Shown: positions 1 through 64,000 of the stretch, in pieces | How the letters are laid out: every line of letters begins with the position of its first letter | Position numbering within the stretch: position 1 is the first letter of the stretch | Sequence record: OP310984.1 | Strand: one strand, 5' to 3' | DNA length: 64,000 nt | Notes under the pieces: generated by a model | The model's database searches: none | Seen by the model: the letters and a program-made list of their open reading frames with translations, nothing else | Told to the model about the DNA's origin: nothing | Made by a program: the position numbers and the translations under genes

Positions 1-123
1 ACCATTCCCGCAAGTAATATATCTCTTAGTGAATACGGCTACCGATCTGGCTTCACGTTCATCTCATTCGACTTGTGATAAACATTCCGGGTTACGTCGA
101 ATAATTTCACGAATATTAGACAT
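1..123 (-). pseudogene. 5' part of a small ORF interrupted by an in-frame TGA at codon 20; runs off the window
   Basis: Early-promoter motif at 155-177, SD GGGGA, ATG at 123. Reads MSNIREIIRRNPECLSQVE*DEREARSVAVFTKRYITCGNG; TGA at 64-66 and open afterwards. Confidence 0.5.
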
Positions 124-154
124 TGGGTATTCCCCTTATCACTATTGCATCTTA

Positions 155-177
155 GTGATATAAATCTGAAATTAAAT
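155..177 (-). promoter_or_regulatory. phiKZ-type early (virion RNAP) promoter
   Basis: Minus strand ATTTAATTTCAGATTTATATCAC matches the TATATTAC-type early motif repeated at 12 sites in the window. Confidence 0.6.
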
Positions 178-227
178 CCAGTGGAACTTTACATCCATGG
201 TTAGTCGCCGCCATAACAGGAAATAAA

Positions 228-254
228 GCCCCCTACTACATAAATAGTAGGGGT
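228..254. terminator. stem-loop terminator after RNAP subunit exon 2
   Basis: CCCCTACTA / TAGTAGGGG inverted repeat just past the stop at 265. Confidence 0.6.
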
Positions 255-264
255 AAGTTTATTA

Positions 265-483
265 TTACGACTTCAACCATTCTTCTAATGGCGGTAAATA
301 CTTCTCATGCGCCCAGTTAATAATTGTTTCTACAACAGGACCCTGTAATTCAAGGTTACCTGAGATTTCATGTGGTTCATCAATAGATAGAACCCATGTA
401 TGTGGAGCAATGCGTTCAGTTGCTTTGGTTAAATACACATCAGGCATTAACGTTAAATTCAATTGATCGCCGTCAAAATCCGC
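265..483 (-). CDS. non-virion RNA polymerase beta-prime N-terminal subunit, exon 2 (phiKZ gp56.1-like)
   Basis: Reading from 483 gives ADFDGDQLNLTLMPD..., which completes the catalytic NADFDGD motif with exon 1 (KAPN). Spliced product is 487 aa. Confidence 0.92.
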   Translation of the reverse strand, partial: ADFDGDQLNLTLMPDVYLTKATERIAPHTWVLSIDEPHEISGNLELQGPVVETIINWAHEKYLPPLEEWLKS

Positions 484-1872
484 CGTTATGTTCAGTATGG
501 GTCGTTAATCCATACCCGGTAGTATAATTACCACATGATAATTACCACCTGCTGCATGTCGCCATGCAGACCAGACTATATCTTCACCCTTCCTTTCGGA
601 GTAGGGTGTCTCCCATTTCGAGTCACTTGACTCTACATCCTATTTCTAGGACCGGCGCACCTGATACCGTAATAGTCGTTGAACCTTCTCCTATTCCTAA
701 ATGGAATGTTACGGAGCTTGGCTGCTGATTGTCCCTACCTAATCTTTTTCAAACCTTGGCTTTGTCTTTCGACTCGCAGTGGTAGATTAGTTTAACAGGA
801 TATCCCAGCAATTAGAGAGAACTCATCCCAATGATTACTCATTGGGGGAACTAGACTTGATTAACTTAATAAGGTATTTATCAAGCACCCCATTCTTTTC
901 AAAGATTGCTCTTCGAATAGTATTCGGATGCTTAATACCGACATCTCTTGCAAAGTGTGGAATACTTGGATACACTTTGGTAGTGTTCAAGATGGTGTCA
1001 GTTACTTCAATTGGAGTGCCTTTTCCATTACTAGGTTTTCCAAATGAGGCTTCAATTTCTTTCTGAGTATATTTAGGGAAATCTTCAGGATTAGCAGTAT
1101 ATGAGAATACCAGACCATCCATGATTTCCTTACTACCTCTAACTAGATGGTAATAGGCTTTATTACGTTTAGTACCTAGTGCAAGTTCCATTTCTGCTAA
1201 GTTATGAAACACATGTAATGTCTTAGTCTTATAGTCTAAAACATAAACTGTCTTGGTACTTTCACGATCAGCAATCTTAGTCTCACCGGTAATAAATTCA
1301 AATGTGAATCTATTTCTATACGGCTTAGTCTTATGGTCACGTATAATAACCCAAACCGTATTTTTATTAACTCCTAATACCCGAGCAAGTTCATTCATCG
1401 AGTAATAAGTAGTCTTTTCACCAGTGGTAACATCAGTTGCAATTACCCGTCTATTTTCTTTTCTTAATCCATTTTTGTAAGCATGCTCAATGTTTTCACC
1501 ACGAGTCATCCATTCCAAATTGGATGGTAAGTTATTATGTTTGTTGCCGTCTTTATGATTGACTTCATATGTTGGTCCAGGAGATGGACCATGGAATGCA
1601 GTACAAACTAGAATATGCGCTCCCTTACTTTTTGATGTCTTTTCATCATTTTTTGCACCTATATTGAGATATGTCCCAATTGATGTTTTAGTAAGGAAGA
1701 AATTACATATTCTATTTAACCGCTTATGACGAATCGTTCCTAAGTTACTAGCCTCTTAAGCTGAGTATCCAGGAATATCTCGCCATTCAATTTTAAATGA
1801 AGCCGGATCAAAGACGGACACTACTCCGTTTTGTTCCATTGTCTTTTACCTTATTTGGTTATTCAATTGTCC
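484..1872 (-). mobile_element. group I self-splicing intron (1389 nt) with endonuclease ORF in the P1 loop
   Basis: 5' splice site after U (AAT at 1875-1873), terminal G at 484. Core elements: P AATTGCTGGGATATCC (~798-813), Q AATCAGCAGCC (~720-730), R GTTCAACGACTA (673-684), S AAGATATAGTCT (573-584). Confidence 0.93.
835..1839 (-). pseudogene. NUMOD4-HNH homing endonuclease with a premature TAA at codon 28
   Basis: ATG 1839 with SD AAGGT; WRDIPGYSA*EASNLGTIR (NUMOD4-like); HILVCTAFHG...EVNHKDGNKHNN..NLEW (HNH); then repeated NUMOD1-like modules. TAA at 1756-1758. Would be 334 aa if intact. Confidence 0.85.
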
Positions 1873-3117
1873 ATTAGGCGCTTTAAGGCATAAAACTGAC
1901 ATGCTGATAGAATTATCATTAATGTCATCTTTTACTTTAGTAATAAAGAACTGCTGCGTAGATCCACGTTGAAGCGTTGGATTTCGGTGAAAAGTACAAC
2001 CCATCCCTTTATAAGGGGCTGCTTCTGCAATTAGCTCTTTAAATAGATCTGCAATGATTTGGTTATATTGAAGTACATTCTCATATACAAATGAGAATGC
2101 TTCACGAGTTGTCATGTTAAACTTTGCTTTTAGTTTATTGGTTAGATGATACTTTAATAATTGACAACCTACCCCCCAAGGGATATGTAGTTCATCATAA
2201 TCATGCGGGTCACTAATAGAAGTGATTACTGCACGTGCCGTAGCGTTGAGACGAGCACCAAACATGTGACGCCGAGCAAGACCAGGCTTTTGAGCAATTC
2301 GTGATTTTGCGTAGATCTCGTAGAACTGGCCATATAGTCTTAGTCCTCGCATAGTCCTATTCTGAGCTTTAATTGGACTAAGTGGTACAGATGATGCATC
2401 AATACTAGCGAAGGTTAAGGTAGCATCAATTGCTGCTTCAATTGGTTTATCTAAGTAAGTACCAGATGTGGTTGATTCTGCTACGAAACAGAGTTTAGAA
2501 GGAACTGGTAAATATTTAGGGAATAACTTATCTTTATTCTGAGCAACGAATTGAGCGAATTCGGATTTATTATTAGAGATAATATTTGCATCTAGTAGGA
2601 ATTGGAAGATCTCATTGAAATTATCAATGAAGTGATTTAATCCTCTTTCAAATCCTCGATGCAGTAGCCTATCTACTTTCCTGCGTGTTTCCTTAGAACC
2701 AATAGATTCTACATCGTATCGATAAGAAGTATCAGTTAGATATGCTAAGAAATCGAATTCTTTAGTTACTAGATATCCGGTTAGCATAATGATTAAACGT
2801 GGGTTAATTAGGCTACGTACATGTTTTGGTGTACGAACCCACATTGATGGTTCGATAGGACGGCTAGAAGTATTGACAACTGGAGTATTACAAATATCAC
2901 AGATTACTCCGAGTTTATGTGCGTCTTCGATTGCTCGACAATCACAGCTTACACTACTTTCAATTGCTTCTGAATCTTGGAAATGAGAATAGAAATGCCT
3001 ATCAAATTCTTCTTTCTCATCTGAGTTACTCGTATTGTAATCATTGGCATAAATTCGTTTACCCGTAAATTGATCATGAACTTCATTATGATCAACAACT
3101 TTGGCATAAAGACCCAT
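1873..3117 (-). CDS. non-virion RNA polymerase beta-prime N-terminal subunit, exon 1 (phiKZ gp55-like)
   Basis: Zn-binding CDC...CDIC, conserved beta-prime motifs KPGLARRHMFGARL and FHRNPTLQRGS; ends KAPN at the splice site. Confidence 0.92.
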
Positions 3118-3142
3118 ACCAAACTCCTATTTATCGATTAAC

Positions 3143-3511
3143 AAAAAAAGGAGATATAAGCGGCCCCCGAAGGAGCCGCTATATCAGTTTTTACAATGGA
3201 CCACCAACGGAGCCTGGCCCGATCCTAGCGTCATCTACAAAGCTTAACCTCCGCTCTTCTCTGTAGCATACCGGCACTAGTATCATTTACCATCCATTGT
3301 AGTTTTTGATCACACGTCACCTTTTGAGTAACTCCTTTCGGTTAAGTGATCTATCATCCTCGTGTAGTGATAGGTCGACCTAGACTAAGTCCACTAGTCG
3401 ATTACTTCACGGAACCTACTCCTAACCGTTATCACCGAAGTGAACCAGGGTCGCAGTATTAGAATCGGGATGTTACTTATTTAACATCCCTATCTACCGA
3501 GGTATTTCCTA
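3143..3511 (-). ncRNA. candidate structured RNA or long 3' UTR downstream of chimallin
   Basis: No ORF of 60 aa or more; at least 7 stems, including UUCG and GAAA tetraloops and a 9-bp long-range closing stem (3192-3200/3294-3302). Ends in a UUCG terminator. Confidence 0.5.
3155..3184 (-). terminator. intrinsic terminator ending the chimallin transcript
   Basis: GCGGCTCC-TTCG-GGGGCCGC followed by TTATATCTCCTTTTTTT on the minus strand. Confidence 0.75.
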
Positions 3512-5392
3512 TTAGTACCAGGTACCCGGTGCATTATAGGAAGGAGCGCCGTAAGTTTGACCCATGCTGCCAGCCATACCAACTTGTGCACTACCAGAAA
3601 CAGCCATGTTACCCATACCGGTGTAACCAGCGAAGCGCTGTTGACCGAAGTTGGTAATTAGGTTTTCCATGGTTACAGTTACACCAGCGGCTGCTGCTGC
3701 GGCATCCATTGCGGTGATGAATTTCGGGTTAAAGGTTAGACGACGAGCACGACCAGTATAGGTAACGTTACCTAGGTACATCTTGTCGAAGCCTTTACTG
3801 TTATTCATACGACGCACAATGTGGTCATTACCTACCTGAGTAGCATACCAGGTCTTCCACTCTTGGTCATTACCTTCAGACATGTTCATGGCACCTAGAA
3901 CGTCAAGATCACGACGGTCGCTTAGTTCGCCATGCTCATCAGTGTAGTGACCGAGGTCTACTTCATGATGGTTGTCAAAGATAATCGGACCAGCTTCAGC
4001 TAGGTTATAGAACTGACGGAAATCAGTGCCGTATAGGTTAGTTAGAGCTTGGAAGATCAGGCTAACTGCACGAGCTTGGTTTACGCCACCAGCTGCATCT
4101 AGGATGACTTGCTCAATAGCTGAGTTGTCGCCCATTGGATCGATATCGATCTGGAATGCAGGGTTCTGGTTAACCATCTTGTTCATTAGCATTACGAAGT
4201 TGCTGTCGTCTGCCATGAATGCTTCGGTGCGAGTTTCAATCGCTTTACCTAGCTCTGAGTAATAACCAAGTGCACCAATATCACGCATCTTACTAGTAGC
4301 GATCTTCGGCATTAGAGTACGAGCCCATGCCTGAGATGCAGTTGCACGATACGCGTTACCAAGCGCGAACAGCCACATTTCTAGAGTCCATGCTTGGATC
4401 CAGGATGCCTTACGAACGTCAGTAATAACGATGTAAGGAGTGAACTGCGGAGGTAGAACTGCACCAGGTAGAGTTACGCCAAACATGCCTTGTTGCTGGC
4501 CAGTGGTCGGAGTCCAATGTAGATCTACGAATAGACTAACTTGGTTTAGCTGGCTATCGGTATCATAGAACTCGTTCTCAGGTACGTTGGTTTTCTTACC
4601 ACGGCTAGTGGAGATGACCAGGTCAGAACGGATCGGATTACCACAGCTATCTTTAACCGGAATACCATTGTAGTCTAGATTGCAGGTAAGCTGTTCGTTT
4701 TCTGCTTTGATGTGGGTCGCAATAGAGAACGGAGTCTCATTGTTACGACGCGCAATAGCATCTTCACAGATATTAACGGATTCAACTAGTAGGTTCTTAA
4801 CAGCTAGTTCATCTTTGAAGTCGAAGTCAGCATACACTGCACGTGGACCGGCAGATAGTACTTCTAGACCAGGGATGTTGTAACGGTTCCGTAGGAACTC
4901 GCCGATCTTGCTCCAGTATTGAGCAGTGAATACATCACGCGGTAGTACCTTCTCTTCAATGATGTCATCAGTTAGACCATTGTTGATTTTGTGGGTACGG
5001 GGACGGATGCGAGTACCAGGTAGGTTATCGAGTACTAGAGTACGAACGAATGCCTTCATGGAACCATTGATATCTTTAGCTAGTTTAACAATGAGTAGAC
5101 CAGCCATACCAACTTGTTGCGCATCACGATCGAAACGATGGATATCGAAGTCATCAGGTAGGTCCTGATGGCGGATTGCTTCTTCTTTTACTTTAGTGAA
5201 TACTTGTAGGGCATCTGCTGAACGAGCATCAGAGCCATCTAGCCGACCAGAGCGACGCATTAGATGGTTAATGCCAGTAGTAGACCCAGGCGCGCCAGTA
5301 GGACGTTGAGCTTGACGCTGTGCAGTGGGTTGCGGAGCCGGAGCGGTAGCTTGAGTTTGAACGGTGCCGATTTCGTTTTCGTTAACAGCCAT
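3512..5392 (-). CDS. chmA: chimallin, major phage nucleus shell protein (phiKZ gp54-like)
   Basis: 626 aa with low-complexity N- and C-terminal tails, directly upstream of the nvRNAP beta-prime gene as in nucleus-forming phages; GC-richer composition than neighbours. Confidence 0.88.
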
Positions 5393-5464
5393 TTTAAATA
5401 CCTTTACGATTATGGTTTCTTGATCAAGAAGAACCTAAGTACTTAGTATACTAGATTCAATTTA

Positions 5465-5488
5465 GTAATATAAATCTCAAATTTTTTT
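5465..5488 (-). promoter_or_regulatory. early promoter of chmA
   Basis: Minus strand AAAAAAATTTGAGATTTATATTAC, a perfect TATATTAC motif. Confidence 0.75.
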
Positions 5489-5545
5489 CATTACAACATA
5501 GACGCTATAATCTGCTATCAGCAGATCGTAACGAACACTATGTTC

Positions 5546-5580
5546 ACTACATATTATTACAATCTGAGTATTATTTATTT
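5546..5580 (-). promoter_or_regulatory. second (middle-type) promoter of chmA; 35 bp identical to 61774-61808
   Basis: AAATAAATAATACTCAGATTGTAATAATATGTAGT, with the TAC-N15-ATGT architecture seen at 7 sites. Confidence 0.6.
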
Positions 5581-5703
5581 TTCATCTTACAATTTCCATA
5601 TCTTCTTTTTTGAGTTTATGGGTATAAAGTTTGAATCCAGAAACTAATTTACGTCAGTCCTGTATTAAATAATAACTATCAGTATTTTTATAAAATGCAG
5701 TTA

Positions 5704-6069
5704 TCATTTACTTCGCATATACTTACGAACTGTTCCAAAAAGAGAATGGTACAGTTTGTATAGTTTACTAACTGGATCAACTTTATTATTATCAGTTGTA
5801 TCAAATTTAGCAATAAATGGTGAATGTGCCGAAGCAGATGTTTCATTTACTTTAACTACACTACCAAATCGATATGCGACTAATACCTTTATTAATTCCT
5901 CATGGAGTTTAGTAGCAGTTGCTAATGGATTGGGATCATTAGGATCTATCTTAATCCTACGCTCGACATTGAAAAAGTTTACTACAATTTCTTTGCTAGT
6001 CATGTATACAGTAAGATCTTTGTTATTACCTAAATATAGTGGCGGATCTTCAACATTATTTTTAGCCAT
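5704..6069 (-). CDS. hypothetical protein (gp53-like position)
   Basis: 121-aa ORF preceded by an early-type motif at 6112-6135. Confidence 0.7.
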   Translation of the reverse strand: MAKNNVEDPPLYLGNNKDLTVYMTSKEIVVNFFNVERRIKIDPNDPNPLATATKLHEELIKVLVAYRFGSVVKVNETSASAHSPFIAKFDTTDNNKVDPVSKLYKLYHSLFGTVRKYMRSK

Positions 6070-6150
6070 TGTATATTCCTATTTGTAATTACTACTGTTG
6101 TTACCAAACTATGATATAGATCTCAATTAATTTTTAATCGGATAATAACC

Positions 6151-7242
6151 ATGTATAGTTTATTTAAGAATGCTCCGTCACGTAAATTGGGGCAGGTGGT
6201 TGATCCTAACATCCATTATATCCGACGAATCTACGCTGAGCAAATTAGGGACGTTAAAAGTTATTATAGACGGGCACCGAAGTATGTTGAATCTAAAAAC
6301 ATATTAGCACAAATGATTCGACATTTTAACGTAGAGTTACTAAGTGATGATGCTACTTTTATAAAGAACGTGGACGATCGTTCACGTGCTATTATTCGTT
6401 CATTTGGTATTACATCATCTTTAAATAAAGGTAAGGTTCATGTAGGTGGTGTTACACTTGGTCCTCAAACTGAAGAGGTTCTAGTATCCACATCAGAGAG
6501 CTTTGATCTAAAAGATCTAAATAAAACATGGTATAAACTTTCCCCTGTTACGTATCTGTATCATACACGTACTGATACTAATTTACCTATCATGAACAAT
6601 ACCACACAGGGTAGAGGCTATGGTGTAACTCTAGTAAATATACCAATGCTTCTTGTGATGTACCGTTACTGGTATCGATGGCAAGTTGAGAAGAATCCTG
6701 ATGAAGTAGAAGACACTTATAGGTTTATAGGATCATTTGTATTGTCAAATATGGTTGACTCTTATTTAGATATTTCTTTCTTTAATAGGTTAGCAAGGAA
6801 TGCTTTAGATATTAAAAATCCAACATTCCCTATACCGCATCCATTTTACATCACTGATATGAATCCACGTATTGATAAACTATGTACAACTATCAATAGA
6901 GAATCCATATTAAAAGGTGTAGACATGGAAGGTTTATCATGGATAACACCAGCTATCGTACAATCTAATTTGTTCGATATGATGCGGCTCCCACGAGAAC
7001 CTATTAACAGGAATAATGAATGGGCTTATGTATTGGCTCGCACACCCTTCATTAAGTATCTTGTAGGGCAGCTTTTAAAGAATACTGGTTATGATCAATC
7101 TTCTGTTAACACTGTATTAATTGATCTTATAGAAGCATCTAATGATCAAGCATTTAAGCAACAAGCAAATAGTGAGTTTGTAAAAGCTCAACAGGCACAA
7201 GTTGATTGGATGATAGATGCACTTAAAAGAAAAGAAATGTGA
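6151..7242 (+). CDS. conserved phiKZ-like protein (gp52-like position)
   Basis: 363-aa ORF followed by a hairpin at 7243-7277. Confidence 0.75.
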   Translation: MYSLFKNAPSRKLGQVVDPNIHYIRRIYAEQIRDVKSYYRRAPKYVESKNILAQMIRHFNVELLSDDATFIKNVDDRSRAIIRSFGITSSLNKGKVHVGGVTLGPQTEEVLVSTSESFDLKDLNKTWYKLSPVTYLYHTRTDTNLPIMNNTTQGRGYGVTLVNIPMLLVMYRYWYRWQVEKNPDEVEDTYRFIGSFVLSNMVDSYLDISFFNRLARNALDIKNPTFPIPHPFYITDMNPRIDKLCTTINRESILKGVDMEGLSWITPAIVQSNLFDMMRLPREPINRNNEWAYVLARTPFIKYLVGQLLKNTGYDQSSVNTVLIDLIEASNDQAFKQQANSEFVKAQQAQVDWMIDALKRKEM

Positions 7243-7277
7243 CATAAACCCCCTCCTAAATTGGAGGGGGTTATATG
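7243..7277. terminator. bidirectional hairpin between convergent genes
   Basis: CATAAACCCCCTCC-TAAATT-GGAGGGGGTTATATG. Confidence 0.7.
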
Positions 7278-7285
7278 CCGTTTTA

Positions 7286-8008
7286 TTAGAAATTACCTTT
7301 CTTCATTTTAGAAAGTAATTTTCTACGTTCAGCTCGGTTAATTCCTGGGATAGCTGGTAATAGCATTTTATTACTAAACTTACCTGGCTTGCGGTCATGA
7401 TTTAGTAATTGATCAACTACAGCTTGGTCACTGCTTTTAACTCCATTATCCATTTCATCTAATGGGTCCATAATAGCTTTAGCAGTCAATCTTAGATGAG
7501 TAACTAGTTCATCAAATGAACTATCGGTATTAATAAGTTGTTTATCAACACCTTCTTTAAGAGCTTGTTTAATAGTTACGTCTTTTACCAGGATATTATC
7601 ACATTCCCAAAGAGTTGTATGATGGGTATTTAACATTAATTCAAGTGAGACATTATTGTAATCGTTGTCAGCACTTGAGTGCCAATTGAATTCATCAATA
7701 TAGTCATTTAGACTCATTAACTTTGGTGGTTCGTTACTAGAGGTAATTAAACCAATTGGTTGAACATCATCTAGTGAACTTTTATCACTAGTAATTGCAG
7801 TTGTTTCAGTAGTAACATCAACTTCTTTTAATTCGTTGGTATAAGTTACATATACTAATTCTTCACTACCGTCATCCAAAAGAACATAGGCTGTTGCTTT
7901 GGTGGAATCATCAGGTGCTAATCCATGGATCCTAATACGATTATCATTTACTAATTTACTATAATCATTCCAGGTAATTACGCGGACTTCTTTATTCTCT
8001 TTCATCAT
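7286..8008 (-). CDS. hypothetical protein
   Basis: 240-aa ORF with a basic C-terminal NRAERRKLLSKMKK tail. Confidence 0.75.
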   Translation of the reverse strand: MMKENKEVRVITWNDYSKLVNDNRIRIHGLAPDDSTKATAYVLLDDGSEELVYVTYTNELKEVDVTTETTAITSDKSSLDDVQPIGLITSSNEPPKLMSLNDYIDEFNWHSSADNDYNNVSLELMLNTHHTTLWECDNILVKDVTIKQALKEGVDKQLINTDSSFDELVTHLRLTAKAIMDPLDEMDNGVKSSDQAVVDQLLNHDRKPGKFSNKMLLPAIPGINRAERRKLLSKMKKGNF

Positions 8009-8168
8009 TAGTTACCTCTTTTAATTTGTCTTTAATATAACTTCGGATAAATGCTCGTTTTTCTTCACGAGTTAACCCAGGTGGAGCGGTTGGTAATGTG
8101 ATAGTACCACTGTTAATTGCCTTCTTCATCCGATCTAAGTCAAAATTAAATTCGGTATGATTTGTCAT
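7992..8168 (-). CDS. small hypothetical phage protein (58 aa)
   Basis: Likely start ATG 8168 (MTNHTEFNFDLDRMKKA...), behind an early-like motif at 8205-8230. Confidence 0.6.
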   Translation of the reverse strand: MTNHTEFNFDLDRMKKAINSGTITLPTAPPGLTREEKRAFIRSYIKDKLKEVTNDERE

Positions 8169-8266
8169 TATATTGAACCATATTAAGTTAGTAATTGGCA
8201 ATCAGACTATATAAATCTTAATTATTTTTTAGTATATAAGCCTCCCACTAGGGGAGGCTATATTTC

Positions 8267-10462
8267 TTAATAGAAGTCAGAGATGAGTCGATCGTTATTT
8301 TTATCAATAAGGAAAATACCTAGGGACTCTAAGGTTAGATAGAATACACCCATAGTGTTTCCAATGATAGTTCTAACGTCAGCAACACGCGTAATAACTT
8401 CTGGAATACGACCAGTTTCTACTACTGTACTCGGGATATGGAAATCACCAATACTGGTTTTATTTTCTTCAGTAACCCATGCTTGAATACGAGCAGCTAA
8501 TTTCTTATCTTCGATACCATCAATCCATTCTTTGATCGCAGTTTTATTATTAAGAGTAACTGAGATCTTTACATGTGAATAAGGTGGATCACCAGCGTCA
8601 CCAAATGATGGAGCAAATACAGTCTTCCACACTAATCCCTTTTTATGGGTTGAGTTATCTTCAGATTTATAAGACTCAGGTCGTTTAGTTTGACCACTTG
8701 TCAGATACTCAGCTTTACCACTTCTAACAGACTCAATAATTTCTCTTTCGATATCACCAACTTCTTTTAGAATTGAAGCCAAGTCGATTTTCTCTTCAGT
8801 CTTTACAGTTTTAATGATATCTTCCATGAGTGTTTTAGCACGACTATTAATCTTCTTAGGTACTTTACTATCCCTTAGTCCTACACCCTTGATCTCCATT
8901 CGTGACTCATTAAACATTACCCCTTCTTGGGCATCCTGTGATGCAAAGTAATGTTTAGAACGAGTAGTTAAGGCCAGTACTGCGAAATAATATTCGTTCT
9001 TCATTGCAAATAGACGAAGCTTATCTTTAGATACACCCATATTAGCGGATTGAATCGCCAAGATATGCATAACTACTTCAGACACTAGAAACACTAGTGC
9101 GAATACTAGTCGCTTAGCTTCATTGCTAAAAGTTACTTTACCAAAGAATTCCTCAACCCACCATTGTAATGTAAACATAGTGGAGTCAGTATCTGAAATA
9201 ACAGCAGCTCGTCTATACACAGTTGGAAAAGCATGAATGCTTGATGGTACACATTTAGTCAAGAAGAAAGCTTCAATCAATAGACGATATTCATTAAGAG
9301 TTTCAGCGATATTTCGACCAGTGGCATAAACTTGGTTTAATGTATCTGGATCTGACTCTTTTAGTTTAGCTTTAGATCGACCTTTAACAGTATCAAAGCA
9401 AATAAAGCTAGCCAATAGATCCATATCACCATCATAAGTTGAATATTCTTCTTCAGTGATGATTTGTTCTTTTGTTCCAACCTGGCTTAATTTAATTAGA
9501 AAGCTCTTGATTAATTCTTTATTGTATTTATATAAGTGATATAGATCACCTACGTACATAACTGCTGCTCGTTCGACTGGTGTCATCCCAGTAGCTAGTT
9601 TTAAAATCTGCGCCGTGTAGTACTTATTTTGCCAATAGTGTTTAGTTGAATAAAGAACCATATCAACTACTTCTTCTGGCGTTGGGCAATGTAGATTAAA
9701 ATTAGTTACTGCTTTTTGAATTAACTCCATATCAGCTACATTAATAGTGTTTACTAAATTAGCTTTTGTGATTTCTGGAGTATAATAATGCCTATTACCC
9801 ATAATGAATTTTTCATTATTTGAGTTAGCATAAGAGGTACCAGTTCTACAGGTAGATGTTAAACTAGAGTGTGTGGACTTATAATAAAGAATAGTGGCAG
9901 CAGATACAGTACCGCCTGAATATGAGTTATTGTTAATTTTGAAGTTTTCTTGCTCGCCTTTACGTACTTGTGCAAGTTCTGTTTTAATTTGTGAATTCTC
10001 TTTATCGCCGGCCTGTAGGAAAGCAGCTGCTTCACGTTCAGCCTGCATCTGTTCACCTTTAACACGCTTACGGTTTTTCACACCTTCGGCAATATAGATG
10101 GAGTGCGTAGACTGTCTAACAGACTCTGGTAAATATGCGGTCATTGATGGAGATAATAATAGATTCTGTTTCTTAACACGGTTAAGAAAAGCCATAAATG
10201 AAACCGTCTTTAATTCCCTATCACCAAACTTATTTTTATCTAGAATAGTTGCTAATGGATTACGAAGTGCATATTCGCCATTTTGACGTAATTGTTCTTT
10301 AACAAATTCTTTACATTCTTCTAAACTAATATTTAATTCATCTTTTGTCATTAATTGAAGATATTTGGCATTATCATCAAGACATGCATTAATGATATCA
10401 ATATCACGATGGTAATCATTGACATCTTTTAAAAACGGATTTGGTTGGGCAAATGCGGTCAT
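8267..10462 (-). CDS. family B DNA polymerase, split catalytic subunit (phiKZ gp50-like)
   Basis: 731 aa with PolB motifs KINNNSYSG (motif B-like) and ISDTDST (motif C). phiKZ-like phages encode PolB as two genes. Confidence 0.85.
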   Translation of the reverse strand: MTAFAQPNPFLKDVNDYHRDIDIINACLDDNAKYLQLMTKDELNISLEECKEFVKEQLRQNGEYALRNPLATILDKNKFGDRELKTVSFMAFLNRVKKQNLLLSPSMTAYLPESVRQSTHSIYIAEGVKNRKRVKGEQMQAEREAAAFLQAGDKENSQIKTELAQVRKGEQENFKINNNSYSGGTVSAATILYYKSTHSSLTSTCRTGTSYANSNNEKFIMGNRHYYTPEITKANLVNTINVADMELIQKAVTNFNLHCPTPEEVVDMVLYSTKHYWQNKYYTAQILKLATGMTPVERAAVMYVGDLYHLYKYNKELIKSFLIKLSQVGTKEQIITEEEYSTYDGDMDLLASFICFDTVKGRSKAKLKESDPDTLNQVYATGRNIAETLNEYRLLIEAFFLTKCVPSSIHAFPTVYRRAAVISDTDSTMFTLQWWVEEFFGKVTFSNEAKRLVFALVFLVSEVVMHILAIQSANMGVSKDKLRLFAMKNEYYFAVLALTTRSKHYFASQDAQEGVMFNESRMEIKGVGLRDSKVPKKINSRAKTLMEDIIKTVKTEEKIDLASILKEVGDIEREIIESVRSGKAEYLTSGQTKRPESYKSEDNSTHKKGLVWKTVFAPSFGDAGDPPYSHVKISVTLNNKTAIKEWIDGIEDKKLAARIQAWVTEENKTSIGDFHIPSTVVETGRIPEVITRVADVRTIIGNTMGVFYLTLESLGIFLIDKNNDRLISDFY

Positions 10463-10662
10463 TTCACATATCTCTCAGTATACTTATTTTTAATTATAGT
10501 GAATGATTTCTCTCTCTTTAACTAAAAAAGAAAAGGAAAGAATGGGTACCCTATACGGGCACCCTAAATTGAGAGGTAGCACATCAACTTACATTCACAT
10601 TAGATGATGTAAGCAAGTAAAAATAATACAACATAAAAGGAGCCATAATGGCTCCTTTATAG

Positions 10663-11088
<426 letters not shown>

Positions 11089-11113
11089 CTAAAATAGTTG
11101 GTTACATAGGGTA

Positions 11114-11497
11114 TTACTCATCTAGTAATACAACTACACCAAACAGACCTTTTGTATCCATTGGCACTGTAATTAATACATGTCCATTTGGATATTTTTC
11201 TTTAAAGCTATTGATAAAGTCGGTACAATATTCAATAACATATCCTTTAGTAGAATAATTCTCTAACTCAATATCTTCGTCAGGATCATCAAATGAGTCA
11301 TGTCCATACATCAGCATATGGATATATATGTCATTATTAAGCGTATCCATATAACTTAACTTACGTGATTCTTCAAATAAATCAAGTGGTGTTGGACAAT
11401 CTGGATATATCATTCGTTTTGTATATTCACGAAGCAAATGTTGCGAATATATTTCTGACTCTTTAGATTTAAATACGATAAATACTCGTTTTTCCAT
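11114..11497 (-). CDS. hypothetical protein
   Basis: 127-aa ORF in a co-oriented array. Confidence 0.7.
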   Translation of the reverse strand: MEKRVFIVFKSKESEIYSQHLLREYTKRMIYPDCPTPLDLFEESRKLSYMDTLNNDIYIHMLMYGHDSFDDPDEDIELENYSTKGYVIEYCTDFINSFKEKYPNGHVLITVPMDTKGLFGVVVLLDE

Positions 11498-11569
11498 ATC
11501 GGTTCCTAGTAGGAAGCCTATGTGAACCGATAGGCTTTCCTATTTACGTCAATTGTTAATATGTGTCAC

Positions 11570-12106
11570 TTAATCCACATCATTGTAGCAGTCCATACCA
11601 AAGTCTTCACCTTCTAGAATATAACCTTGATTATGTTGATCAACTGCTATTGATTGGATTCTTTCTACACCATATCCATTCTGATAAAGATACGCTATTT
11701 CAGATTGTAGTTTACTAGCCAGTGTTTTACACACAGCTGCAAACCACATATTAAGAATACTCAATGCATATTTATCTTGCATAATCACAGGCGCTACTGA
11801 TGGAAAGTATTCTTGTAAATAATAGTCAACCCCTATAATTGGTTGAGTAGGCTGTTGTGCTAGAAATTCAATATATGCATTAATCGCCTGATACCATAAC
11901 TGTTCTATAGATTGGTGTTCAGTATATGGGTAAGGAGTATTGTAAGACTTATTGACAACTACATCAGCCATTTTATTAACAATGGGCCAGATATCACTGA
12001 TGTTAATAACTACGAAACTCGTCATTCCTTGTTGGCCTGGAGTTATGTTATTAGCATCATTTATCCGCTGCATTTCTTGTTGTCTATAAAGAAGTGGATG
12101 CATCAT
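11570..12106 (-). CDS. hypothetical protein
   Basis: 178-aa ORF; start overlaps the upstream stop (ATGA). Confidence 0.7.
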   Translation of the reverse strand: MMHPLLYRQQEMQRINDANNITPGQQGMTSFVVINISDIWPIVNKMADVVVNKSYNTPYPYTEHQSIEQLWYQAINAYIEFLAQQPTQPIIGVDYYLQEYFPSVAPVIMQDKYALSILNMWFAAVCKTLASKLQSEIAYLYQNGYGVERIQSIAVDQHNQGYILEGEDFGMDCYNDVD

Positions 12107-12537
12107 GTTTGAGACCTCATAACTAATTTAGTTACCATCTTATATTTATCTACTTCTATACATTTAAGACTAGTAATAAGATTACCTGCTTGAATAACTT
12201 GTTTTTGGATTATCTCTAAGAAATCAGTTCCAAATAAATCCAATACCCTTTCGATAATCTCAGCAGATCTTAAGTGCCAATTGATAGTATTAGGATTTCC
12301 CTGATGATCAAATACCATCATGCTCATCGGTCTATCTGGTTCTATATAGGTATCGCTTAAGTAATCTTCTAACCATTGCTCTAAAAAGGTAGGCCAATCT
12401 AATCTCTGCCAGTGGTTAAAGTATTCTACATATGCTGCTAGAAGTCTATTGATACACCACAGTACAAAGTCAGTCGGTTCATCTACACCTAGCTCTTCCG
12501 TAAAAGAACGCGGTTTCAAAATTAGCAACAATTGCAT
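12103..12537 (-). CDS. hypothetical protein
   Basis: 144-aa ORF overlapping the 3' end of the upstream gene. Confidence 0.7.
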   Translation of the reverse strand: MQLLLILKPRSFTEELGVDEPTDFVLWCINRLLAAYVEYFNHWQRLDWPTFLEQWLEDYLSDTYIEPDRPMSMMVFDHQGNPNTINWHLRSAEIIERVLDLFGTDFLEIIQKQVIQAGNLITSLKCIEVDKYKMVTKLVMRSQT

Positions 12538-12937
12538 ATTGACTCCACTCTTTACCAGTGACTATAGTTAATAGAACAACTTTGTTATCTATTACACTAA
12601 TGAACTTATAGTCTATTAAATTCTTCGGTGTTCTATGTAGTAATTGGATTCCAGTTGTATAGAACAAATTAATGAACTCATCCCAATCTGGACCATTTCC
12701 TAGTTGTATTGATATATCCACAAAAGGAATAACCGTATTATCCTGTTGTAATTTAGACATCATCTTAACAACCCATTGAGTTAATAAGACGATGACTGTA
12801 GCTTCATCTTTATTTGTTAGGTAAGTAAATTTCTTTATCAATGTGATTAATTGTGGGAATACCACTTCGATTGGCAATACATATACCAGACGTTGTACTT
12901 CCTCCGATGTACAATCCATCTCGTGCTTCTGTTTCAT
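12479..12937 (-). CDS. hypothetical protein
   Basis: Likely start ATG 12937 (MKQKHEMDC) with SD AAGGAA; the ORF track extends it to 12994. Confidence 0.65.
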   Translation of the reverse strand: MKQKHEMDCTSEEVQRLVYVLPIEVVFPQLITLIKKFTYLTNKDEATVIVLLTQWVVKMMSKLQQDNTVIPFVDISIQLGNGPDWDEFINLFYTTGIQLLHRTPKNLIDYKFISVIDNKVVLLTIVTGKEWSQYAIVANFETAFFYGRARCR

Positions 12938-13262
12938 ACCACAGTTCCTTAGTATTTGTTGGAATGAGGTGCATGATCTGCTCAGCACCCTCATCGAGAA
13001 GTTCTATTAGTTTATGCATGAAATGAATGTCTTTAGCATATTCATAGAACATTTCTTCTTTAACGACCATTTGCATAAGCTTCTGTTCTGCCAATGCAAC
13101 AAGCAAATGCATTGCTTCGATATAACTAATATCTAAAAAGTCCAATACAAATCTTAGATAGTTATCATCTTTAATAAGTTTACTTTTAGTCGCTCTTAGT
13201 AAAAAACGAGGTTGTGGTGTGGGTAATGGTGACGTATAGATCTTCTGGTTTCTCAGTATCAT
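12810..13262 (-). CDS. hypothetical protein
   Basis: 150-aa ORF overlapping both neighbours. Confidence 0.65.
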   Translation of the reverse strand: MILRNQKIYTSPLPTPQPRFLLRATKSKLIKDDNYLRFVLDFLDISYIEAMHLLVALAEQKLMQMVVKEEMFYEYAKDIHFMHKLIELLDEGAEQIMHLIPTNTKELWYETEARDGLYIGGSTTSGICIANRSGIPTINHIDKEIYLPNK

Positions 13263-13575
13263 AAATAACCCTATTTAACTGGATGTTACCAGCTGATGGT
13301 AGAACTACCCGGTTAGAACAATTATACAGATAAGTTGTTAAATTAATATCACAAATATCCCTATAACCCAGCATCTGATTAATTAGTTCTATGACATCAT
13401 TAGATGTGCTACCCGATGCCCTCTCAGACGCTGCTGCCAATACAATTGTTAATGCATATTCTGCACCAATACTATTTTTTATAGATTTCCAAATATCAGA
13501 ATGTTGATCTTGTACAAAAGATCTTACTTCCATTCTGATACACATTGATGTGTCTTTATCATTAGATATGTTCAT
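13186..13575 (-). CDS. hypothetical protein
   Basis: 129-aa ORF. Confidence 0.65.
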   Translation of the reverse strand: MNISNDKDTSMCIRMEVRSFVQDQHSDIWKSIKNSIGAEYALTIVLAAASERASGSTSNDVIELINQMLGYRDICDINLTTYLYNCSNRVVLPSAGNIQLNRVIYDTEKPEDLYVTITHTTTSFFTKSD

Positions 13576-13624
13576 TATAAAAACCTTATAATCGGTATAA
13601 AGCCCCCCATAAGGAGGGCTTTAT

Positions 13625-14698
13625 TTAGTATAGATTATTTTCTAAAATGTATCGCTCAGCTTGCGCTCGCTGATCATCAGGTAAATAATCACCACGTTGA
13701 TATTCAAATACTAATTTCTCAATAGGATAAGTTGCATTCTTATTCTTGTATACAGAAATTACATAGCTATGATACTCTAGTTCATACTTAACGTCATGCT
13801 CAATTCTGGTTGAAAAATATGCCATGTTAATAGAACTAACTAGAGGGCTAATATATTTCTCTTCAAATAGTAATAAATTATCAAGTCCTAAACTTGCAAA
13901 GAAATCATGGTTAACCTTAGGTATTAGATAAGATACTTTAATATTACTATATTGTTTAACAATTACACCAATAAGTAATGCAGTTAACTGTTCTTGAATA
14001 TATTCTACTGCGATGTTATATGCATGGTTAGTGGTGATGTGGTCTTTATTTAAAGTATAGCTACCACCATTAGCAAGAGATAGCTGAGTTTTACGCCTAG
14101 ATTCGTAGATACTATAACCTAATGTTTGTAAATTAATTCTGTCAAAGCCATGGAAGAATGTACGGAGAAATTCACTAAATAAATAGTTTAATGGGTTCAG
14201 TAGGTTAAGTGATACCACTGCATGATCATCACCATTATCAATCCCATGGACACGATCATATTCCGCGATACGATAATCTTTGCCACTGATTAAAGTTATA
14301 ACTGAACCAGCTTTAACTACATCCCATTGGATCCATGTACCGCTATCGATATATTTAGCTACTTGTTTATAGATATCTAGATAGATAGTTTCTAGATAAG
14401 GTAGTTTCATTAGATTTTCTACCCAAGCAACTTTATTACTATCTACGTCAGTTACAGCACAATTAAAAATAGCTGCTGCCATCTTAAGATTGGTGTACTG
14501 GTCTTTGGCTGTTTTATATGAAACTAAACTCTCTACTATATTTTCAACCATTAGATGTAAAAACTGTTGAGCCACATCTTTACTCAATTTCACCCCAATC
14601 GCTTCATCAATTGAAGCTGAAGCTGTAAGCTGACCTAGTAAATCGTATATTGCTTTTTCTTGGTGGCGCGTATCAAGTACAATGAGCTTATTCGACAT
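13625..14698 (-). CDS. hypothetical protein, possibly two related domains
   Basis: 357-aa ORF followed by a hairpin at 13596-13624. Confidence 0.75.
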   Translation of the reverse strand: MSNKLIVLDTRHQEKAIYDLLGQLTASASIDEAIGVKLSKDVAQQFLHLMVENIVESLVSYKTAKDQYTNLKMAAAIFNCAVTDVDSNKVAWVENLMKLPYLETIYLDIYKQVAKYIDSGTWIQWDVVKAGSVITLISGKDYRIAEYDRVHGIDNGDDHAVVSLNLLNPLNYLFSEFLRTFFHGFDRINLQTLGYSIYESRRKTQLSLANGGSYTLNKDHITTNHAYNIAVEYIQEQLTALLIGVIVKQYSNIKVSYLIPKVNHDFFASLGLDNLLLFEEKYISPLVSSINMAYFSTRIEHDVKYELEYHSYVISVYKNKNATYPIEKLVFEYQRGDYLPDDQRAQAERYILENNLY

Positions 14699-14711
14699 TA
14701 TATTTCTCCAA

Positions 14712-15140
14712 TTAATTTTTTGGAATAGCGATCCAAACTGTGTTCTTTAACCGATAAAATATTACAAACTTACCTGCATTTACTCTAGGTATAATTTTTA
14801 ATATATCCCAAAGATCAGATGCGGCCTCATGATTATCATGAAACCATTGGATTTCTTGAGGGGTGTTATTTATTGGATTATATCCAGTAGTATACATGAA
14901 TTCAAAAGAGTCAATAGAATATTTAAAGAAGTCATCAATTAAGCTGTCCTCTACTGATTTAAATATATGCTCTAATGTACCATAGTCATCTGGATGTATT
15001 CCAAAGCTTTGGCACCTAATTGCTAAACGAGCATTTATTAGCTCTTTTGGCGATCTTGGTACTAACTTGGCTATCACCCTCGTTACATCTATTACATACA
15101 GGTCAGCTATTTGGGGAGTAGTCACAGTACAATCTCTCAT
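14712..15140 (-). CDS. hypothetical protein
   Basis: 142-aa ORF behind an early motif at 15156-15180. Confidence 0.7.
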   Translation of the reverse strand: MRDCTVTTPQIADLYVIDVTRVIAKLVPRSPKELINARLAIRCQSFGIHPDDYGTLEHIFKSVEDSLIDDFFKYSIDSFEFMYTTGYNPINNTPQEIQWFHDNHEAASDLWDILKIIPRVNAGKFVIFYRLKNTVWIAIPKN

Positions 15141-15267
15141 TAAATGTTCAGGAACATGATATAGATCTAAAAATATTTTTAGTCAAATCTGTTCGTGGTA
15201 AGCCGATGTATATTATACCTTAGTTGGGTATTATCTCCATCGAAAAAACGCGTACAGCGCATTATAG

Positions 15268-16077
<810 letters not shown>

Positions 16078-16095
16078 AAAAAAATAAAAAAAAGA

Positions 16096-16127
16096 CATAA
16101 TGCCCTCCCATTGCGGGAGGGCTTATG
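16096..16127. terminator. bidirectional hairpin of the CATAA-CCCTCCC family
   Basis: CATAATGCCCTCCCATTGCGGGAGGGCTTATG, a near-exact inverted copy of 25795-25826. Confidence 0.7.
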
Positions 16128-16185
16128 CCATTAAGATAATATCTAAATAACACTATATTTAAAAACATACTGGTATAACCCATCA

Positions 16186-16413
16186 TCAATTAATACTGTT
16201 GAGAATCTTTTTGATGAGATCACCAGGTGCAATACCAATACCTGAACAATACCGTCTAAAGTTATTACACGGTTGACATGCTTTCTTTTCAACGATATTT
16301 AATTCAAAGCAAATATTGCCACGTGAATCTAGAATGGATATAAATGCTTTGTTACCTGTTACGCGATATGTCTTACCGAATACAACAGTTGTTTTATATG
16401 CAAGGCTATTCAT
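16186..16413 (-). CDS. small hypothetical protein
   Basis: Likely start ATG 16413 (MNSLAYK) with SD AAAGGA; 75 aa. Confidence 0.55.
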   Translation of the reverse strand: MNSLAYKTTVVFGKTYRVTGNKAFISILDSRGNICFELNIVEKKACQPCNNFRRYCSGIGIAPGDLIKKILNSIN

Positions 16414-16480
16414 GATTATTCCTTTAACATGGATTATTATCATGTTTGTAATATAGCCTTTAAATGTATTTAAATATTTA

Positions 16481-16768
16481 TTAAACCCCATAGCGATGAG
16501 CTATATATGTTTTTAATACCTCATATGCCTTATCAGTTGCCATGGAACTATTGACAAAATCAGAATGATCAATCTTAATAATCTTACCGAATGAATCATA
16601 ATCGATAGTTGTAACTGCTATTCGATCACTATCACGGATCAATAGTTTATTTTTATTTAAAACAAAAATATTCCATTTCTCGCCATCGGCTAAAATAACA
16701 TCCTCATCTTTAAGATTAAGACGAACAAACTGTTTTACATAAATACTTAACTGAGCAACTGTTGACAT
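16481..16768 (-). CDS. hypothetical protein
   Basis: 95-aa ORF. Confidence 0.6.
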   Translation of the reverse strand: MSTVAQLSIYVKQFVRLNLKDEDVILADGEKWNIFVLNKNKLLIRDSDRIAVTTIDYDSFGKIIKIDHSDFVNSSMATDKAYEVLKTYIAHRYGV

Positions 16769-17079
16769 AATGATTTCTCGATATCTGTTAATGAAATAAT
16801 CATATCTTGGACATTGATGGTAATAACATTTTTATAAGTTAAATAAGTTGGATATGAACCCATAAATGTAATAGTCCCACAGATATGATTTTTATATCTA
16901 ATATCAACACATCCGTCATATCTCCAGATAAAATCAAATGATCCTTTAGTGTGGTGTTCAAGTGAAAGAATAGAACCACTAACTAATTTAGGATATTGTT
17001 CAAATTCAGACATTACATAATCTGCCAGTTCCTTAACCTCAGGATAATCAATCAATAATAGCATATACGTAAATCTCAA
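16747..17079 (-). CDS. hypothetical protein
   Basis: 110-aa ORF overlapping the upstream stop. Confidence 0.6.
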   Translation of the reverse strand: MRFTYMLLLIDYPEVKELADYVMSEFEQYPKLVSGSILSLEHHTKGSFDFIWRYDGCVDIRYKNHICGTITFMGSYPTYLTYKNVITINVQDMIISLTDIEKSLCQQLLS

Positions 17080-17549
17080 TTAGTTAATATAACACCCCAT
17101 CCAGGGTGGACTCTTTCGAAAAATGGTAATGTATTATTTCGTATACTGTCTGCATCAATATTTGGAATGTGGATGGTACAACAGTGGGGGTTACTGTCAA
17201 TCTTGAAATAGAAATTATCTTTTAAATCTTCAACCTTGGATGTTTGTAATGGATATAAAATACCATTCCCCCAAACATACCAACGTCTATACAGCTTATC
17301 GTTTAACCGCTTCTCAATAACCGAATGCGATTTGAAACGAGGAACTCGCAAACGCATCCCGTTTACTTCAGCCCATTTGTCTACCCGATCATAGCTAATA
17401 ATTCCATCCTTAACCATTACAAAGATAAATCCCTCAACTATGTTGGGGAGACGAACTACGTGTTTCAGAACCATAGTAAACGGAGATAACGTCAGATCAA
17501 GTTCAGCTGCCATTTGCTCGTCGAGCTTTTTAGCAGTGTTCTTTGCCAT
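17076..17549 (-). CDS. hypothetical protein
   Basis: 157-aa ORF with SD AGGAG. Confidence 0.7.
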   Translation of the reverse strand: MAKNTAKKLDEQMAAELDLTLSPFTMVLKHVVRLPNIVEGFIFVMVKDGIISYDRVDKWAEVNGMRLRVPRFKSHSVIEKRLNDKLYRRWYVWGNGILYPLQTSKVEDLKDNFYFKIDSNPHCCTIHIPNIDADSIRNNTLPFFERVHPGWGVILTN

Positions 17550-17588
17550 CGGTTATCTCCTAATATACAGATTATTAATTATCGCTAG

Positions 17589-18071
17589 TTATTTAATATC
17601 TGCAAAATTCTGATTTACTTTACCCATAAAAATACCATCGGCTCTATCGTCATAATAAAGCTTCCCTGCTTTAGCATTACATAAAACTCCATAAATGTGA
17701 CCATTGTAACCATCAAAATTAAATAAAGATGGATTATGCGGTACATGAATGAATCCCATTTTATCGCACAGAAACTTAGCTACAGCAGCCGATCGGCTAA
17801 TACCTGCCTCACAGTGTACGAATAGGTGTTGACCCTTACCAAGAGCTTCACAGAAGGAAATAATACGTTGTGCATGCCGATGATCAAATAGATCATAAGA
17901 AGAATCAACATAATCCTCAATGTCATCAACATTGATACGTAAATAATTAAGATGTTTTGCTGAATAAAGTGGGACTCTACCTTTCTCCAGTAGACAGATC
18001 ATATTTCTAGGGGAATAAAATGATTCAGCTACATGTAAAGGTACATAGGTAACGGTATTTACTGGTTTCAT
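17589..18071 (-). CDS. CX5R (tyrosine/dual-specificity) phosphatase-family protein
   Basis: LFVHCEAGISRSAAVA active-site loop, with an upstream acidic DDIED loop. Confidence 0.8.
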   Translation of the reverse strand: MKPVNTVTYVPLHVAESFYSPRNMICLLEKGRVPLYSAKHLNYLRINVDDIEDYVDSSYDLFDHRHAQRIISFCEALGKGQHLFVHCEAGISRSAAVAKFLCDKMGFIHVPHNPSLFNFDGYNGHIYGVLCNAKAGKLYYDDRADGIFMGKVNQNFADIK

Positions 18072-18125
18072 ATTACACCTCGTTACAAAAAAAATAAAAA
18101 GGAGCCCCGAAGGGCTCCGATTATA

Positions 18126-19106
18126 TTAATCAAATACAAGGCCACTACTAGTTGCTTGGTCATCCACATCTAGTGTGGATTGACGCTTGCGCATATTAGC
18201 TTTGGCACGATTCATCATTTCACGACGTTCTTCTAGTCGTTTACGGATATCTTCAACAGATAGACTAGTGATCACAAAATGCATTTGATCGAAATCATAT
18301 TTCTCGGGATCAGCATAACCAGTAGTACGAGTTAAAACAGTGCTAATGGATACTTCGCGATCAGGGTCAGTGTATAGTGAAGCAATAGAAATTGGGTCCA
18401 GAATAGCCTGGGCTTCTTGACGATCAAAACACACGTGTAATTGGACAGTCTGTACAGGTACATCATGATGTTTATGGAAGTGGGCCCAGTTAGTGATATC
18501 CATTAGATCAAGACTTTGGTGTTCTTGATTAAATAGAGTTACTAGTGCATCTAGTACTTCAAGAATGTTTTGGTTCACCATTGATTGCGGTACGCCTTCA
18601 ACATTCTCATGATAGTTAATAATCATCGGAACTTTACTAACAGAGGAAACCCCTTCAAACGTCTTAAGGCTACCACTACTATTTCGAAGACTAATATCAC
18701 TGTCGTAAGATCCAATGACTACACTTACAACTACTTCACCTTGTTGTTGTAGATGACTAACAAGGGAAGGACCAATAGTTGAACCAGAAGCACCACCCAT
18801 TGAATACACTACAATGTTAGCATCCCCTGCTGGGAAATGATGCGCAATGGCAGGAATGTGTGCAGAGATTAGTTCTGCGGCTGCCTTACGATCTTTACCC
18901 ATACCGATAGCACGTTTACGTGCGGTCTGGTCAGCTAGCTTAGTATCAGCTTCAATAATGATCGTATTATCGTCAGTATTGTGTTTGTGTTTATTTTGTA
19001 CACTGGTATCAATGTAGCAAACATCTTCATGATAACCATGGAATAGTTCACCAATACGGAAACCAGCACCACCACAAAAGTAAATTCGAGTTTTTACTTT
19101 AGACAT
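18126..19106 (-). CDS. phuZ: phage tubulin PhuZ/TubZ (gp39-like)
   Basis: 326 aa; FCGGAG N-terminal loop, SMGGASGS tubulin signature, acidic C-terminal tail LDVDDQATSSGLVFD. Confidence 0.92.
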   Translation of the reverse strand: MSKVKTRIYFCGGAGFRIGELFHGYHEDVCYIDTSVQNKHKHNTDDNTIIIEADTKLADQTARKRAIGMGKDRKAAAELISAHIPAIAHHFPAGDANIVVYSMGGASGSTIGPSLVSHLQQQGEVVVSVVIGSYDSDISLRNSSGSLKTFEGVSSVSKVPMIINYHENVEGVPQSMVNQNILEVLDALVTLFNQEHQSLDLMDITNWAHFHKHHDVPVQTVQLHVCFDRQEAQAILDPISIASLYTDPDREVSISTVLTRTTGYADPEKYDFDQMHFVITSLSVEDIRKRLEERREMMNRAKANMRKRQSTLDVDDQATSSGLVFD

Positions 19107-19159
19107 CGTTACGCCTCATTGTAATTAATTTAAATTCATATACCAACTTGTAAATGGTA

Positions 19160-19672
19160 TTAGTGCTTAAAAGCAACGATCTCTTCATGAGTCCGTTCTT
19201 GATAAATAGTTAATTCACTAATCGTCTTACCAACATCTGATTTAAATTCGATTACCATTTCATCTCGACTCATGTATGTTTGCCAAGTACCACCTGACTT
19301 AACACAATCAATAATCATGTTTAGTACATTCTTAACTTCAATATTACTGACTTTATAACGATAAACACTTAGAAGCTCAGTAAGCCATTTTGTTTTTGGG
19401 ATTTTAGCATTTTTACGTTCTTTTGAAACATCAAAAGGAATTAATGCAATGATCTCACCATCTTTATTGGTAAATTCAAATACCATTCCTTTTGAGTTAG
19501 CTAAAGGTCGAATACTGTAATTACCTTTAGCACTACATACTTCTTCAGATAACTTAACTAACCTATCTAGTTGAACATCAGATGCATGAATGTTATCTTC
19601 TTTAAATGCTTTCTTTAGCTCATCATGAGTTAGTGGAGTACGTACTAGAGTGTAATCTTTCTGTTCAGACAT
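19160..19672 (-). CDS. hypothetical protein with an internal tandem duplication
   Basis: 170 aa; two ~70-aa units each ending MV(F/I)EF....G..I..(I/L).(F/I). Confidence 0.7.
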   Translation of the reverse strand: MSEQKDYTLVRTPLTHDELKKAFKEDNIHASDVQLDRLVKLSEEVCSAKGNYSIRPLANSKGMVFEFTNKDGEIIALIPFDVSKERKNAKIPKTKWLTELLSVYRYKVSNIEVKNVLNMIIDCVKSGGTWQTYMSRDEMVIEFKSDVGKTISELTIYQERTHEEIVAFKH

Positions 19673-19919
19673 TTTTCATTTTTTCCAATTTTTCTATTTT
19701 CAAATTAAACGGTATTGGCTCTTTATAGCCAATCCCTTATTACTAAAAGTATTAGATTCTCGAACTAAGGATAGGTTATACCCCATCTCTAATAATAAGG
19801 AATATTATATGGGACCCCCCCAAAGGGTCCCCCCCACATAATATACTATTTATATAATTTTCTTTTTAGAAGAAAAGAGATAAATAAGAGAAATACAGTC
19901 TATTAAAGTAATGAATTTC

Positions 19920-20741
19920 TCAAAAATTAAATAGTACACCGCCCACAAATTTCGCCGGAAGGTCCTGCCGGACAACTGTCCGGATGTGCGGGAGTAGTGG
20001 GTTTTTCAAAAATACCTGCATTGCAGTTGAATTGAGTGGTTGATTGTAACGTACGATCTTAATGGTAAATAGAACTTCCTCAACATCTGGATGACATCCT
20101 TCAAAACTAAAATATACTTCGGTTCGATCAATAAACTGATACATTTCTACAGCTGGTTCAGCTGGTTCTTTGAAGGCCAGCTTATTAGTGAAATAATCAG
20201 TATATGTTAGGATTAGGTTTTGTACATTTACTGCATTCTTTTTATCAACAAGAAATTCAAATTCTTCAAGATTATCCGTTTTGAAAATACCTTGATAAGA
20301 TGATGACTTAATTAACTCATCGCTAATATCATCAATGTGTACGCCTGGCATAAATTCAATTACTGGTAGAATAAGTTTATCATATCCCACACAGTCAGCA
20401 ATATGAATTCCAATTACATTGCCATCTCTAATGTATTCGTCGTCACCGAAAATAACGACACCAGCCGCTAGATATAAATTATCAACATATTTCAGATTCT
20501 CTGCAATAATACGAGATAGCACATATTCACGCACCATGGCATTATCTGGACTTGATTGAGGTTTAAAAGTATGATAGGTGTCATAGTTACCCATTGTGGC
20601 ACACCTAACAAAAACTGAATTATCCACTGGATCATAAACCCATTGAATAGTGATATCCTCTAATTTATGTGGATGAAATGAACCATCCAGCTTAGATAGT
20701 GATTGGCGTTGTTCTTCCCAGGTGATGTTAAATTGAGTCAT
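19920..20741 (-). CDS. dip: degradosome-interacting protein Dip (gp37-like, RNase E inhibitor)
   Basis: 273 aa starting MTQFNITWEEQ, two genes from phuZ; length, position and sequence match my recollection of phiKZ Dip. Confidence 0.75.
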   Translation of the reverse strand: MTQFNITWEEQRQSLSKLDGSFHPHKLEDITIQWVYDPVDNSVFVRCATMGNYDTYHTFKPQSSPDNAMVREYVLSRIIAENLKYVDNLYLAAGVVIFGDDEYIRDGNVIGIHIADCVGYDKLILPVIEFMPGVHIDDISDELIKSSSYQGIFKTDNLEEFEFLVDKKNAVNVQNLILTYTDYFTNKLAFKEPAEPAVEMYQFIDRTEVYFSFEGCHPDVEEVLFTIKIVRYNQPLNSTAMQVFLKNPLLPHIRTVVRQDLPAKFVGGVLFNF

Positions 20742-20776
20742 TTTTCTAACCTCTTCATTTATTAAAAGTAATACGC

Positions 20777-21589
20777 TTATTTTACTTTAGCAGTTGATAC
20801 TTCACATACACTAACTAATTGCTCAAATAACGGTTCGTTATCTGGATCATTAGCTAATTTTGATGTATTAATAATAATACCAGAATACAGCATATCAGCT
20901 GCATCTCGATCACTTGTTTTGCTGGTTACACCTTCCCACTTCCATCCATAGTAAATTAAATCAAATGATGAACCAATGTTAAAGGTTGATTGAATAAATT
21001 TGCATGTACCATTTTCTTTTAACCAATCAGGCCTATATGGTTCATTTTTATAAAATTCATGCATGAGTACTTTAAAATCAGTTTTAATGTTTTCATGAAT
21101 AATGCAATCAATAGAATTAAGAGCTTCATCAAGAGCTGATTTAGACTCAATAATGATTTCTGATACATTGGCAGATTTTAGTGTAATCATGCCTAGTTCA
21201 TCTGAGTGTGCTCTTCCGATTTGAAATACATTGAGCTTACCAATTGGTAAGGTGGCTTTTAATGGCAGATTAGTATAGTGAGATACATCGCTTTTATAAC
21301 TGTCTTCATATGACTCAATTAAATTAAGCCATGCTCTTTCAATACGTGTATTCTCAAAATGCTGTTCTTCTTCTAGTAGTCTAGAAATTAGATGATTAAT
21401 GTATTGAACATTATGGCCAGTACCGGTAATTGAATTATATTTCGTATTACCGGTAATTCCCCATTTATTATTTTCTTTATTTATCCAACCGTAGATTACA
21501 CTGTTTTTAGGATATTTATTTTTAAAATTATCGTATATTTCTTTTAGATGTGGATTAGGGGTAAAACTAAAAGTAGTTGATTCAGTCAT
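20777..21589 (-). CDS. hypothetical protein
   Basis: 270-aa ORF behind an early promoter at 21630-21654. Confidence 0.75.
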   Translation of the reverse strand: MTESTTFSFTPNPHLKEIYDNFKNKYPKNSVIYGWINKENNKWGITGNTKYNSITGTGHNVQYINHLISRLLEEEQHFENTRIERAWLNLIESYEDSYKSDVSHYTNLPLKATLPIGKLNVFQIGRAHSDELGMITLKSANVSEIIIESKSALDEALNSIDCIIHENIKTDFKVLMHEFYKNEPYRPDWLKENGTCKFIQSTFNIGSSFDLIYYGWKWEGVTSKTSDRDAADMLYSGIIINTSKLANDPDNEPLFEQLVSVCEVSTAKVK

Positions 21590-21629
21590 TATAGATACCT
21601 ATTTGAATATTGTTTATTATTGCAAATTA

Positions 21630-21654
21630 GTAATATAGATCTTAAACTTTTTTT
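21630..21654 (-). promoter_or_regulatory. early promoter
   Basis: Minus strand AAAAAAAGTTTAAGATCTATATTAC. Confidence 0.7.
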
Positions 21655-21692
21655 AACTCAGCATAAAGCCTCCCCTAGGGGAGGCGATATGT

Positions 21693-22508
21693 TCATTTAT
21701 CTATTTCAGCGTTTGGATCATACCAAGGTAATAAACTTAGTAGTGCCGGTTGTTGTTTCTTCATATCCTCTAAGATTGTTGCTTCACTTGCACCTTCTAA
21801 CATAGTGGTGAAAGTAATCATGTTCTTAGAGTTATATATCGGACGTAGACCATTACCAAAGAATTTCACTTGTTGAACCATTATTTTGAAATCAGGGTTA
21901 TCGACTACATCTGGGATATAGATACCAGGTGGCGCACTGAAATAACGTTTAATTAACTCAATAGCCCAATACGTTGGTAAATCACCAAACTGTGATTTCA
22001 CTGTAGCTAGGTTTAATTGGAATGCTTTAGGTTCTTCAGGCGGTGGTTCCACCGGATCAACTGGATCAGTGGGTTCTTCAGGGTCAGTAGGTTCAGTTGG
22101 CTCTTCAGGATCCTCTGGATCGCCTTCTGTTGGCTTTTCTTCAGATGTGCCACCATCAGGGTCACCTGAACCATCATCATCTTCAACGGGCTCCTCAGGC
22201 GTTTCTATAGGCTCCTTCGGATCTTCCTGATTCTCCGATAGATCGGGCTCTTCTGATTCCCCATCTCCATTTGCTTCAGTAGAAGACGTGTCTTCTGATT
22301 CTTCATCTGTTGTCGAGTCAGTTGCGGCTGTGTTTTCTGAATCGGCAGTGGTATTTTCATTTTCACTTGATTCAGTAGAAACAATTTCAGTAGGAGTGGT
22401 TTCAAGTTCATTGACACTATCCTCTGCATTAGTTACTTCATTAGGGATTTCACTAATTTCTGATAATGTTACTGGTGCACTTACTGCGCGAGTTTTTCGT
22501 TTAGCCAT
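21693..22508 (-). CDS. virion protein with an acidic Pro/Glu-rich linker (gp35-like capsid decoration)
   Basis: 271 aa; long E/D/T/P low-complexity region (EPTEPTDPEEPTDPVDPVEPPP) followed by a folded C-terminal domain. Assignment is positional. Confidence 0.6.
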   Translation of the reverse strand: MAKRKTRAVSAPVTLSEISEIPNEVTNAEDSVNELETTPTEIVSTESSENENTTADSENTAATDSTTDEESEDTSSTEANGDGESEEPDLSENQEDPKEPIETPEEPVEDDDGSGDPDGGTSEEKPTEGDPEDPEEPTEPTDPEEPTDPVDPVEPPPEEPKAFQLNLATVKSQFGDLPTYWAIELIKRYFSAPPGIYIPDVVDNPDFKIMVQQVKFFGNGLRPIYNSKNMITFTTMLEGASEATILEDMKKQQPALLSLLPWYDPNAEIDK

Positions 22509-22517
22509 GGTTGTACC

Positions 22518-23297
<780 letters not shown>

Positions 23298-23383
23298 CTA
23301 CAATTATATTTGAGTTATTGTACTACAGATGATAAAAGAGAAAATACATCATAAGCCCTCTCCTTATGGAGAGGGCATTATAT

Positions 23384-23587
23384 TTACATAGTGTTAAAAC
23401 ACGCATTAAATTTAGATAAAGAGCAACCAGTATAAATTAATGATTGCTCTAGTTGTATGATGACATCACCATTACTATCAAAATCAGCAGCAACAAAAGT
23501 AGATTCAGTTATCTTAAAAGTAGATGGTAGCATTTCTAAATAATTAAATATTGCTTGATTATCGATGTCATGAGGATTTAAATCCAT
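23384..23587 (-). CDS. small hypothetical protein
   Basis: 67-aa ORF with SD AGGT. Confidence 0.55.
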   Translation of the reverse strand: MDLNPHDIDNQAIFNYLEMLPSTFKITESTFVAADFDSNGDVIIQLEQSLIYTGCSLSKFNACFNTM

Positions 23588-23594
23588 ATGTTAC

Positions 23595-24464
23595 CTATAC
23601 ATAGATAGTTATGGACCAAATATTAACAGGGCTGCATAAGACAATTGTGATTAAATCTCCATGAGTTCTCTGATAATGGTTGGAACACATAACTTTGATT
23701 AACTTTAATTTTTTAGTTTCTTTATTTTGAATTTCTTCGATAAGTGATTCAATAAGATCAGTAGTAATAAGTGAATGACCATCAATAAATGGTTTTATAC
23801 TTACTAGCGAATCTTTGTTAAATAGAATTGCATCATCATATTCACATGTAGATGCGGTCTTGTATATGGATGCAACTTTATTAACTTTGTCATCAGTGAC
23901 TATAGAAAAATTAAATTCATTCTTAGTTTTACTTAACGATGTTTCAAATAATTTATATTTATCAATAATAGTTTTATTATCAATAAATGATTTCATTCCA
24001 ATATTTAAATCTATGTCCAGGGTATAAGAATTATGTATTAATCCAACTGATAGTTGAGTTTCATTACCACTATTGTTAAACTTAATATTATTAACTGAAC
24101 ATATCTGATTATTAATAAATGATAATAATAATTTAGAAATAGTTTTAATAACATTAACTTCATAATCATTATTAGTACAAGCAAGTGCAGTTGTCATGTA
24201 TCGACTAACTTGACCAACATCTAGTTTCTGATAGGGACTATCACTATCTATCCATGGGTCAATAGTTAAATTAATCCTTAGACTAGCTAGAATATCGGAA
24301 GATGTTTCAGAATAAATGAAAAACACATTATTGTTAAGATCATCTTTTAGCCAACCACTAGTTCTAAGATTTTCTAGATCTTTTTCATTAGATACCGATT
24401 GACTTAATTGCTGAATTAAACTAGGGTTAGCTAGGTTTAATAAACTAATCATTTTATAAACCAT
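23595..24464 (-). CDS. hypothetical protein
   Basis: 289-aa ORF, very AT-rich. Confidence 0.7.
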   Translation of the reverse strand: MVYKMISLLNLANPSLIQQLSQSVSNEKDLENLRTSGWLKDDLNNNVFFIYSETSSDILASLRINLTIDPWIDSDSPYQKLDVGQVSRYMTTALACTNNDYEVNVIKTISKLLLSFINNQICSVNNIKFNNSGNETQLSVGLIHNSYTLDIDLNIGMKSFIDNKTIIDKYKLFETSLSKTKNEFNFSIVTDDKVNKVASIYKTASTCEYDDAILFNKDSLVSIKPFIDGHSLITTDLIESLIEEIQNKETKKLKLIKVMCSNHYQRTHGDLITIVLCSPVNIWSITIYV

Positions 24465-24554
24465 TTTATTATCCTCTAATTTATGTAATTACATGGAATA
24501 AATAACATAAGTACTTTTATGACTTATGATTTGATTCTCCAGGAGGTTTTCCCA

Positions 24555-25793
24555 ATGGCAACTATTAAAGAAGTCCTTGATAGAAATTTTAAGGATGTTC
24601 AATTTGATCGCGATTTATGTAAAAGAATTATTGACTTTACTATCAGTTTTATGAATAGGAATGCTGATCACTCTGCTTTCTTTGGTGGTGTATTATTAGG
24701 TGTACAACAAGTTAAATTCTTCGATACGGATCGTGAGATTTGGTATGATGATGTTTTACGAATTGATGAAGCGCTGTTAGTCCAAGATTTTAAGTCAGTT
24801 GAATTCATTGACCCTAACCATCGTGTAATGTCAGATGTATTCAATCATCTTCCTGCCTATATTTGTTCTAGGCTTTTAAAAACAACTAATGTTCCTTTGA
24901 ATATTAGACATGAAGCAATGGTTAGTTGTTTCATGGTGTTGCATTTTAAATATCTAACATCTTTACTTGTACCACGCTTTAAATATCCTGCACGTAAAGA
25001 AGTAGCCGAAGCTGCATTCGCCGCACTCAATTATCGATTTGACATTAAGACAATTGGGTCATGGGAGAAACTATTTAGGCAACGGGCTGAAGGTATCATT
25101 GCACCTGATTCTATTTATGCACCTTTCTTAACTGGTAAAACACAAGAACTGGATTATTGGTCTGGTCGTGTGGTATCTGATACTCAAACACGTCTACGTG
25201 AATTAATCAACAAGTACTATGATGTTTATATCAGAACACTGCAATCAGGTGGTAAATTAGTTATTTCATCGGATATGGCTGTTAATTCTGATGGTGAGCA
25301 GATTCTACGCGATAAGTCTACTGGGTATCGCTCATATCTTACTTATATCCATCAAGTTGCGCAACAAGAACAAAATTTCATTAGACCTGAGCTAGTCGGT
25401 ATTATTGAAAAGATAATGCCCACAATGCCTCCAGAAATGTTCATGGCAACGCTTAGACACCTTTCCCGTAACATCGGTCAACCTAGAGCACAAAAGCTTG
25501 AGAAACTCGTAGATGAGTGCTTATTGTATGCTTTCGATTATATGCAATCACTCCGTACAATGGTTGCTAGAAATAATGATCTACAAACATTGCTTGTAAA
25601 AATACGAGCAAAGATAATGGCATCTAAAACAGAAAATGCTCAAGTTATTTTCATGCGTGAAGAAGGTGAGAAGTTAGTTAGGGATGCGACTAATTCTAGG
25701 GTACCTGCATATATCGCAGCAACTAGGACTGGGTTGATGTTGTATTTAATTCTACGTGCTATGACTAAGAATTACTATACAAAAACAAAATAA
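24555..25793 (+). CDS. conserved phiKZ-like protein (gp32-like position)
   Basis: Start ATG 24555 after SD AGGAGG (MATIKEVL...); mostly helical, 412 aa. Confidence 0.75.
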   Translation: MATIKEVLDRNFKDVQFDRDLCKRIIDFTISFMNRNADHSAFFGGVLLGVQQVKFFDTDREIWYDDVLRIDEALLVQDFKSVEFIDPNHRVMSDVFNHLPAYICSRLLKTTNVPLNIRHEAMVSCFMVLHFKYLTSLLVPRFKYPARKEVAEAAFAALNYRFDIKTIGSWEKLFRQRAEGIIAPDSIYAPFLTGKTQELDYWSGRVVSDTQTRLRELINKYYDVYIRTLQSGGKLVISSDMAVNSDGEQILRDKSTGYRSYLTYIHQVAQQEQNFIRPELVGIIEKIMPTMPPEMFMATLRHLSRNIGQPRAQKLEKLVDECLLYAFDYMQSLRTMVARNNDLQTLLVKIRAKIMASKTENAQVIFMREEGEKLVRDATNSRVPAYIAATRTGLMLYLILRAMTKNYYTKTK

Positions 25794-25839
25794 ACATAAT
25801 GCCCTCCCGCAATGGGAGGGCTTATGCTGTTAAGTAACA

Positions 25840-26202
25840 TTAGCTAGATTGATCATTACATAAATTTTTCAGAGCATCGTAAATAGCCACATAAGTAAAA
25901 ATAGTTAAACTATCTTTAATTTCCTTACGTGGGGTGCCACTGAATCCACCCCATGATACATTTGTATTACTAACACATACAGTGCTAATAGCTGGCTCAT
26001 GATAGCCACCATCTACTTTACGCTTTGCATAAACCTTAGCCGTAATTTCTCCACGTAACTTTTTGAAGAAAACTAGAGCACCCGGAACGACTATACGTTT
26101 ATTACCAATCTTCGTAATAAATTCTTTACGATTAGTAAAGTGCTCTTTTAATAAATCATTAATAATTTTAGTTAAACTATCAATTTCATTCTTCATCGAC
26201 AC
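25840..26202 (-). CDS. hypothetical protein
   Basis: 120-aa ORF. Confidence 0.65.
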   Translation of the reverse strand: MSMKNEIDSLTKIINDLLKEHFTNRKEFITKIGNKRIVVPGALVFFKKLRGEITAKVYAKRKVDGGYHEPAISTVCVSNTNVSWGGFSGTPRKEIKDSLTIFTYVAIYDALKNLCNDQSS

Positions 26203-27389
26203 GTTGTTAGTTCCTTACAAATAAACTTGATAACGTGATCACTTACAAATTTCAATGGACCAGAACAATTAGATTTCTCAATAGCGGTTTCAGTGTATGA
26301 AATTATTTGATTTCCACTTAAGGATAATGAATCAAATAATTCATAAGAGTTATTATTTTTATTCTTAAAGGATACTGCATATTGACTATTTTCACTATTG
26401 ATGCAAAATAGGTTAATAGCTGGGATAGATACAGAGTTATCTGAAGTATGGCTATTTTCCGTAATATTCCAATTACTGTATACAGTGAAAATATTTGCAG
26501 CTAGTAAAAGGTTGGCATTAACCGTTTCTAAACTAACATACTCCACAGAAGTACCTTTATGCCAATATAGTTCAATTGGATTAACCCAAGTATACCCAAT
26601 GGTTTTATAGAAGGCATGCATTACATATTCTCGCCAACGTGTGGGTTTCTTATTATCAGTTAAAACACACGTAATATTGCCTGACGGATAAATGTGGTGG
26701 ATGCTACATGCATTAATTTCATCTCTAACATTAGTTGTTTCAGTAATATTAGAATGATCCTGTTTGAATAGCCATTTTAAATGACTATTAGTTGTGTCAT
26801 CACCTTCCCCATTTGCAATGTCATTTTCTAACCACTTTTCAAATGTAGCTTGTCTATCAGGTGTTGGCATTCCCCAATAGGTAGCTAAAATGAAACGATA
26901 ATAGTATCGAATAATATCATCATCGTTAAGAATATTTTTATCCAGTTTCCAGTGATGTTGATACTCGTATACTTCGCTTGGAATATTATTTACTTGATAC
27001 CATGTATTAATTAATACTTGAATTGTTAATTGCCGAATACTCTCACTTGTTAGAGTGTAATATTCCCTGCTATGCGGCTCCTCAATTGTCACTTCTTGAT
27101 CAGTATAACCAATGTATTTAGGTTTACCATCGATGAGTGCAAAATTAACATTCCATGATGTATCATTACTAAAAGTGATATTAATAAAACCTTGTTCAAA
27201 GCTAGGCTTCACTACGAAACTGACATCATCCTTCTGATATGTCATTTGCGTTAGAATACCAAAATTAATTTTAGATGTAAATTCTTTATCGAAGTTATGT
27301 TTATAAAGTAATCCTAGTAAACAATCAATTTTATTAATAGTGTGGTTTTCTAATAATAAATCAGTATTTGTAAGTTCATTAATTTTCAT
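26193..27389 (-). CDS. hypothetical protein
   Basis: 398-aa ORF behind an early motif at 27443-27467. Confidence 0.75.
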   Translation of the reverse strand: MKINELTNTDLLLENHTINKIDCLLGLLYKHNFDKEFTSKINFGILTQMTYQKDDVSFVVKPSFEQGFINITFSNDTSWNVNFALIDGKPKYIGYTDQEVTIEEPHSREYYTLTSESIRQLTIQVLINTWYQVNNIPSEVYEYQHHWKLDKNILNDDDIIRYYYRFILATYWGMPTPDRQATFEKWLENDIANGEGDDTTNSHLKWLFKQDHSNITETTNVRDEINACSIHHIYPSGNITCVLTDNKKPTRWREYVMHAFYKTIGYTWVNPIELYWHKGTSVEYVSLETVNANLLLAANIFTVYSNWNITENSHTSDNSVSIPAINLFCINSENSQYAVSFKNKNNNSYELFDSLSLSGNQIISYTETAIEKSNCSGPLKFVSDHVIKFICKELTTCR

Positions 27390-27516
27390 TTTAACCTCTC
27401 TAAAATTTACAATCTAGTTTTACTTATTGAATAAGCAAACATGTAATATATATCTTAATTATTTTTTAGCATAGTTTTTAACAACATAAAGCCTCCCCGA
27501 AGGGAGGCGATATGCT

Positions 27517-27698
27517 TTAGCTTTTTTGGTTAGTACCGACAGTCTGCTCATTCTTTTCAGTTTGAGCATTTCGCCGAAGTTGACTAACCAGACCATTGTC
27601 AGCCGCAACTACATCGGGAGAAAAGAATGCATTGATATCAAAGTTCTGATCTTGGTTGCGAGTCTTCCCAGGTGGGACCATCGGATATACTTTTGCCA

Positions 27699-27699
<1 letters not shown>
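27517..27699 (-). CDS. small protein translationally coupled to the tail tube gene
   Basis: ATG overlaps the tube stop (TAATG); 60 aa; hairpin at 27485-27514 follows. Confidence 0.5.
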
Positions 27700-28583
<884 letters not shown>

Positions 28584-28611
28584 ACTTTTCCTCATTCTGA
28601 AAGCCACCCAC

Positions 28612-30750
<2,139 letters not shown>

Positions 30751-30827
30751 CTAACAGTCAATCATAGATATTAATCATAGTTGACCATACTAGTTATTTT
30801 TTACTATCCATTTAAGGAGTAGCGGTA

Positions 30828-36158
<5,331 letters not shown>

Positions 36159-36159
36159 A

Positions 36160-36196
36160 TATAAAGCCCCCTAGGTGGTTCCTAGGGGGCTTTATA
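36160..36196. terminator. perfect hairpin terminator
   Basis: TATAAAGCCCCCTAGG-TGGTT-CCTAGGGGGCTTTATA. Confidence 0.75.
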
Positions 36197-36297
36197 ACGT
36201 CTTTTAACACATTATCTATATGAGACTATACTTTACAATTGCCGTTCAATACGGCTTTATTATGGCACATTAAAATAAGTACCTTAAAGGGCAGTGT

Positions 36298-38451
36298 ATG
36301 GACGTTATACTTTTCAATAGCGATTGGGATAAATACTACAGCGCTAGTGTTGATCTTACTACTAAAAATAAATCTTTTATAAAGTTAGCCTTGACTTATA
36401 AAAAGATGGGTATTAAAAATTACAAATTTATACTAGCTATATTGGACCAAGGTTTAATTGGGGTGGATCCATATGACCCTAATCTTAGCGAAGAAATGAA
36501 GTTTCGTATTAACATGGAATGCAAATATAATCCTTGGTATTTTTTTAGGGAAGTGGCAAGAATCCCCCCTAACTCGGGTAATAATCCAATTCCATTCCAA
36601 GCTAACCGTGGTAATATTGCTTTATTCTGGTGTTATTTCAATCACGTAGATTTTGGTTTATTACAGCCTCGTCAGACAGGTAAGTCCGTATCAACTGACG
36701 TGCTCAATACAGGCATGATGTATATCTGGGGTGAGAACACTAAGATTAACCTTATTACTAAAGATAACAAACTACGCAATGCTAACATCGAGCGTCTAAA
36801 AGTAATGCGTGATTTGTTACCAGAGTATATCCACTATACTGATCCATTAGATGCGGATAACTCCGAATTGATGACATGTATTAGATTAGGTAATAGGTAT
36901 CTAACAGCTGTTGGTCGAAATGATGTTAACGCAGCTGATAAATTAGGTCGTGGTCTTACAGTACCAAATATGCACTTTGACGAACTTGCATATATTAATT
37001 TAATTGGTGTTTCACTACCTGTTGCACTTGCGTCAGGTTCAGCAGCTCGTGATGAAGCTCGCCGTGAGAACCAGCCTTATGGTAACATCTATACAACTAC
37101 AGCTGGTAACATCACTACCCGTGATGGTGAATTTGCATATCACTTCTTAACAGGTGGCTGCCCATGGTCAGAGGAATTCTTTGATCTACCAGATCAGAAA
37201 ACTCTACATCGTGTTGTAGAAAAAGGCACTACTGGAAAGAAACCTCTAGTTTATGGTGCATTTAACCACCGTCAATTAGGACGTACCGATGAGTGGTTAT
37301 ATAACACACTTCGTGAATCAGGTTCATTCGGTGAAATTGCCGATAGGGACTTCTTCAATATTTGGACAGTTGGTGGTGAAGGTTCACCCTTATCATCAGA
37401 TGAGAAAGATAAACTTAAAAACAATATGCGTGAGCCAAGCTGGACAGAAATCACGGATGATGGTTATACACTTCGTTGGTATATACCAAAAGATGAAGTA
37501 GCCTCACGGATGATGAAGGGTAGGTTCGTTATGGGTACCGACCCATCTGAACTTCTTGGTGAAGATAATGACGCCACTGGCACAGTTGTAGTTGACGTAG
37601 AAACACATGAGGTTATGTGTGTTGGTAGATACAATGAATCATCAGTGCCATCAATGGGTAATTTCTTTGCAACAATGCTATTGAGATATCCTAATATTCT
37701 TTGGATACCAGAACGTAAATCAATAGGTATATCGTTAATTGACCATGTTATCTTGATTCTACATACTAAAGGAGTAGATCCATTCCGGCGTATCTTTAAC
37801 AGAATTGTCAATGAATCATCAGAAAGAGAAAATGATTTCAGAGACATTCAGACTCCGCTATCAGCAAGACAACCATCGTTCTATGATAGGTTTAAACGTT
37901 ATTTTGGTTATGCAACGTCAGGTACTGGTGAGTATTCTCGTGATAATCTATTTAAGGTGGCATTACCATCAGCAATGCATTATGGGGTAAGGACCATCTA
38001 TGATAAACCACTTAGCACGGAGTTATTAGCACTTACTATCCGTAATGGTAGAATTGACCATGCTAAGGGGAACCATGACGACTTAGTGGTATCATTATTA
38101 TTAGCCCACTGGTTATTAATACAAGGTAAGAATTTATCTTATTATGGTATCAATGTTCCCATCTTAGGTAAATCAAAATTACGTGATAAAGAACCAAGTC
38201 AACTTGAAAAATATCATGAAGAGAAAGAACAGCAAGGTCGCAAAGAATTTGAAGAGATAATTGAGCAGCTTCGCGGTGAAAAGAACCCGATGATTGCAGC
38301 TAAATTAGAAATGCGTTTGAAACAATTGTCTAAACGTGTTAATATTGATGATAGCAGTGGTGTAGGTATTGATGCCATGTTAAATCAAGCTCGTGCAGAG
38401 CGTACACGTAGAGTGCGTATTAACAGATATTCTAGAAATAGTTGGTATTAA
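36298..38451 (+). CDS. terL: terminase large subunit (gp25-like)
   Basis: 717 aa; Walker A PRQTGKS, Walker B MHFDE, RNase H-like nuclease (MGTDPS ... HDDLVVS). Confidence 0.92.
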   Translation: MDVILFNSDWDKYYSASVDLTTKNKSFIKLALTYKKMGIKNYKFILAILDQGLIGVDPYDPNLSEEMKFRINMECKYNPWYFFREVARIPPNSGNNPIPFQANRGNIALFWCYFNHVDFGLLQPRQTGKSVSTDVLNTGMMYIWGENTKINLITKDNKLRNANIERLKVMRDLLPEYIHYTDPLDADNSELMTCIRLGNRYLTAVGRNDVNAADKLGRGLTVPNMHFDELAYINLIGVSLPVALASGSAARDEARRENQPYGNIYTTTAGNITTRDGEFAYHFLTGGCPWSEEFFDLPDQKTLHRVVEKGTTGKKPLVYGAFNHRQLGRTDEWLYNTLRESGSFGEIADRDFFNIWTVGGEGSPLSSDEKDKLKNNMREPSWTEITDDGYTLRWYIPKDEVASRMMKGRFVMGTDPSELLGEDNDATGTVVVDVETHEVMCVGRYNESSVPSMGNFFATMLLRYPNILWIPERKSIGISLIDHVILILHTKGVDPFRRIFNRIVNESSERENDFRDIQTPLSARQPSFYDRFKRYFGYATSGTGEYSRDNLFKVALPSAMHYGVRTIYDKPLSTELLALTIRNGRIDHAKGNHDDLVVSLLLAHWLLIQGKNLSYYGINVPILGKSKLRDKEPSQLEKYHEEKEQQGRKEFEEIIEQLRGEKNPMIAAKLEMRLKQLSKRVNIDDSSGVGIDAMLNQARAERTRRVRINRYSRNSWY

Positions 38452-38506
38452 ACAAAAAAAAAATAATAATACGTTACCCTCTTCGCAATGAAGAGGGTAT
38501 TTGAAG

Positions 38507-38773
38507 TTAAGCAACTCTAGCGAACAAAAGATTACTGGAGTTAGAATTAATATGATAGTTAGACGATCCGTCAATCCATTTAGCATCGGAAAGCTTGTTT
38601 ACAAGCTGACCATTGCCAATGTAACCAAGGAACATCTTACCATCGTATACAGCAACTTTGATTTGCTCATTTCGCCCATAGACGATCGGCTTACCATTGA
38701 ATGCTGTTACCTCTAGACCAGTCAAGTACCCGTGGTGGGGATCTGGTCTGGAACTTGTTTCAAAGACTTTCAT
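38507..38773 (-). CDS. hypothetical protein
   Basis: Likely start ATG 38773 (MKVFETSSRP) after SD GAGGAG; the longer track start lies inside a hairpin. Confidence 0.6.
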   Translation of the reverse strand: MKVFETSSRPDPHHGYLTGLEVTAFNGKPIVYGRNEQIKVAVYDGKMFLGYIGNGQLVNKLSDAKWIDGSSNYHINSNSSNLLFARVA

Positions 38774-39026
38774 TAGGAGTCTCCTCTGCAAGTGGGCCCA
38801 TTTGGGCAAAAAGTCAAGCTTAAACTTGACGACATATAGCCCTCCTGGTTGCACAGGAGGGCTAATCTTTTCAGAACGTACGGTGTTGTTATAATACTGC
38901 TAGTGAAAATGCCCACGAGGGGTAAGTAGCTAATCCGCAGTTCTCTTGGACGACACCTGCTGACAGTGTAGTCGCGAATGCACTGTTTGGAACCCCATTG
39001 GTTTAGCGGCCAATGGGGATTTCCTT

Positions 39027-39464
39027 TTATGCCGCTTCGGACTTCTGTTTAACAGGTTTCTTGTACTTCCACTTGTACAGTTGGTGCAGGATGAAACTCG
39101 GAAGACCCAGTGCCAGTACACCAGCGACGGCTGTACCGACAATCTCTTGGAGAGTGATTGCATTGAACTCGGTGCCGAAAACAACCTGAGTAATGATAAT
39201 GATCATCAAACCGATCAGAGTGGTGATCCATAGACGTGGATGCAAGGAACGACTCAGACGAAGCCCTGGAGCAGAAACGCGTTCCATCCGAGTAGACCAG
39301 GTGTGGTTACGGTAGTACATCATGTCAGTGAAGTAATCACTGTAGATGTGCAGCAGTTCTCCACGTTGATCACCGGTACCATGAGCCAAGCCATGGTAGT
39401 AGTAAATACCACCATCTTCTTTGTGGGTGTAAAGTTCAGCGTTGTCTTTGGTATACATCGACAT
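39027..39464 (-). CDS. membrane protein: DUF1653-like N-terminal domain plus two TM helices
   Basis: YTHKEDGGIYYYHGLAHGTG...LLHIYS...MMYYR resembles YRHYKGGxY..G.A.H...VVY; two hydrophobic segments near the C-terminus. Confidence 0.55.
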   Translation of the reverse strand: MSMYTKDNAELYTHKEDGGIYYYHGLAHGTGDQRGELLHIYSDYFTDMMYYRNHTWSTRMERVSAPGLRLSRSLHPRLWITTLIGLMIIIITQVVFGTEFNAITLQEIVGTAVAGVLALGLPSFILHQLYKWKYKKPVKQKSEAA

Positions 39465-39469
39465 TTTTA

Positions 39470-39736
39470 TTACTCCGGCATTCCAGTGTGCACAAGAGAA
39501 TTGAAACGAACATCGAACGTATCGTACATATCCGATGTTAGTTCCTCGAAGACTGGACTATCCATGAAGGCTTCCAGTGCGCGGCGAGCTGCAAGACGCT
39601 TATCACCTTCACCATTAGCTCCGGGATAAACCGAATTACCCTCGCCAGGCTTGGCAAAGCCGTCAAAGATATGCGACTCGCCTTCACGGTCAGTCACAGT
39701 TGCTTTAACGGAATAACCCATGTAACGGAGTCCCAT
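39470..39736 (-). CDS. hypothetical protein
   Basis: 88 aa, TAATG coupling. Confidence 0.65.
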   Translation of the reverse strand: MGLRYMGYSVKATVTDREGESHIFDGFAKPGEGNSVYPGANGEGDKRLAARRALEAFMDSPVFEELTSDMYDTFDVRFNSLVHTGMPE

Positions 39737-39978
39737 TATTCATCCCATCCTTTTACTTCGTACCAGAGACAGGCACTATTGTATTCAACAATGTAACCGT
39801 CTTTACGGAGGATTTCCGCTTGACGATTATTCATCTTCCCTTCAACTGGCGTGTTCTCGTTGCTGTAATCGAAGTTTACCTCTGAATCACCAGCGAGCGC
39901 CCGTTGCTTAATTTTAGCATGGATTGATTCCATACCAGCTTCTTTATAAAGAAGTTCACGCAGCTCTTGTAATGTCAT
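39736..39978 (-). CDS. hypothetical protein
   Basis: 80 aa, ATGA-type overlap. Confidence 0.65.
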   Translation of the reverse strand: MTLQELRELLYKEAGMESIHAKIKQRALAGDSEVNFDYSNENTPVEGKMNNRQAEILRKDGYIVEYNSACLWYEVKGWDE

Positions 39979-40193
39979 GTAACTACTCCTACAATAAAGA
40001 CTCGACTGATTTCATTGAGATAAGCGAGCACTAGAAGAATACCTGTCCAGATAGCGATATTCAGTGTAGTACGCTTCTCTTCCAATCCAGGATTAGTGGA
40101 ATTAACTATTCGATGACAGAAAGCACCGAATAAACCAAGACCCATCGCCACGAAGATAATGGTAAACCATCCCAGATAGATCATTTTCTTCAC
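39975..40193 (-). CDS. small two-TM membrane protein
   Basis: 72 aa, two hydrophobic helices, SD AGGTG. Confidence 0.65.
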   Translation of the reverse strand: MKKMIYLGWFTIIFVAMGLGLFGAFCHRIVNSTNPGLEEKRTTLNIAIWTGILLVLAYLNEISRVFIVGVVT

Positions 40194-40213
40194 CTATTTT
40201 TTATAAATAGAGT

Positions 40214-40543
40214 TTATAGTTTAGTTAGGCGGATGATTTCTTCTAAAGCTGCATCAACTTGATAATACGGCCATGAATCAACACGAGGTTCGTTATCAAA
40301 GTATGTCCAAAGTTGAATACCTTGGAGTTTATTGTAGAATACATTGATTCTGATTCCTTCATGGCCAACAAGACCTTCAATGTAAGCTGCACCATGCACA
40401 TACGTAACATGTAGTGCGTACTCGCTATCTTCACCAGCGTATTGCATAGGTCTGGAGTAGATGAAGGAATAAGGATTAAATGGATCAGCCTGAGTGATAT
40501 GTTCGAAGAATTCTTTCAAACTAGATTTTTTCATATTGGACAT
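40214..40543 (-). CDS. hypothetical protein
   Basis: 109 aa, SD GAGGA. Confidence 0.7.
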   Translation of the reverse strand: MSNMKKSSLKEFFEHITQADPFNPYSFIYSRPMQYAGEDSEYALHVTYVHGAAYIEGLVGHEGIRINVFYNKLQGIQLWTYFDNEPRVDSWPYYQVDAALEEIIRLTKL

Positions 40544-40605
40544 TATATTTTCCTCATGATTTATTAAGTATACCTCCTAGAAGATAGACTTAATACTATT
40601 CGATG

Positions 40606-40998
40606 TTATTTTAAGACACCTGCCTTGTAACCTTTAACAACAGTTCTAGCTTCTAATGCACTGATTTCGCCAATGTGTTTACGCAGTGCTTTAATAGCGT
40701 TGATGGTAGGTTCATTATCCGCGATATGTCGCCAGTTTCCCTTACCCTTAATGAGTTCAACATCCTGGACATATAGACCATCTTTAACTAGATCCATTGT
40801 TTCTACCAACTTTTCGACTTCTTTAGTTAGATGCGTATGAAGACTGGCGAGGGACATGTCAGTCATTTGATGCACATTATAGAGAAAATCCCTATTATCA
40901 GAAGACGATAAAATTTCTTTGGTGAGTTTATTTACAGTGTCAATGTTTGCTGCAATTGAAACTAGCAGTGCGGCATATTTCTCTGCATTATAATTCAT
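40606..40998 (-). CDS. helical protein with a C-terminal ribosomal L7/L12-CTD-like motif
   Basis: TINAIKALRKHIGEISALEARTVVK versus L7/L12 KI.[20 protein letters not shown]. Confidence 0.55.
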   Translation of the reverse strand: MNYNAEKYAALLVSIAANIDTVNKLTKEILSSSDNRDFLYNVHQMTDMSLASLHTHLTKEVEKLVETMDLVKDGLYVQDVELIKGKGNWRHIADNEPTINAIKALRKHIGEISALEARTVVKGYKAGVLK

Positions 40999-41026
40999 TA
41001 ATACGTATTCCTATTTAAAATTGGAT

Positions 41027-41170
41027 TTAGTGTAATGCGGTAATACTGCGAATATCTAATTCATGTAAATCATATTTCTTTAGGAACTAATTCACCGCTT
41101 GCTGAATGGTGTACCCACTCGGAGATTCCCACTGAGTACCATTAAAAGCAATAATACGATAACCTACCAT
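41027..41170 (-). pseudogene. 47-codon ORF with an in-frame TAG at codon 28
   Basis: SD GAGGA, ATG 41170; MVGYRIIAFNGTQWESPSGYTIQQAVN*FLKKYDLHELDIRSITALH; TAG at 41087-41089. Confidence 0.5.
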
Positions 41171-41226
41171 TTTTTATTCCTCTAATCACAAAATAAATAC
41201 CCTCCCGAAGGAGGGTATTTATATCG

Positions 41227-41706
41227 TTACCAATTGATTACAGCGACAAACTCAAATACCCGACACAATTCTTTATCACGATGGGCATGATGAAAAGATT
41301 TACCTTCAATACCGCAATACGGATAAAACAATTTTCGGTGTTCCGTGTCGCCGAACCAGAAGGTGGTGTTATTGGAATCAACCACACCATGGATAGCCAC
41401 ATCACGAATGTACTGAAATACATGAACTGCCTTATCAGTGATCACTCGAAGTTCTACACCGTGTTCCTTCATCATAGCCAGGATGTCTTCCTTGGTGTAA
41501 TCTGCTTGTTCAGCATTGGTCATGATCTTGTGAGTCAGAGAACGCTTTTCCTTGTCACCGAAACAGATACAGACCAATTGCACCAACTGACCTTCTACCT
41601 TGAGACCACTGGTCGGTTTTAGTAGAACGAACTCATCATATTTGTAATCATTGGTGACAATCAGTGCCGACTTATTGCGAGTGACAATGCCTAGGTTATA
41701 CGACAT
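41227..41706 (-). CDS. hypothetical protein
   Basis: 159 aa; hairpin at 41195-41220 follows. Confidence 0.7.
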   Translation of the reverse strand: MSYNLGIVTRNKSALIVTNDYKYDEFVLLKPTSGLKVEGQLVQLVCICFGDKEKRSLTHKIMTNAEQADYTKEDILAMMKEHGVELRVITDKAVHVFQYIRDVAIHGVVDSNNTTFWFGDTEHRKLFYPYCGIEGKSFHHAHRDKELCRVFEFVAVINW

Positions 41707-41718
41707 AATTAATCTTCC

Positions 41719-42720
41719 TCATTTTAGAATATGTTGAACCTTGTGGATGTCTTCCAGGCTATGACCAAGACCAGTGGCTTTGTAAGAATGTTCCTGATCA
41801 ACACGCTTGTGATATGCAAGCAGTGCATCTACTGGATGTTCAGCGAAGAAGTATTCAGTGTTGTTGCAGTCCCAAGCGAACTCCCATTCACCATCACGAA
41901 TCTCTATTTTGTTAGCACTGAGGTAAGTGATATTGATGGTATTTACAGTGGCATTACCACCAATGAGGTAGTACGATCCTTCATTGCTACGAACATCGAT
42001 CCTGCCGCCATCGATAGTATCCTGATAGTAGAAACCACGGTCGAAGAATAACTTCAGCATCGAAGTGAAGTAGCTGTTCAATACAGCTTGAGCATCTTTC
42101 TCTTCGACCACCCATTTTCCATCAACGATGTTATTCAGGTAATTACGATCATGATTGATCCCGACATTATCCACGATGTCAGCGTAGTTCTTATGGAACT
42201 TAGCAATCTCGTACAAACGTTCCAGAGCAGCAAAACGGAAAGGGCTGGTGGGATGCAGAGCCAGAATGATCCGACCTACGCTCCACAAACCGGTCCCGTT
42301 GACCTCGTAACTTTCTTCGAGGTAACCTTTGATACCACAGTTAACTTCAAGTTCATCTGCTGGGAAACCGGTGCGGAGCCGCCTACGGATAGCCAATAGT
42401 ACCGATTCGGATTCTTCCGGATCGAACAGGTCTATGCCGAAAGTAATCCAGCTACCACGTACTTTGTGCTGGTATGCCAGGCGTACAGTATCACCGAATG
42501 GAGAAATGAACCAGCGTTCGTCTTCCGATACGACCAAATGGCAACCACATTGCCACAGGGTACTTAGAGGATCGTTAGAGGCGAGAATGCGCTTGGTGTC
42601 GTTCATATCCGACGAAGTAGCATCTGGACTGCCATGTAGGTGTGTCAGAATAAACAGAAGCGATGATTCTGTAGTTTGAGCACTCAACATTGCGCGAGTG
42701 ATGGTTGCATTGATGATCAT
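41719..42720 (-). CDS. hypothetical protein
   Basis: 333 aa, SD AAGGAAG. Confidence 0.75.
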   Translation of the reverse strand: MIINATITRAMLSAQTTESSLLFILTHLHGSPDATSSDMNDTKRILASNDPLSTLWQCGCHLVVSEDERWFISPFGDTVRLAYQHKVRGSWITFGIDLFDPEESESVLLAIRRRLRTGFPADELEVNCGIKGYLEESYEVNGTGLWSVGRIILALHPTSPFRFAALERLYEIAKFHKNYADIVDNVGINHDRNYLNNIVDGKWVVEEKDAQAVLNSYFTSMLKLFFDRGFYYQDTIDGGRIDVRSNEGSYYLIGGNATVNTINITYLSANKIEIRDGEWEFAWDCNNTEYFFAEHPVDALLAYHKRVDQEHSYKATGLGHSLEDIHKVQHILK

Positions 42721-42824
42721 GAGATATCTTCCTTTTTACAGTTTATGAATATATTGCTAAATAAAAAAATATTACGATGTAGAAAATAAAAGGGAGTCCG
42801 AAGACTCCCATTATTGCGTGTAAT

Positions 42825-43937
42825 CTATTTGATGATAACCGCTTTAGAAAGAGTTTCCATACTTCCAATAACTAATTTGGATTTCTCTTCTTCAGGGTTC
42901 TCCATTGCTTCACGCAGGAGTTCACCAATAGTTTTGGGTTGAACATCATCACTGATTTCACGCGAGCATGCCGAGTCGTCGTACATATCAAACACATTCA
43001 GATCATCATCATCCAGGGGCGTGCTGTCATTCCATGAATAGCTTGATTCATCCGAGGTATCATCAGACTCACCATACTGTTCACTGAGGTCACGGTCCAG
43101 TTCAGCCTCATACATCTCGCTAATTGCTTTATCGTCTTCTTCTTGCGCCTTACGACGAGAAGTCTTGTAGAACGGAAGCAGGCGTTGCAGGACTTTATGG
43201 AACTTCTTCTTGCTGATCAACCAGCTAACAGAGTAGCGAGACAGCTTTACTTCAGCTGCTTTGATAGTCGGATCGGAGTACAGCGCCATGACTAGCTTGT
43301 CCAGTTTGTGCAGATGATCTTTAAACGAGTTTGCATAAGCAGGATGTTCCCGAAGAGTGAACATCACAAACGAACGCATGTCAGTGATATAGTACTGACT
43401 GTGATGTTTGTTGATTTCGATGTATACCGGATCTACTGCGCGGTTATAATCGAATTCCTCTGCCCAGGTAAGGCTACGTACTTTAGTAGGACGAGGACCT
43501 TCTGCCCAACGAACAGTCGGATGTTTCTCACGGATGTTCCAACCATGATTGCGATCATACTCGGTTGACTCTTCTTTGAACCAGGTGAAATTACCTTCAC
43601 CGCGCGATACAATACCACGGCACCAACTGACGTTGATTGCCTTGTTACGGCTTTCAGTAAGATCACAGGGCATGTCCAGAATAGCGACATAACTGTTATG
43701 ACCATTGGCCACAACGCCGAGAACAGTAGCTTCGAATGTCTCGTAGCGCTGTCCAGGATACACACGTTCATTCTCATCCAGGTAACGAAGGGAGCAGGAT
43801 TCGAAGATAGCACGAGTACCGGCAGGGAAATGGGCACGACCGAAAGGTTGTTCGGCCTTTCTTTCTTTACGACGGCTGATAACCCATTCCAGTTTTTCTT
43901 TGGTCAGACGGGTTACGGGTTCACGATATTGTTTCAT
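42825..43937 (-). CDS. early protein with an acidic tail; positional match to ribosome-binding phiKZ gp14
   Basis: 370 aa, basic N-terminus and D/E/S-rich C-terminus. Counting ORFs from DHFR (gp4) places it at gp14. Function is not verifiable from sequence here. Confidence 0.55.
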   Translation of the reverse strand: MKQYREPVTRLTKEKLEWVISRRKERKAEQPFGRAHFPAGTRAIFESCSLRYLDENERVYPGQRYETFEATVLGVVANGHNSYVAILDMPCDLTESRNKAINVSWCRGIVSRGEGNFTWFKEESTEYDRNHGWNIREKHPTVRWAEGPRPTKVRSLTWAEEFDYNRAVDPVYIEINKHHSQYYITDMRSFVMFTLREHPAYANSFKDHLHKLDKLVMALYSDPTIKAAEVKLSRYSVSWLISKKKFHKVLQRLLPFYKTSRRKAQEEDDKAISEMYEAELDRDLSEQYGESDDTSDESSYSWNDSTPLDDDDLNVFDMYDDSACSREISDDVQPKTIGELLREAMENPEEEKSKLVIGSMETLSKAVIIK

Positions 43938-44086
43938 GGTGTATTTTCCTTTTTACGATTAATTTGGATTATGTACATCCCAATGCATCCTTTCCAAGAT
44001 ACATTGGGATGGAGTCTCCGAAGAGTCCCATCTTTTATTCCTGGGTCAGTTCTTTGACAGTACCCTCGGGCGCTGGTTTATTCATA

Positions 44087-44494
44087 TCACAGAAGCTGAG
44101 AGAGAATTGGTAGCATGAAAGTCTTTATCTTATTGCGATACATATTTACCCATGCATTGGACTCATCCACGTGAGTGGATGTGTACTCAGCTACCTTAAT
44201 ATATTCTAAAAAGCCAACAGCATCCGGGCCTTGATCAACATAGACCATCTTGTTGAAAAGACCTATACCAATGAGCGAGAGACGCTCTGCTTTTATGAAG
44301 GCGATAGTATCTTCGATGATAATCTTTACTAGGTCCCTGTACTTAACATGGTCGTTATGGATCAATGCCAACATGTCATCAACCTGTACAGTCAACAACA
44401 TGTCTTCATTACGACGGTTGACCAGTTCATTGGTCTGTTCTTGGGTGAACACATGGTCCACGTTTTGGAAGACTCTCGACAGACGACTATCCAT
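44087..44494 (-). CDS. hypothetical protein
   Basis: 135 aa, SD GAGGA. Confidence 0.7.
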   Translation of the reverse strand: MDSRLSRVFQNVDHVFTQEQTNELVNRRNEDMLLTVQVDDMLALIHNDHVKYRDLVKIIIEDTIAFIKAERLSLIGIGLFNKMVYVDQGPDAVGFLEYIKVAEYTSTHVDESNAWVNMYRNKIKTFMLPILSQLL

Positions 44495-44634
44495 TTATTA
44501 TTCCTCAGTAATAGTAAATACAAACATAGTACATTTCGGTTTAGCCGGCTGTTGACACCATTCCTTCGAAACCTTACCTTCGGGTTTGGTCAGTTCTATT
44601 AGAACTGCAAGAAAACCTACCACTATTTTGGTTT

Positions 44635-45033
44635 TCACTTAGTGATGATCCGTTGCACGAAATGTTGGAGATTTGCAACCAGTCGATCGAACTCTTCCAC
44701 GGTCAGCTGATCACGATGAGATTCCAGAAGTACTTCTACCTCTGGAAGAATGTTGAGCGCGATGTCCAATTGGGTCCGTGAGATGAACTCTGCGACATCC
44801 AACTCGTGATCTCGACGAAGATGATTTACCAGCTTGCGATGTTGTTCACTGTTACGGTAGGTGGAGATCTTATCGATAAGAATATCAGAGATACTGCTTT
44901 CGATCTGTTCGGCTACAGCCTGACCGTCTTCCTTTACGGTAGCTTTGACCGCGAGGATGGCAGCAACGGCTGTTGCGCCAACTGCCAGTGCAATAAGACC
45001 AAGACCAAGTGCGTTTTCTTTGATGAAGTTCAT
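44635..45033 (-). CDS. N-terminally membrane-anchored protein
   Basis: 132 aa; hydrophobic LGLGLIALAVGATAVAAILAV followed by a helical domain. Confidence 0.7.
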   Translation of the reverse strand: MNFIKENALGLGLIALAVGATAVAAILAVKATVKEDGQAVAEQIESSISDILIDKISTYRNSEQHRKLVNHLRRDHELDVAEFISRTQLDIALNILPEVEVLLESHRDQLTVEEFDRLVANLQHFVQRIITK

Positions 45034-45038
45034 ATTGA

Positions 45039-45380
45039 TTATCCTTTCAAAGTTGCATCATCATTGAAGATATCAGGACCCACCGAGAGACTTCCCAGAA
45101 GATCCGGAGCAATGTAAACAGAGTTGAGGGTTTCGTATACACCGGTAACAGCATCTACGTTAACCAGGCTAGAACTGCGCATGGGTACCCATTCACCGTT
45201 ACGGAAGGCTTCACCGACCAGTACACGAACATCATCTACGTCAGTGCGGTTCGGCCATAGATCCTTACCTTCTACTATTTTTACATTACGAGCATGGTAG
45301 ACCAGTTTACCATTCATGCGAGCAACGATATTCGGACGGCACATGTTGTCGATTACTTTAACTGCTACGGACTTTTCCAT
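45039..45380 (-). CDS. hypothetical protein
   Basis: 113 aa. Confidence 0.7.
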   Translation of the reverse strand: MEKSVAVKVIDNMCRPNIVARMNGKLVYHARNVKIVEGKDLWPNRTDVDDVRVLVGEAFRNGEWVPMRSSSLVNVDAVTGVYETLNSVYIAPDLLGSLSVGPDIFNDDATLKG

Positions 45381-45390
45381 TTTTATTTCT

Positions 45391-45540
45391 CTATTTAGTT
45401 ACGAGCATTTCTTGACCATTGGGACCGATACGATGACCGAGGATAACAGTTTCATTAGAAATAGTTTGCTCTTCAAACTTAGCGTTTACAAACAGTCCAC
45501 CAAAAGTCAAACCAATAACCACTAGTGCGAATGCTTTCAT
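45391..45540 (-). CDS. small secreted or membrane peptide (49 aa), absent from the ORF track
   Basis: MKAFALVVIGLTFGGLFVNAKFEEQTISNETVILGHRIGPNGQEMLVTK; SD within the 64-bp promoter repeat. Confidence 0.6.
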   Translation of the reverse strand: MKAFALVVIGLTFGGLFVNAKFEEQTISNETVILGHRIGPNGQEMLVTK

Positions 45541-45550
45541 TTTTAAAGTC

Positions 45551-45614
45551 CCTTTTTACATTAATTGAAGGTTAAATATCAAGTTAGTAATATACTGTTT
45601 AAAATGGTTTGAAT
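45551..45614 (-). repeat. 64-bp early promoter plus RBS module, copy 1
   Basis: Identical to 47402-47465; contains TATATTAC and an AAAAGG SD on the minus strand. Confidence 0.9.
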
Positions 45615-45630
45615 AAGGGAGTAGTAGTTA

Positions 45631-45891
45631 TTACATATCGTGCAGGTAGGTCTCATCAATGATGGCACGGGCTAGCTCAATGAGACTATCTTCATCAACA
45701 ACAATGTTACCATCTTTCCAGGTAGCGCTATGGGATAACCAGTTACGGTAATCCTTACCTCGTACAGGATTGATGCATACCTGACGAGTAGCTGCATCAC
45801 GGTCACCACGGAAACCCATGATAGCACGTGCACGACGGATTGCTTCTTTCTCCAAGTCTTCGTCAGATTTAAAAGTCAGGAAAGTTGTCAT
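45631..45891 (-). CDS. hypothetical protein
   Basis: 86 aa behind an early promoter variant at 45937-45964. Confidence 0.7.
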   Translation of the reverse strand: MTTFLTFKSDEDLEKEAIRRARAIMGFRGDRDAATRQVCINPVRGKDYRNWLSHSATWKDGNIVVDEDSLIELARAIIDETYLHDM

Positions 45892-45972
45892 AGTTTGATT
45901 CCTTTTTACTGATTTAATAGGTTTAATTACACTGTTGTGATATACTGGTTAAAATGGTTTGAATGTATTATT

Positions 45973-46305
45973 TCATTTCCACAGACGACAATAGTCATCT
46001 ACATGTCGAGTGATTTCTGCAACAGCCCTGAGTCGCCGGCGGCCAGTTAATTTAGAGCAGTGTTTATTAACTAATGTATCAACAGTTTTACGTAACCTAA
46101 CACAGCGTTCTTCATTAGGTATATCTTGTTCGATAAACAGGCTAGTTAATTTATGGATTTCCATATGGATTTTCTTACATACATCGTTAGCCGATTTTTC
46201 TTCATTTAATTTGTTGTATGATTCGACTAACTTAACAATAGTTGTAGCAACAGTAGTTGCGGCAACAAAAATTTGAATACCATTGATAAAATTTTTATTA
46301 AACAT
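45973..46305 (-). CDS. hypothetical protein with a hydrophobic N-terminus
   Basis: 110 aa. Confidence 0.65.
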   Translation of the reverse strand: MFNKNFINGIQIFVAATTVATTIVKLVESYNKLNEEKSANDVCKKIHMEIHKLTSLFIEQDIPNEERCVRLRKTVDTLVNKHCSKLTGRRRLRAVAEITRHVDDYCRLWK

Positions 46306-46406
46306 TTTTAAACTCCAACTAATGTATTAAAAAAATATGTCTATATTGAAAATAAAGCCCTCCCCGAAGGGAGGGTGTATGTCGCCAATAAGTGTTACTA
46401 ATTTAT

Positions 46407-46619
46407 TTAGTTAGTTTGACCATACGTTCTTTCAAAGTTGTTTACATCATAACCTGAGTGGTGTGTTGCAGAACCACCTGAAGTAGTATCTATAATCTTA
46501 ACTACCACTTCATCATTTTCAATGTAAACCGACAGTTTATCTCGCATAAAATCCACGTGGTCATTTCGAGAACGTAGATATTTCATTACAGCTTCGCCAC
46601 TGATTTTACTGTTAGCCAT
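46407..46619 (-). CDS. small hypothetical protein
   Basis: 70 aa, SD GAGGA. Confidence 0.6.
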   Translation of the reverse strand: MANSKISGEAVMKYLRSRNDHVDFMRDKLSVYIENDEVVVKIIDTTSGGSATHHSGYDVNNFERTYGQTN

Positions 46620-46621
46620 TA

Positions 46622-46858
46622 TTATTTCCTCGATTGATTCCAGTTAAAATTATCTTTTGCATTTTTAGTGAAGAACCCGTTACCCCAACCAAATGAGTAT
46701 CTAAAGTCCTTGATTACACCAACATCCGAATCGATAACCTTATATTCAATGACTTTATCACTATTCTCCAGAATGACTAAGATCGCGATAAGATCTTTAG
46801 GATCACCTACAGTCAATTCATGTCTTTCAGACTCGTCTCTGTGGATAACGATGTACAT
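46622..46858 (-). CDS. small hypothetical protein
   Basis: 78 aa, SD GAGGA. Confidence 0.65.
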   Translation of the reverse strand: MYIVIHRDESERHELTVGDPKDLIAILVILENSDKVIEYKVIDSDVGVIKDFRYSFGWGNGFFTKNAKDNFNWNQSRK

Positions 46859-46875
46859 GGTACTTTATCCTCTAA

Positions 46876-47391
46876 TTATACCCATTTAGTTACTGGGAGT
46901 TCGAAGGTTTCACACAAGTCGAGTACTTTACGATGTTCCAAGTTATTTTCTGGATAGAAGGTAATGGGTGTAGTCGGACTACCCCAATTAACACGACATC
47001 CAGTTTCTTTATGGATTTCGCCAAGTACAGTATATGCACCTGCCCCATCTGCATAACCCATTTGATTAGGGTTAACGCAGATTTGAGTAAAACGCTCCGT
47101 CAATACTCGATTAATAGTGATGGTCAAGAGACGAACGAACTCACGAGTCTTCTCGATGTCGTCTACCCAGAATTCCAGAAGGATCCATTTCCCATGAGGG
47201 TTATCATGCCCACCTTGGAAGAATACACAGAAACCTTCTTTTGCCTTATAAAACTCGTGATTGGTAATGTTACATTCAACCATTTGTTTCACTGCATGCC
47301 ATACACGCTCGGTGACATAATCACCATAAAGTTCGATGCAGTGACCACGGCCAGGGAATTGTTCTTTTTTAGAAAATTTAATTTCGAACAT
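46876..47391 (-). CDS. hypothetical protein
   Basis: 171 aa directly behind copy 2 of the promoter repeat. Confidence 0.7.
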   Translation of the reverse strand: MFEIKFSKKEQFPGRGHCIELYGDYVTERVWHAVKQMVECNITNHEFYKAKEGFCVFFQGGHDNPHGKWILLEFWVDDIEKTREFVRLLTITINRVLTERFTQICVNPNQMGYADGAGAYTVLGEIHKETGCRVNWGSPTTPITFYPENNLEHRKVLDLCETFELPVTKWV

Positions 47392-47401
47392 GGTATAGAT
47401 T

Positions 47402-47465
47402 CCTTTTTACATTAATTGAAGGTTAAATATCAAGTTAGTAATATACTGTTTAAAATGGTTTGAAT
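47402..47465 (-). repeat. 64-bp early promoter plus RBS module, copy 2
   Basis: Identical to 45551-45614. Confidence 0.9.
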
Positions 47466-47485
47466 GTATTATCGGTAGGGGAGGG

Positions 47486-47899
47486 TTACCCTTTTAACTT
47501 TTTAATACTGTTGGATAAGTACATGACACTACGGAAAATTTTGAATCTTGAAAAGTATTCACGTACTTCTTCTTTAGTCAATACAAGTCTTCCATCTTTA
47601 TTTACATTATCACCAAAGACAATTTCCTGAGTATTCTTCCATAAAGATCTATAAAGATAACAGCCATGTGGTGCATCACACCAATCATAGATCTTAAGTT
47701 CAAATTCAACTTTGTCGACAATATCGTCATCAAATAAAATAGTATTTCCTTTACTATTTAACTCCATTAACTCATTTGCACAATTTATTGCAAACTCAAC
47801 CGCTGCCCAGGTTCTACCACCACTGAACATATCTTTACTTAATTTACTTAGATCGATTGCATTATAAGTTGTTTTCTTAGAGTTTTTCATGGACTGCAC
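47486..47899 (-). CDS. hypothetical protein
   Basis: 137 aa behind an early promoter at 47942-47969. Confidence 0.7.
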   Translation of the reverse strand: MQSMKNSKKTTYNAIDLSKLSKDMFSGGRTWAAVEFAINCANELMELNSKGNTILFDDDIVDKVEFELKIYDWCDAPHGCYLYRSLWKNTQEIVFGDNVNKDGRLVLTKEEVREYFSRFKIFRSVMYLSNSIKKLKG

Positions 47900-48006
47900 T
47901 CCTCAATAATAAATAGAATAATCTATATTTAATTCACCTTTGTAATATACTGTTTAAATATGTTTGAATACATGACATAAAGCCTTCCCCTGGGGGAAGG
48001 CTATTA

Positions 48007-48528
48007 TTATGTTTTAATCCAATGGGTATATGTACATAGGTCAGTTTCTTTAATAATGGTTGATTTCCATTTATCCCATTTAATGATTTCTTTAGGGAAA
48101 TAAACACAACTACTATTATCGATTTCCATCTTGACAGTAGTAATGTACATTTCGTCTAAAATATCCTTTTCAATGACTTCTTTATAAAGTTGAGAACCGC
48201 CAATGATCCATACATCCTTTCCAGTTTCTTTATTGAAATGAGTGGCATAAACAATAGCTGCACTTAGATTAGGGAGTACACCTAATTTATTATCATAGGC
48301 TACTGGATAATTACCGTTACGATATAAACTTGATGATACAACAATGTTATTACGATTAGGTAACGGTTTACTACCTAAGGATAAGAAAGTATTTTTACCC
48401 ATGATAACACAGCAACCAGTTGTCATTTCTTTAAAGAAAGCTAAATCCTCAGGTATATGCCAAGGTAATAGATTATTATATCCAATGACACCATTTAGGT
48501 CATGGGCAACGATTAATTTAATAGCCAT
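48007..48528 (-). CDS. dihydrofolate reductase
   Basis: LIVAHDLNGVIG..N.LPWHIPEDLAFFKEMTTG..VIMGKNTF.SL...PLPNR.NIVVS; WIIGGSQLY. Confidence 0.95.
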   Translation of the reverse strand: MAIKLIVAHDLNGVIGYNNLLPWHIPEDLAFFKEMTTGCCVIMGKNTFLSLGSKPLPNRNNIVVSSSLYRNGNYPVAYDNKLGVLPNLSAAIVYATHFNKETGKDVWIIGGSQLYKEVIEKDILDEMYITTVKMEIDNSSCVYFPKEIIKWDKWKSTIIKETDLCTYTHWIKT

Positions 48529-49034
48529 TAATTTTCCTTAGGCCAGAATTTACAAGATACTTCATTATCTTTAAATTCAATAGCCCAACTACAGCAAGTG
48601 AAATTAGTTTTAAACTTAAATGTAGACGCTAATAGGTAATTAATTTGAGCCATTTGTAATAGCGTTAATTCACCATATACTTTCTCATCAATCAATACAC
48701 CAGGTCTTTTATGTTTAATAACTAATTCATTCAACTTAATATCTTGTTCAATATAGAGGTATTCCACTTCGCCTTTTTCTAGTATAGGCATGTCCCAAAG
48801 AATCAGACTAATCTGTTGTGTGAATTCCTCAATACTAGTTGTAATATCTAGTCCTTCATAACCTATCAATAGATTTATAAGTACTTGTAGACTAATCAGA
48901 TTAACAGGTAAGTCTTTTAAATCGTCTTCTTTAATAGTTGTTCTAAAATAAACAGTGCCATCTAAGTTTTTAACTAATAATCTATTTAATAGATGATTGA
49001 CTTCTGATTTAATCTGATAATCCAGTTTGATCAT
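48528..49034 (-). CDS. hypothetical protein
   Basis: 168 aa, TAATG coupling to DHFR. Confidence 0.7.
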   Translation of the reverse strand: MIKLDYQIKSEVNHLLNRLLVKNLDGTVYFRTTIKEDDLKDLPVNLISLQVLINLLIGYEGLDITTSIEEFTQQISLILWDMPILEKGEVEYLYIEQDIKLNELVIKHKRPGVLIDEKVYGELTLLQMAQINYLLASTFKFKTNFTCCSWAIEFKDNEVSCKFWPKEN

Positions 49035-49593
49035 TAGCTAACTCCTTGAGTCTAGTCATGCCATTACTAACTTCAATAATGTAACTAAAGTCAAAACTAT
49101 ATTTCATCATTTTGAATTCTTCTTTAAAGTTAGCGATATTTCCAGACAGAGCAATTTGTTCAAATCGACTAAAATCAGTAATAGTTTCATCGAACATTAG
49201 TTCTCTTGCGGTAATATCTGGATCATAGTTAGGATGATCAACTACAGTACCTTCGTGGTTTAAAGTACCTTGAAAATTCAAAGTCTTTTTAACATGGTCT
49301 ACAGTTATTTTCCAACTAGTTGCAATATACCGAGCTTTAACTAAATTAGGAGCATACCTGTAAATACACCATTGTAATGGAGTGCCAACAGTTTGCGTAT
49401 CATGCGTGGCTTTTATAACTTTAATAAAATTCTCAAGTTGATCAAATGTAACATTCCTAGTTACACCATCATTAGTGGTTATATTAAGAGATGGTCGAAG
49501 ACCAGTACCAAGATCATTGGTGATGATTATATCCTCAACTAAAGCTTCATATAACTTTAGTCCTTCTTTTCTGGATCCAACATCATTACCCAT
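49009..49593 (-). CDS. hypothetical protein; positional candidate for nucleus-associated ChmB (gp2-like)
   Basis: 194 aa, second gene of this operon. The ChmB link is from recollection of gp2 numbering only. Confidence 0.45.
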   Translation of the reverse strand: MGNDVGSRKEGLKLYEALVEDIIITNDLGTGLRPSLNITTNDGVTRNVTFDQLENFIKVIKATHDTQTVGTPLQWCIYRYAPNLVKARYIATSWKITVDHVKKTLNFQGTLNHEGTVVDHPNYDPDITARELMFDETITDFSRFEQIALSGNIANFKEEFKMMKYSFDFSYIIEVSNGMTRLKELANDQTGLSD

Positions 49594-49946
49594 TGTTTAG
49601 CTTCCTCTTTTGTTACCAGTTGATAAAGTTTATTAAATTCACGTTGACGCATTAATTTGTAATCTAGTATACGCCCATTATTTTTACGAATTAAAATAAT
49701 AAAATCACCCGGACAGACAATTTTATCTTTATCTGGGCCTACACGTAAAATACCATGACTAGATTCAGTTAGATTACATAATGGGCAAATCGCATTACTA
49801 AGAGTAGACTCTTTAGTAGGTATAGCATAACCAACAATAGCACCTTGGTTGATATTATTGATAACGCCATCACCAGGTATATCACCGTTCTTTTTCCATT
49901 CGATTGCTTCAATTGGATCGGTGTATTTCGGTAGATAAAAAGACAT
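49557..49946 (-). CDS. widespread small phage protein (IEAIEW...CPGDFII type) with a CxxC insert
   Basis: 129 aa; PIEAIEW, ICPLC...SHG, IVCPGDFIIL...EFNKLYQ. Confidence 0.6.
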   Translation of the reverse strand: MSFYLPKYTDPIEAIEWKKNGDIPGDGVINNINQGAIVGYAIPTKESTLSNAICPLCNLTESSHGILRVGPDKDKIVCPGDFIILIRKNNGRILDYKLMRQREFNKLYQLVTKEEAKQWVMMLDPEKKD

Positions 49947-50290
49947 TCTTAATTAACTCCGATAAATAATAGTAGTATAGTAAAAAGCACTTAGGTATAT
50001 TTCTATTTTAAGCTATATTGTTGATAAAATAAAACCTAAGGGTACATAGTGGGTTATTATTTAAAGCTCTTAAATAGCATGGTAGAACGATATTGGACTA
50101 TATAGCTGTAACCCTTAAGGCACTAAGGCTACAGAGGTTTTTAAGATAAAGATATCCAATGTACCATAATATGCTTTTACAATAGATCAACTAAATTCAT
50201 TTAAAATGGGTCGTAAAAATACTTAGTTGATCTAAAGATATGTTGAATACTTTTTCACATGAACTTACGACTCACAATTGGAAATTAACA

Positions 50291-52579
50291 ATGTTAAAAA
50301 CTATCATTAAACTAGACGGTACTGAAGAAGCATACTCACCTGCTAAGATTAATGGTTGGGGTGAATGGGCAGCCCAACATCTTGGCGATAAGGTGGATTG
50401 GAGTAGTGTTGTGATGGATGCTGTTCAAGCTCTTGGTGATAAAACTTCATCACAAGAACTACAATTACAACTTATTGAAGAATGTTTAAATCGTAAGACA
50501 TGGTCTTATTATCTAATGGCTGGTAGACTATATGCGATTTATCTTCGTAAGAAGTTCTATGGTCTAAATGGCATCCCAACTGTTAAAGCGCTTCAAACCA
50601 GGATGCGTAAAGATGGTATCATTGTTAAATTAGATTATAGTAGTAAAGAATACGCTCAGATTGAAAAGATCATTGATCACGATCTTGACCTACTTTGTCC
50701 GCATTTTTCACTTCATCACATTCGTGGAAAGTATGCTCTACGTAATCGTAAAACTGGTCAAGAATATGAGACTGCCCAGTTTGTATATATGCGAATGGCA
50801 ATGGCTCTAGCTGAAAAAGAGCCAGCTGAAACTCGCATGACTCATGTGGAGAATTACTATAAACTACTTTCTAATAAAATTCTTAGTGCGCCAACACCTA
50901 ACTACGTTAACCTAGGTACTAAGCTTCGTGGTTTTGCATCATGTTGCCTGTTTGCTTCTGGTGATAATGGTGTATCACTTGCAATGGGTGATTATATTGC
51001 CAACATCATGACGCAGTCATCGGCAGGTATTGGTGTTAACCTAATGACTCGGTCTATTGGTGATCCTATTCGTAATGGTCTAATCATCCACCAAGGTAAG
51101 AAACCATACATCGATGTAATGGGTAAAGCAGTACGGGCTAACCTACAGAATGGTCGAGGCGGTGCCGTTACATGTTACTATAGTGCTTTCGACCCTGAAG
51201 CAGATATGATTACTCAGTTACGTAATCCACGTTCTACTGAGGATAGGAAGAACCGCAATCTTCACTATGCATTCCTAAGTAATAAGTTCTTTGCTAAGAA
51301 AGCGGCTCAGAAAGATGGCATGATCTTTGTATTCAATCCATTTACTGCTCCAGATCTACATGATGCTTTCTATAGTGGTGATATTGATAAGTTTATTAAG
51401 CTTTATGAAAAATATGAAGCAGATCCTAAATTTGAGAAAACTTATGTAAATGCTCGGGATCTTCTCAAATCAATGCTAGTTGAAGCATATGAGACTGGAA
51501 CCATCTATTCAGCTCAAATTGATGAACTCAATCATCATACACCATTTAAAGAACCTATTTACAGTTCTAACCTATGCCTTGAAATCGCAGAACCCACTAA
51601 GCCTTACTATCGAATGGAAGATCTTTATTCTAGTGAGGATCACGGGCGCGGTGAGATTGCTACTTGTTCACTGGCTGCTATTGCAGTGGATAACGTTCCT
51701 GATAAGCAAACTTATGAAATGGCGGCTTACTACGCACTTAAGATGATTGACTATTGTATCCTTAATGCAGAGTATGCTTTCCCACACCTTGCACTAACCG
51801 CTAAGAATCGAATGAGTGCTGGTGTTGGTATCATGGGTCTAGCCACACATATGGCACGTGCTGGCCTTAAATATAGCAGCGATGCTGGTAAAGCTGAAAT
51901 CCACTTCATTGCTGAACGGCATATGTACTTCCTTATCAAGGCGTCACTTAAGATTTCTAAAGAACGCGGGAATGCGCCTTGGATTCATAAGACTAAATGG
52001 CCAGAGGGATGGACTCCACGTAAGACTTATAATAAGTCAGTGGATACTATCATTGAAGGTGGCTTTGAAGAACTTTATCCATGGGATGAGCTAGAGAAAG
52101 AAATTAAGGAGAATGGTGGTATTGCACACTCCGTACTAGCTGCATACATGCCTGGTGAAGCATCATCTAAGGCACTAGGGTCAACTAATGGTCCATACCC
52201 GGTACGTCGCCTAATTCTTAATAAGACTGATAATGGTGCACGTGTGCTATGGGCTGCTCCATATGGAGATGATGACTCCTATGTGTATGAATCAGCTTAT
52301 GATATCCCCACTAAAGATCTTATTGATTGCTATGCCATTATTCAAAAGTGGACTGATCAAACAATCAGTGCGGACCTCTACCGACGCATTGTAGGTTCTG
52401 AAAAGATCTCTTCTAATGAAATGCTAGGTAATCACTTCTACATGGTGAAACGTGGAATGAAAACCCGGTATTATGTAAATCTAGAAACAGCAGCAGGACT
52501 TGATATTAAATCACTTGAACGTGCTGTTGAGGTAACTAATACTGAAGTTGGGTGTGCAGGCGGTTCGTGCACTCTTTAA
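50291..52579 (+). CDS. nrdA: ribonucleotide reductase class Ia alpha subunit
   Basis: Likely start 50291 (MLKTIIKLDG, ATP cone); SCCL, SNLCLEI, MPGEASS and C-terminal CAGGSCTL motifs. Confidence 0.95.
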   Translation: MLKTIIKLDGTEEAYSPAKINGWGEWAAQHLGDKVDWSSVVMDAVQALGDKTSSQELQLQLIEECLNRKTWSYYLMAGRLYAIYLRKKFYGLNGIPTVKALQTRMRKDGIIVKLDYSSKEYAQIEKIIDHDLDLLCPHFSLHHIRGKYALRNRKTGQEYETAQFVYMRMAMALAEKEPAETRMTHVENYYKLLSNKILSAPTPNYVNLGTKLRGFASCCLFASGDNGVSLAMGDYIANIMTQSSAGIGVNLMTRSIGDPIRNGLIIHQGKKPYIDVMGKAVRANLQNGRGGAVTCYYSAFDPEADMITQLRNPRSTEDRKNRNLHYAFLSNKFFAKKAAQKDGMIFVFNPFTAPDLHDAFYSGDIDKFIKLYEKYEADPKFEKTYVNARDLLKSMLVEAYETGTIYSAQIDELNHHTPFKEPIYSSNLCLEIAEPTKPYYRMEDLYSSEDHGRGEIATCSLAAIAVDNVPDKQTYEMAAYYALKMIDYCILNAEYAFPHLALTAKNRMSAGVGIMGLATHMARAGLKYSSDAGKAEIHFIAERHMYFLIKASLKISKERGNAPWIHKTKWPEGWTPRKTYNKSVDTIIEGGFEELYPWDELEKEIKENGGIAHSVLAAYMPGEASSKALGSTNGPYPVRRLILNKTDNGARVLWAAPYGDDDSYVYESAYDIPTKDLIDCYAIIQKWTDQTISADLYRRIVGSEKISSNEMLGNHFYMVKRGMKTRYYVNLETAAGLDIKSLERAVEVTNTEVGCAGGSCTL

Positions 52580-52582
52580 GTG

Positions 52583-52614
52583 TATACACCCTCCCTTAAT
52601 TGGGAGGGTGTTAT
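52583..52614. terminator. hairpin between nrdA and nrdB
   Basis: CACCCTCCC-TTAATT-GGGAGGGTG. Confidence 0.6.
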
Positions 52615-52679
52615 TCCCAATTTATACTAACCTCTATTATTTATTGTAAGAAATATTTTTAAATTGTAAAGGAACTGAT

Positions 52680-53843
52680 ATGTCTACTAAATCTCAACTA
52701 CCAAAGAAAATCTTCAATGTTGCTAAGAGTGATTATCATCTACCGGAAATTATTCTTGGAGATGATCCAGGTCTACTAGATTCAATCCACACTCATTATC
52801 CTAAAATGTGGGAGCTATATAAGCGTCTAAAGATGCTTGATTGGGATGAGCTAGAATTTGACTTTTCCACTTGTCTAGTAGAATTTGAAACGTGTGATAA
52901 ATCAACTTATGACATGATGATTAAGACACTGGCCTGGCAATGGGAAGCTGACTCTGTAGCCAGTCGTTCCATTGTTAATATTCTATCACCTGTCATGACA
53001 GATTCACGAGTATGGGCGGGATATGTACGTATTAATGATAATGAAGACGTACATGCTTTAACTTATTCTGAAATTGTACGTAATAGCTTTAAAGATCCTA
53101 AAGTTATTCTAGACGAAATTCTTAGGGTAGAAGAAGCACAAGAACGAATGGTTGCAGTAGCCCGCACTATGGGTGAAGCACATGACGCAGTTCATGCGTA
53201 TGCTCTTAATCAGGTACCCAATGATCAAGAACTTTACAATAAAGTATTCATGTTCTTCATCGCTCTATATTTCCTAGAACGTATCCAGTTCATGGCATCC
53301 TTTGCAGTAACCTTTGCTATTGGTCGTACTGGTGCATTCCAGCAAATTGCAGCCGCTGTTAAGAAAATTGCCCAAGACGAATTCGAAATCCATGCACAAT
53401 ATGGACAAGAAGTTATTCGTGCACTACTGGCAACTGAACGCGGTAAACTCGCTTACAGTCAATGTAAAGATAAAATCATTGAACTACTATGGGAAATTGT
53501 AAAGACTGAAGTTACCTGGATTAATTATCTATTCTCTGAAGGTCGTGAACTAACTGGTGTTAATGCGACTAAACTTATTAACTGGGTACTTTTCAATGCT
53601 AATGCCGCAGCAACATTCCTAAGTATTGAAAATGATGTTGTAGAACAGTATCAAGTGGAGTTTAAAGAATCAGCTGGATTTGATTTTGTTTGGCCAGAGA
53701 AGAACCCACTTCTTTATATGGAAGACTACCTAGATATTTCATCAACCCAAGCATCTCCTCAGGAAGAAGAGAAGCCTGATTACATGGTCAACGTTGTAAA
53801 TGATGTTGGTGAAGAAGAAGAATTTGAGGTTGACTTCTTATGA
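52680..53843 (+). CDS. nrdB: ribonucleotide reductase class Ia beta subunit
   Basis: Diiron ligands EADSV, EDVHALTY, LERIQFMASF, DEFEIH. Confidence 0.95.
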   Translation: MSTKSQLPKKIFNVAKSDYHLPEIILGDDPGLLDSIHTHYPKMWELYKRLKMLDWDELEFDFSTCLVEFETCDKSTYDMMIKTLAWQWEADSVASRSIVNILSPVMTDSRVWAGYVRINDNEDVHALTYSEIVRNSFKDPKVILDEILRVEEAQERMVAVARTMGEAHDAVHAYALNQVPNDQELYNKVFMFFIALYFLERIQFMASFAVTFAIGRTGAFQQIAAAVKKIAQDEFEIHAQYGQEVIRALLATERGKLAYSQCKDKIIELLWEIVKTEVTWINYLFSEGRELTGVNATKLINWVLFNANAAATFLSIENDVVEQYQVEFKESAGFDFVWPEKNPLLYMEDYLDISSTQASPQEEEKPDYMVNVVNDVGEEEEFEVDFL

Positions 53844-54253
53844 TTAAGATTATCGCATTCGTAGTTTTAATGTGGTCCACTGTCCTATTTGCAGCAACTG
53901 AAGTAAAATCAACTACAGATGGTATTATTGCACATTCAGAATGTCAGCTAGTTGCTAAAGATAGTAGTGTTGTCGGCACTACTGTTGGAGGTGCGGTTGG
54001 AGCCACCGCAGGCGCTGTATTAGGTCGAGCAATCTTTGGTAAATCTGGAGGTTGGGTAGGTGGTTTAATCGGTGGTGCCGCAGGCGGCGCAGTCGGTAAT
54101 AATGTTAGTGCTACTGAAACATTTCAATGTAAACTGATTGTTAATACAGATGGCAAGCAGTACATGGTTCAAACAGTTACCAATGAAAAACCAAAGGTTG
54201 GTGATAAAGTCACTGTTGTTGAAATGAATGATGGTACACGAGATATAATGTAG
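53840..54253 (+). CDS. secreted glycine-zipper 2TM protein (YcfJ/SlyB-like)
   Basis: Signal peptide, GxxxG zipper GTTVGGAVGATAGAVLG...GGLIGGAAGGAVG, Cys pair, C-terminal beta-barrel ending PKVGDKVTV. Confidence 0.75.
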   Translation: MIKIIAFVVLMWSTVLFAATEVKSTTDGIIAHSECQLVAKDSSVVGTTVGGAVGATAGAVLGRAIFGKSGGWVGGLIGGAAGGAVGNNVSATETFQCKLIVNTDGKQYMVQTVTNEKPKVGDKVTVVEMNDGTRDIM

Positions 54254-54338
54254 ACATAATGACCCTCCCTTAATTGGGAGGGTTTATGCTAACAATTCTA
54301 TAGCACTCTTATTAACAGTCATCAACGAGAGAGTAGAC

Positions 54339-56222
54339 ATGAATAAAATGCTAAACTTCCTAAACCGTACGCTATATAGCGGTACTGAAAAAGTATCTTC
54401 AAAAGCTACACCAAGTCTAGAACACTTTAAAACAAATGTTGAACAAGTAGATAAAAAGATTCTACAACCCTTTAGTACTAAATTTAAAACCATTCTAAAA
54501 GAATGTTACAGTAATGAAGAGTGGGTTGAAGAACAATCATTTATTGAAGAACCTATTGATCTTGGTTCAGCTGCACGCGGTCTTACCGAGCGCGGTATTA
54601 TGCGTGGTGATTGGGGACGCTTAGCGCATTCCACTATTAAAGAAGCAGAAGGTATGATGCGTACTTATAGTGGTCGTCTAAATGAAGATATGGAGGCATC
54701 TGAAATTAATGAAGTAATTCAAGATATGCCTTATAACTTCACAGCTGGCTCAGCTAATACTAGCCGTTTAGAAGAAGATGATTCTATTTTTGTTGAAGCA
54801 GATACAACTGTAGTTGAACCTCTGTCTAAGCAGACTCTGCCAAAAGTAGCAGAACTTACTAACCAACTAGTAGAAGTTTATAACCGAATCACTGAAGAAT
54901 TTACAGAAACTGGTATTGCTAAAGTTGAACAAGTTGAACAGCCAGCAGTTCTTGTAGCACTTGGTGAGATCATTAGTAGTTTTAATAAACTAATTGATGC
55001 TTCATGTGGTGCTCTACCAGTGGAAGAAACTGTTATTGTAGAGGAGGATCCGTTACCTGCCATTGTTACTGGTCCAACTACTGAACCCATTGATGGTGAA
55101 ATTCCACCTGTTGATGCTATTAATAATTCTGCGGCATTAGAAGAGTTTATTGAAGAAGTACTAAGTACTAATCCAGAATTCATTAAATACCAAAGTATGA
55201 ATGATAGTAATATTGATTCATATCTAACTGGAGATGACTGGATTATACTAAAATTTAAAGATGGTTCTTATTATTTATACAATGCCCAGAGTGCTGGTGA
55301 AACAAATATAGAAATCATGAAAGATATGGCCGAAACTGGTAGTGGTCTTAATGGTTTTATAAATCGAGTTATTCGTGGCGGGTATGTAGAGAAGTCCATC
55401 ATTAATACTCCCGGTTTTATACAAGTCTCAAATGAAGGTCTTATCGACACCATTAAGAGTATCTTCGACTCTGGCCCTGAGATCAATCTTGATAAAAAGA
55501 AGAAAGCTATTGCTACACTGAAAAGTACCTATGGTGATGCCAAATGGGTGGCAGAAGCAAAGCTTAAAACCGGCGAAGTAAAAGTATCGAGTTACGAGAC
55601 GTTCGCGTCTAATGATCCTAAGACCGCAAAAGCCAATATCACTAATGCTGTAGCTAAAGCTGATCGTCACAACCAGAAAGTTCTGGATGAGAACAGTAAG
55701 ATACTGGCCCCCGTGGTTAATCTGTTCAAAGGGAATGATTGGCAAGACCCTAAGAAAGTCGCTACTCTTCTGGCTGAATGGAAACCCAATGTAAAGACAA
55801 ACTTCCAAGAACCCAAATGGCCAGATAATGCTGGTGCTAAGATTAAGTTGCTTGATGCTACCGGTATTGTGGAAGCAGCTAACGTTATCATTGACGTTCT
55901 GTCTAACAACACTAAGACTATTGCGGACACTTGGGTAGCCCAGTATCCTGACCTATCTGTCAATGGGGATATCTACAAACATAAGCTATCCACTATTAAA
56001 GATAAAGATGCTCTTGAGGATGTATATCTGCTGGCTAAAAGGGCCGATAATGCCATTCTTAACATTCATGCATCGTACGACGACGCTAAGGTTGAATCTA
56101 CATATCGAGTATTTGCTATCGACATGTTGAAACTAATGCAAGCATCTGTCAGTAGCTTCCCAAGTGGTTCAACCGTAGAGAACACCAATGAACGCAATAC
56201 GGTCATTGGTATTGAAGAATAA
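54339..56222 (+). CDS. internal head (ejection) protein, gp303-like, with an embedded KTSC-like module
   Basis: 627 aa, acidic propeptide, prohead-protease-type ALE and SNE sites; SNE is followed by GLIDTIKSIF, typical of phiKZ inner-head paralogues. Confidence 0.65.
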   Translation: MNKMLNFLNRTLYSGTEKVSSKATPSLEHFKTNVEQVDKKILQPFSTKFKTILKECYSNEEWVEEQSFIEEPIDLGSAARGLTERGIMRGDWGRLAHSTIKEAEGMMRTYSGRLNEDMEASEINEVIQDMPYNFTAGSANTSRLEEDDSIFVEADTTVVEPLSKQTLPKVAELTNQLVEVYNRITEEFTETGIAKVEQVEQPAVLVALGEIISSFNKLIDASCGALPVEETVIVEEDPLPAIVTGPTTEPIDGEIPPVDAINNSAALEEFIEEVLSTNPEFIKYQSMNDSNIDSYLTGDDWIILKFKDGSYYLYNAQSAGETNIEIMKDMAETGSGLNGFINRVIRGGYVEKSIINTPGFIQVSNEGLIDTIKSIFDSGPEINLDKKKKAIATLKSTYGDAKWVAEAKLKTGEVKVSSYETFASNDPKTAKANITNAVAKADRHNQKVLDENSKILAPVVNLFKGNDWQDPKKVATLLAEWKPNVKTNFQEPKWPDNAGAKIKLLDATGIVEAANVIIDVLSNNTKTIADTWVAQYPDLSVNGDIYKHKLSTIKDKDALEDVYLLAKRADNAILNIHASYDDAKVESTYRVFAIDMLKLMQASVSSFPSGSTVENTNERNTVIGIEE

Positions 56223-56244
56223 CTTACTGAGTATGTAATGATAT

Positions 56245-56390
56245 GTAGAAATGATCCCTCCCCCTCGTTTCTACATTAGTCATAATAAATCGGAGCCAGT
56301 CCCCCTTCCAACTGGCTCCCAGAGAGTAAAACTCTTTGCTGGGCATTAATGACGATATATCGCCTCCCTTCGGGGAGGCTTTATATTTTG
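56245..56390 (+). ncRNA. candidate small RNA with two C-rich loops
   Basis: TAC-N15-ATG promoter (56225-56245); 10-bp stem with loop TCCCTCCCCC; 9-bp stem with loop CCCCCTTCCA; a third stem; UUCG terminator at 56356-56388; no ORF. Confidence 0.65.
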
Positions 56391-56442
56391 TTTTTACGTA
56401 TGTATATTAAAATATGTATAAACAACATAGAGTAATTATAAA

Positions 56443-56895
56443 ATGATCAAAAATGAACTTTTACCAGGGCTAATCTATGCCCAAAAAGAATTTGATAAAA
56501 TTGCAGCTAATGTAAAAGACTATGATAAGTATAAAAGACGCGAAGCTGGTAGGGCAAGTGCCGTTTTAAGAAGTCTAGTGAGCAATATTGTAAATCAGAA
56601 TAAACCATCCTCACTTGAACATGAAGGCAAAGTTAGTACTACTAATACTAATGAATATTTAGAAGAAGTTAATAATTACTTCTTTAACATTAATAATATT
56701 AAATTAATTTCTCCTAAACTCATAAAAGAGAAATTAACAATTGATCTAATGAATATTTATGTTAAATGGAATATGATTGGAGTGGCTGGCCGAAATGATG
56801 TTCCAATTATTGAACACAGAATTAATGATTGGTGCGAAGTGACCGATGTCTACATTAATGGTAATAAGATAACTTCTTTACAATGGCCACGTTGA
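56443..56895 (+). CDS. hypothetical protein
   Basis: 150 aa. Confidence 0.7.
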   Translation: MIKNELLPGLIYAQKEFDKIAANVKDYDKYKRREAGRASAVLRSLVSNIVNQNKPSSLEHEGKVSTTNTNEYLEEVNNYFFNINNIKLISPKLIKEKLTIDLMNIYVKWNMIGVAGRNDVPIIEHRINDWCEVTDVYINGNKITSLQWPR

Positions 56896-56953
56896 ATTTA
56901 AAATAAGTTGTAATAAAATACCTAGCATTACATGTTATGTATTGAAGCACAAT

Positions 56954-57038
56954 GCCCGAATGGTGAAATTGGTAAACACAGAAGACTTAAAATCTTCCGG
57001 CTACGGTCTTGTCGGTTCGAATCCGACTTCGGGCACCA
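56954..57038 (+). tRNA. tRNA-Leu (anticodon TAA)
   Basis: Cloverleaf with long variable arm, loop CTTAAAA, TTCGAAT T-loop, encoded CCA. Confidence 0.95.
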
Positions 57039-57047
57039 ATTTAAATA

Positions 57048-57123
57048 CGGAGTGTAGCGCAGTTGGTAGCGCGCCTGCTTTGGGAGCAGGATGTCGGGAG
57101 TTCGAGTCTCCCCACTCCGACCA
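57048..57123 (+). tRNA. tRNA-Pro (anticodon TGG)
   Basis: CCTGC-TTTGGGA-GCAGG anticodon arm, encoded CCA. Confidence 0.95.
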
Positions 57124-57144
57124 TTTTAATAATAGGTAAATAGG

Positions 57145-57438
57145 ATGGATAATAAATGGATATCATGGGAACATCAAATTATAGGAACAGCTCTTTACGC
57201 TATTCTTAGTGACCCTGAATTAACTAATATTCAATTAGCTCAAGGCTTACACTATCTAACAGAAGCAAAGTCTTCTGTATTACATGTTTGTAATAACCAT
57301 ATTACATTCACTGTAACCTATCCACATGGCACATTTAGAACCAATGTAATTAGAGAGTGCCCTGCTAGTGATACAAATACATTCAAATGGTCAGGTGTAT
57401 TAGTCCGTCAAAAAGATGGAACATTCTTACCAGAATAA
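57145..57438 (+). CDS. hypothetical protein
   Basis: 97 aa, SD AGGA. Confidence 0.65.
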   Translation: MDNKWISWEHQIIGTALYAILSDPELTNIQLAQGLHYLTEAKSSVLHVCNNHITFTVTYPHGTFRTNVIRECPASDTNTFKWSGVLVRQKDGTFLPE

Positions 57439-57445
57439 ATAAAAA

Positions 57446-57522
57446 GGGCCTATAGCTCAGTTGGTTAGAGCAGGCGACTCATAATCGCTTGGTCGCAGGT
57501 TCAAGTCCTGCTGGGCCCACCA
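57446..57522 (+). tRNA. tRNA with CAT anticodon, most likely Ile2 (lysidine type) rather than Met
   Basis: Arm GGCGA-CTCATAA-TCGCT and overall sequence closely resemble enterobacterial ileX as I recall it; encoded CCA. Confidence 0.85.
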
Positions 57523-57574
57523 TATACTAGCCTCCCACTTGGGGGAGGTTTTATACTGTCTCATTGAGGAAAAC

Positions 57575-57796
57575 ATGAATACAGTAATAATGTTGGTATT
57601 ATCTATCAAAGTTGGATTATTTGGTTTCATTTCGACTAATGAAAGTAATATCCTATTTGAAAATAGGGAACAGTGTATTTCTCATCTGGATATTCTGGAA
57701 CATAAATACAAGTCTCTTGAAGTTATTCGAAATGAGAATACTCTAAAGATAACCGAAAGAGATAACCATTCTATTTATATTTTTAAATGTCTCTAG
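57575..57796 (+). CDS. small hypothetical protein with a hydrophobic N-terminus
   Basis: Likely start ATG 57575 (MNTVIMLVLS) after SD GAGGA. Confidence 0.6.
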   Translation: MNTVIMLVLSIKVGLFGFISTNESNILFENREQCISHLDILEHKYKSLEVIRNENTLKITERDNHSIYIFKCL

Positions 57797-57804
57797 GAAA
57801 ATAC

Positions 57805-58092
57805 ATGGAACATCAAGAACAAAAAGAACTATTGAGACAACCATTACAAACACTTTATAATCTTACTTTTAGTCCCCGTTTACGTAATGGAGCGAAGGCT
57901 CCCGATTGGATTCACCTGACCGATGAAGTAACCCTATTCCCAAACGGATTAGATATTACAATCAACGCTGTTACACGTTGCATCAAATGGGAACTTATCG
58001 GCGAGGATGTAAGTAACATTACTTATGTTGAAGCTATGTTCTTTAATAAAGGTCTTAAAGCAGTTAAAGCCTATCTCAAACATACGGAGTAA
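57805..58092 (+). CDS. hypothetical protein
   Basis: Likely start ATG 57805 (MEHQEQKE) after SD AGGA. Confidence 0.65.
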   Translation: MEHQEQKELLRQPLQTLYNLTFSPRLRNGAKAPDWIHLTDEVTLFPNGLDITINAVTRCIKWELIGEDVSNITYVEAMFFNKGLKAVKAYLKHTE

Positions 58093-58094
58093 AT

Positions 58095-58442
58095 ATGGAT
58101 CATCTAACCCCAACGCAGAGCGCTGTATATTTCACATTTATTAGCCCTGAGTTTATAAAGCTAACTCTTGTTGAATCTTTTGTAGTGATCCACAAGAAAC
58201 ATCCAGAAGTAAAGCATTGCGTTAAGAAAAAGATTAGTACTAATGAAACGCAGTTTATCTTTATCTTCAAAGATGGGACTGATAATTTAATCATTACACG
58301 TAAAACTGAACCTTGCCCTGAACTGGATAGCCCAGTAGGCGATAGTATTAAGTTGTCCGGCGAAGAACTTAAAAATATTCTTGCTAAGTACGATCGTCCC
58401 AAGGATGGTAACTATTTCAAGCACTGGACTGATCACCCGTAA
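58095..58442 (+). CDS. hypothetical protein
   Basis: 115 aa, SD GGAG. Confidence 0.65.
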   Translation: MDHLTPTQSAVYFTFISPEFIKLTLVESFVVIHKKHPEVKHCVKKKISTNETQFIFIFKDGTDNLIITRKTEPCPELDSPVGDSIKLSGEELKNILAKYDRPKDGNYFKHWTDHP

Positions 58443-58494
58443 TAAAATATTACTGGTTATGTAATACTATGTAGGAAGTCATGTCCATACGTTT

Positions 58495-58571
58495 GCGCTC
58501 ATAGTTCAGTTGGTTAGAATACCCGCCTGTCACGCGGGTGGTCAGGGGTTCGAGTCCCCTTGGGCGCGCCA
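58495..58571 (+). tRNA. tRNA-Asp (anticodon GTC)
   Basis: CCCGC-CTGTCAC-GCGGG arm, encoded CCA. Confidence 0.95.
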
Positions 58572-58577
58572 TTTAAT

Positions 58578-58653
<76 letters not shown>

Positions 58654-58659
58654 TATTCT

Positions 58660-58684
58660 AAAGAGTAGCTTCGGCTACTCTTTT
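58660..58684 (+). terminator. UUCG terminator after the tRNA-Asp/Asn pair
   Basis: AAAGAGTAGC-TTCG-GCTACTCTTT. Confidence 0.8.
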
Positions 58685-58737
58685 ATGTTGCCATGGGTTA
58701 TCTTATGAATTAAAATGATTTACTTGAGAGCACACTC

Positions 58738-59751
58738 ATGTTTGAATTACTATTAGCAACTAGTGGTAAAATAAAGCCAGTTGAATTAGTACAATATATC
58801 GGTTATGAAAAAATAGCTGACCTGGATATTCCGTTACATGGTTCTATCCCTTATATTTGGAACGATAAACTATTCGTTAAGGGTGGCGGTACAGATGTTA
58901 GTTCTAGTGATCCAGGATTACGCAGGTTTAAATTAGATGGTACGTTTGAGAATAATAAGAATTTAAGCAACTACATCTATCATACGAATCCAGCGCAAGA
59001 CTCACGAACTGGTAGAGTTTATTTAATCAACGGTAGGTCTAATGGTAGCTGGAGTTCTAGAGTGGTCCATGCCATAGATGCTTCTGCGGAGACTATAACT
59101 AATCTTGGTTGGAGCACTCCTCGTGGGAACTATGGTAACTCCACGGTATTTGACGAAGATAACAACAGAATTTACGTCCAATTCCACGATAGTAATCAGT
59201 TCGGTTATTACACAACCGATGGCGTCTATCATAACAGCCCGAAAGGCTTTCCTGCTGCTAGTCTAAGTGGTGCTTTTATATTCAAACATAAAGGCTACAT
59301 TTACGTGATGGGTGGATGGGGATCCAGTGTTGCATCAAATCCGGATCACCTGGCGAAATTCGATGCTGGGACAGCAATGACGACAATCATGAGAATGTCG
59401 ATTTATACACAATTGTGGGAAGTGTACGATATATTACCTACCGAATACCATGGTGGTAACCAGGGCGCCGGTAACTACCATGAAGGTATCTTCAGCTATA
59501 TTAGCTGGAGTGGTAGTAAACTCGGTGCGGTTCGCTATGATGTGTCTGGTAAAAGATTTATTCGTTTTGATACGGGTATTAGCTATCGCAACGCGACCGG
59601 TGTGGTTGGTAATAAAGGAGAGCTGTATCTGGTTGGTGGATGTTCAATTCCGTTGGGCTCGACTAACCCACCGTTCGGTAGAAAGGCAGAAACGAAGACA
59701 GAAATATACAAGTTCATCCTTCCTGCTCCACTACCACCAAGTGATAAGTAG
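58738..59751 (+). CDS. Kelch-like beta-propeller protein 1, probably virion-associated
   Basis: 337 aa; blade motifs LFVKGG, VYLING, IYVMGGW, LYLVGG; N-terminus MFELLL. Confidence 0.7.
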   Translation: MFELLLATSGKIKPVELVQYIGYEKIADLDIPLHGSIPYIWNDKLFVKGGGTDVSSSDPGLRRFKLDGTFENNKNLSNYIYHTNPAQDSRTGRVYLINGRSNGSWSSRVVHAIDASAETITNLGWSTPRGNYGNSTVFDEDNNRIYVQFHDSNQFGYYTTDGVYHNSPKGFPAASLSGAFIFKHKGYIYVMGGWGSSVASNPDHLAKFDAGTAMTTIMRMSIYTQLWEVYDILPTEYHGGNQGAGNYHEGIFSYISWSGSKLGAVRYDVSGKRFIRFDTGISYRNATGVVGNKGELYLVGGCSIPLGSTNPPFGRKAETKTEIYKFILPAPLPPSDK

Positions 59752-59903
59752 GTGTTACGTACACCAATGCTAGAACCTCACAGAGGGGCAGGGTATCTTA
59801 GTATTGGTAACAGTCTTTACACCTTATAAAGGCAGCCATTTGGCTGCCTTTATGCCGTTACCGTTTATCTTATGACTTAACTGTATTACTTGAGAATATA
59901 CTC

Positions 59904-60911
59904 ATGTTTGAATTACTATTATCACCAGATATAGGCGAAGAGTTACCCTTGGTTGGATTTAATGAAATTATTAAATTAGGTGATCTACCTGTAGCGTTAG
60001 CTGGTACAATGTCATATGTGGATGGAAATACACTGTATGTTGGATCTGGTCATCATACTGAAGGACAAACAGCTGCAACTGTGTTCAGACGTTTTACCAT
60101 ATCGCCATTTGCCGATATAGGTGCAACTGCTTCTGGAACATTCTTACCAGGGGTATCTTTAGGATTTGGGACATTACATAAGAATAACTTTATTGTTTAT
60201 GGCGGTATTACTGGATGGAACTCGGCTGGTAATGGTGGTACGGGAACATCTAACTTTATACAACATTTTGATATAGCTACAGGCAATAGGGTTGAGCGAT
60301 ATAGTGGTCCCGTACCACTTTGGGGCACAGCCTCCGCATCAGATGGTAATGATCTTATTCTATGCGTTAACCCAATTGGCGTAAACGCAATGCGATTAAA
60401 ACCATCAAGTAAGTCTTGGCTTAGCGGGCAAGACTATTCAGGTGGTGCTCGTTCAGGTCAACAGTTATTCTTTTATAATGGTTACTTTTACCATTTTGGT
60501 GGTTGGGATAATACAAAGAACATACCTAATCTTGAAGTTTATCGATATAATGCAACTACCTTAATATGGGAGCAAACACCTTGGATGATTATACCTGCTG
60601 ATAAAGGAACAATCTGGCAAGGTAATGGTTATGTAGATGGGGACTATTTTAATTACCTTAACGCTGTTGATGTCGGCGGTGTAACTAAAATGTTTGCACA
60701 ACGTTTTAATATTAGGCGCCGGAAATGGGCTGAACCATTTGAACTAGGTATCGGATTCCTTAATATTTCATCTATAGCTAAAGGTCCGGATAATAGCATG
60801 ATCATTGTAGGTGGATCTAAAATGCCAGTTGGTGGTGGAGCATATATGTTGAAAAGCCAATTGTTATCAGGTATCTATCAGGTAAAACTAGCACCATTAA
60901 TCATTGATTAA
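59904..60911 (+). CDS. Kelch-like beta-propeller protein 2
   Basis: 335 aa; LYVGSG, FIVYGG, FYHFGGW, MIIVGG; N-terminus MFELLL. Confidence 0.7.
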   Translation: MFELLLSPDIGEELPLVGFNEIIKLGDLPVALAGTMSYVDGNTLYVGSGHHTEGQTAATVFRRFTISPFADIGATASGTFLPGVSLGFGTLHKNNFIVYGGITGWNSAGNGGTGTSNFIQHFDIATGNRVERYSGPVPLWGTASASDGNDLILCVNPIGVNAMRLKPSSKSWLSGQDYSGGARSGQQLFFYNGYFYHFGGWDNTKNIPNLEVYRYNATTLIWEQTPWMIIPADKGTIWQGNGYVDGDYFNYLNAVDVGGVTKMFAQRFNIRRRKWAEPFELGIGFLNISSIAKGPDNSMIIVGGSKMPVGGGAYMLKSQLLSGIYQVKLAPLIID

Positions 60912-61195
60912 AATAATAATATTTATAACTATTTAGATAATTATACTGGCACGATGATATTATGTAAGAGTACTATAATAAAGTATTCTTAAATCTATCC
61001 ACTAAACACACTCGGTGGTAGAACTTATTATAGAGTGTGTCTAAATGCCAGGGGTTTGCCACCCCTGGTTATATTCATTGTTACTATTATAAATTCATTT
61101 ATAGATGAGAAAAGGTTTTATCACCTTTTCAAAATCGGCATTTAATTCCAGTTAAAAAACTGAATCTATGCTACATTGTAATAAAGGAGTCTATT

Positions 61196-61708
61196 ATGAC
61201 TAACTCTAATCCGTTTGTAAGAACTATTGTAAAGTACCAAGATATCCTAGATGCTTTAATTCAAAAAACGAATGAGAACTGGGTTAATTATCGATCTAAT
61301 TCTATTGGTCATATTGTTATTCGTGAATACAGGACTGTTGGATTATTTGTAGGTCGGCAATGTGGTAGTACAACTGCATTGATTGAGTTTGCTAATCGTC
61401 ACCCTGGCGAATGTCTAGCTGTATTTGTAGAAGATAAAATTAAACAGGCTGTACTGGCTAAGTTCCAGAATGCTAAAGATAATATTGTTTCTTGTTTAAT
61501 TACACACCAACTCCGCAAATATATTCATCAACCTGAAGAATCATCTATTCAAAAAGATATTAAAGAAGAATTAATATCGTCTGTAAAATATATTCTTGTT
61601 GACAATGCCTCATTTAATCTGAACCTACGCGGTATCACTGATAAAGAATTTAACCAGTGGGTTGCAGATACTTTTGGTACAGAGGTAATGGTGGTTCGTT
61701 TTAGTTAG
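61196..61708 (+). CDS. single-domain degenerate P-loop protein
   Basis: 170 aa; VGLFVGRQCGSTTALIEF (Walker A with Lys replaced by Ser), YILVD Walker-B-like strand. Confidence 0.55.
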   Translation: MTNSNPFVRTIVKYQDILDALIQKTNENWVNYRSNSIGHIVIREYRTVGLFVGRQCGSTTALIEFANRHPGECLAVFVEDKIKQAVLAKFQNAKDNIVSCLITHQLRKYIHQPEESSIQKDIKEELISSVKYILVDNASFNLNLRGITDKEFNQWVADTFGTEVMVVRFS

Positions 61709-61773
61709 AATTAGTAACTTTGATAGTTTCTAATAAGATTAACTACACGTTATTTACATAATGTCATAACAAG

Positions 61774-61808
61774 AAATAAATAATACTCAGATTGTAATAA
61801 TATGTAGT
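61774..61808 (+). promoter_or_regulatory. promoter of tRNA-Asn copy 2, identical to the chmA upstream promoter
   Basis: 35/35 match to the reverse complement of 5546-5580. Confidence 0.65.
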
Positions 61809-61869
61809 TATTACATATCTATATTAGGTTGTCAGTAACTCATCTCTAATATAAAATCGCCATAATTCT

Positions 61870-61945
<76 letters not shown>

Positions 61946-62076
61946 ATTCATAGTTTTAGATTTAGTTATATTTCACTACTATGTAAACTATAAAGGCAGC
62001 TAATGCTGCCTTTATGTCGTCTTGTAAAAGTACCCAGTAGTTGAATCTTATAGCTGAATACAAATAGGGTAAAGAC

Positions 62077-62262
62077 ATGTCACTTAAAGCATTGCAAGAT
62101 ATAGTTAGTAGTGTTCCTACAAATGAACAAAAGGAACGATTAGTTAAAGTTCGGAAAACGATGGAAGAGCTAAATGAGTCTATTAAGAATCAGATTCGTA
62201 ATAAACGACCTAGTCAAGCTCTTCTCGACAAAACGATAAACTGGGGTACCAAGTATGGCTAA
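62077..62262 (+). CDS. small coiled-coil hypothetical protein
   Basis: 61 aa, overlapping the next start. Confidence 0.55.
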   Translation: MSLKALQDIVSSVPTNEQKERLVKVRKTMEELNESIKNQIRNKRPSQALLDKTINWGTKYG

Positions 62263-62545
62263 GACATTAGTTCGTGCAAAGCTGATTACTGAGGCTGGTC
62301 AATGGATGTCGTCTGACTGGGAATGTGGTTTCCGTGCATGTCGATTCGTGAAACTTGGTAATGATCATGTAAACATAAAAGACTTTGAGGCTATGATCAC
62401 GGCATTCGAAGTTGGTGACATGTTAGTGATTTGGCCAAATGGGCTTAGAACTTCGTATAGTGTGGATAATTTCAATAAGTACTTTTCCCATATCAAAGAT
62501 GAATACCATGAGACTGATCTCCGTCCACTCTTTTACCCCAAGTAG
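62255..62545 (+). CDS. hypothetical protein
   Basis: 96 aa; C-terminal EVGDMLVIWPNG...FNKYF. Confidence 0.65.
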   Translation: MAKTLVRAKLITEAGQWMSSDWECGFRACRFVKLGNDHVNIKDFEAMITAFEVGDMLVIWPNGLRTSYSVDNFNKYFSHIKDEYHETDLRPLFYPK

Positions 62546-62761
62546 TTGAGCTTATGATAACTATATTCGTGTATAAATACATTACATTCGTTATACCCTT
62601 TAATTGATTGAAATCAAGCTACATAAAAGTGATTGAATGGTCCATGTAGGTGATAATTTTAATAAAGGTAAAGGATTTATCAGAGAATATCTCAGTGCAT
62701 TTAGGTATTTTATCACTCGCCTATCTAAATCACATAAAGCCCTTTACCGAGGAATGTGAGA

Positions 62762-62857
62762 ATGTTGGTTGCGATTGATAATACTGGGACAGAATATGAT
62801 GTCGACCCAACTGATGAAGTAGACGTAATGTTTGTATTTAGACCCACACTAAAATAA
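62762..62857 (+). CDS. possible 31-aa peptide
   Basis: SD GAGGA; MLVAIDNTGTEYDVDPTDEVDVMFVFRPTLK. Confidence 0.35.
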   Translation: MLVAIDNTGTEYDVDPTDEVDVMFVFRPTLK

Positions 62858-63016
62858 CTTTATATGACTTAATACCCCTCTATATAGAGTGGTCTATTTA
62901 TAAGTAAAATTATACATAGAGTTAATATTATTTGTAGATTAGTTCTACACATAACTCAACTTGAAACCGGGTGTTAATAAAATTTAACACTACGGAAAAC
63001 ATAAAGGTGTATAAAA

Positions 63017-63646
63017 ATGGCTTTTCATTTTACTGAAGTAGATTTAAATGATTTTATCAATGAATCAGGTAAAGACTTAAAAATAAATGTTGGTAAACAA
63101 ACACTAGCAGTTTATGATATCGATAGGCTAAATATTGTTAATTCAACTATTAATAAACTAGTTTATAATGAACCTATAAGTGAAGAACACATAGATGCAT
63201 CACTTACAGATAATTCATTAAAAGAGCTTAATGATTATTTACTAAATGTTGGTGTTACTGAAAGCGCTAAAATGATGATTGATGCTGTGTTAGAATTAAG
63301 CGATTATCATAAAAGTGATGAATACTTTAACCCAATGATGTATAAATTAAAAAGTATGCACACTAAAAATACAGATGGTGTTTATTTGATATTTTTACCA
63401 ACGCCTACTATCGATGATCAAATTAACACCATGCAAGGGTATATTATCAATAAATCCGGTAATCTCATTAGGACTACTGTACAGTCATGGCGATTTGAGA
63501 AAATTGAATTCAAAGACTTAGCCAAACATGATAGACGTTGGTTATTTATTGAATATTACATTAATGTTAAACAAACGAAAAATAATATAATCAAAGAGCA
63601 ACAAGATGAATTAACTAAATTTATTTATTATAGTACTCTAAGTTAA
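63017..63646 (+). CDS. hypothetical protein
   Basis: 209 aa, SD AAGGTG; hairpin at 63666-63697 follows. Confidence 0.75.
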   Translation: MAFHFTEVDLNDFINESGKDLKINVGKQTLAVYDIDRLNIVNSTINKLVYNEPISEEHIDASLTDNSLKELNDYLLNVGVTESAKMMIDAVLELSDYHKSDEYFNPMMYKLKSMHTKNTDGVYLIFLPTPTIDDQINTMQGYIINKSGNLIRTTVQSWRFEKIEFKDLAKHDRRWLFIEYYINVKQTKNNIIKEQQDELTKFIYYSTLS

Positions 63647-63703
63647 AACAAATAAAAAAATAAATATAAGAGCTAGCCCCTAATGGGCTAGCTTTATGTT
63701 ATC

Positions 63704-63841
63704 TTACTCTGCTACATCTTTTACATCAGGTTTATTATTCCAACGTACTGCTCTCGCAATACCATACGTAAGAATAAGAGCACCTACGGTGCCAATAGTG
63801 GTGCTAATAATAATGCCAAGAGTTTTTGGATCAATATTCAT
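63704..63841 (-). CDS. small single-TM protein (45 aa), absent from the ORF track
   Basis: SD AGGA; MNIDPKTLGIIISTTIGTVGALILTYGIARAVRWNNKPDVKDVAE; early promoter at 63899-63925. Confidence 0.6.
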   Translation of the reverse strand: MNIDPKTLGIIISTTIGTVGALILTYGIARAVRWNNKPDVKDVAE

Positions 63842-63898
63842 ATTTAGTATCCTATTTACAATTAATAGAAAATATTACTTTTAGTAATATCAAGTTAA

Positions 63899-63925
63899 TG
63901 ATATACTGTTTAAATATGTTTGAAT
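63899..63925 (-). promoter_or_regulatory. early promoter, same subtype as the 45.5-48 kb copies
   Basis: Plus strand TGATATACTGTTTAAATATGTTTGAAT, nearly identical to 47942-47969. Confidence 0.7.
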
Positions 63926-64000
63926 ATAACTTTATTTATTATAATAAATAAAATAATACTTTCATATACACTATATGTAGAAGATTCCGCCGCTATAGCT

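Follow-up and report, generated by a model that had tools for sequence, protein, structure and literature searches.

A nonsense codon in the intron-encoded homing endonuclease gene of a phiKZ-like phage: a probable, very recent loss-of-function allele

The DNA studied here (the window) is a stretch of 64,000 nucleotides from sequence record OP310984.1, and all coordinates are those of the window unless stated otherwise. Over positions 400–1950, 2000–26000 and 30000–54000, the window shows 100% identity with the Phikzvirus Pseudomonas phage Koomba boorn-mokiny kep-wari Wadjak 2, hereafter Wadjak 2. The minus strand carries the gene for the β' subunit of the non-virion RNA polymerase (nvRNAP), which is split by a group I intron containing a homing endonuclease frame of the phiKZ gp56 type. 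The features of this locus are as follows:

1873–3117, minus strand: exon 1, nvRNAP β' N-terminal subunit gene (phiKZ gp55 type), ending in ...LCLKAPN
484–1872, minus strand: group I intron of 1389 nt, delimited by the junction of intron-less homologues and by the contiguous positions 416/417 of phrog_2987
265–483, minus strand: exon 2 (phiKZ gp56.1 type), starting with ADFDGDQLN (the RNAP β' catalytic motif), stop codon included
552–872, minus strand: catalytic core of the group I ribozyme (Rfam RF00028, Intron_gpI), inside the intron limits
835–1839, minus strand: gp56-type homing endonuclease frame of 334 codons, broken at codon 28, with its terminal TAA at 837–835
1756–1758, minus strand: nonsense codon TAA (codon 28), TAT (Tyr) in relatives
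1720–1788, minus strand: NUMOD4 motif (Pfam PF07463, on the intact PA7 protein), residues 18–40, split by the stop
1492–1626, minus strand: HNH_3 nuclease motif (Pfam PF13392, 52.9 bits), residues 72–116
838–1491, minus strand: C-terminal DNA-binding part, three NUMOD1 helix-turn-helix repeats (Pfam NUMOD1)
1507–1518, minus strand: first canonical in-frame restarts, TTG 1518 and ATG 1509 (codons 108 and 111)

The ribozyme core matches the full RF00028 model (positions 1–253) at 85.3 bits, against a gathering score of 50 (E = 1.4e-21), and its sequence is the same as that of PA7, a phage in which the endonuclease gene is intact. At the 5' splice site, the last exon base is a T (U), at position 1873, and the last base of the intron is a G, at position 484. 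The open reading frame extending from 3117 to 1846 on the minus strand (423 codons) ends shortly past ...LCLKAPN. When the two exons were matched to the PHROG profiles separately, as unjoined pieces, exon 1 corresponded to positions 1–416 and exon 2 to positions 417–477 of phrog_2987 (‘RNA polymerase beta subunit’, 478 positions). The genes of phiHQ and 201phi2-1 have no intron and read unbroken through the junction as ...MSVLCLKAPNADFDGDQLN... (KAPN|ADFDGD); removal of the intron from the window gives the same continuity of frame, the KAPN end and the ADFDGD start matching those of the intron-less homologues. The intron is inserted immediately before the ADFDGD active-site motif of the nvRNAP β' gene. 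In phiKZ, the equivalent place is occupied by PHIKZ055 (RNA polymerase beta subunit), PHIKZ056 (HNH endonuclease, 1005 nt) and PHIKZ056.1. The nvRNAP β' subunit is a spliced gp55/gp56.1 fusion according to a recent preprint; splicing of the gp55/gp56.1 intron was not seen in an earlier long-read transcriptome of phiKZ (PMC10914365). Neither the intron nor its endonuclease is new: both date back to the phiKZ genome paper, and gp56, gp72 and gp179 were predicted as intron endonucleases in that first analysis (as noted in PMC10914365). Downstream of exon 2, the spacer to the gp57 homologue is about 390 nt long in the window and in the Wadjak 2 and PA7 types, versus about 50 nt in phiKZ, which has a different terminator hairpin there; this intergenic region is a variable module.

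The gp56-type frame begins at ATG 1839, ends at TAA 837–835 and contains a single internal stop, TAA 1758–1756. The 306 codons past this stop remain open and match HNH_3 (52.9 bits, cut-off 24.8) and NUMOD1 (97.6 bits, three stretches), and such a long, domain-bearing open stretch indicates that the frame is not a chance ORF. The whole frame matches the HNH endonuclease family phrog_59 (E = 3e-46), and the 227-aa ORF matches NUMOD1 at 101 bits in three stretches, with weak matches to HTH_17 and HTH_36 as well. NUMOD4 is found on the intact PA7 protein at 24.9 bits (cut-off 23.4), and the Pfam scan gave no NUMOD4 match in either of the window fragments flanking the stop. Codon 28 lies within the NUMOD4 motif of PA7 and is TAT (Tyr) in all 11 of the relatives with a homing endonuclease gene that were read at this position; the TAA is, thus, at the NUMOD4 tyrosine, where the original prediction had placed it.

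Alignment to I-HmuI (PDB 1U3E) pairs VNHKDGNKHNN...NLEWMT of the gp56 type with VDHKDGNKDNN...NLRWVT of that enzyme and identifies residue 95 (codon 1557–1555), opposite the histidine of the I-HmuI DHKDG, as the catalytic histidine. The earlier proposal, that a nonsense codon ahead of the HNH site has inactivated the endonuclease, agrees with these positions, the stop being at codon 28 and the catalytic histidine at residue 95. The HNH_3 domain and this histidine are present in the DNA frame only: the TAA at codon 28 interrupts the frame between the start codon and the nuclease and DNA-binding domains. To judge from its sequence, the window copy is a pseudogene of the I-HmuI-like HNH homing endonuclease family, rather than a working member.

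The reality of the stop was assessed with Logan contigs of four sequencing runs (three studies), aligned on window positions 400–2400 (2001 letters). The window base at position 1756 recurs in the contigs of three runs, X1 and X3 from study P1 and X4 from study P3, with word depths in the thousands for X3 and X4 and a shallow depth, about 5, for X1, possibly the source sample. Position 1756 carries the other base in run X2 (study P2), resulting in TAT, and exon 1 has five further differences there. A 61-nt probe with codon 28 at its centre matches only Wadjak 2 (Australia) and ANB1 (USA) at 100% in the phage collection, eleven further records having exactly one difference. A check for TAT or TAC in the raw data thus leaves the stop standing for this lineage, with TAA in the contigs of X1, X3 and X4. 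There is practically no chance that the TAA is a sequencing or assembly artefact in a phage that truly has TAT. Only one base differs from near-identical records, as would be expected of an error, but this base recurs in contigs assembled independently from three runs of two studies, two of them deep and one shallow; no alternative contig is present at 1756 in the TAA runs, the fourth run shows a clean TAT, and the TAA is common to two separately deposited genomes (Wadjak 2 and ANB1). Sequencing error is ruled out by the contigs of these four runs in three studies and by the two independent GenBank records.

The closest TAT alleles indicate the age of the lesion. PA7, PaSz-1_45_270k and pPA-N1803-4At.2 keep TAT and differ from the window by one base in the 1008-nt gene, at the lesion; they are otherwise identical to the window within the gene. 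Position 1756 is the sole difference between PA7 and the window over positions 1–2859, whereas the two differ by about 0.6% over a longer stretch (80 alignment positions over 13.9 kb; BLAST identity 99.43%). The window, Wadjak 2 and ANB1 have no substitutions among them within the gene, and ANB1 has two mismatches to the window from position 1 to 18035 and is divergent beyond. The TAA allele therefore lies on a shared recent tract within otherwise mosaic genomes, and the lesion is a single, very recent T-to-A transversion, now found on two continents. Spread of the allele through its own homing was considered and is not needed, because the common tract of about 18 kb points to common descent and ordinary recombination. 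Among the TAA carriers there are zero substitutions from which selection on the part past the stop could be measured. The presence of the allele in two mosaic backgrounds and on two continents implies that it is at least not strongly deleterious, and its persistence fits neutrality, though a retained function would be compatible with it too.

The gp56-type gene is found in several states across the genus. It is full-length and intact in 11 introns with a homing endonuclease gene (those of phiKZ, MKR2, PA02, PA7, PaSz-1, N1803-4At.2, KEN51, 124.01, FBPa36, KTN4 and NK1), and pairwise dN/dS values between intact copies within sequence subtypes are 0.03–0.09, indicating that the intact protein is under purifying selection. 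KEN49 has an independent nonsense mutation (GAA>TAA at codon 18); its dN/dS values against intact relatives, 0.03–0.06, cover the branches both before and after its stop. Past position ~1684 of its locus (L015), the KEN49 sequence has nothing in common with that of the window over the 3' part of the intron and over exon 2, only 89% of the query being aligned, and another insertion or rearrangement may be present there. HUST_1 has a +1 A insertion at codons 4–5, in a short A run, where a sequencing error is possible. In Churi, Wadjak 1, T2P and SL2, 891–893 nt of the gene interior are absent, with the endonuclease ATG, the first 49–51 nt (16–17 codons) and the last 64 nt retained, and at least 17 records among the matches listed show this short-intron pattern. 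These ORF-less introns might be regarded as the ancestral state, but retention of the ATG, of 16–17 codons and of the last 64 nt makes deletion the simpler origin. They (Churi, Wadjak 1, T2P, SL2 and others) share the intron, its site and its ribozyme core with the window; about 891–893 nt of the endonuclease gene have gone from them, whereas the window has a point lesion only, corresponding to an earlier stage. In a phiKZ transposon screen (TnSeq), orf55 was essential and orf56–57 were non-essential (PMC12676376). Taken together, these states portray the gp56-type gene as selfish and dispensable, functional in its intact copies and lost repeatedly.

Comparison with phiKZ gp56 (PHIKZ056) shows the same gene in the same intron and at the same insertion site, with 334 codons as in the window copy. 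The two differ at 44 of 1008 nt and at nine amino-acid positions including the stop codon (dN/dS 0.076), and codon 28 is TAT in phiKZ, whose frame is intact, but TAA in the window. The gp56 type is built like I-HmuI, with NUMOD4 as an N-terminal sheet, a nickase core of the HNH type and NUMOD1 repeats that bind DNA. I-HmuI, a nicking HNH homing endonuclease of Bacillus phage SPO1, belongs to the same architecture class and has a conserved HNH core, which is the only part that aligns by sequence (E = 1.1e-5, residues 47–99 of the fragment). It too is intron-encoded in a phage polymerase gene, but it has a different host gene and target site and is active, whereas the window copy is truncated. 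A more distant likeness is found in the Bacillus jumbo phage AR9 (KU878088, 225741–226878), in which the exon 1 homologue is directly followed, within the RNAP β' gene, by an annotated homing endonuclease of the HNH type with 33.7% identity to the gp56 type; the intron may be similarly placed in this very distant jumbo phage.

The ‘weaponised’ intron endonuclease gp210 of PhiPA3 is likewise a homing enzyme of the HNH type. PhiPA3 is a Pseudomonas jumbo phage that forms a nucleus, and the group I intron encoding gp210 interrupts one of its RNA polymerase genes at a motif rich in aspartate. The gene in question is that of the virion RNAP (the homologue of phiKZ gp178) and the intron is a different one, whereas the gp56 type is a paralogous system in the nvRNAP β' gene. 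PhiPA3 gp210 nicks the phiKZ gp178 virion-RNAP gene, with a 3.7-fold competitive benefit to PhiPA3 (Birkholz et al., 2024, PMC11620839), and corresponds to gp179 in phiKZ (PMC11620839, PMC12676376). Orthology between gp210 and the gp56 type is refuted by the difference in host gene, and the gp56 type has its best PhiPA3 match elsewhere, inside a split helicase gene, with 31.6% identity over 46% of the length. The original prediction had cited interference with co-infecting phages by an intron endonuclease of a related jumbo phage; the competitive effect is established for gp210 (PMC11620839), but this enzyme is not an orthologue and belongs to a different intron and gene. The precedent indicates that such enzymes can matter, and a role of gp56 in competition would be an analogy. 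The TAA allele itself, truncated as it is, could not be expected to reduce the fitness of a co-infecting phage with an empty site. The PhiPA3 stretch that gives the best match (NC_028999, 117561–118016; L024:2501–2956) is an unannotated NUMOD4/HNH-like translation between the pieces of a split DnaB-like helicase gene. It adjoins an annotated gp72-like endonuclease, and may be an unannotated or decayed homing endonuclease.

With high probability, the window allele reflects a very recent loss of function in a homing endonuclease gene that is selfish and dispensable. The lesion, its position relative to the catalytic residue and the unchanged ribozyme are direct observations, as is dispensability in phiKZ. 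One T-to-A transversion converted Tyr28 from TAT to TAA. Ribosomes starting at ATG 1839 would then release a 27-residue peptide and, as translation from this codon ends at codon 28, no protein with the catalytic His95 would be produced. Splicing is expected to continue, since the polymerase gene split by the intron is essential, and with an unchanged ribozyme the gp55/gp56.1 subunit would still be made. Only the endonuclease gene would, thus, be dead, the ribozyme being spared. A polar effect of the stop on exon 2 is unlikely, because in these phages transcription occurs inside the protein nucleus and translation outside it. The intron of this lineage would have lost homing by its own enzyme, the intron-less alleles of co-infecting phages would no longer be cut, and the intron would drift towards the ORF-less state already present in many relatives. 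Degeneration of this kind is a phase of the homing-endonuclease life cycle in the Goddard–Burt model.

Translation could resume downstream from the stop, and the DNA-binding part could have been retained for a use of its own. Past the stop, TTG 1518 (codon 108) is the first in-frame ATG, GTG or TTG, and ATG 1509 (codon 111) comes next. TTG 1518 had been described as lying past the HNH core; it does follow His95, but it falls within the C-terminal end of the HNH_3 match (residues 72–116). A restart at either codon would yield a nuclease-free remnant, a NUMOD1-repeat protein of 224–227 aa binding the homing site or intron DNA, which might be useful, for example, for shielding the site from related endonucleases, for repressing transcription or for helping the intron. 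We consider such a remnant unlikely. The C-terminal frame is intact, with NUMOD1 at 101 bits, but the internal ATG is already present in intact alleles, so nothing new would be made, and with zero substitutions since the stop, no selection signal is measurable. Gene callers chose a 675-nt ORF, annotated from ATG 1509 in the GenBank records of Wadjak 2, ANB1 and HUST_1, yet no good Shine-Dalgarno sequence was found upstream of TTG 1518 or ATG 1509, and the stop is about 240 nt upstream of these restarts, too distant for coupled re-initiation. I-TevI, which is also a DNA-binding autorepressor, provides a precedent for a non-catalytic role of a homing endonuclease, and the TAA allele persists in two mosaic backgrounds; against this, the region has been wholly lost in many relatives and orf56 of phiKZ is non-essential. 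It is very unlikely that the nuclease-dead allele is kept for its NUMOD1 part from ATG 1509, as a shield or regulator at the polymerase-gene homing site or intron DNA, against the endonucleases of co-infecting phikzviruses, for instance. If true, the NUMOD1 remnant would represent a homing endonuclease that has begun to be domesticated as a DNA-binding protein. Between the dead element and the DNA-binding remnant envisaged by the original prediction, the evidence favours the former, as a fresh null allele, and lends no support to the latter.

A nuclease with His95 might still be made, either by read-through of the TAA or from an in-frame ATT at codon 76 (window 1614), 5 nt upstream of which is a Shine-Dalgarno-like sequence, TAAGGGAG. 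A start at this ATT would keep the HNH_3 match (residues 72–116) almost whole, but ATT starts are rare, and the protein would lack the NUMOD4 N-terminal sheet, which contacts DNA in I-HmuI; an N-truncated protein with the HNH core is, thus, an unlikely product of this locus. With respect to read-through, TAA is the commonest stop in the window, terminating 19 of its 30 long ORFs, including the gp56-type gene itself, and a TAA with G as the next base terminates translation efficiently in bacteria. The tRNA scan, limited to the window, found no suppressor among its six tRNAs, and a suppressor tRNA or an altered code was rejected on the basis of this result and of the frequency of TAA. A retained nuclease is, on balance, highly improbable, although low-level read-through or internal initiation might occur in this phage. 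The six tRNA genes are located at 56954–61945 and correspond to Leu(taa), Pro(tgg), Met(cat), Asp(gtc) and two Asn(gtt).

Taken alone, the loss-of-function allele is of little importance: the pseudogene is fresh, but the homing endonuclease and its intron were both known already, and the decay of homing endonuclease genes is textbook knowledge. Literature searches found no description of the nonsense allele with TAA at codon 28. Its interest lies in the natural experiment that it provides, the alleles of Wadjak 2 and ANB1 (TAA) and those of PA7, PaSz-1 and N1803-4At.2 (TAT) being one base apart within the gene. The jumbo phage phiHQ, which also infects P. aeruginosa, has an intron-less junction with 51 of 60 flanking nucleotides identical and is a candidate empty target. 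Together with this target, the TAT/TAA pair offers a route to asking whether a second intron endonuclease of the phiKZ family acts in competition between phages in the manner of PhiPA3 gp210. The survey of gene states also displays the homing-endonuclease life cycle within one genus, with intact copies under purifying selection, three independent point lesions and many losses of the gene interior. For annotation, the 675-nt ‘HNH endonuclease’ coding sequence of Wadjak 2, ANB1 and HUST_1 deserves to be flagged as a pseudogene fragment.

Other introns are found close to this locus and elsewhere in these genomes. ANB1 differs from the window at 1980|1981 (minus strand, in exon 1, just before the PTLQRG codons) by an insertion of 1244 nt and is otherwise identical there. 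Rfam identifies the insertion (locus L020:3413–4656) as a second group I intron (87.5 bits), and its NUMOD4/HNH_3 endonuclease of 273 aa is intact. Given these otherwise identical flanks, position 1980|1981 of the window is the empty homing site of another intron that circulates in the genus. With two SNPs over 18 kb between ANB1 and the window, the second intron looks like a very recent gain by homing or a precise loss. KTN4, KEN49 and SL2 have the same upstream sequence, and Churi has an intron-like insert of a different sequence at this place. Short pieces of the ribozyme core of the window (551–588 and 799–819) also have matches at one other point of the same contig of run X2 (23.9 kb), about 14 kb away, which suggests that a related group I intron is present elsewhere in the genome, about 14 kb from this one.

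Follow-up and report, generated by a model that had tools for sequence, protein, structure and literature searches.

Among nucleus-forming phages, phiKZ serves as the model, and its key early gene is chmA, which encodes the shell protein chimallin. Directly behind chmA, in front of the gene for the β′ subunit of the non-virion RNA polymerase (nvRNAP), lies a spacer of 394 nt (3118–3511), where the phiKZ annotation places no gene. The question raised by this locus is whether the spacer encodes an RNA with a structure of its own and, if so, what such an RNA may do. The window analyzed here is a stretch of 64,000 nt from sequence record OP310984.1, numbered from its first letter; the region in question has 100% identity with Pseudomonas phage KTN4 and ~99% with phiKZ, and the window is that of a phiKZ-type Pseudomonas jumbo phage. 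A first-pass annotation, made without database searches, had described the spacer as unusually long and GC-richer, and its figures bear this out: beyond its length, it has a G+C content of 0.43–0.47, against 0.34–0.36 in the downstream gene. As set out below, the chmA 3′UTR encodes a structured RNA of ~330 nt, conserved and made up of several domains, that ends at a conserved intrinsic terminator.

The chmA–gp55 locus and its transcription

The minus strand carries all genes of the region, in the order chimallin, spacer, and nvRNAP β′ gene:

3512–5392, minus strand: chmA (chimallin, PHIKZ054 homolog), the upstream gene, assigned by Pfam PF25677 and the PHROG nuclear shell protein
3188–3511, minus strand: the structured element
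3143–3187, minus strand: intrinsic terminator, a 14-bp stem with one bulge, a UUCG loop, and U7 (−22.4 kcal/mol, z = −4.95)
1846–3117, minus strand: first exon of the nvRNAP β′ gene (PHIKZ055 homolog, gp55), the downstream gene, assigned by PHROG 2987 (RNA polymerase beta subunit)

The chmA ORF matches Pfam PF25677 (Chimallin_Phikzvirus) end to end (1–626 of 627, E = 0), and its product is 100% identical to that of KTN4 and 99.7% to that of phiKZ. Read in the sense of the RNA, chmA ends with the tandem stops UAA (3512–3514) and UAG (3509–3511), which are followed by the element, the hairpin and U7 of the terminator, and the ribosome-binding site (RBS) and AUG of gp55. The element therefore occupies, on the sense strand, the position between stop codon and intrinsic terminator that marks an RNA embedded in a 3′UTR. 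The terminator begins 7–8 nt after the last domain of the element (domain C, see below) and ends ~25 nt before the gp55 start codon.

An early-promoter-like motif, TTATATTAC, is located upstream of chmA at 5465–5473 and is the sole copy on the minus strand over 527–5473; the scan of this strand finds none between the chmA promoter and gp55. Early and middle promoters have been described for chmA (Wicke et al.). Given that the motif lies upstream of chmA and that none precedes gp55, the element should share the very high transcription of chmA, and gp55 is probably reached through partial read-through of the terminator. That the element is expressed in phiKZ as well would follow from its position between stop codon and terminator.

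The only earlier mention of this RNA is a passing one, concerning the homologous site of phage PhiPA3, where high read coverage and eCLIP peaks of ChmC were found between chmA (gp53) and gp54 (Enustun et al. 2024, PMC11077065). The PhiPA3 peak was suggested to represent 'small regulatory RNAs', without structure, boundaries, family, or function, and ChmC was found to bind phage RNAs with little specificity (PMC11077065), so that the peak may reflect mere abundance. PhiPA3 shares with the window the genomic position, homologs of domains A and B, and the terminator, and its peak thus very probably comes from the same RNA family, although its 3′ domain differs from domain C. The main texts of the phiKZ transcriptome, dRNA-seq, Grad-seq, ONT-cappable-seq, ASO, and Tn-seq papers name no ncRNA here.

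Architecture of the element

The element is composed of three domains, the features of which, in RNA sense, are as follows:

3359–3501, minus strand: domain A, a four-way junction, with the same fold independently predicted for the window, PA1C, and PhiPA3
3498–3501/3359–3362, minus strand: domain A helix P1, the long-range CUCG/CGAG pairing that closes the four-way junction, with covariation
3493–3496/3460–3463, minus strand: domain A helix P2, carrying the hairpin GGGAUGUUA/UAACAUCCC (3482–3490/3467–3475)
3449–3458/3417–3427, minus strand: domain A helix P3, the long arm, capped by a UUCG hairpin (3432–3443)
After P3, minus strand: conserved single-stranded segment UAGGUUCC of domain A
3405–3410/3367–3373, minus strand: domain A helix P4, GUGAAG/CU.UCAC, with covariation
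3396–3401/3375–3380 and 3389–3393/3381–3385, minus strand: inner helices of P4, the first being UCGACU/GGUCGA
3308–3351, minus strand: domain B, a small three-way junction with the closing stem GAUCAC/GUGAUC (3346–3351/3308–3313)
3193–3300, minus strand: domain C, branched, the most widely conserved module by alignment and covariance model (CM) matches

Domain B bears two arms, a GAAA-capped hairpin of 2 bp and a hairpin of 6 bp, and its GNRA tetraloop is GAAA in most lineages and GGAA in L036, a contig from IMG/VR. In domain C, a closing stem of 8–9 bp, CAAUGGAU/GUCCAUUG (3292–3299/3194–3201), leads into the junction UGGUAAA. The long, bent arm consists of three helices (3275–3284/3221–3230, 3259–3266/3235–3242, and 3253–3255/3246–3248) with an invariant apical AAGAGCGGAGG, and the short arm (3214–3218/3203–3207) carries GCUCCG as an invariant loop. 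Complementarity between the two arm loops extends over 5–6 bp (GCGGAG with CUCCGU), and the predicted duplex between them, at −12.2 kcal/mol, is reached by 2.5% of shuffled loops. By this complementarity the two loops could form a kissing interaction, for which covariation is not to be had because invariant loops cannot covary.

Most of the stems drawn in the first-pass annotation, namely those at 3467–3490 and 3375–3401, the UUCG hairpin at 3432–3443, and the stem at 3308–3351 with its GAAA hairpin, recur in the structure supported by both minimum free energy (MFE) and alignment, and so does its multibranch domain closed by CAAUGGAU/GUCCAUUG and followed by a strong terminator. Its CTATCA/TGATAG stem, in contrast, has to be given up, as the same bases are used by the covariation-supported pairings GUGAAG/CU.UCAC and CUCG/CGAG. 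The claim that several loops carry GGA does not survive either: of nine GGA triplets, a single one lies in a hairpin loop, and the remaining eight are base-paired or at the stop codon. This count bears on the proposal that the element is a sponge titrating a host post-transcriptional regulator, RsmA/CsrA (or Hfq/Crc). Sponges of the RsmY/RsmZ type have many exposed GGA motifs. Although the conserved apical hairpin loop AGCGGAGGU contains GGAG and domain C is flanked by A-rich linkers, as a sponge might require, the single exposed triplet and the lack of any Rfam match to RsmY, RsmZ, or CrcZ at E ≤ 10 make this role extremely unlikely.

Folding energy and strand

Comparison with shuffled controls, a check that the first-pass annotation had put forward, gives a divided answer. 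The folding energy of 3143–3511 as a whole stands out (z = −4.0), but the value drops to −2.5 once the terminator is taken off and, when each of the three domains is folded separately, to −2.7, −1.8, and −1.5; the opposite strand reaches −2.9. By energy alone, therefore, the element is only moderately unusual and its single domains are unremarkable. Because this test is unconvincing on its own, the case for the RNA rests on comparative evidence.

Which strand is under constraint can nevertheless be read from the structure. Domain C folds at −33.3 kcal/mol in the sense direction, compared with −20.8 in antisense, and the structure contains 12 G-U pairs that become A-C mismatches if the other strand is read. 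Since these pairs form on one strand only, the constraint acts on the RNA of chmA sense, and the asymmetry excludes an element working at the level of DNA.

Coding potential and known RNA families

In line with the first-pass annotation, which had called the region ORF-free, the spacer has no conserved ORF; the short ORFs differ in every lineage, and the start codons are not conserved, as illustrated by a 31-aa ORF that has lost its AUG in PA7 and PA1C. In addition, between the window and the contigs L036 and L026 the frame is displaced by an indel of 1 nt, located between two invariant blocks of domain C. The invariant blocks are thus in different frames, which means that domain C is conserved at the nucleotide level. 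Some GenBank records have spurious 'hypothetical proteins' drawn over the element.

The element is in no catalogued RNA family. A search of 2900–3800 against Rfam 15 at E ≤ 10 returned nothing on the RNA (minus) strand and nothing near any gathering score, and nine homologous loci gave no match at E ≤ 0.1. As a positive control, the same collection recognizes a group I intron (RF00028) at 552–872 on the minus strand, in the neighboring gene, with 85.3 bits. ARAGORN found no tRNA or tmRNA in 2800–3800 or in the homologous loci; the only Rfam tRNAs of the window are at 56954–61942.

A group I intron was considered as well. The neighboring one is mobile, carries an HNH/NUMOD1 ORF, and resides in gp55, 1.3 kb from the spacer, the part matched by Rfam being 2.3 kb away. 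With such introns the element shares its phage origin, a length of a few hundred nucleotides, GNRA tetraloops, the gene cluster, and a patchy distribution. It differs in giving no RF00028 match at E ≤ 10 over 2900–3800 and in lying outside any ORF: chimallin is complete before it and the RNA polymerase ORF starts after it, so that there are no exons to join, and this reading is disfavored.

Several other classes invite comparison. 3′UTR-derived ncRNAs are known from phages, for example, 3′UTR_PHIKZ298 of phiKZ, and ncRNA1 and ncRNA2 have been described in PAK_P3. Like 3′UTR-derived ncRNAs, the element extends from stop codon to terminator, uses the promoter of the mRNA, is phage-encoded, and is conserved among relatives; unlike them, it is 3–4 times longer, multi-domain, with three- and four-way junctions and strong covariation, and it has no known processing site, no known discrete species, and no obvious single-stranded seed region. 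Resemblance to attenuating riboswitches and protein-dependent leaders is found in the junction fold, the invariant loops, and the place directly upstream of a terminator and the next RBS; in contrast to attenuating riboswitches, there is no conserved antiterminator and no family match, and the terminator also occurs without the domain. ROOL and GOLLD are long, ornate, multi-branched ncRNAs borne by phages, with GNRA and UUCG tetraloops and possible kissing loops, features that the element has as well. No CM of these or other catalogued large ncRNAs matches the RNA strand (Rfam 15, E ≤ 10), and the element is smaller (~330 nt), has domains that are exchanged independently, and lies in an mRNA 3′UTR rather than beside tRNA genes.

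Conservation and covariation

The spacer was found in 57 phage records. Over ~360 nt it is 85% identical to that of PA1C, BRkr, and PS119XW, phages whose chimallin shares only 48% protein identity with that of the window, whose flanking genes share 66–70% nucleotide identity, and whose other non-coding DNA is barely alignable with the window. Co-conversion by the endonuclease of the neighboring intron, considered as an explanation for the 85% identity, was rejected, given that gp55 is only 66–70% identical from the intron site to the spacer.

The differences between the window and PA1C are distributed as expected of a folded RNA: 34 of 155 unpaired columns have changed (22%), compared with 19 of 216 paired ones (8.8%), and 12 of the 13 changed pairs are still canonical, five of them by double changes. 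Even within the phiKZ group, which is 99% identical, one pair has turned from U-A to G-C by a T→G/A→C double change. For wider comparison, three covariance models were used, R1, R2 (domains B and C), and R3 (domain C only). In alignments fitted to the model, and therefore biased toward the structure, 99% of cells are paired in domain A, with changes on both sides in 8 of 47 pairs, while registers slid as controls give 29–43% and zero to one such pair; for domains B and C, the corresponding figures are 98.6% and 27 of 47 pairs, against 28–48% of cells paired in the slid registers. The closing stem of domain B is AACCAC/GUGGUU in PhiPA3, with full compensation; in alignment A8, all six pairs of helix 1 have changed on both sides.

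Because model-fitted alignments, the source of two of the three pair counts, favor the structure, domain C was also aligned by MAFFT only. The resulting alignment, A12, has compensation in 13 of 36 pairs and shows no variation in the junction UGGUAAA or in the loops AAGAGCGGAGG and CCAGGCUCCGUUGGUGG. The comparative sample behind these counts is small, amounting to roughly five to six independent lineages. In PhiPA3, which R1 recognizes with 44.8 bits, the four-way junction of domain A is kept, P3 has the same shape with another sequence, and P4 has taken up an insertion of ~160 nt. Directly after the chmA stop, R2 matches the IMG/VR contigs L036 (80.9 bits) and L026 (63 bits), both ~315 kb, and R3 alone scores 106 and 94 bits, respectively. 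The chimallins of these two contigs are 43% identical to that of the window and fall inside the Psa21/D6 clade of the chimallin tree, far from phiKZ. The many compensated pairs between such distant copies attest to a long persistence of domain C under selection, as opposed to recent spread.

Taken together, the element is, with high confidence, a structured RNA maintained by selection. The covariation and conservation that the first-pass annotation had asked for are there, in compensated pairs of domain A and of domains B and C and in the identity with PA1C-type phages, and its central claim of a functional RNA that is cotranscribed with the gene for the shell protein is upheld by covariation, conservation above that of the flanking genes, and G-U pairs that form in the sense RNA only.

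Exchange of modules behind chmA

The gene order of chmA, terminator, and nvRNAP β′ is universal in the sampled Pseudomonas chimalliviruses, and the terminator core, GGCUCC-UUCG-GGRGCC with its U-run, is kept in nearly all of those examined, even with spacers of 80 nt. What lies between stop codon and terminator, however, varies from nothing to ~450 nt, and spacers range from 12 to 874 nt among relatives:

phiKZ and PA1C: domains A, B, and C
phiHQ: X, B, and C; its chimallin is identical to that of PA1C, and a structured module X of 300 nt replaces domain A
PhiPA3: A, B, and C′, another 3′ domain, not recognized by the model of domain C
L036: B′ and C
L026: C alone
D6 and Noxifer: terminator only (D6 spacer, 87 nt)
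L021, L024, L025, L028, and L030: other structured inserts at the site (z = −3 to −5)

Modules have thus been gained, lost, and swapped at one site among related nucleus-forming phages. Module X is also present in the Psa21 spacer and beside a tRNA-Leu gene in Ralstonia phage RP13, with compensated pairs; its location beside a tRNA gene in RP13 is as expected of a free-standing ncRNA. There is no second copy of the element in the window or in phiKZ-type genomes, and blastn against plasmids gave no match. A scan with exact and gapped motifs of the junction sequence returned three metagenome contigs and two genome contigs, all pattern-only and mostly inside ORFs, which by our estimate is about the number expected by chance. 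In IMG/VR, a domain B motif found one PA7-like contig and no further match, and a search with the invariant 17-mer from domain C recovered the known members together with three coincidences in coding sequence that the CM rejected. The breadth of the IMG/VR search for chimallins depended on the query, a single protein yielding one close relative and an alignment being needed for more.

Such patchiness, together with clean replacement between identical flanks (PA1C versus phiHQ, and the Psa21 clade) and the mobile group I intron nearby in gp55 with its HNH/NUMOD1 ORF, could suggest that the modules are selfish mobile RNA or DNA cassettes, derived from introns or ribozymes, that spread themselves without benefit to the phage. 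The spacer, however, matches no Rfam intron or ribozyme, although the neighboring intron scores 85 bits; it has no ORF and no second copy in the window or phiKZ-type genomes, and domain C bears the marks of long independent evolution under structural constraint. A purely selfish origin is accordingly regarded as quite unlikely.

The same distribution weighs on a role in cis for chmA. As an element of the chmA 3′UTR, the RNA might shield the message against RNase E or 3′ exonucleases, adjust its translation, or mediate export or localization near the nascent shell; export or localization and stability were among the candidates named in the first-pass annotation. Its position puts it on every full-length chmA mRNA, a structured insert of some kind is found here in many chimalliviruses, and ChmC, a nucleus-associated RNA-binding protein, peaks here in PhiPA3. 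Yet an insert is absent (D6) or unrelated in phages whose chimallins are nearly identical, so that ChmA production does not need the element; a generic stabilizer would not hold loops invariant across lineages whose chimallins are 43% identical, and 3′ protection is already afforded by the terminator hairpin alone (−22 kcal/mol). Localization, export, or stability roles are thus hard to reconcile with close relatives that lack the element or carry another module, and a function in cis for chmA is considered unlikely. Given the cassette-like turnover between near-identical flanks and the relatives with only a terminator, the element is accessory and not required for chmA expression.

The downstream gene offers another target, in that domain C might sense a ligand or protein and set the read-through of the terminator into gp55, as a leader or attenuator of nvRNAP β′. 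The order of domain C, terminator, RBS, and gp55 is kept in phiKZ, PA1C, phiHQ, L036, and L026, read-through is probable as no early-promoter-like motif precedes gp55 beyond the chmA promoter, and invariant junctions and loops within covarying stems resemble an aptamer. Against this, constrained folds of four lineages reveal no conserved antiterminator pairing, the partners of the 5′ strand of the terminator differing by lineage; loss of the terminator costs 17–20 kcal/mol; the same terminator is kept in phages without domain C; and no riboswitch family matches. The attenuator is therefore deemed very unlikely. The GGCUCC common to a domain C loop and the terminator was likewise dismissed as a mechanistic link, given that phages without domain C keep the same terminator.

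Proposed accessory RNA modules on the chmA transcript

Among the candidates named at the outset, an ncRNA, whether free-standing or derived from the 3′UTR, fits best. The reading favored here, tentatively and at somewhat less than an even chance, is that accessory ncRNA or RNP modules ride on the chmA transcript, which is highly expressed. The interval from chmA to its terminator would be a high-expression slot, whose contents the early and middle promoters of chmA would express abundantly from the first minutes after infection onward. The modules would be accessory non-coding RNAs, each with a defined tertiary shape, attained in the case of domain C probably through the loop–loop kissing contact and the GNRA tetraloop of domain B. 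Each module would most likely bind a protein, as a scaffold or a decoy; possible partners include host factors and RNA-binding proteins of the phage, for example, ChmC. The modules may act within the chmA mRNA or after processing; control in cis, be it of chmA or of the polymerase gene, does not appear to be their role.

A bolder version, which seems distinctly improbable, takes the chmA 3′UTR for a dedicated, horizontally exchangeable slot, in which domain C would be a new RNA class with an activity of its own or, alternatively, would serve ChmC-mediated, shell-associated handling of mRNA. An activity of its own would be, for example, RNA-only assembly via the complementary loops, a ribozyme, or a decoy against host defense at the RNA level. 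If true, this would be a function peculiar to phages whose only nucleic acid exposed to the cytoplasm is RNA.

Implications for nucleus-forming phages

An RNA under clear structural selection lies directly behind chmA, yet it is missing from annotations and from Rfam. Since the phage DNA is hidden inside the shell, it is the RNA that meets host ribosomes, RNases, and RNA-targeting defenses, and it is plausible that abundant phage ncRNAs take part in this contest with the host. The element lends itself to experiments, having exact boundaries, a testable secondary structure, loops that can be mutated, and natural variants in which modules are swapped, and it links to the unexplained ChmC eCLIP peak in PhiPA3. 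For phage engineering, the gap between chmA and gp55 is not to be treated as an empty spacer.

Structured RNAs downstream of chmA

In phiHQ, domain A of the structured RNA that follows the chimallin gene (chmA) is replaced by module X, a second conserved structured RNA, which is unrelated to the first, has no match in Rfam, and shows compensation at 8 of its 15 predicted pairs. Module X is also present in Psa21, where a 243-nt 'hypothetical protein' is annotated over it on the opposite strand, and in Ralstonia phage RP13. Further chimalliviruses carry different structured inserts of 90-170 nt (z of -3 to -5), which are located between the chmA stop codon and the conserved terminator.

Module X and other structured insert regions in related phage loci (L-numbers)
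L003:3208-3512, module X, phiHQ
L004:4405-4560, module X, Psa21, in the chmA-RNAP spacer
L054:2455-2597, module X, RP13, directly upstream of a tRNA-Leu gene
L021:4759-4944, structured insert region, chimallivirus
L024:4768-4932, structured insert region, chimallivirus
L025:4795-4999, structured insert region, chimallivirus
L028:4828-5021, structured insert region, chimallivirus
L030:4900-5145, structured insert region, chimallivirus

Variation is also found within the phiKZ group, in the helix 5/6 hinge of domain C (window 3221-3284). PA7, U1B, and kmuB have the PA1C-type sequence, whereas the window and phiKZ share a cluster of about eight derived changes. The split goes back either to a polymorphism already present in the ancestor or to a patch of recombination.

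Annotation of the spacer

In several recent GenBank phage records, such as PV565008, OR608733, and PQ741806, the spacer (window 3143-3511) carries one or two CDSs labelled 'hypothetical protein'. Because the ORFs annotated over the spacer are not conserved, these CDSs are probably false gene calls. The chmA gene itself ends in tandem in-frame stop codons, UAA UAG (window 3509-3514).

The nvRNAP beta' gene and its upstream terminator

Compared with PA1C and PhiPA3, the window has an insertion of ~1.39 kb that splits the nvRNAP beta' gene, matching the phiKZ orf55-56.1 arrangement already known.

Features of the insertion
484-1871 (-), insertion
552-872 (-), group I intron core (Rfam RF00028, 85.3 bits)
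835-1518 (-), NUMOD1/HNH-type endonuclease ORF

Elsewhere in the window, six tRNA genes are clustered at 56954-61942 (+) (Rfam tRNA, 63-73 bits), as we would expect for phiKZ.

The consensus terminator scanner made no call at the terminator upstream of nvRNAP beta' (window 3143-3187), because the stem and the U-run lie 3 nt apart. Its core, GGCUCC(C)-UUCG-(G)GGAGCC, and its U-run are kept in several genera (equivalent sites in L004-L043), and this sequence conservation is unusually strong for a terminator.

Follow-up and report, generated by a model that had tools for sequence, protein, structure and literature searches.

A KTSC-like domain in a gp303-type head protein of the phiKZ lineage and its possible role in a targeting propeptide

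In giant phages of the phiKZ group, the head is packed with dozens of proteins, many of which are ejected. Inner head proteins of giant phages carry propeptides of more than 100 residues, thought to work like the T4 capsid-targeting sequence but ten times its length (PMC5694885). The window analysed here, the whole 64,000-nt stretch of sequence record OP310984.1, contains a concrete and testable case, the gp303 locus. Inspection of its letters had suggested a KTSC-like nucleic-acid-binding module, embedded between two protease sites of an internal head protein. What is this module, and would it be a cargo in its own right, a part of the mature protein or a part of a propeptide?

The gp303 gene and its exchanged C-terminal half

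The open reading frame at nt 54339-56222 (plus strand) encodes a 627-aa protein that is, judged by its sequence, the orthologue of phiKZ gp303 (PHIKZ303, 'structural head protein'). The assignment draws on the translation, on a full-length match to the phrog_24656 profile (E=0 across residues 1-627) and on synteny: the gene order is that of phiKZ, with gp304 on one side, gp302 and the tRNA cluster on the other, and the RNR genes upstream. A word-index protein search returned close orthologues only, and the nearest genome contains no paralogue. The giant proteins P0060 and P0100, whose 11-12 weak matched stretches resemble repeat noise, were left out. Neither the protein nor the module drew a useful match from Pfam or NCBIfam.

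In a preprint, phiKZ gp303 is described as proteolytically processed, packaged in the head and dispensable (bioRxiv 10.1101/2025.11.23.690004), and several semi-tryptic cleavages have been assigned to it (PMC10449902). Supplementary files of the latter paper list no gp303 peptides, and gp303 goes unmentioned in the cryo-EM papers searched on the phiKZ capsid and virion. The earlier description of an internal head protein agrees with the processing and packaging published for the orthologue.

The N-terminal 370 residues are common to this protein and phiKZ gp303 at about 99% identity, whereas identity drops below 25% beyond residue 370, where BLASTP against phiKZ aligns just 57 aa (28% identity); the C-terminal 257 residues here represent another allele, of the PA7 type. 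At the DNA level, megablast against phiKZ and 11 other phages gave a match of 97.6% identity up to query nt 1109, where it ends. The last base of this high-identity phiKZ match marks a mosaic breakpoint at nt 55447 (unstranded), 11 nt after the codons of SNE364-366. Within Phikzvirus there are two C-terminal alleles: the gene is matched over at least 80% of its length in 35 records, 34 of which match it in full, and over just its first 59% in 12. Distant relatives combine this N-terminal cassette with at least three C-terminal types that are unrelated to one another. With the recombination junction lying at SNE366, the two halves behave as separable modules.

The variable C-terminal domain (aa 367-627; nt 55437-56219, plus strand) is predicted to be mostly helical (pLDDT 65-86) and is presumably the mature packaged cargo. 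It falls in no Pfam family, and part of it is covered by phrog_28891. Foldseek on the full-length model returned noise for both this domain and the N-terminal region, with no PDB fold match.

A remote KTSC-like fold and its bacterial family

The stretch originally read as a KTSC pattern corresponds to residues about 290-349. In the AF2 model (pLDDT 84, pTM 0.72), these lie within a domain at nt 55128-55394 (plus strand), which consists of an N-terminal helix (aa 264-277) and a three-strand, two-helix core (aa 283-352, core pLDDT 81-97). Foldseek of the model against the PDB found the KTSC protein 7x8c (prob 0.93-0.96). VIA-align over 48,161 chains ranked 7x8c_A first (Z 6.1, rmsd 2.4 A, 67/69 residues), the runner-up scoring Z 4.4; in a second structure comparison, 4rgi (69/71 residues) and 7x8c_B (68/70) both scored Z 6.4, and the best unrelated chain Z 4.0. 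These KTSC matches extend over nearly the whole chain at rmsd 2.4-2.6 A, and in a BFVD search KTSC-named proteins rank directly behind the orthologues. The sequence-only reading was to be given up if no KTSC fold were predicted; a KTSC-type fold is what the model predicts.

The PF13619 HMM, in contrast, was silent. It matched nothing at E<=10 in the protein or the module (curated cut-off, 25 bits), and a six-frame scan of the nearest genome gave no match. In five genomes with stand-alone relatives of the module, it found other genes (2/5) or nothing (3/5), never the relatives, and it touches only 2 of 81 family members (best E 3e-4). Sequence searches of the PDB, with the single sequence and with a profile, gave no meaningful match, and the ESM Atlas search no usable one. 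Profile-profile comparison by hhalign paired the 81-sequence family with 45 PF13619 proteins over 68 columns (prob 50%, E 1.6e-4), and a 12-sequence subset with the PF13619 alignment at prob 76% (E 2.2e-5); the PF13619 alignment used was an independent one. YLY312-314, invariant or nearly so in the family, is paired by hhalign with the Y-Q-Y of PF13619 members, Y-x-Y being the central conserved motif of KTSC. The strand-2 F, two strands before Y-x-Y, and the C-terminal I/V-R/K-x-x-Y also align. The proposed KTSC pattern is seen as a predicted fold, with 7x8c and 4rgi as best PDB matches, may extend to the profile-profile level (E 2e-5 to 2e-4) and is not picked up by the PF13619 HMM.

In principle, these results could stem from a small and common beta-alpha arrangement, with neither ancestry nor function shared, and the module would then be private to its own family. 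The silence of the Pfam HMM would fit this, as would Z scores of 6-6.6, which are middling by the tool's own scale, and hhalign probabilities of just 50-76%. We nonetheless consider such a chance likeness very unlikely. KTSC chains lead the PDB in two different aligners, over 67-69 of about 70 residues and at Z 6.1-6.4 compared to 4.0-4.4 for unrelated chains; the BFVD ranking, the alignment of Y-x-Y, F and I/V-R/K-x-x-Y, and the two members that reach PF13619 directly point the same way. The KTSC likeness is beyond chance, real but remote, and is to be read as one of fold and remote homology only.

The module has the same ~70-aa size and strands-then-helices order as KTSC proteins (PF13619; 7x8c of Methanolobus vulcani and 4rgi, YPO2434 of Yersinia pestis), and is 19% identical to 7x8c. 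It differs from them by ~6 additional residues in the helical part, by the additional N-terminal helix and by a signature of its own, namely the S-A-G turn, M-K-x-L-A and G-x-G-L-N. The setting also differs: KTSC stands alone or ends lysyl-tRNA synthetase, whereas the module is embedded in a 627-aa virion protein.

In a library of 1.84 billion proteins, we detected 566 members of the module family, which is unnamed. Most are stand-alone bacterial proteins of ~75 aa, whose genes have no conserved neighbours at 23 loci (the locus search was based on the 12-sequence subset of the 81-sequence alignment). Some cellular members lie in defence loci, as fusions with TIR, HEPN or WYL domains. The module thus defines a widespread bacterial family, linked to defence loci, that has no Pfam or NCBIfam model. 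A likeness in fold only, without a sequence-level link, was seen with the C-terminal domain of HerA (604-696) in the SIR2/HerA antiphage complex (8wld, 8wof, 8wj3, 8wiv), a helix plus KTSC-like core that aligns with the module over 73-75 residues (Z 6.1-6.6, 19-21% identity). Among phages, PA5oct has a 70-aa KTSC-like protein named structural protein, and the module, together with flanking S-x-E sites, is also present in Phabio and in 201phi2-1 (gp455) and phiPA3 (gp375), whose proteins group with phiKZ gp303 under phrog_24656 and phrog_17428.

Candidate protease sites around the domain

The 627-aa protein contains 11 [SAG]xE matches vs. 12.1 expected from its composition, so the presence of a motif carries no weight by itself. 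Conservation was judged at the aligned columns of distant homologues, against a background of 0.14. The ALE and SNE motifs taken by the sequence-only reading as bounds of the module are at the residues and coordinates it gave; the SNE is conserved and the ALE is not.

SNE364-366 (nt 55428-55436) ends a predicted disordered linker (aa 353-366; nt 55395-55436, plus strand) at a conserved junction; residues 350-366 have a pLDDT of about 33 and lie between two folded parts of the AF2 model. The motif is found at this column in 22 of 26 distant homologues, the junction taking the form V-S-N/Q-E-G, and all 30 sequences have [SAG]xE within ~30 residues downstream of the module, with one or two matches per homologue. 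SNE364-366 looks like both a processing site and a module junction, and is the best supported of the predicted sites.

For ALE266-268 (nt 55134-55142, plus strand), no [SAG]xE was found within 3 residues of the column in any of the 27 distant homologues; an A-E-E lies ~5 residues upstream of it in 14 of them. In the AF2 model, ALE266-268 occupies the first turn of the helix at 264-276, which packs on the KTSC-like domain, and residues 239-268 have pLDDT <50. As the upstream boundary, ALE266-268 was not supported by this comparison: the universally conserved upstream site is far off, at SNE58-60, a column with S-x-E in 27/27 distant homologues. Within the fold, AGE319-321 (nt 55293-55301, plus strand) coincides with the family-wide S-A-G turn from strand 3 to helix 1; its column has [SAG]xE in 0/27 homologues, and it is probably not a processing site.

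SNE58-60 closes an N-terminal leader (aa 1-60; nt 54339-54518, plus strand; net charge +4) that also contains the candidate cleavage motifs GTE15-17 and SLE26-28. In distant homologues, the S-x-E of this column lies near residue 20, after a Leu/Ile-rich leader. Between the leader and the domain is an acidic low-confidence region (aa 61-263; nt 54519-55127, plus strand; pLDDT mostly <50), with a computed net charge of -29 and pI of 4.07 for aa 61-268. This 200-aa insertion is private to the phiKZ lineage; the distant relatives lack it, their module beginning near residue 60, and they have an additional ~25-residue helix that separates two post-module sites. SNE366 aligns with the second of these, not with P-G-M-E. 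Two apparent regularities were discarded. A motif 82 residues past a conserved Tyr in every sequence is partly numerical, being the P-G-M-E site in relatives and SNE366 here, and GIE624-626 (14/24 by column) relied on aligned columns that are not adjacent at the sequence ends of the homologues.

The site data bear on whether the KTSC-like domain might stay in the mature protein as a small adaptor or oligomerisation unit, with cuts at SNE60 and/or ALE268 only and SNE366 left uncut. The domain is well folded and conserved, and in distant homologues it comes directly after a ~20-residue leader ending in V-S-x-E, like a T4-type targeting sequence. Moreover, the conserved block around SNE366 runs on into the next helix (G-L/I-x-D-x-I/V-K), so that conservation of SNE366 could be structural and not for cleavage. 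However, the linker ahead of SNE366 is predicted to be disordered and exposed, all homologues have one or two motif matches just behind the module, the recombination junction marks the halves as separable modules, and several cleavages are reported in gp303 (PMC10449902). We find retention in the mature protein unlikely.

A possible targeting propeptide and its cargo

The sequence-only reading went further and had a KTSC-like piece (~aa 269-366) released by two cuts, retained in the capsid on nucleic acid and entering the cell with the genome. The KTSC-type fold, the structural label of the PA5oct protein and the defence-locus relatives fused to TIR, HEPN and WYL domains are all compatible with this. 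One KTSC protein, 7x8c, is described in the literature as binding single-stranded DNA (Tian et al. 2022, PMID 35809674, as cited in PMC11237433), comparative work treats KTSC as a DNA- or RNA-binding domain (PMC7824862, PMC9503650), and DNA association is known for some of the abundant, cleaved head proteins of phiKZ (PMC9026906). However, nucleic-acid binding by the module could be proposed only by analogy with one characterised KTSC protein, to which the module is but remotely related. The 269-366 piece is acidic (net charge -8, pI 4.3; module -3); mildly basic values (mean +1.5 to +2.4) were computed for the module's relatives, and true KTSC proteins average out as acidic. In addition, its upstream cut site is the non-conserved ALE268, propeptides with multiple sites are, according to published work, largely cleared from the head, and gp303 is not named among the proteins co-pelleting with DNA in the relevant passage of the preprint (bioRxiv 10.1101/2025.11.23.690004). 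Taken together, these observations make the two-cut model unlikely, and delivery of the KTSC-like peptide with the genome the less likely outcome. In an extended form, the retained and injected piece would act on nucleic acid or mimic KTSC-like host-defence domains (TIR-, HEPN- or HerA-linked), the C-terminal domain being a second, fast-evolving injected effector; this we hold to be distinctly unlikely. If true, gp303 would be a polyprotein with two payloads, and its N-terminal cassette would act as a portable tag through which any cargo could be loaded into jumbo-phage heads.

The explanation we prefer, at about even chances, is that the prohead protease separates a polymorphic C-terminal cargo from a conserved targeting propeptide, which would be the N-terminal half with the KTSC-like domain in it. 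From the fold, family, site conservation, disordered linker and mosaic junction seen here, a targeting role for the domain, the sites to be cut and the fate of the fragments can be proposed as follows. The N-terminal half (aa 1-366) would comprise the leader, the acidic disordered stretch, the KTSC-like domain (aa 264-352) and the flexible linker ending in V-S-N-E, and this long propeptide would bind a conserved component of the assembling core and in that way bring the protein into the prohead. A gp175-type prohead protease, cutting after the Glu of S/A/G-x-E, would then act on SNE366 and a leader site at the least, with ALE268 as a further possible target. The cut would free a ~29 kDa C-terminal domain (aa 367-627) that would be kept in the head as a candidate ejected protein, and the propeptide pieces, including the KTSC-like domain, would mostly be expelled.

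What favours the propeptide is the orthology to gp303, the published processing and packaging, the conservation of SNE60 and SNE366, the linker and the break in identity. Counting against it are the possible structural basis of the SNE366 conservation, which reaches the next helix, and the position of the module behind a ~20-residue leader in relatives, where the mature protein might begin with it as an N-terminal domain. It is also unusual for a disposable propeptide to contain a folded domain that is conserved from bacteria to phage, and T4 targeting takes only about 10 residues.

At this locus, phages that are otherwise near-identical have exchanged the putative cargo behind a conserved protease motif. 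Should the N-terminal cassette direct packaging, the recruitment of new cargo would be accounted for, and proteins could be loaded into jumbo-phage capsids with the cassette as a tag.

The closest parallels to the targeting propeptide proposed here are T4 IPI-III and Alt, and SPN3US gp47/50/53/54, in which an N-terminal propeptide ends at a short x-x-Glu motif, as it likewise would in this protein (PMC9026906, PMC5694885). In the T4 and SPN3US systems, a conserved targeting part is carried on diverse cargo, which is packaged and ejected (PMC9026906, PMC5694885). The arrangement that characterises the T4 CTS type, in which varied C-terminal parts follow one conserved N-terminal part and a protease motif marks the join, is also found in the gp303 family. 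The T4 targeting sequences are, however, 10-19 residues long and unfolded, whereas the putative propeptide here, at 366 residues, includes a folded domain that has cellular relatives.

Gene context and mosaic junction

The feature lies in a 627-aa ORF on the + strand (54339-56222; ORF list and translation) of a Phikzvirus. Pseudomonas phage Wadjak 2 (OP310984) carries it with 100% identity, and 99.8-99.9% identity is reached in further records that include OMKO1 and the PA7 entries. It is preceded by two ribonucleotide-reductase genes plus a small gene and followed by a tRNA cluster; at the same genomic position in phiKZ is PHIKZ303, annotated 'structural head protein', and phrog_24656 ('virion structural protein') covers the protein end to end. 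The gp303 gene and its processing were already known: the phiKZ protein is processed by proteolysis, packaged in the head and dispensable, deletions having been obtained, and has no known function (bioRxiv 10.1101/2025.11.23.690004). Its cleavages were mapped by semi-tryptic peptides (PMC10449902), and two cryo-EM studies of phiKZ, covering capsid and virion, do not mention it. Some orthologues, including P0003 from the module search, are annotated from a second in-frame Met, residue 4 here (54339-54350), and translation may instead start at 54348. An upstream ORF (53840-54253, + strand) encodes a 137-aa gp304 homologue whose N-terminus is hydrophobic and which contains an extended run rich in Gly and Ala, resembling a glycine-zipper membrane segment.

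Against phiKZ and 11 other phages, the DNA match ends at nt 1109 of the gene (window 55447), 11 nt past the SNE364-366 codons. In 35 records the match spans at least 80% of the gene, and in 34 of these its full length. The protein is ~99% identical to phiKZ gp303 up to residue 370; beyond this point, only 57 aa align, at 28% identity. At least three unrelated C-terminal types occur behind the same N-terminal cassette in distant relatives. The allele switch at 55447 and the varied C-terminal types show that the two halves of the protein are separable modules, joined at the conserved SNE motif. For the C-terminal domain (55437-56219), Phikzvirus genomes that are otherwise near-identical have two very different alleles: 35 records carry the PA7 type, 12 the phiKZ type.

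A KTSC-like module in the N-terminal half

The sequence-only reading had placed a KTSC-like module between two protease sites, proposing release of a nucleic-acid-binding peptide and of a separate ejected domain that could be delivered with the genome. Its positions were correct (ALE266-268 at 55134-55142, SNE364-366 at 55428-55436, quoted stretch at about residues 290-349). A HMMER search of Pfam returned no family at E≤10 for either the whole protein or the 103-aa segment, and PF13619, the KTSC family, had no match in a six-frame scan of the nearest genome. HMMER with residues 262-372 retrieved 566 proteins at E≤1e-3 from 1.84 billion representative proteins, the majority of them stand-alone, ~75 aa long and sharing a clear signature; PF13619 touched only 2 of 81 family members (best E 3e-4). 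Using hhalign against an independent reference alignment built from 45 PF13619 proteins, the large family alignment scored E 1.6e-4 (probability 50%, 68 columns) and a compact one E 2.2e-5 (76%), with the Y-x-Y motif and the C-terminal basic-x-x-Y in register.

The AlphaFold2 model of the module (81-sequence alignment; mean pLDDT 84, pTM 0.72) predicts a helix, three strands, two helices and a short strand. Foldseek against the PDB ranked the KTSC protein 7x8c first (probability 0.93-0.96) and the KTSC protein 4rgi among the leading hits; the E-values were weak. In VIA-align against 48,161 representative chains, 7x8c_A (Z 6.1, rmsd 2.4 Å, 67/69 residues) was the sole chain above Z 5, the next reaching 4.4. 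A second structural comparison gave Z 6.4 for both 4rgi (69/71 residues) and 7x8c_B (68/70), with unrelated chains from Z 4.0 down. In BFVD, orthologues rank first, followed directly by proteins named 'KTSC domain-containing'. A likeness of fold only, without common ancestry, seems very improbable. The KTSC assignment thus stands as a KTSC-type fold, probably a remote homologue; membership of PF13619 as defined does not. This assignment to the N-terminal half of gp303 appears undescribed: the sole paper on jumbo phages in the KTSC literature is a survey, in which KTSC occurs only stand-alone and in another phage group.

Candidate cleavage sites and a proposed propeptide

The prohead protease gp175 is reported to cleave after Glu at S/A/G-x-E. 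The protein contains 11 [SAG]xE motifs vs. 12.1 expected from composition, and one of them, AGE319-321, is part of the fold itself, at an S-A-G turn that recurs throughout the family as a structural feature; flanking motifs alone therefore carry no meaning. We aligned 27 distant homologues (19-34% identity, jumbo-phage proteins of 250-1298 aa, module near residues 60-143), for which an [SAG]xE falls within 3 residues of any one position with a background probability of 0.14. The SNE58-60 column holds S-x-E in 27/27, after a Leu/Ile-rich leader of ~20 residues, and the SNE364-366 column a V-S-N/Q-E-G block in 22/26; distant relatives also carry a P-G-M-E match right behind the module. ALE266-268 has a counterpart in 0/27, with A-E-E ~5 residues upstream of its column in 14/27. 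Of the two proposed flanking sites, SNE364-366 is thus conserved and ALE266-268 is not.

Along the full-length AF2 model, pLDDT is mostly under 50 for residues 1-268, 81-91 for the module, ~33 for residues 350-366 and 65-86 for a helical domain formed by residues 367-610. This profile places SNE366 in an exposed linker separating two folded parts. A mature protein that retains the module, with SNE366 uncut, seems unlikely to us.

We propose, with an even chance of being right, that residues 1-366 form a conserved targeting propeptide, with the C-terminal part as its cargo. During assembly, the folded KTSC-like domain would dock gp303 onto a conserved component of the prohead core; cleavage by the prohead protease would follow at SNE366 and the leader sites, perhaps also at ALE268; the polymorphic 29-kDa C-terminal domain would remain inside the head, possibly as cargo for ejection, and the acidic propeptide pieces would mostly be expelled. 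The computed net charge is -29 for residues 61-268 and -8 for residues 269-366. Inner head proteins of giant phages have propeptides of >100 residues, for which a role like that of the capsid-targeting sequence in T4 is assumed; the additional length is unexplained (PMC5694885). One KTSC protein, 7x8c, is cited as binding single-stranded DNA. That the peptide is instead retained and binds nucleic acid, as originally read, we hold to be distinctly unlikely. The combination of site-by-site conservation with the recombination junction appears undescribed.

Cellular relatives of the module

The stand-alone proteins (P0004-P0153 of the module search; loci L005-L027) share Y-L-Y, S-A-G, M-K-x-L-A and G-x-G-L-N motifs over ~75 aa and are spread over many bacterial phyla. 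Neither NCBIfam nor Pfam has a model covering them, the one source name found is 'hypothetical protein', and no conserved neighbour gene was seen at these loci. In five bacterial genomes with a family gene, the PF13619 model never found that gene (other genes in two, nothing in three), so this is a family separate from PF13619; this unnamed KTSC-like family appears undescribed. Two long proteins, P0060 (2835 aa) and P0100 (2307 aa), gave 11-12 weak stretches against the module query, probably repeat noise (Pfam Ig/dockerin and PdaC repeats).

Neighbours of stand-alone genes include KwaB-like, WYL, NERD, PD-(D/E)XK/RNase H-like and Bro-N proteins, and the module is fused to HEPN (P0006), TIR (P0065) and WYL (P0068). 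The TIR fusion (L036:6001-6735) carries it at the C-terminus and is encoded within a type I restriction-modification operon, flanked by hsdS and hsdR; the HEPN fusion (L037:1375-2409) adjoins a ThsB-type TIR gene. All three fusions are candidate defence proteins outside the PADLOC models. Fusions and neighbours fit a role of the cellular family in nucleic-acid or conflict-related sensing, which does not thereby show the role of the phage copy.

In PA5oct, an unrelated Pseudomonas jumbo phage, a 70-aa 'structural protein' (BFVD A0A4Y1LUS6) shares this KTSC-like fold (TM 0.63, own length). Among known systems, the HerA C-terminal domain of the SIR2/HerA antiphage complex (8wld/8wof/8wj3/8wiv, residues 604-696) matches the helix-plus-KTSC-like model at Z 6.1-6.6, resembling the module as closely as true KTSC proteins do.

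Follow-up and report, generated by a model that had tools for sequence, protein, structure and literature searches.

A small-RNA gene with conserved pyrimidine-rich loops in phiKZ-like jumbo phages of Pseudomonas aeruginosa, and its putative anti-Shine-Dalgarno function

Locus, promoter and transcript

The window analysed here (the whole stretch of 64,000 nucleotides from sequence record OP310984.1) is Phikzvirus DNA, and the 3 kb around the small-RNA (sRNA) gene share 100% identity with Pseudomonas phage Koomba boorn-mokiny kep-wari Wadjak 2 and 99-100% identity with PA7, KTN4 and other Phikzvirus isolates. The sRNA gene covers window positions 56245-56385 (+), and its region corresponds to 273954-274163 (minus strand) of the reference phiKZ genome (NC_004629; ~97% identity), between PHIKZ303 and PHIKZ302. 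Its promoter begins 2 nt past the stop codon of the PHIKZ303 homolog in the window. The PHIKZ302 homolog, tRNA-Leu and tRNA-Pro are transcribed only via read-through or from a separate start, and further tRNA genes (tRNA-Met, tRNA-Asp and tRNA-Asn) are found downstream. The flanking genes and the promoter are:

54339..56222, plus strand: homolog of PHIKZ303 (virion structural protein), the upstream gene, with its stop codon at 56220-56222
56224..56245, plus strand: phage RNA polymerase promoter, with TTAC at 56224-56227, tandem TATGTA repeats and TATG at 56242-56245
56443-56895, plus strand: homolog of PHIKZ302, the downstream gene
56954-57038, plus strand: tRNA-Leu(UAA), 3' of the PHIKZ302 homolog
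57048-57123, plus strand: tRNA-Pro, 3' of tRNA-Leu(UAA)

An earlier note on this DNA had described a promoter with TAC-N15-ATG spacing, like those before the tRNA genes, and a start at G56245, exactly the first base of stem 1. The promoter holds in the form TTAC-N14-TATG, and G56245 is both the predicted +1 and the opening base of the stem. Late promoters of phiKZ carry TATG, with the final G as +1, and are read by the non-virion RNA polymerase, while its middle promoters show the motif AAanTTACc near -24 (PMC4666361). The start site at G56245 is thus a rule-based prediction, since the published TATG rule places +1 at the final G, which here is the last base of TATG at 56242-56245; this motif is kept in all three genera described below. 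The upstream element is only an approximate match to AAanTTACc, both in the window (TAACTTACT at -25 to -17, centre -21) and in the reference phiKZ (AAAACTACC at -29 to -21). Sequence upstream of -14 differs between this isolate and phiKZ because the C-terminus of gp303 differs.

The likeness to tRNA promoters is real: the promoter 22-mer TTACTGAGTATGTAATGATATG is found again as TTACTGGTTATGTAATACTATG, 24 nt 5' of tRNA-Asp (58450). TTAC-N14-TATG itself occurs at 3 sites in 64 kb as compared to 2.2 +/- 1.5 in shuffled sequences, about what base composition gives, so the case for the promoter rests on the extended 22-mer similarity together with its position. The looser TAC-N15-ATG is common (34 observed versus 22 expected), which leaves the extended motif as the informative one. 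Across the three genera the promoter reads TTAC-N4-TATGTAATG-N-TATG|TAG and is located 1-2 bases past the stop codon of the gp303 homolog, and the first transcribed G begins stem 1.

The phiKZ transcriptome has been mapped by ONT-cappable-seq (Putzeys et al. 2024, microLife, PMC10914365), which found a 141-nt transcript, TU237, that lies upstream of PHIKZ302 and is bounded by terminator T131. A northern blot verified its length and abundance and also showed a read-through form; the short RNA and the full-length read-through share their 5' end, which the authors explain by conditional premature termination, and TU237 was grouped with 5'UTR-derived ncRNA candidates of possible regulatory role (PMC10914365). 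In the window, the distance from G56245 to the U-tract past the 56362-56379 hairpin is also 141 nt, going by sequence only, so prediction and northern-validated length agree. TU237 is the ortholog of the sRNA: it shares the gp303/gp302 interval, the strand of the flanking genes, a T131-type terminator and the predicted length, and is ~97% identical. The two differ in loop 1 (UCCCUCCCCC in this isolate, UCCUUCCCCC in phiKZ) and in one pair of stem 1, which is G-C here and A-U in phiKZ. The transcript evidence (northern blot, ONT) comes from phiKZ, and the transcript of the window is predicted. The proposal of a stand-alone small RNA is supported by a +1-to-terminator span of ~141 nt that equals TU237, by the gene's own promoter and terminator, and by its place being kept in three genera. 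On the term stand-alone we note that Putzeys et al. report read-through and name the RNA 5'UTR-derived (PMC10914365).

Since phiKZ TU237 has already been published, the existence of the RNA is not new; its existence and size are already known for phiKZ. We found no structure, conservation, loop or functional analysis of TU237 in the searchable text of PMC10914365, and no functional study of TU237 or the sRNA in the searchable literature up to November 2026. Searchable supplementary data to the Grad-seq, dRNA-seq and ONT studies yielded no entry for the sRNA locus. What this analysis adds is a family spanning three genera, a structure backed by covariation, an invariant hairpin 2 and multiple motifs resembling the 16S rRNA tail. 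It also shows that the upstream context is fixed while the downstream one varies, and it excludes phage start sites as targets.

Structure and conservation across three genera

The minimum free energy (MFE) fold of the window RNA recovers all hairpins of the earlier note, every listed element of which is present at its position, and adds a stem that closes a junction around hairpins 2 and 3:

56245..56274, plus strand: hairpin 1, GTAGAAATGA (56245-56254) / TCGTTTCTAC (56265-56274), 10 pairs, one of them U.G; MFE fold
56255-56264, plus strand: loop 1, TCCCTCCCCC (RNA form UCCCUCCCCC)
56279..56353, plus strand: three-way junction around hairpins 2 and 3, with a 5-bp closing stem, GUCAU (56279-56283) with AUGAC (56349-56353); MFE fold
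56292..56319, plus strand: hairpin 2 with a 9-bp stem, GGAGCCAGT (56292-56300) / ACTGGCTCC (56311-56319), RNA form GGAGCCAGU/ACUGGCUCC; MFE fold
56301-56310, plus strand: loop 2, CCCCCTTCCA (RNA form CCCCCUUCCA)
56320..56338, plus strand: hairpin 3, CAGAGAGT / AAA / ACTCTTTG, RNA form CAGAGAGU / AAA / ACUCUUUG; MFE fold
56354..56396, plus strand: intrinsic terminator, GCCUCCC-UUCG-GGGAGGC (56362-56379) with an A/U stem extension and a U-tract

The MFE is -56.2 kcal/mol, as compared to -31.7 +/- 3.4 for 200 dinucleotide shuffles (z = -7.2). In the terminator core, a UUCG loop caps a 7-bp stem in which 6 pairs are G-C, and TTTATATTTTGTTTTT (UUUAUAUUUUGUUUUU) comes next, as in Rho-independent terminators; the 3' end is predicted at ~56385, within the UUUAUA after the terminator stem. 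The statement that the region has no ORF needs correction in the letter, as a 32-codon ORF starts at an ATG inside stem 1, and stands in substance: this ATG is ATA in phiKZ and is missing in the other genera, so the region is non-coding. Both this ORF and a 40-codon ORF on the minus strand, which is likewise not conserved, were rejected as coding sequences.

The sRNA family spans three genera of P. aeruginosa jumbo phages, namely Phikzvirus (a homolog is present in every record examined), Pawinskivirus (PS119XW, phiLBG22, HPP-Temi, PA1C and BRkr, with ~73% identity over the 5' two-thirds) and Miltoncavirus (PhiPA3). With a covariance model trained on the cores of Phikzvirus and Pawinskivirus but not on PhiPA3, the PhiPA3 homolog scores 61 bits (E = 6e-13). 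Overall identity among the homologs is 58-65%, and the terminator is strong and invariant.

In a 10-sequence structural alignment, fitted to the structure of the covariance model, 97% of the cells of the 27 pairs are paired and 8 of the 27 pairs show compensatory double changes. The covariation score was reached by none of 500 shuffles of this alignment, and slid partners pair in only 38-48%. An independent MAFFT alignment of 9 sequences gives 5 compensatory pairs with 98% paired. Among the 10 homologs, hairpin 1 has compensatory changes in 5 of its 10 pairs; two loop-proximal pairs of hairpin 2 covary (U-A, C-G, U.G; G-C, A-U, C-G), and hairpin 3 has one compensatory pair (A-U, G-C, U-A), with 92.5% of its cells paired. 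The junction-closing stem is found in all genera with unrelated sequences, its counterparts in Pawinskivirus and PhiPA3 being GACCACAG/CUGUUGUGGUC, GAUCACAG/..GUGAUC and CUCGGC/GUCGAG.

The upstream junction with the stop codon of the gp303 homolog is the same in all three genera. The downstream gene changes, from gp302 in Phikzvirus to tRNA-Leu in Pawinskivirus (~35 nt past the terminator) and gp374 in PhiPA3, whose gp302 homolog is 1.8 kb away, so that the constant downstream gene expected of a leader or riboswitch is lacking across the three genera. Because it has its own promoter and terminator, a fixed upstream side and a variable downstream side, the element reads as an independent sRNA gene as opposed to the leader of one gene, which argues for the locus being an independent small-RNA gene of phiKZ-like jumbo phages of P. 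aeruginosa.

The covariance model found no paralog of the sRNA in the window. It gave no match at the syntenic sites of 201phi2-1, Phabio and Viktualia either; in these phages another structured element, unrelated to the sRNA, occupies the intergenic region that follows the gp303 homolog. Searching with the PhiPA3 homolog by blastn gave terminator matches only and no further genera. Hairpin 2 pattern scans of IMG/VR returned PA7 and PhiPA3 as the only genuine hits; 20 metagenome loci were rejected as GC-rich chance matches, which have neither hairpin complementarity nor flank similarity.

Loop motifs and possible pairing partners

Hairpin 2 is the most conserved element, with 72% of its stem and 80% of its loop invariant, as compared to 6% of the linker and 18% of loop 1. 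The loop 2 sequence CCCUUCCA is invariant in 10 of 10 homologs from the three genera. From genus to genus, loop 1 changes both in length and in sequence: UCCCUCCCCC is found in most Phikzvirus, UCACUCCU in Pawinskivirus, CCUACUCCU in PhiPA3, and UCCUUCCCCC in the reference phiKZ alone. The CUCC core of loop 1 is kept in all of them except the reference phiKZ, whose loop 1 is CCUUCC (a CUUCC core), without CCUCC. The two C-rich loops had been proposed to resemble the anti-Shine-Dalgarno (anti-SD) core of 16S rRNA. As a conserved design this stands, with loop 2 invariant and CUCC in loop 1, but the CCUCC motif itself is missing in the reference phiKZ. Free variation of the loops among relatives, which would speak against a role for them, is not seen for loop 2 and is partly seen for loop 1.

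The 3' tail of gamma-proteobacterial 16S rRNA ends in ...CACCUCCUUA. Pawinskivirus homologs carry ~45 extra unpaired nt with CCCCUCCUUU and UUCUCCUUG, of which PhiPA3 retains UUCUCCUUG; these extra motifs resemble the 16S tail (CCUCCUU, CUCCUU) and match 6-7 nt of it. Altogether the Phikzvirus RNAs have two CU-rich motifs (UCCCUCCCCC and CCCCCUUCCA), and those of PhiPA3 and Pawinskivirus have three or four. While 5-mers of the 16S tail occur at 0.002 per nt in 164 kb of the phage genome, the homologs show several per 50-80 unpaired nt: among the 53 unpaired nt of the window RNA are one core and two wobble variants, and in Pawinskivirus at least 4 core motifs are fully unpaired, CCUCCUU among them. 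C/U-rich motifs complementary to GGAGG-type sequences are thus unpaired and conserved, on covarying stems, as in RNAs with anti-SD seeds.

We scored loop duplexes at the 131 annotated phage start sites of OP310984. The Shine-Dalgarno (SD) elements of the phage are short, of the form AGGA, GAGG or GGA, and 1 of the 131 sites has GGAGG; the median duplex energies of the two loops are -5.5 and -4.5 kcal/mol, and only 3% are at -10 or below. Based on these weak duplexes and the rarity of GGAGG, phage translation start sites were rejected as targets. The Phikzvirus loops pair with GGGAGG or GGGGAG at -10 to -13 kcal/mol and only weakly with ordinary AGGAG or GGAGA sites (-6 and -4 kcal/mol for plain AGGAG), i.e., the two motifs favour G-runs longer than a normal SD. 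Since pairing with ordinary AGGAG and GGAGA is weak, the Phikzvirus loops would not serve as a general anti-SD titrant.

Across both strands of 164 kb of phage sequence, almost every strong loop complement is the G-rich arm of a phage terminator hairpin, from an abundant family of the form CAUAAnGCCCUCCC-loop-GGGAGGGCUUAUG. The G-rich 3' arm of such a terminator has a perfect C-rich arm 3-8 nt away (the hairpin loop) on the same transcript. Because the GGGAGGG arms are paired in cis inside strong terminators, pairing with them in trans is unlikely, and so is the suggestion in the earlier note that the sRNA modulates termination through them. With phage start sites binding weakly and terminator arms paired in cis, host RNAs remain as plausible pairing partners.

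Putative function, alternatives and related RNAs

The conservation of pyrimidine-rich loops across three genera suggests pairing with G-rich ribosome-binding sites. Our leading, still tentative reading, which we consider quite possible, is that the sRNA stands alone and acts in trans by base pairing, its CU-rich seeds occluding SD-like, G-rich sites, probably on host mRNAs. A phage-encoded RNA polymerase would begin at G56245 from the TTAC...TATG promoter, possibly of the middle type, and would halt at the UUCG-loop terminator, giving an abundant RNA of ~141 nt. Its 5' end would be buried in hairpin 1, and rigid stems would present the CU-rich motifs, which may act as redundant seeds that pair in trans with SD-like sequences of the GGGAGG or GGGGAG type. 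Such pairing would occlude ribosome binding, trigger decay, or both. GC-rich host mRNAs would be the likeliest targets; AT-rich phage mRNAs would escape because their SD sequences are short. Together with the adjoining phage tRNA genes, the sRNA would form a translation-takeover module. The structure with its covariation, the conservation of the loops, the autonomy of the gene and the poor complementarity to phage start sites are observed; base pairing in trans, which RNAs are targeted and how translation is affected are what we infer from them.

A bolder form of this reading, which we consider doubtful, has the RNA as a multi-seed mimic of the 16S 3' tail by which a lytic jumbo phage would selectively mask the G-rich ribosome-binding sites of its GC-rich host, so that ribosomes would shift to AT-rich phage mRNAs with short SD sequences, in co-regulation with the adjoining tRNA set. 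If true, the mimic would be an RNA-level device for host-translation shut-off, conserved in three genera of P. aeruginosa chimalliviruses.

Some observations run against an anti-SD function. Loop 1 drifts between genera, and the reference phiKZ does without CCUCC. Stem 2 is near-invariant (72%), which is not needed for presenting a seed and fits protein recognition. The published read-through into PHIKZ302 and the 5'UTR-derived label (PMC10914365) also point away from it.

A protein partner could account for the constrained stem. As a sponge or decoy, the RNA would use its CU-rich hairpin motifs, above all hairpin 2, to bind an RNA-binding protein of host or phage and so titrate or recruit it, in the way RsmY and RsmZ act on RsmA and CrcZ acts on Hfq/Crc. 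Conservation of hairpin 2 in both stem (72%) and loop (80%) while hairpin 1 and the linker drift is in line with this, since sequence-constrained stems are typical of protein operators; so are the several similar motifs per molecule and the lack of a good RNA partner in 164 kb of the phage genome outside terminator stems. However, GGA is the site of RsmA, and ARN or U-rich tracts are those of Hfq; no Pseudomonas RNA-binding protein is known to recognise C-rich CYUCC loops, and the locus lacks a linked candidate partner gene that is shared by the three genera; we regard a sponge as unlikely. We consider it somewhat less probable still that the element works only in cis, as a leader or attenuator that sets read-through into gp302 and tRNA-Leu/tRNA-Pro, or that stabilises or processes their precursor, with the 141-nt RNA as a by-product. 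A short RNA and its read-through from one 5' end in phiKZ (PMC10914365), the Pawinskivirus terminator lying so close to tRNA-Leu and the same promoter type driving tRNA-Asp would agree with such a role. It is at odds with a different downstream gene in each genus and the displaced gp302 homolog of PhiPA3; no alternative anti-terminator fold is evident next to the strong, invariant terminator, and a passive leader does not explain why the unpaired loops are so strictly conserved.

Pairing of the loops with the GGGAGG(G) 3' arms of phage terminators, with an effect on termination, processing or stability, appears highly improbable to us, even though these abundant arms provide nearly all of the strongest loop 1 complements in 164 kb (-15 to -20 kcal/mol) and several of the strongest loop 2 complements (-13 to -20 kcal/mol), and the sRNA's own terminator gives a 7-nt match. 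With a perfect C-rich arm so near, the intramolecular hairpin should beat a bimolecular loop contact both kinetically and thermodynamically, and loop 1 of Pawinskivirus and PhiPA3 matches GGGAGG by only 4-5 nt. If the RNA is a sponge or a leader only, it is an ordinary addition to the list of phiKZ ncRNAs, whereas masking of host translation, if demonstrated, would be of high interest.

During phiKZ infection host mRNAs leave the ribosome, and phage mRNAs and tRNAs are favoured, as seen by Grad-seq (PMC8545117). An abundant, conserved RNA with anti-SD-like seeds near tRNA genes is a concrete candidate agent of this ribosome shift. Very few ncRNAs of strictly lytic phages have a known function. 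Among nucleus-forming jumbo phages phiKZ is the model, and it is also a candidate for phage therapy. Positions for mutation or masking can be chosen from the alignment of the three genera and from loop 2, which is invariant.

Scanned against Rfam, neither the 10 kb and 221 nt sections of the window nor the loci of Pawinskivirus and PhiPA3 gave a match above any gathering score, and no cis-regulatory family exceeded its threshold. Weak matches to STnc100, rnk_pseudo and ErsA were rejected, as they cover the terminator only. Over hairpins 1 and 2, the one weak Rfam match is to RF02344 (alpha-r14), at 19.9 bits (E = 0.06 for 221 nt and 2.8 for 10 kb) against a gathering threshold of 58.8, and because of this gap the likeness to alpha-r14/NfeR1 is one of analogy, not homology. 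In NfeR1, the seeds are identical anti-SD loop motifs, redundant with one another, and their occlusion of ribosome-binding sites does not depend on Hfq (PMC10746234). Both RNAs have several hairpins with divergent stems and near-identical C/U-rich anti-SD loop motifs (CCCUCCCCC and CCCUUCCA in the sRNA, CCUCCUCCC in alpha-r14/NfeR1). The phage RNA does not carry an identical CCUCCUCCC in every hairpin loop, its loops UCCCUCCCCC and CCCCCUUCCA being related only, and, unlike alpha-r14/NfeR1, it is encoded by a lytic phage and, judging from its promoter type, made by a phage-encoded RNA polymerase. The sRNA, its function being putative, is best described as a non-homologous member of the class of C-rich-loop sRNAs with anti-SD seeds.

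Firmicute sRNAs (the hairpins of S. aureus RNAIII, and RsaE/RoxS, with UCCC motifs) seed with C-rich apical loops on G-rich SD regions; the stable-hairpin design is alike, while sequence and organism are unrelated. The tRNA cluster of phage T4 also includes small stable non-coding RNAs (species 1 and 2, or rnaC and rnaD), which are co-processed from a tRNA precursor. These RNAs and the sRNA both lie beside tRNA genes of a lytic phage, and the sRNA has its own promoter and terminator; homology between them is not expected. Other ncRNA candidates of the phiKZ group, found by Grad-seq or ONT-cappable-seq, are 3'UTR_PHIKZ298, 5'UTR_gp40 and sRNA-gp182/201phi2-1 sRNA005. Like the sRNA, whose abundance is taken from phiKZ, these phage transcripts are abundant, short and structured and are delimited by phage terminators; they have no sequence or structure similarity to it and are without C-rich loops. 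The homolog of 3'UTR_PHIKZ298, at ~59752-59865 in the window, is G-rich.

Promoter of the sRNA and recurrence of its 22-mer

The region compared covers the C-terminus of the gp303 homolog, the virion structural protein encoded directly upstream of the sRNA (the RNA with C-rich loops), and the sRNA promoter; the same 22-mer is found before a tRNA gene.

phiKZ 2470-2514 (locus L002) versus window 56200-56244: gp303 C-terminus/promoter region
Window 58450-58494: promoter 22-mer TTACTGGTTATGTAATACTATG, matching that of the sRNA

Relative to the window, the gp303 C-terminus is different in reference phiKZ and in some isolates, among them fnug and KEN19. The promoter's upstream half, with AAAACTACC at positions -29 to -21, is different there too, while the TATG start and the sRNA itself are kept. 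This indicates recombination exactly at the sRNA promoter. The start predicted from TTACTGGTTATGTAATACTATG is G58471, with tRNA-Asp 24 nt downstream; given the shared 22-mer and this position, the sRNA and the tRNA-Asp/Asn pair appear to be co-regulated.

Other elements in related phages

L019 4800-4890 and L018 3925-4015 (201phi2-1 and Viktualia): conserved element, TATATG followed by TAACACCTTGAATTACTTGATTTTT...AAACCCACAGCTTAGTCTAACTAGGTTGTGGGTTTTATG
PhiPA3 4186-4331 (L016): second promoter, TAATATG followed by TAG, driving a structured leader of ~140 nt

The first element is common to 201phi2-1 and Viktualia, lies 3' of the gp303 homolog and differs from the sRNA; it may be an unrelated ncRNA in the same syntenic slot. 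The PhiPA3 leader (MFE -44.9, z = -2.9) has a terminal stem UAGAGAACAG/CUGUUCUCUA that directly adjoins tRNA-Leu, and may be the counterpart of an sRNA that has been described in 201phi2-1 as lying immediately before a tRNA.

Terminators, a second ncRNA and repeats in the window

Window ~59752-59865: homolog of 3'UTR_PHIKZ298
Window 16103, 25802, 46358, 52589 and 54263; also 8241, 21669, 27492, 41201 and 57531: terminator hairpin family CATAAnGCCCTCCC-loop-GGGAGGGCTTATG
Window 58577-58653 and 61869-61945: tRNA-Asn(GUU), 77-nt direct repeat, 100% identical
Window 58713 and 59879: 46-nt repeat, 85% identity

3'UTR_PHIKZ298 is a published phiKZ ncRNA (Grad-seq and ONT). Its homolog contains a G-rich stretch CAGAGGGGCAGGG followed by a terminator (AAAGGCAGCC-ATTT-GGCTGCCTTT); in the energy scan, its pairing with the C-rich sRNA loops stayed weaker than the cutoff of -13 kcal/mol. 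The CATAAnGCCCTCCC-loop-GGGAGGGCTTATG hairpins are near-identical, and TTATG in their 3' flank re-forms the late-promoter core TATG, which suggests that they are combined terminator-promoter cassettes between phage genes. The two tRNA-Asn(GUU) copies are spaced 3.3 kb apart, and the 46-nt repeat copies lie where two paralogous virion-protein genes begin.
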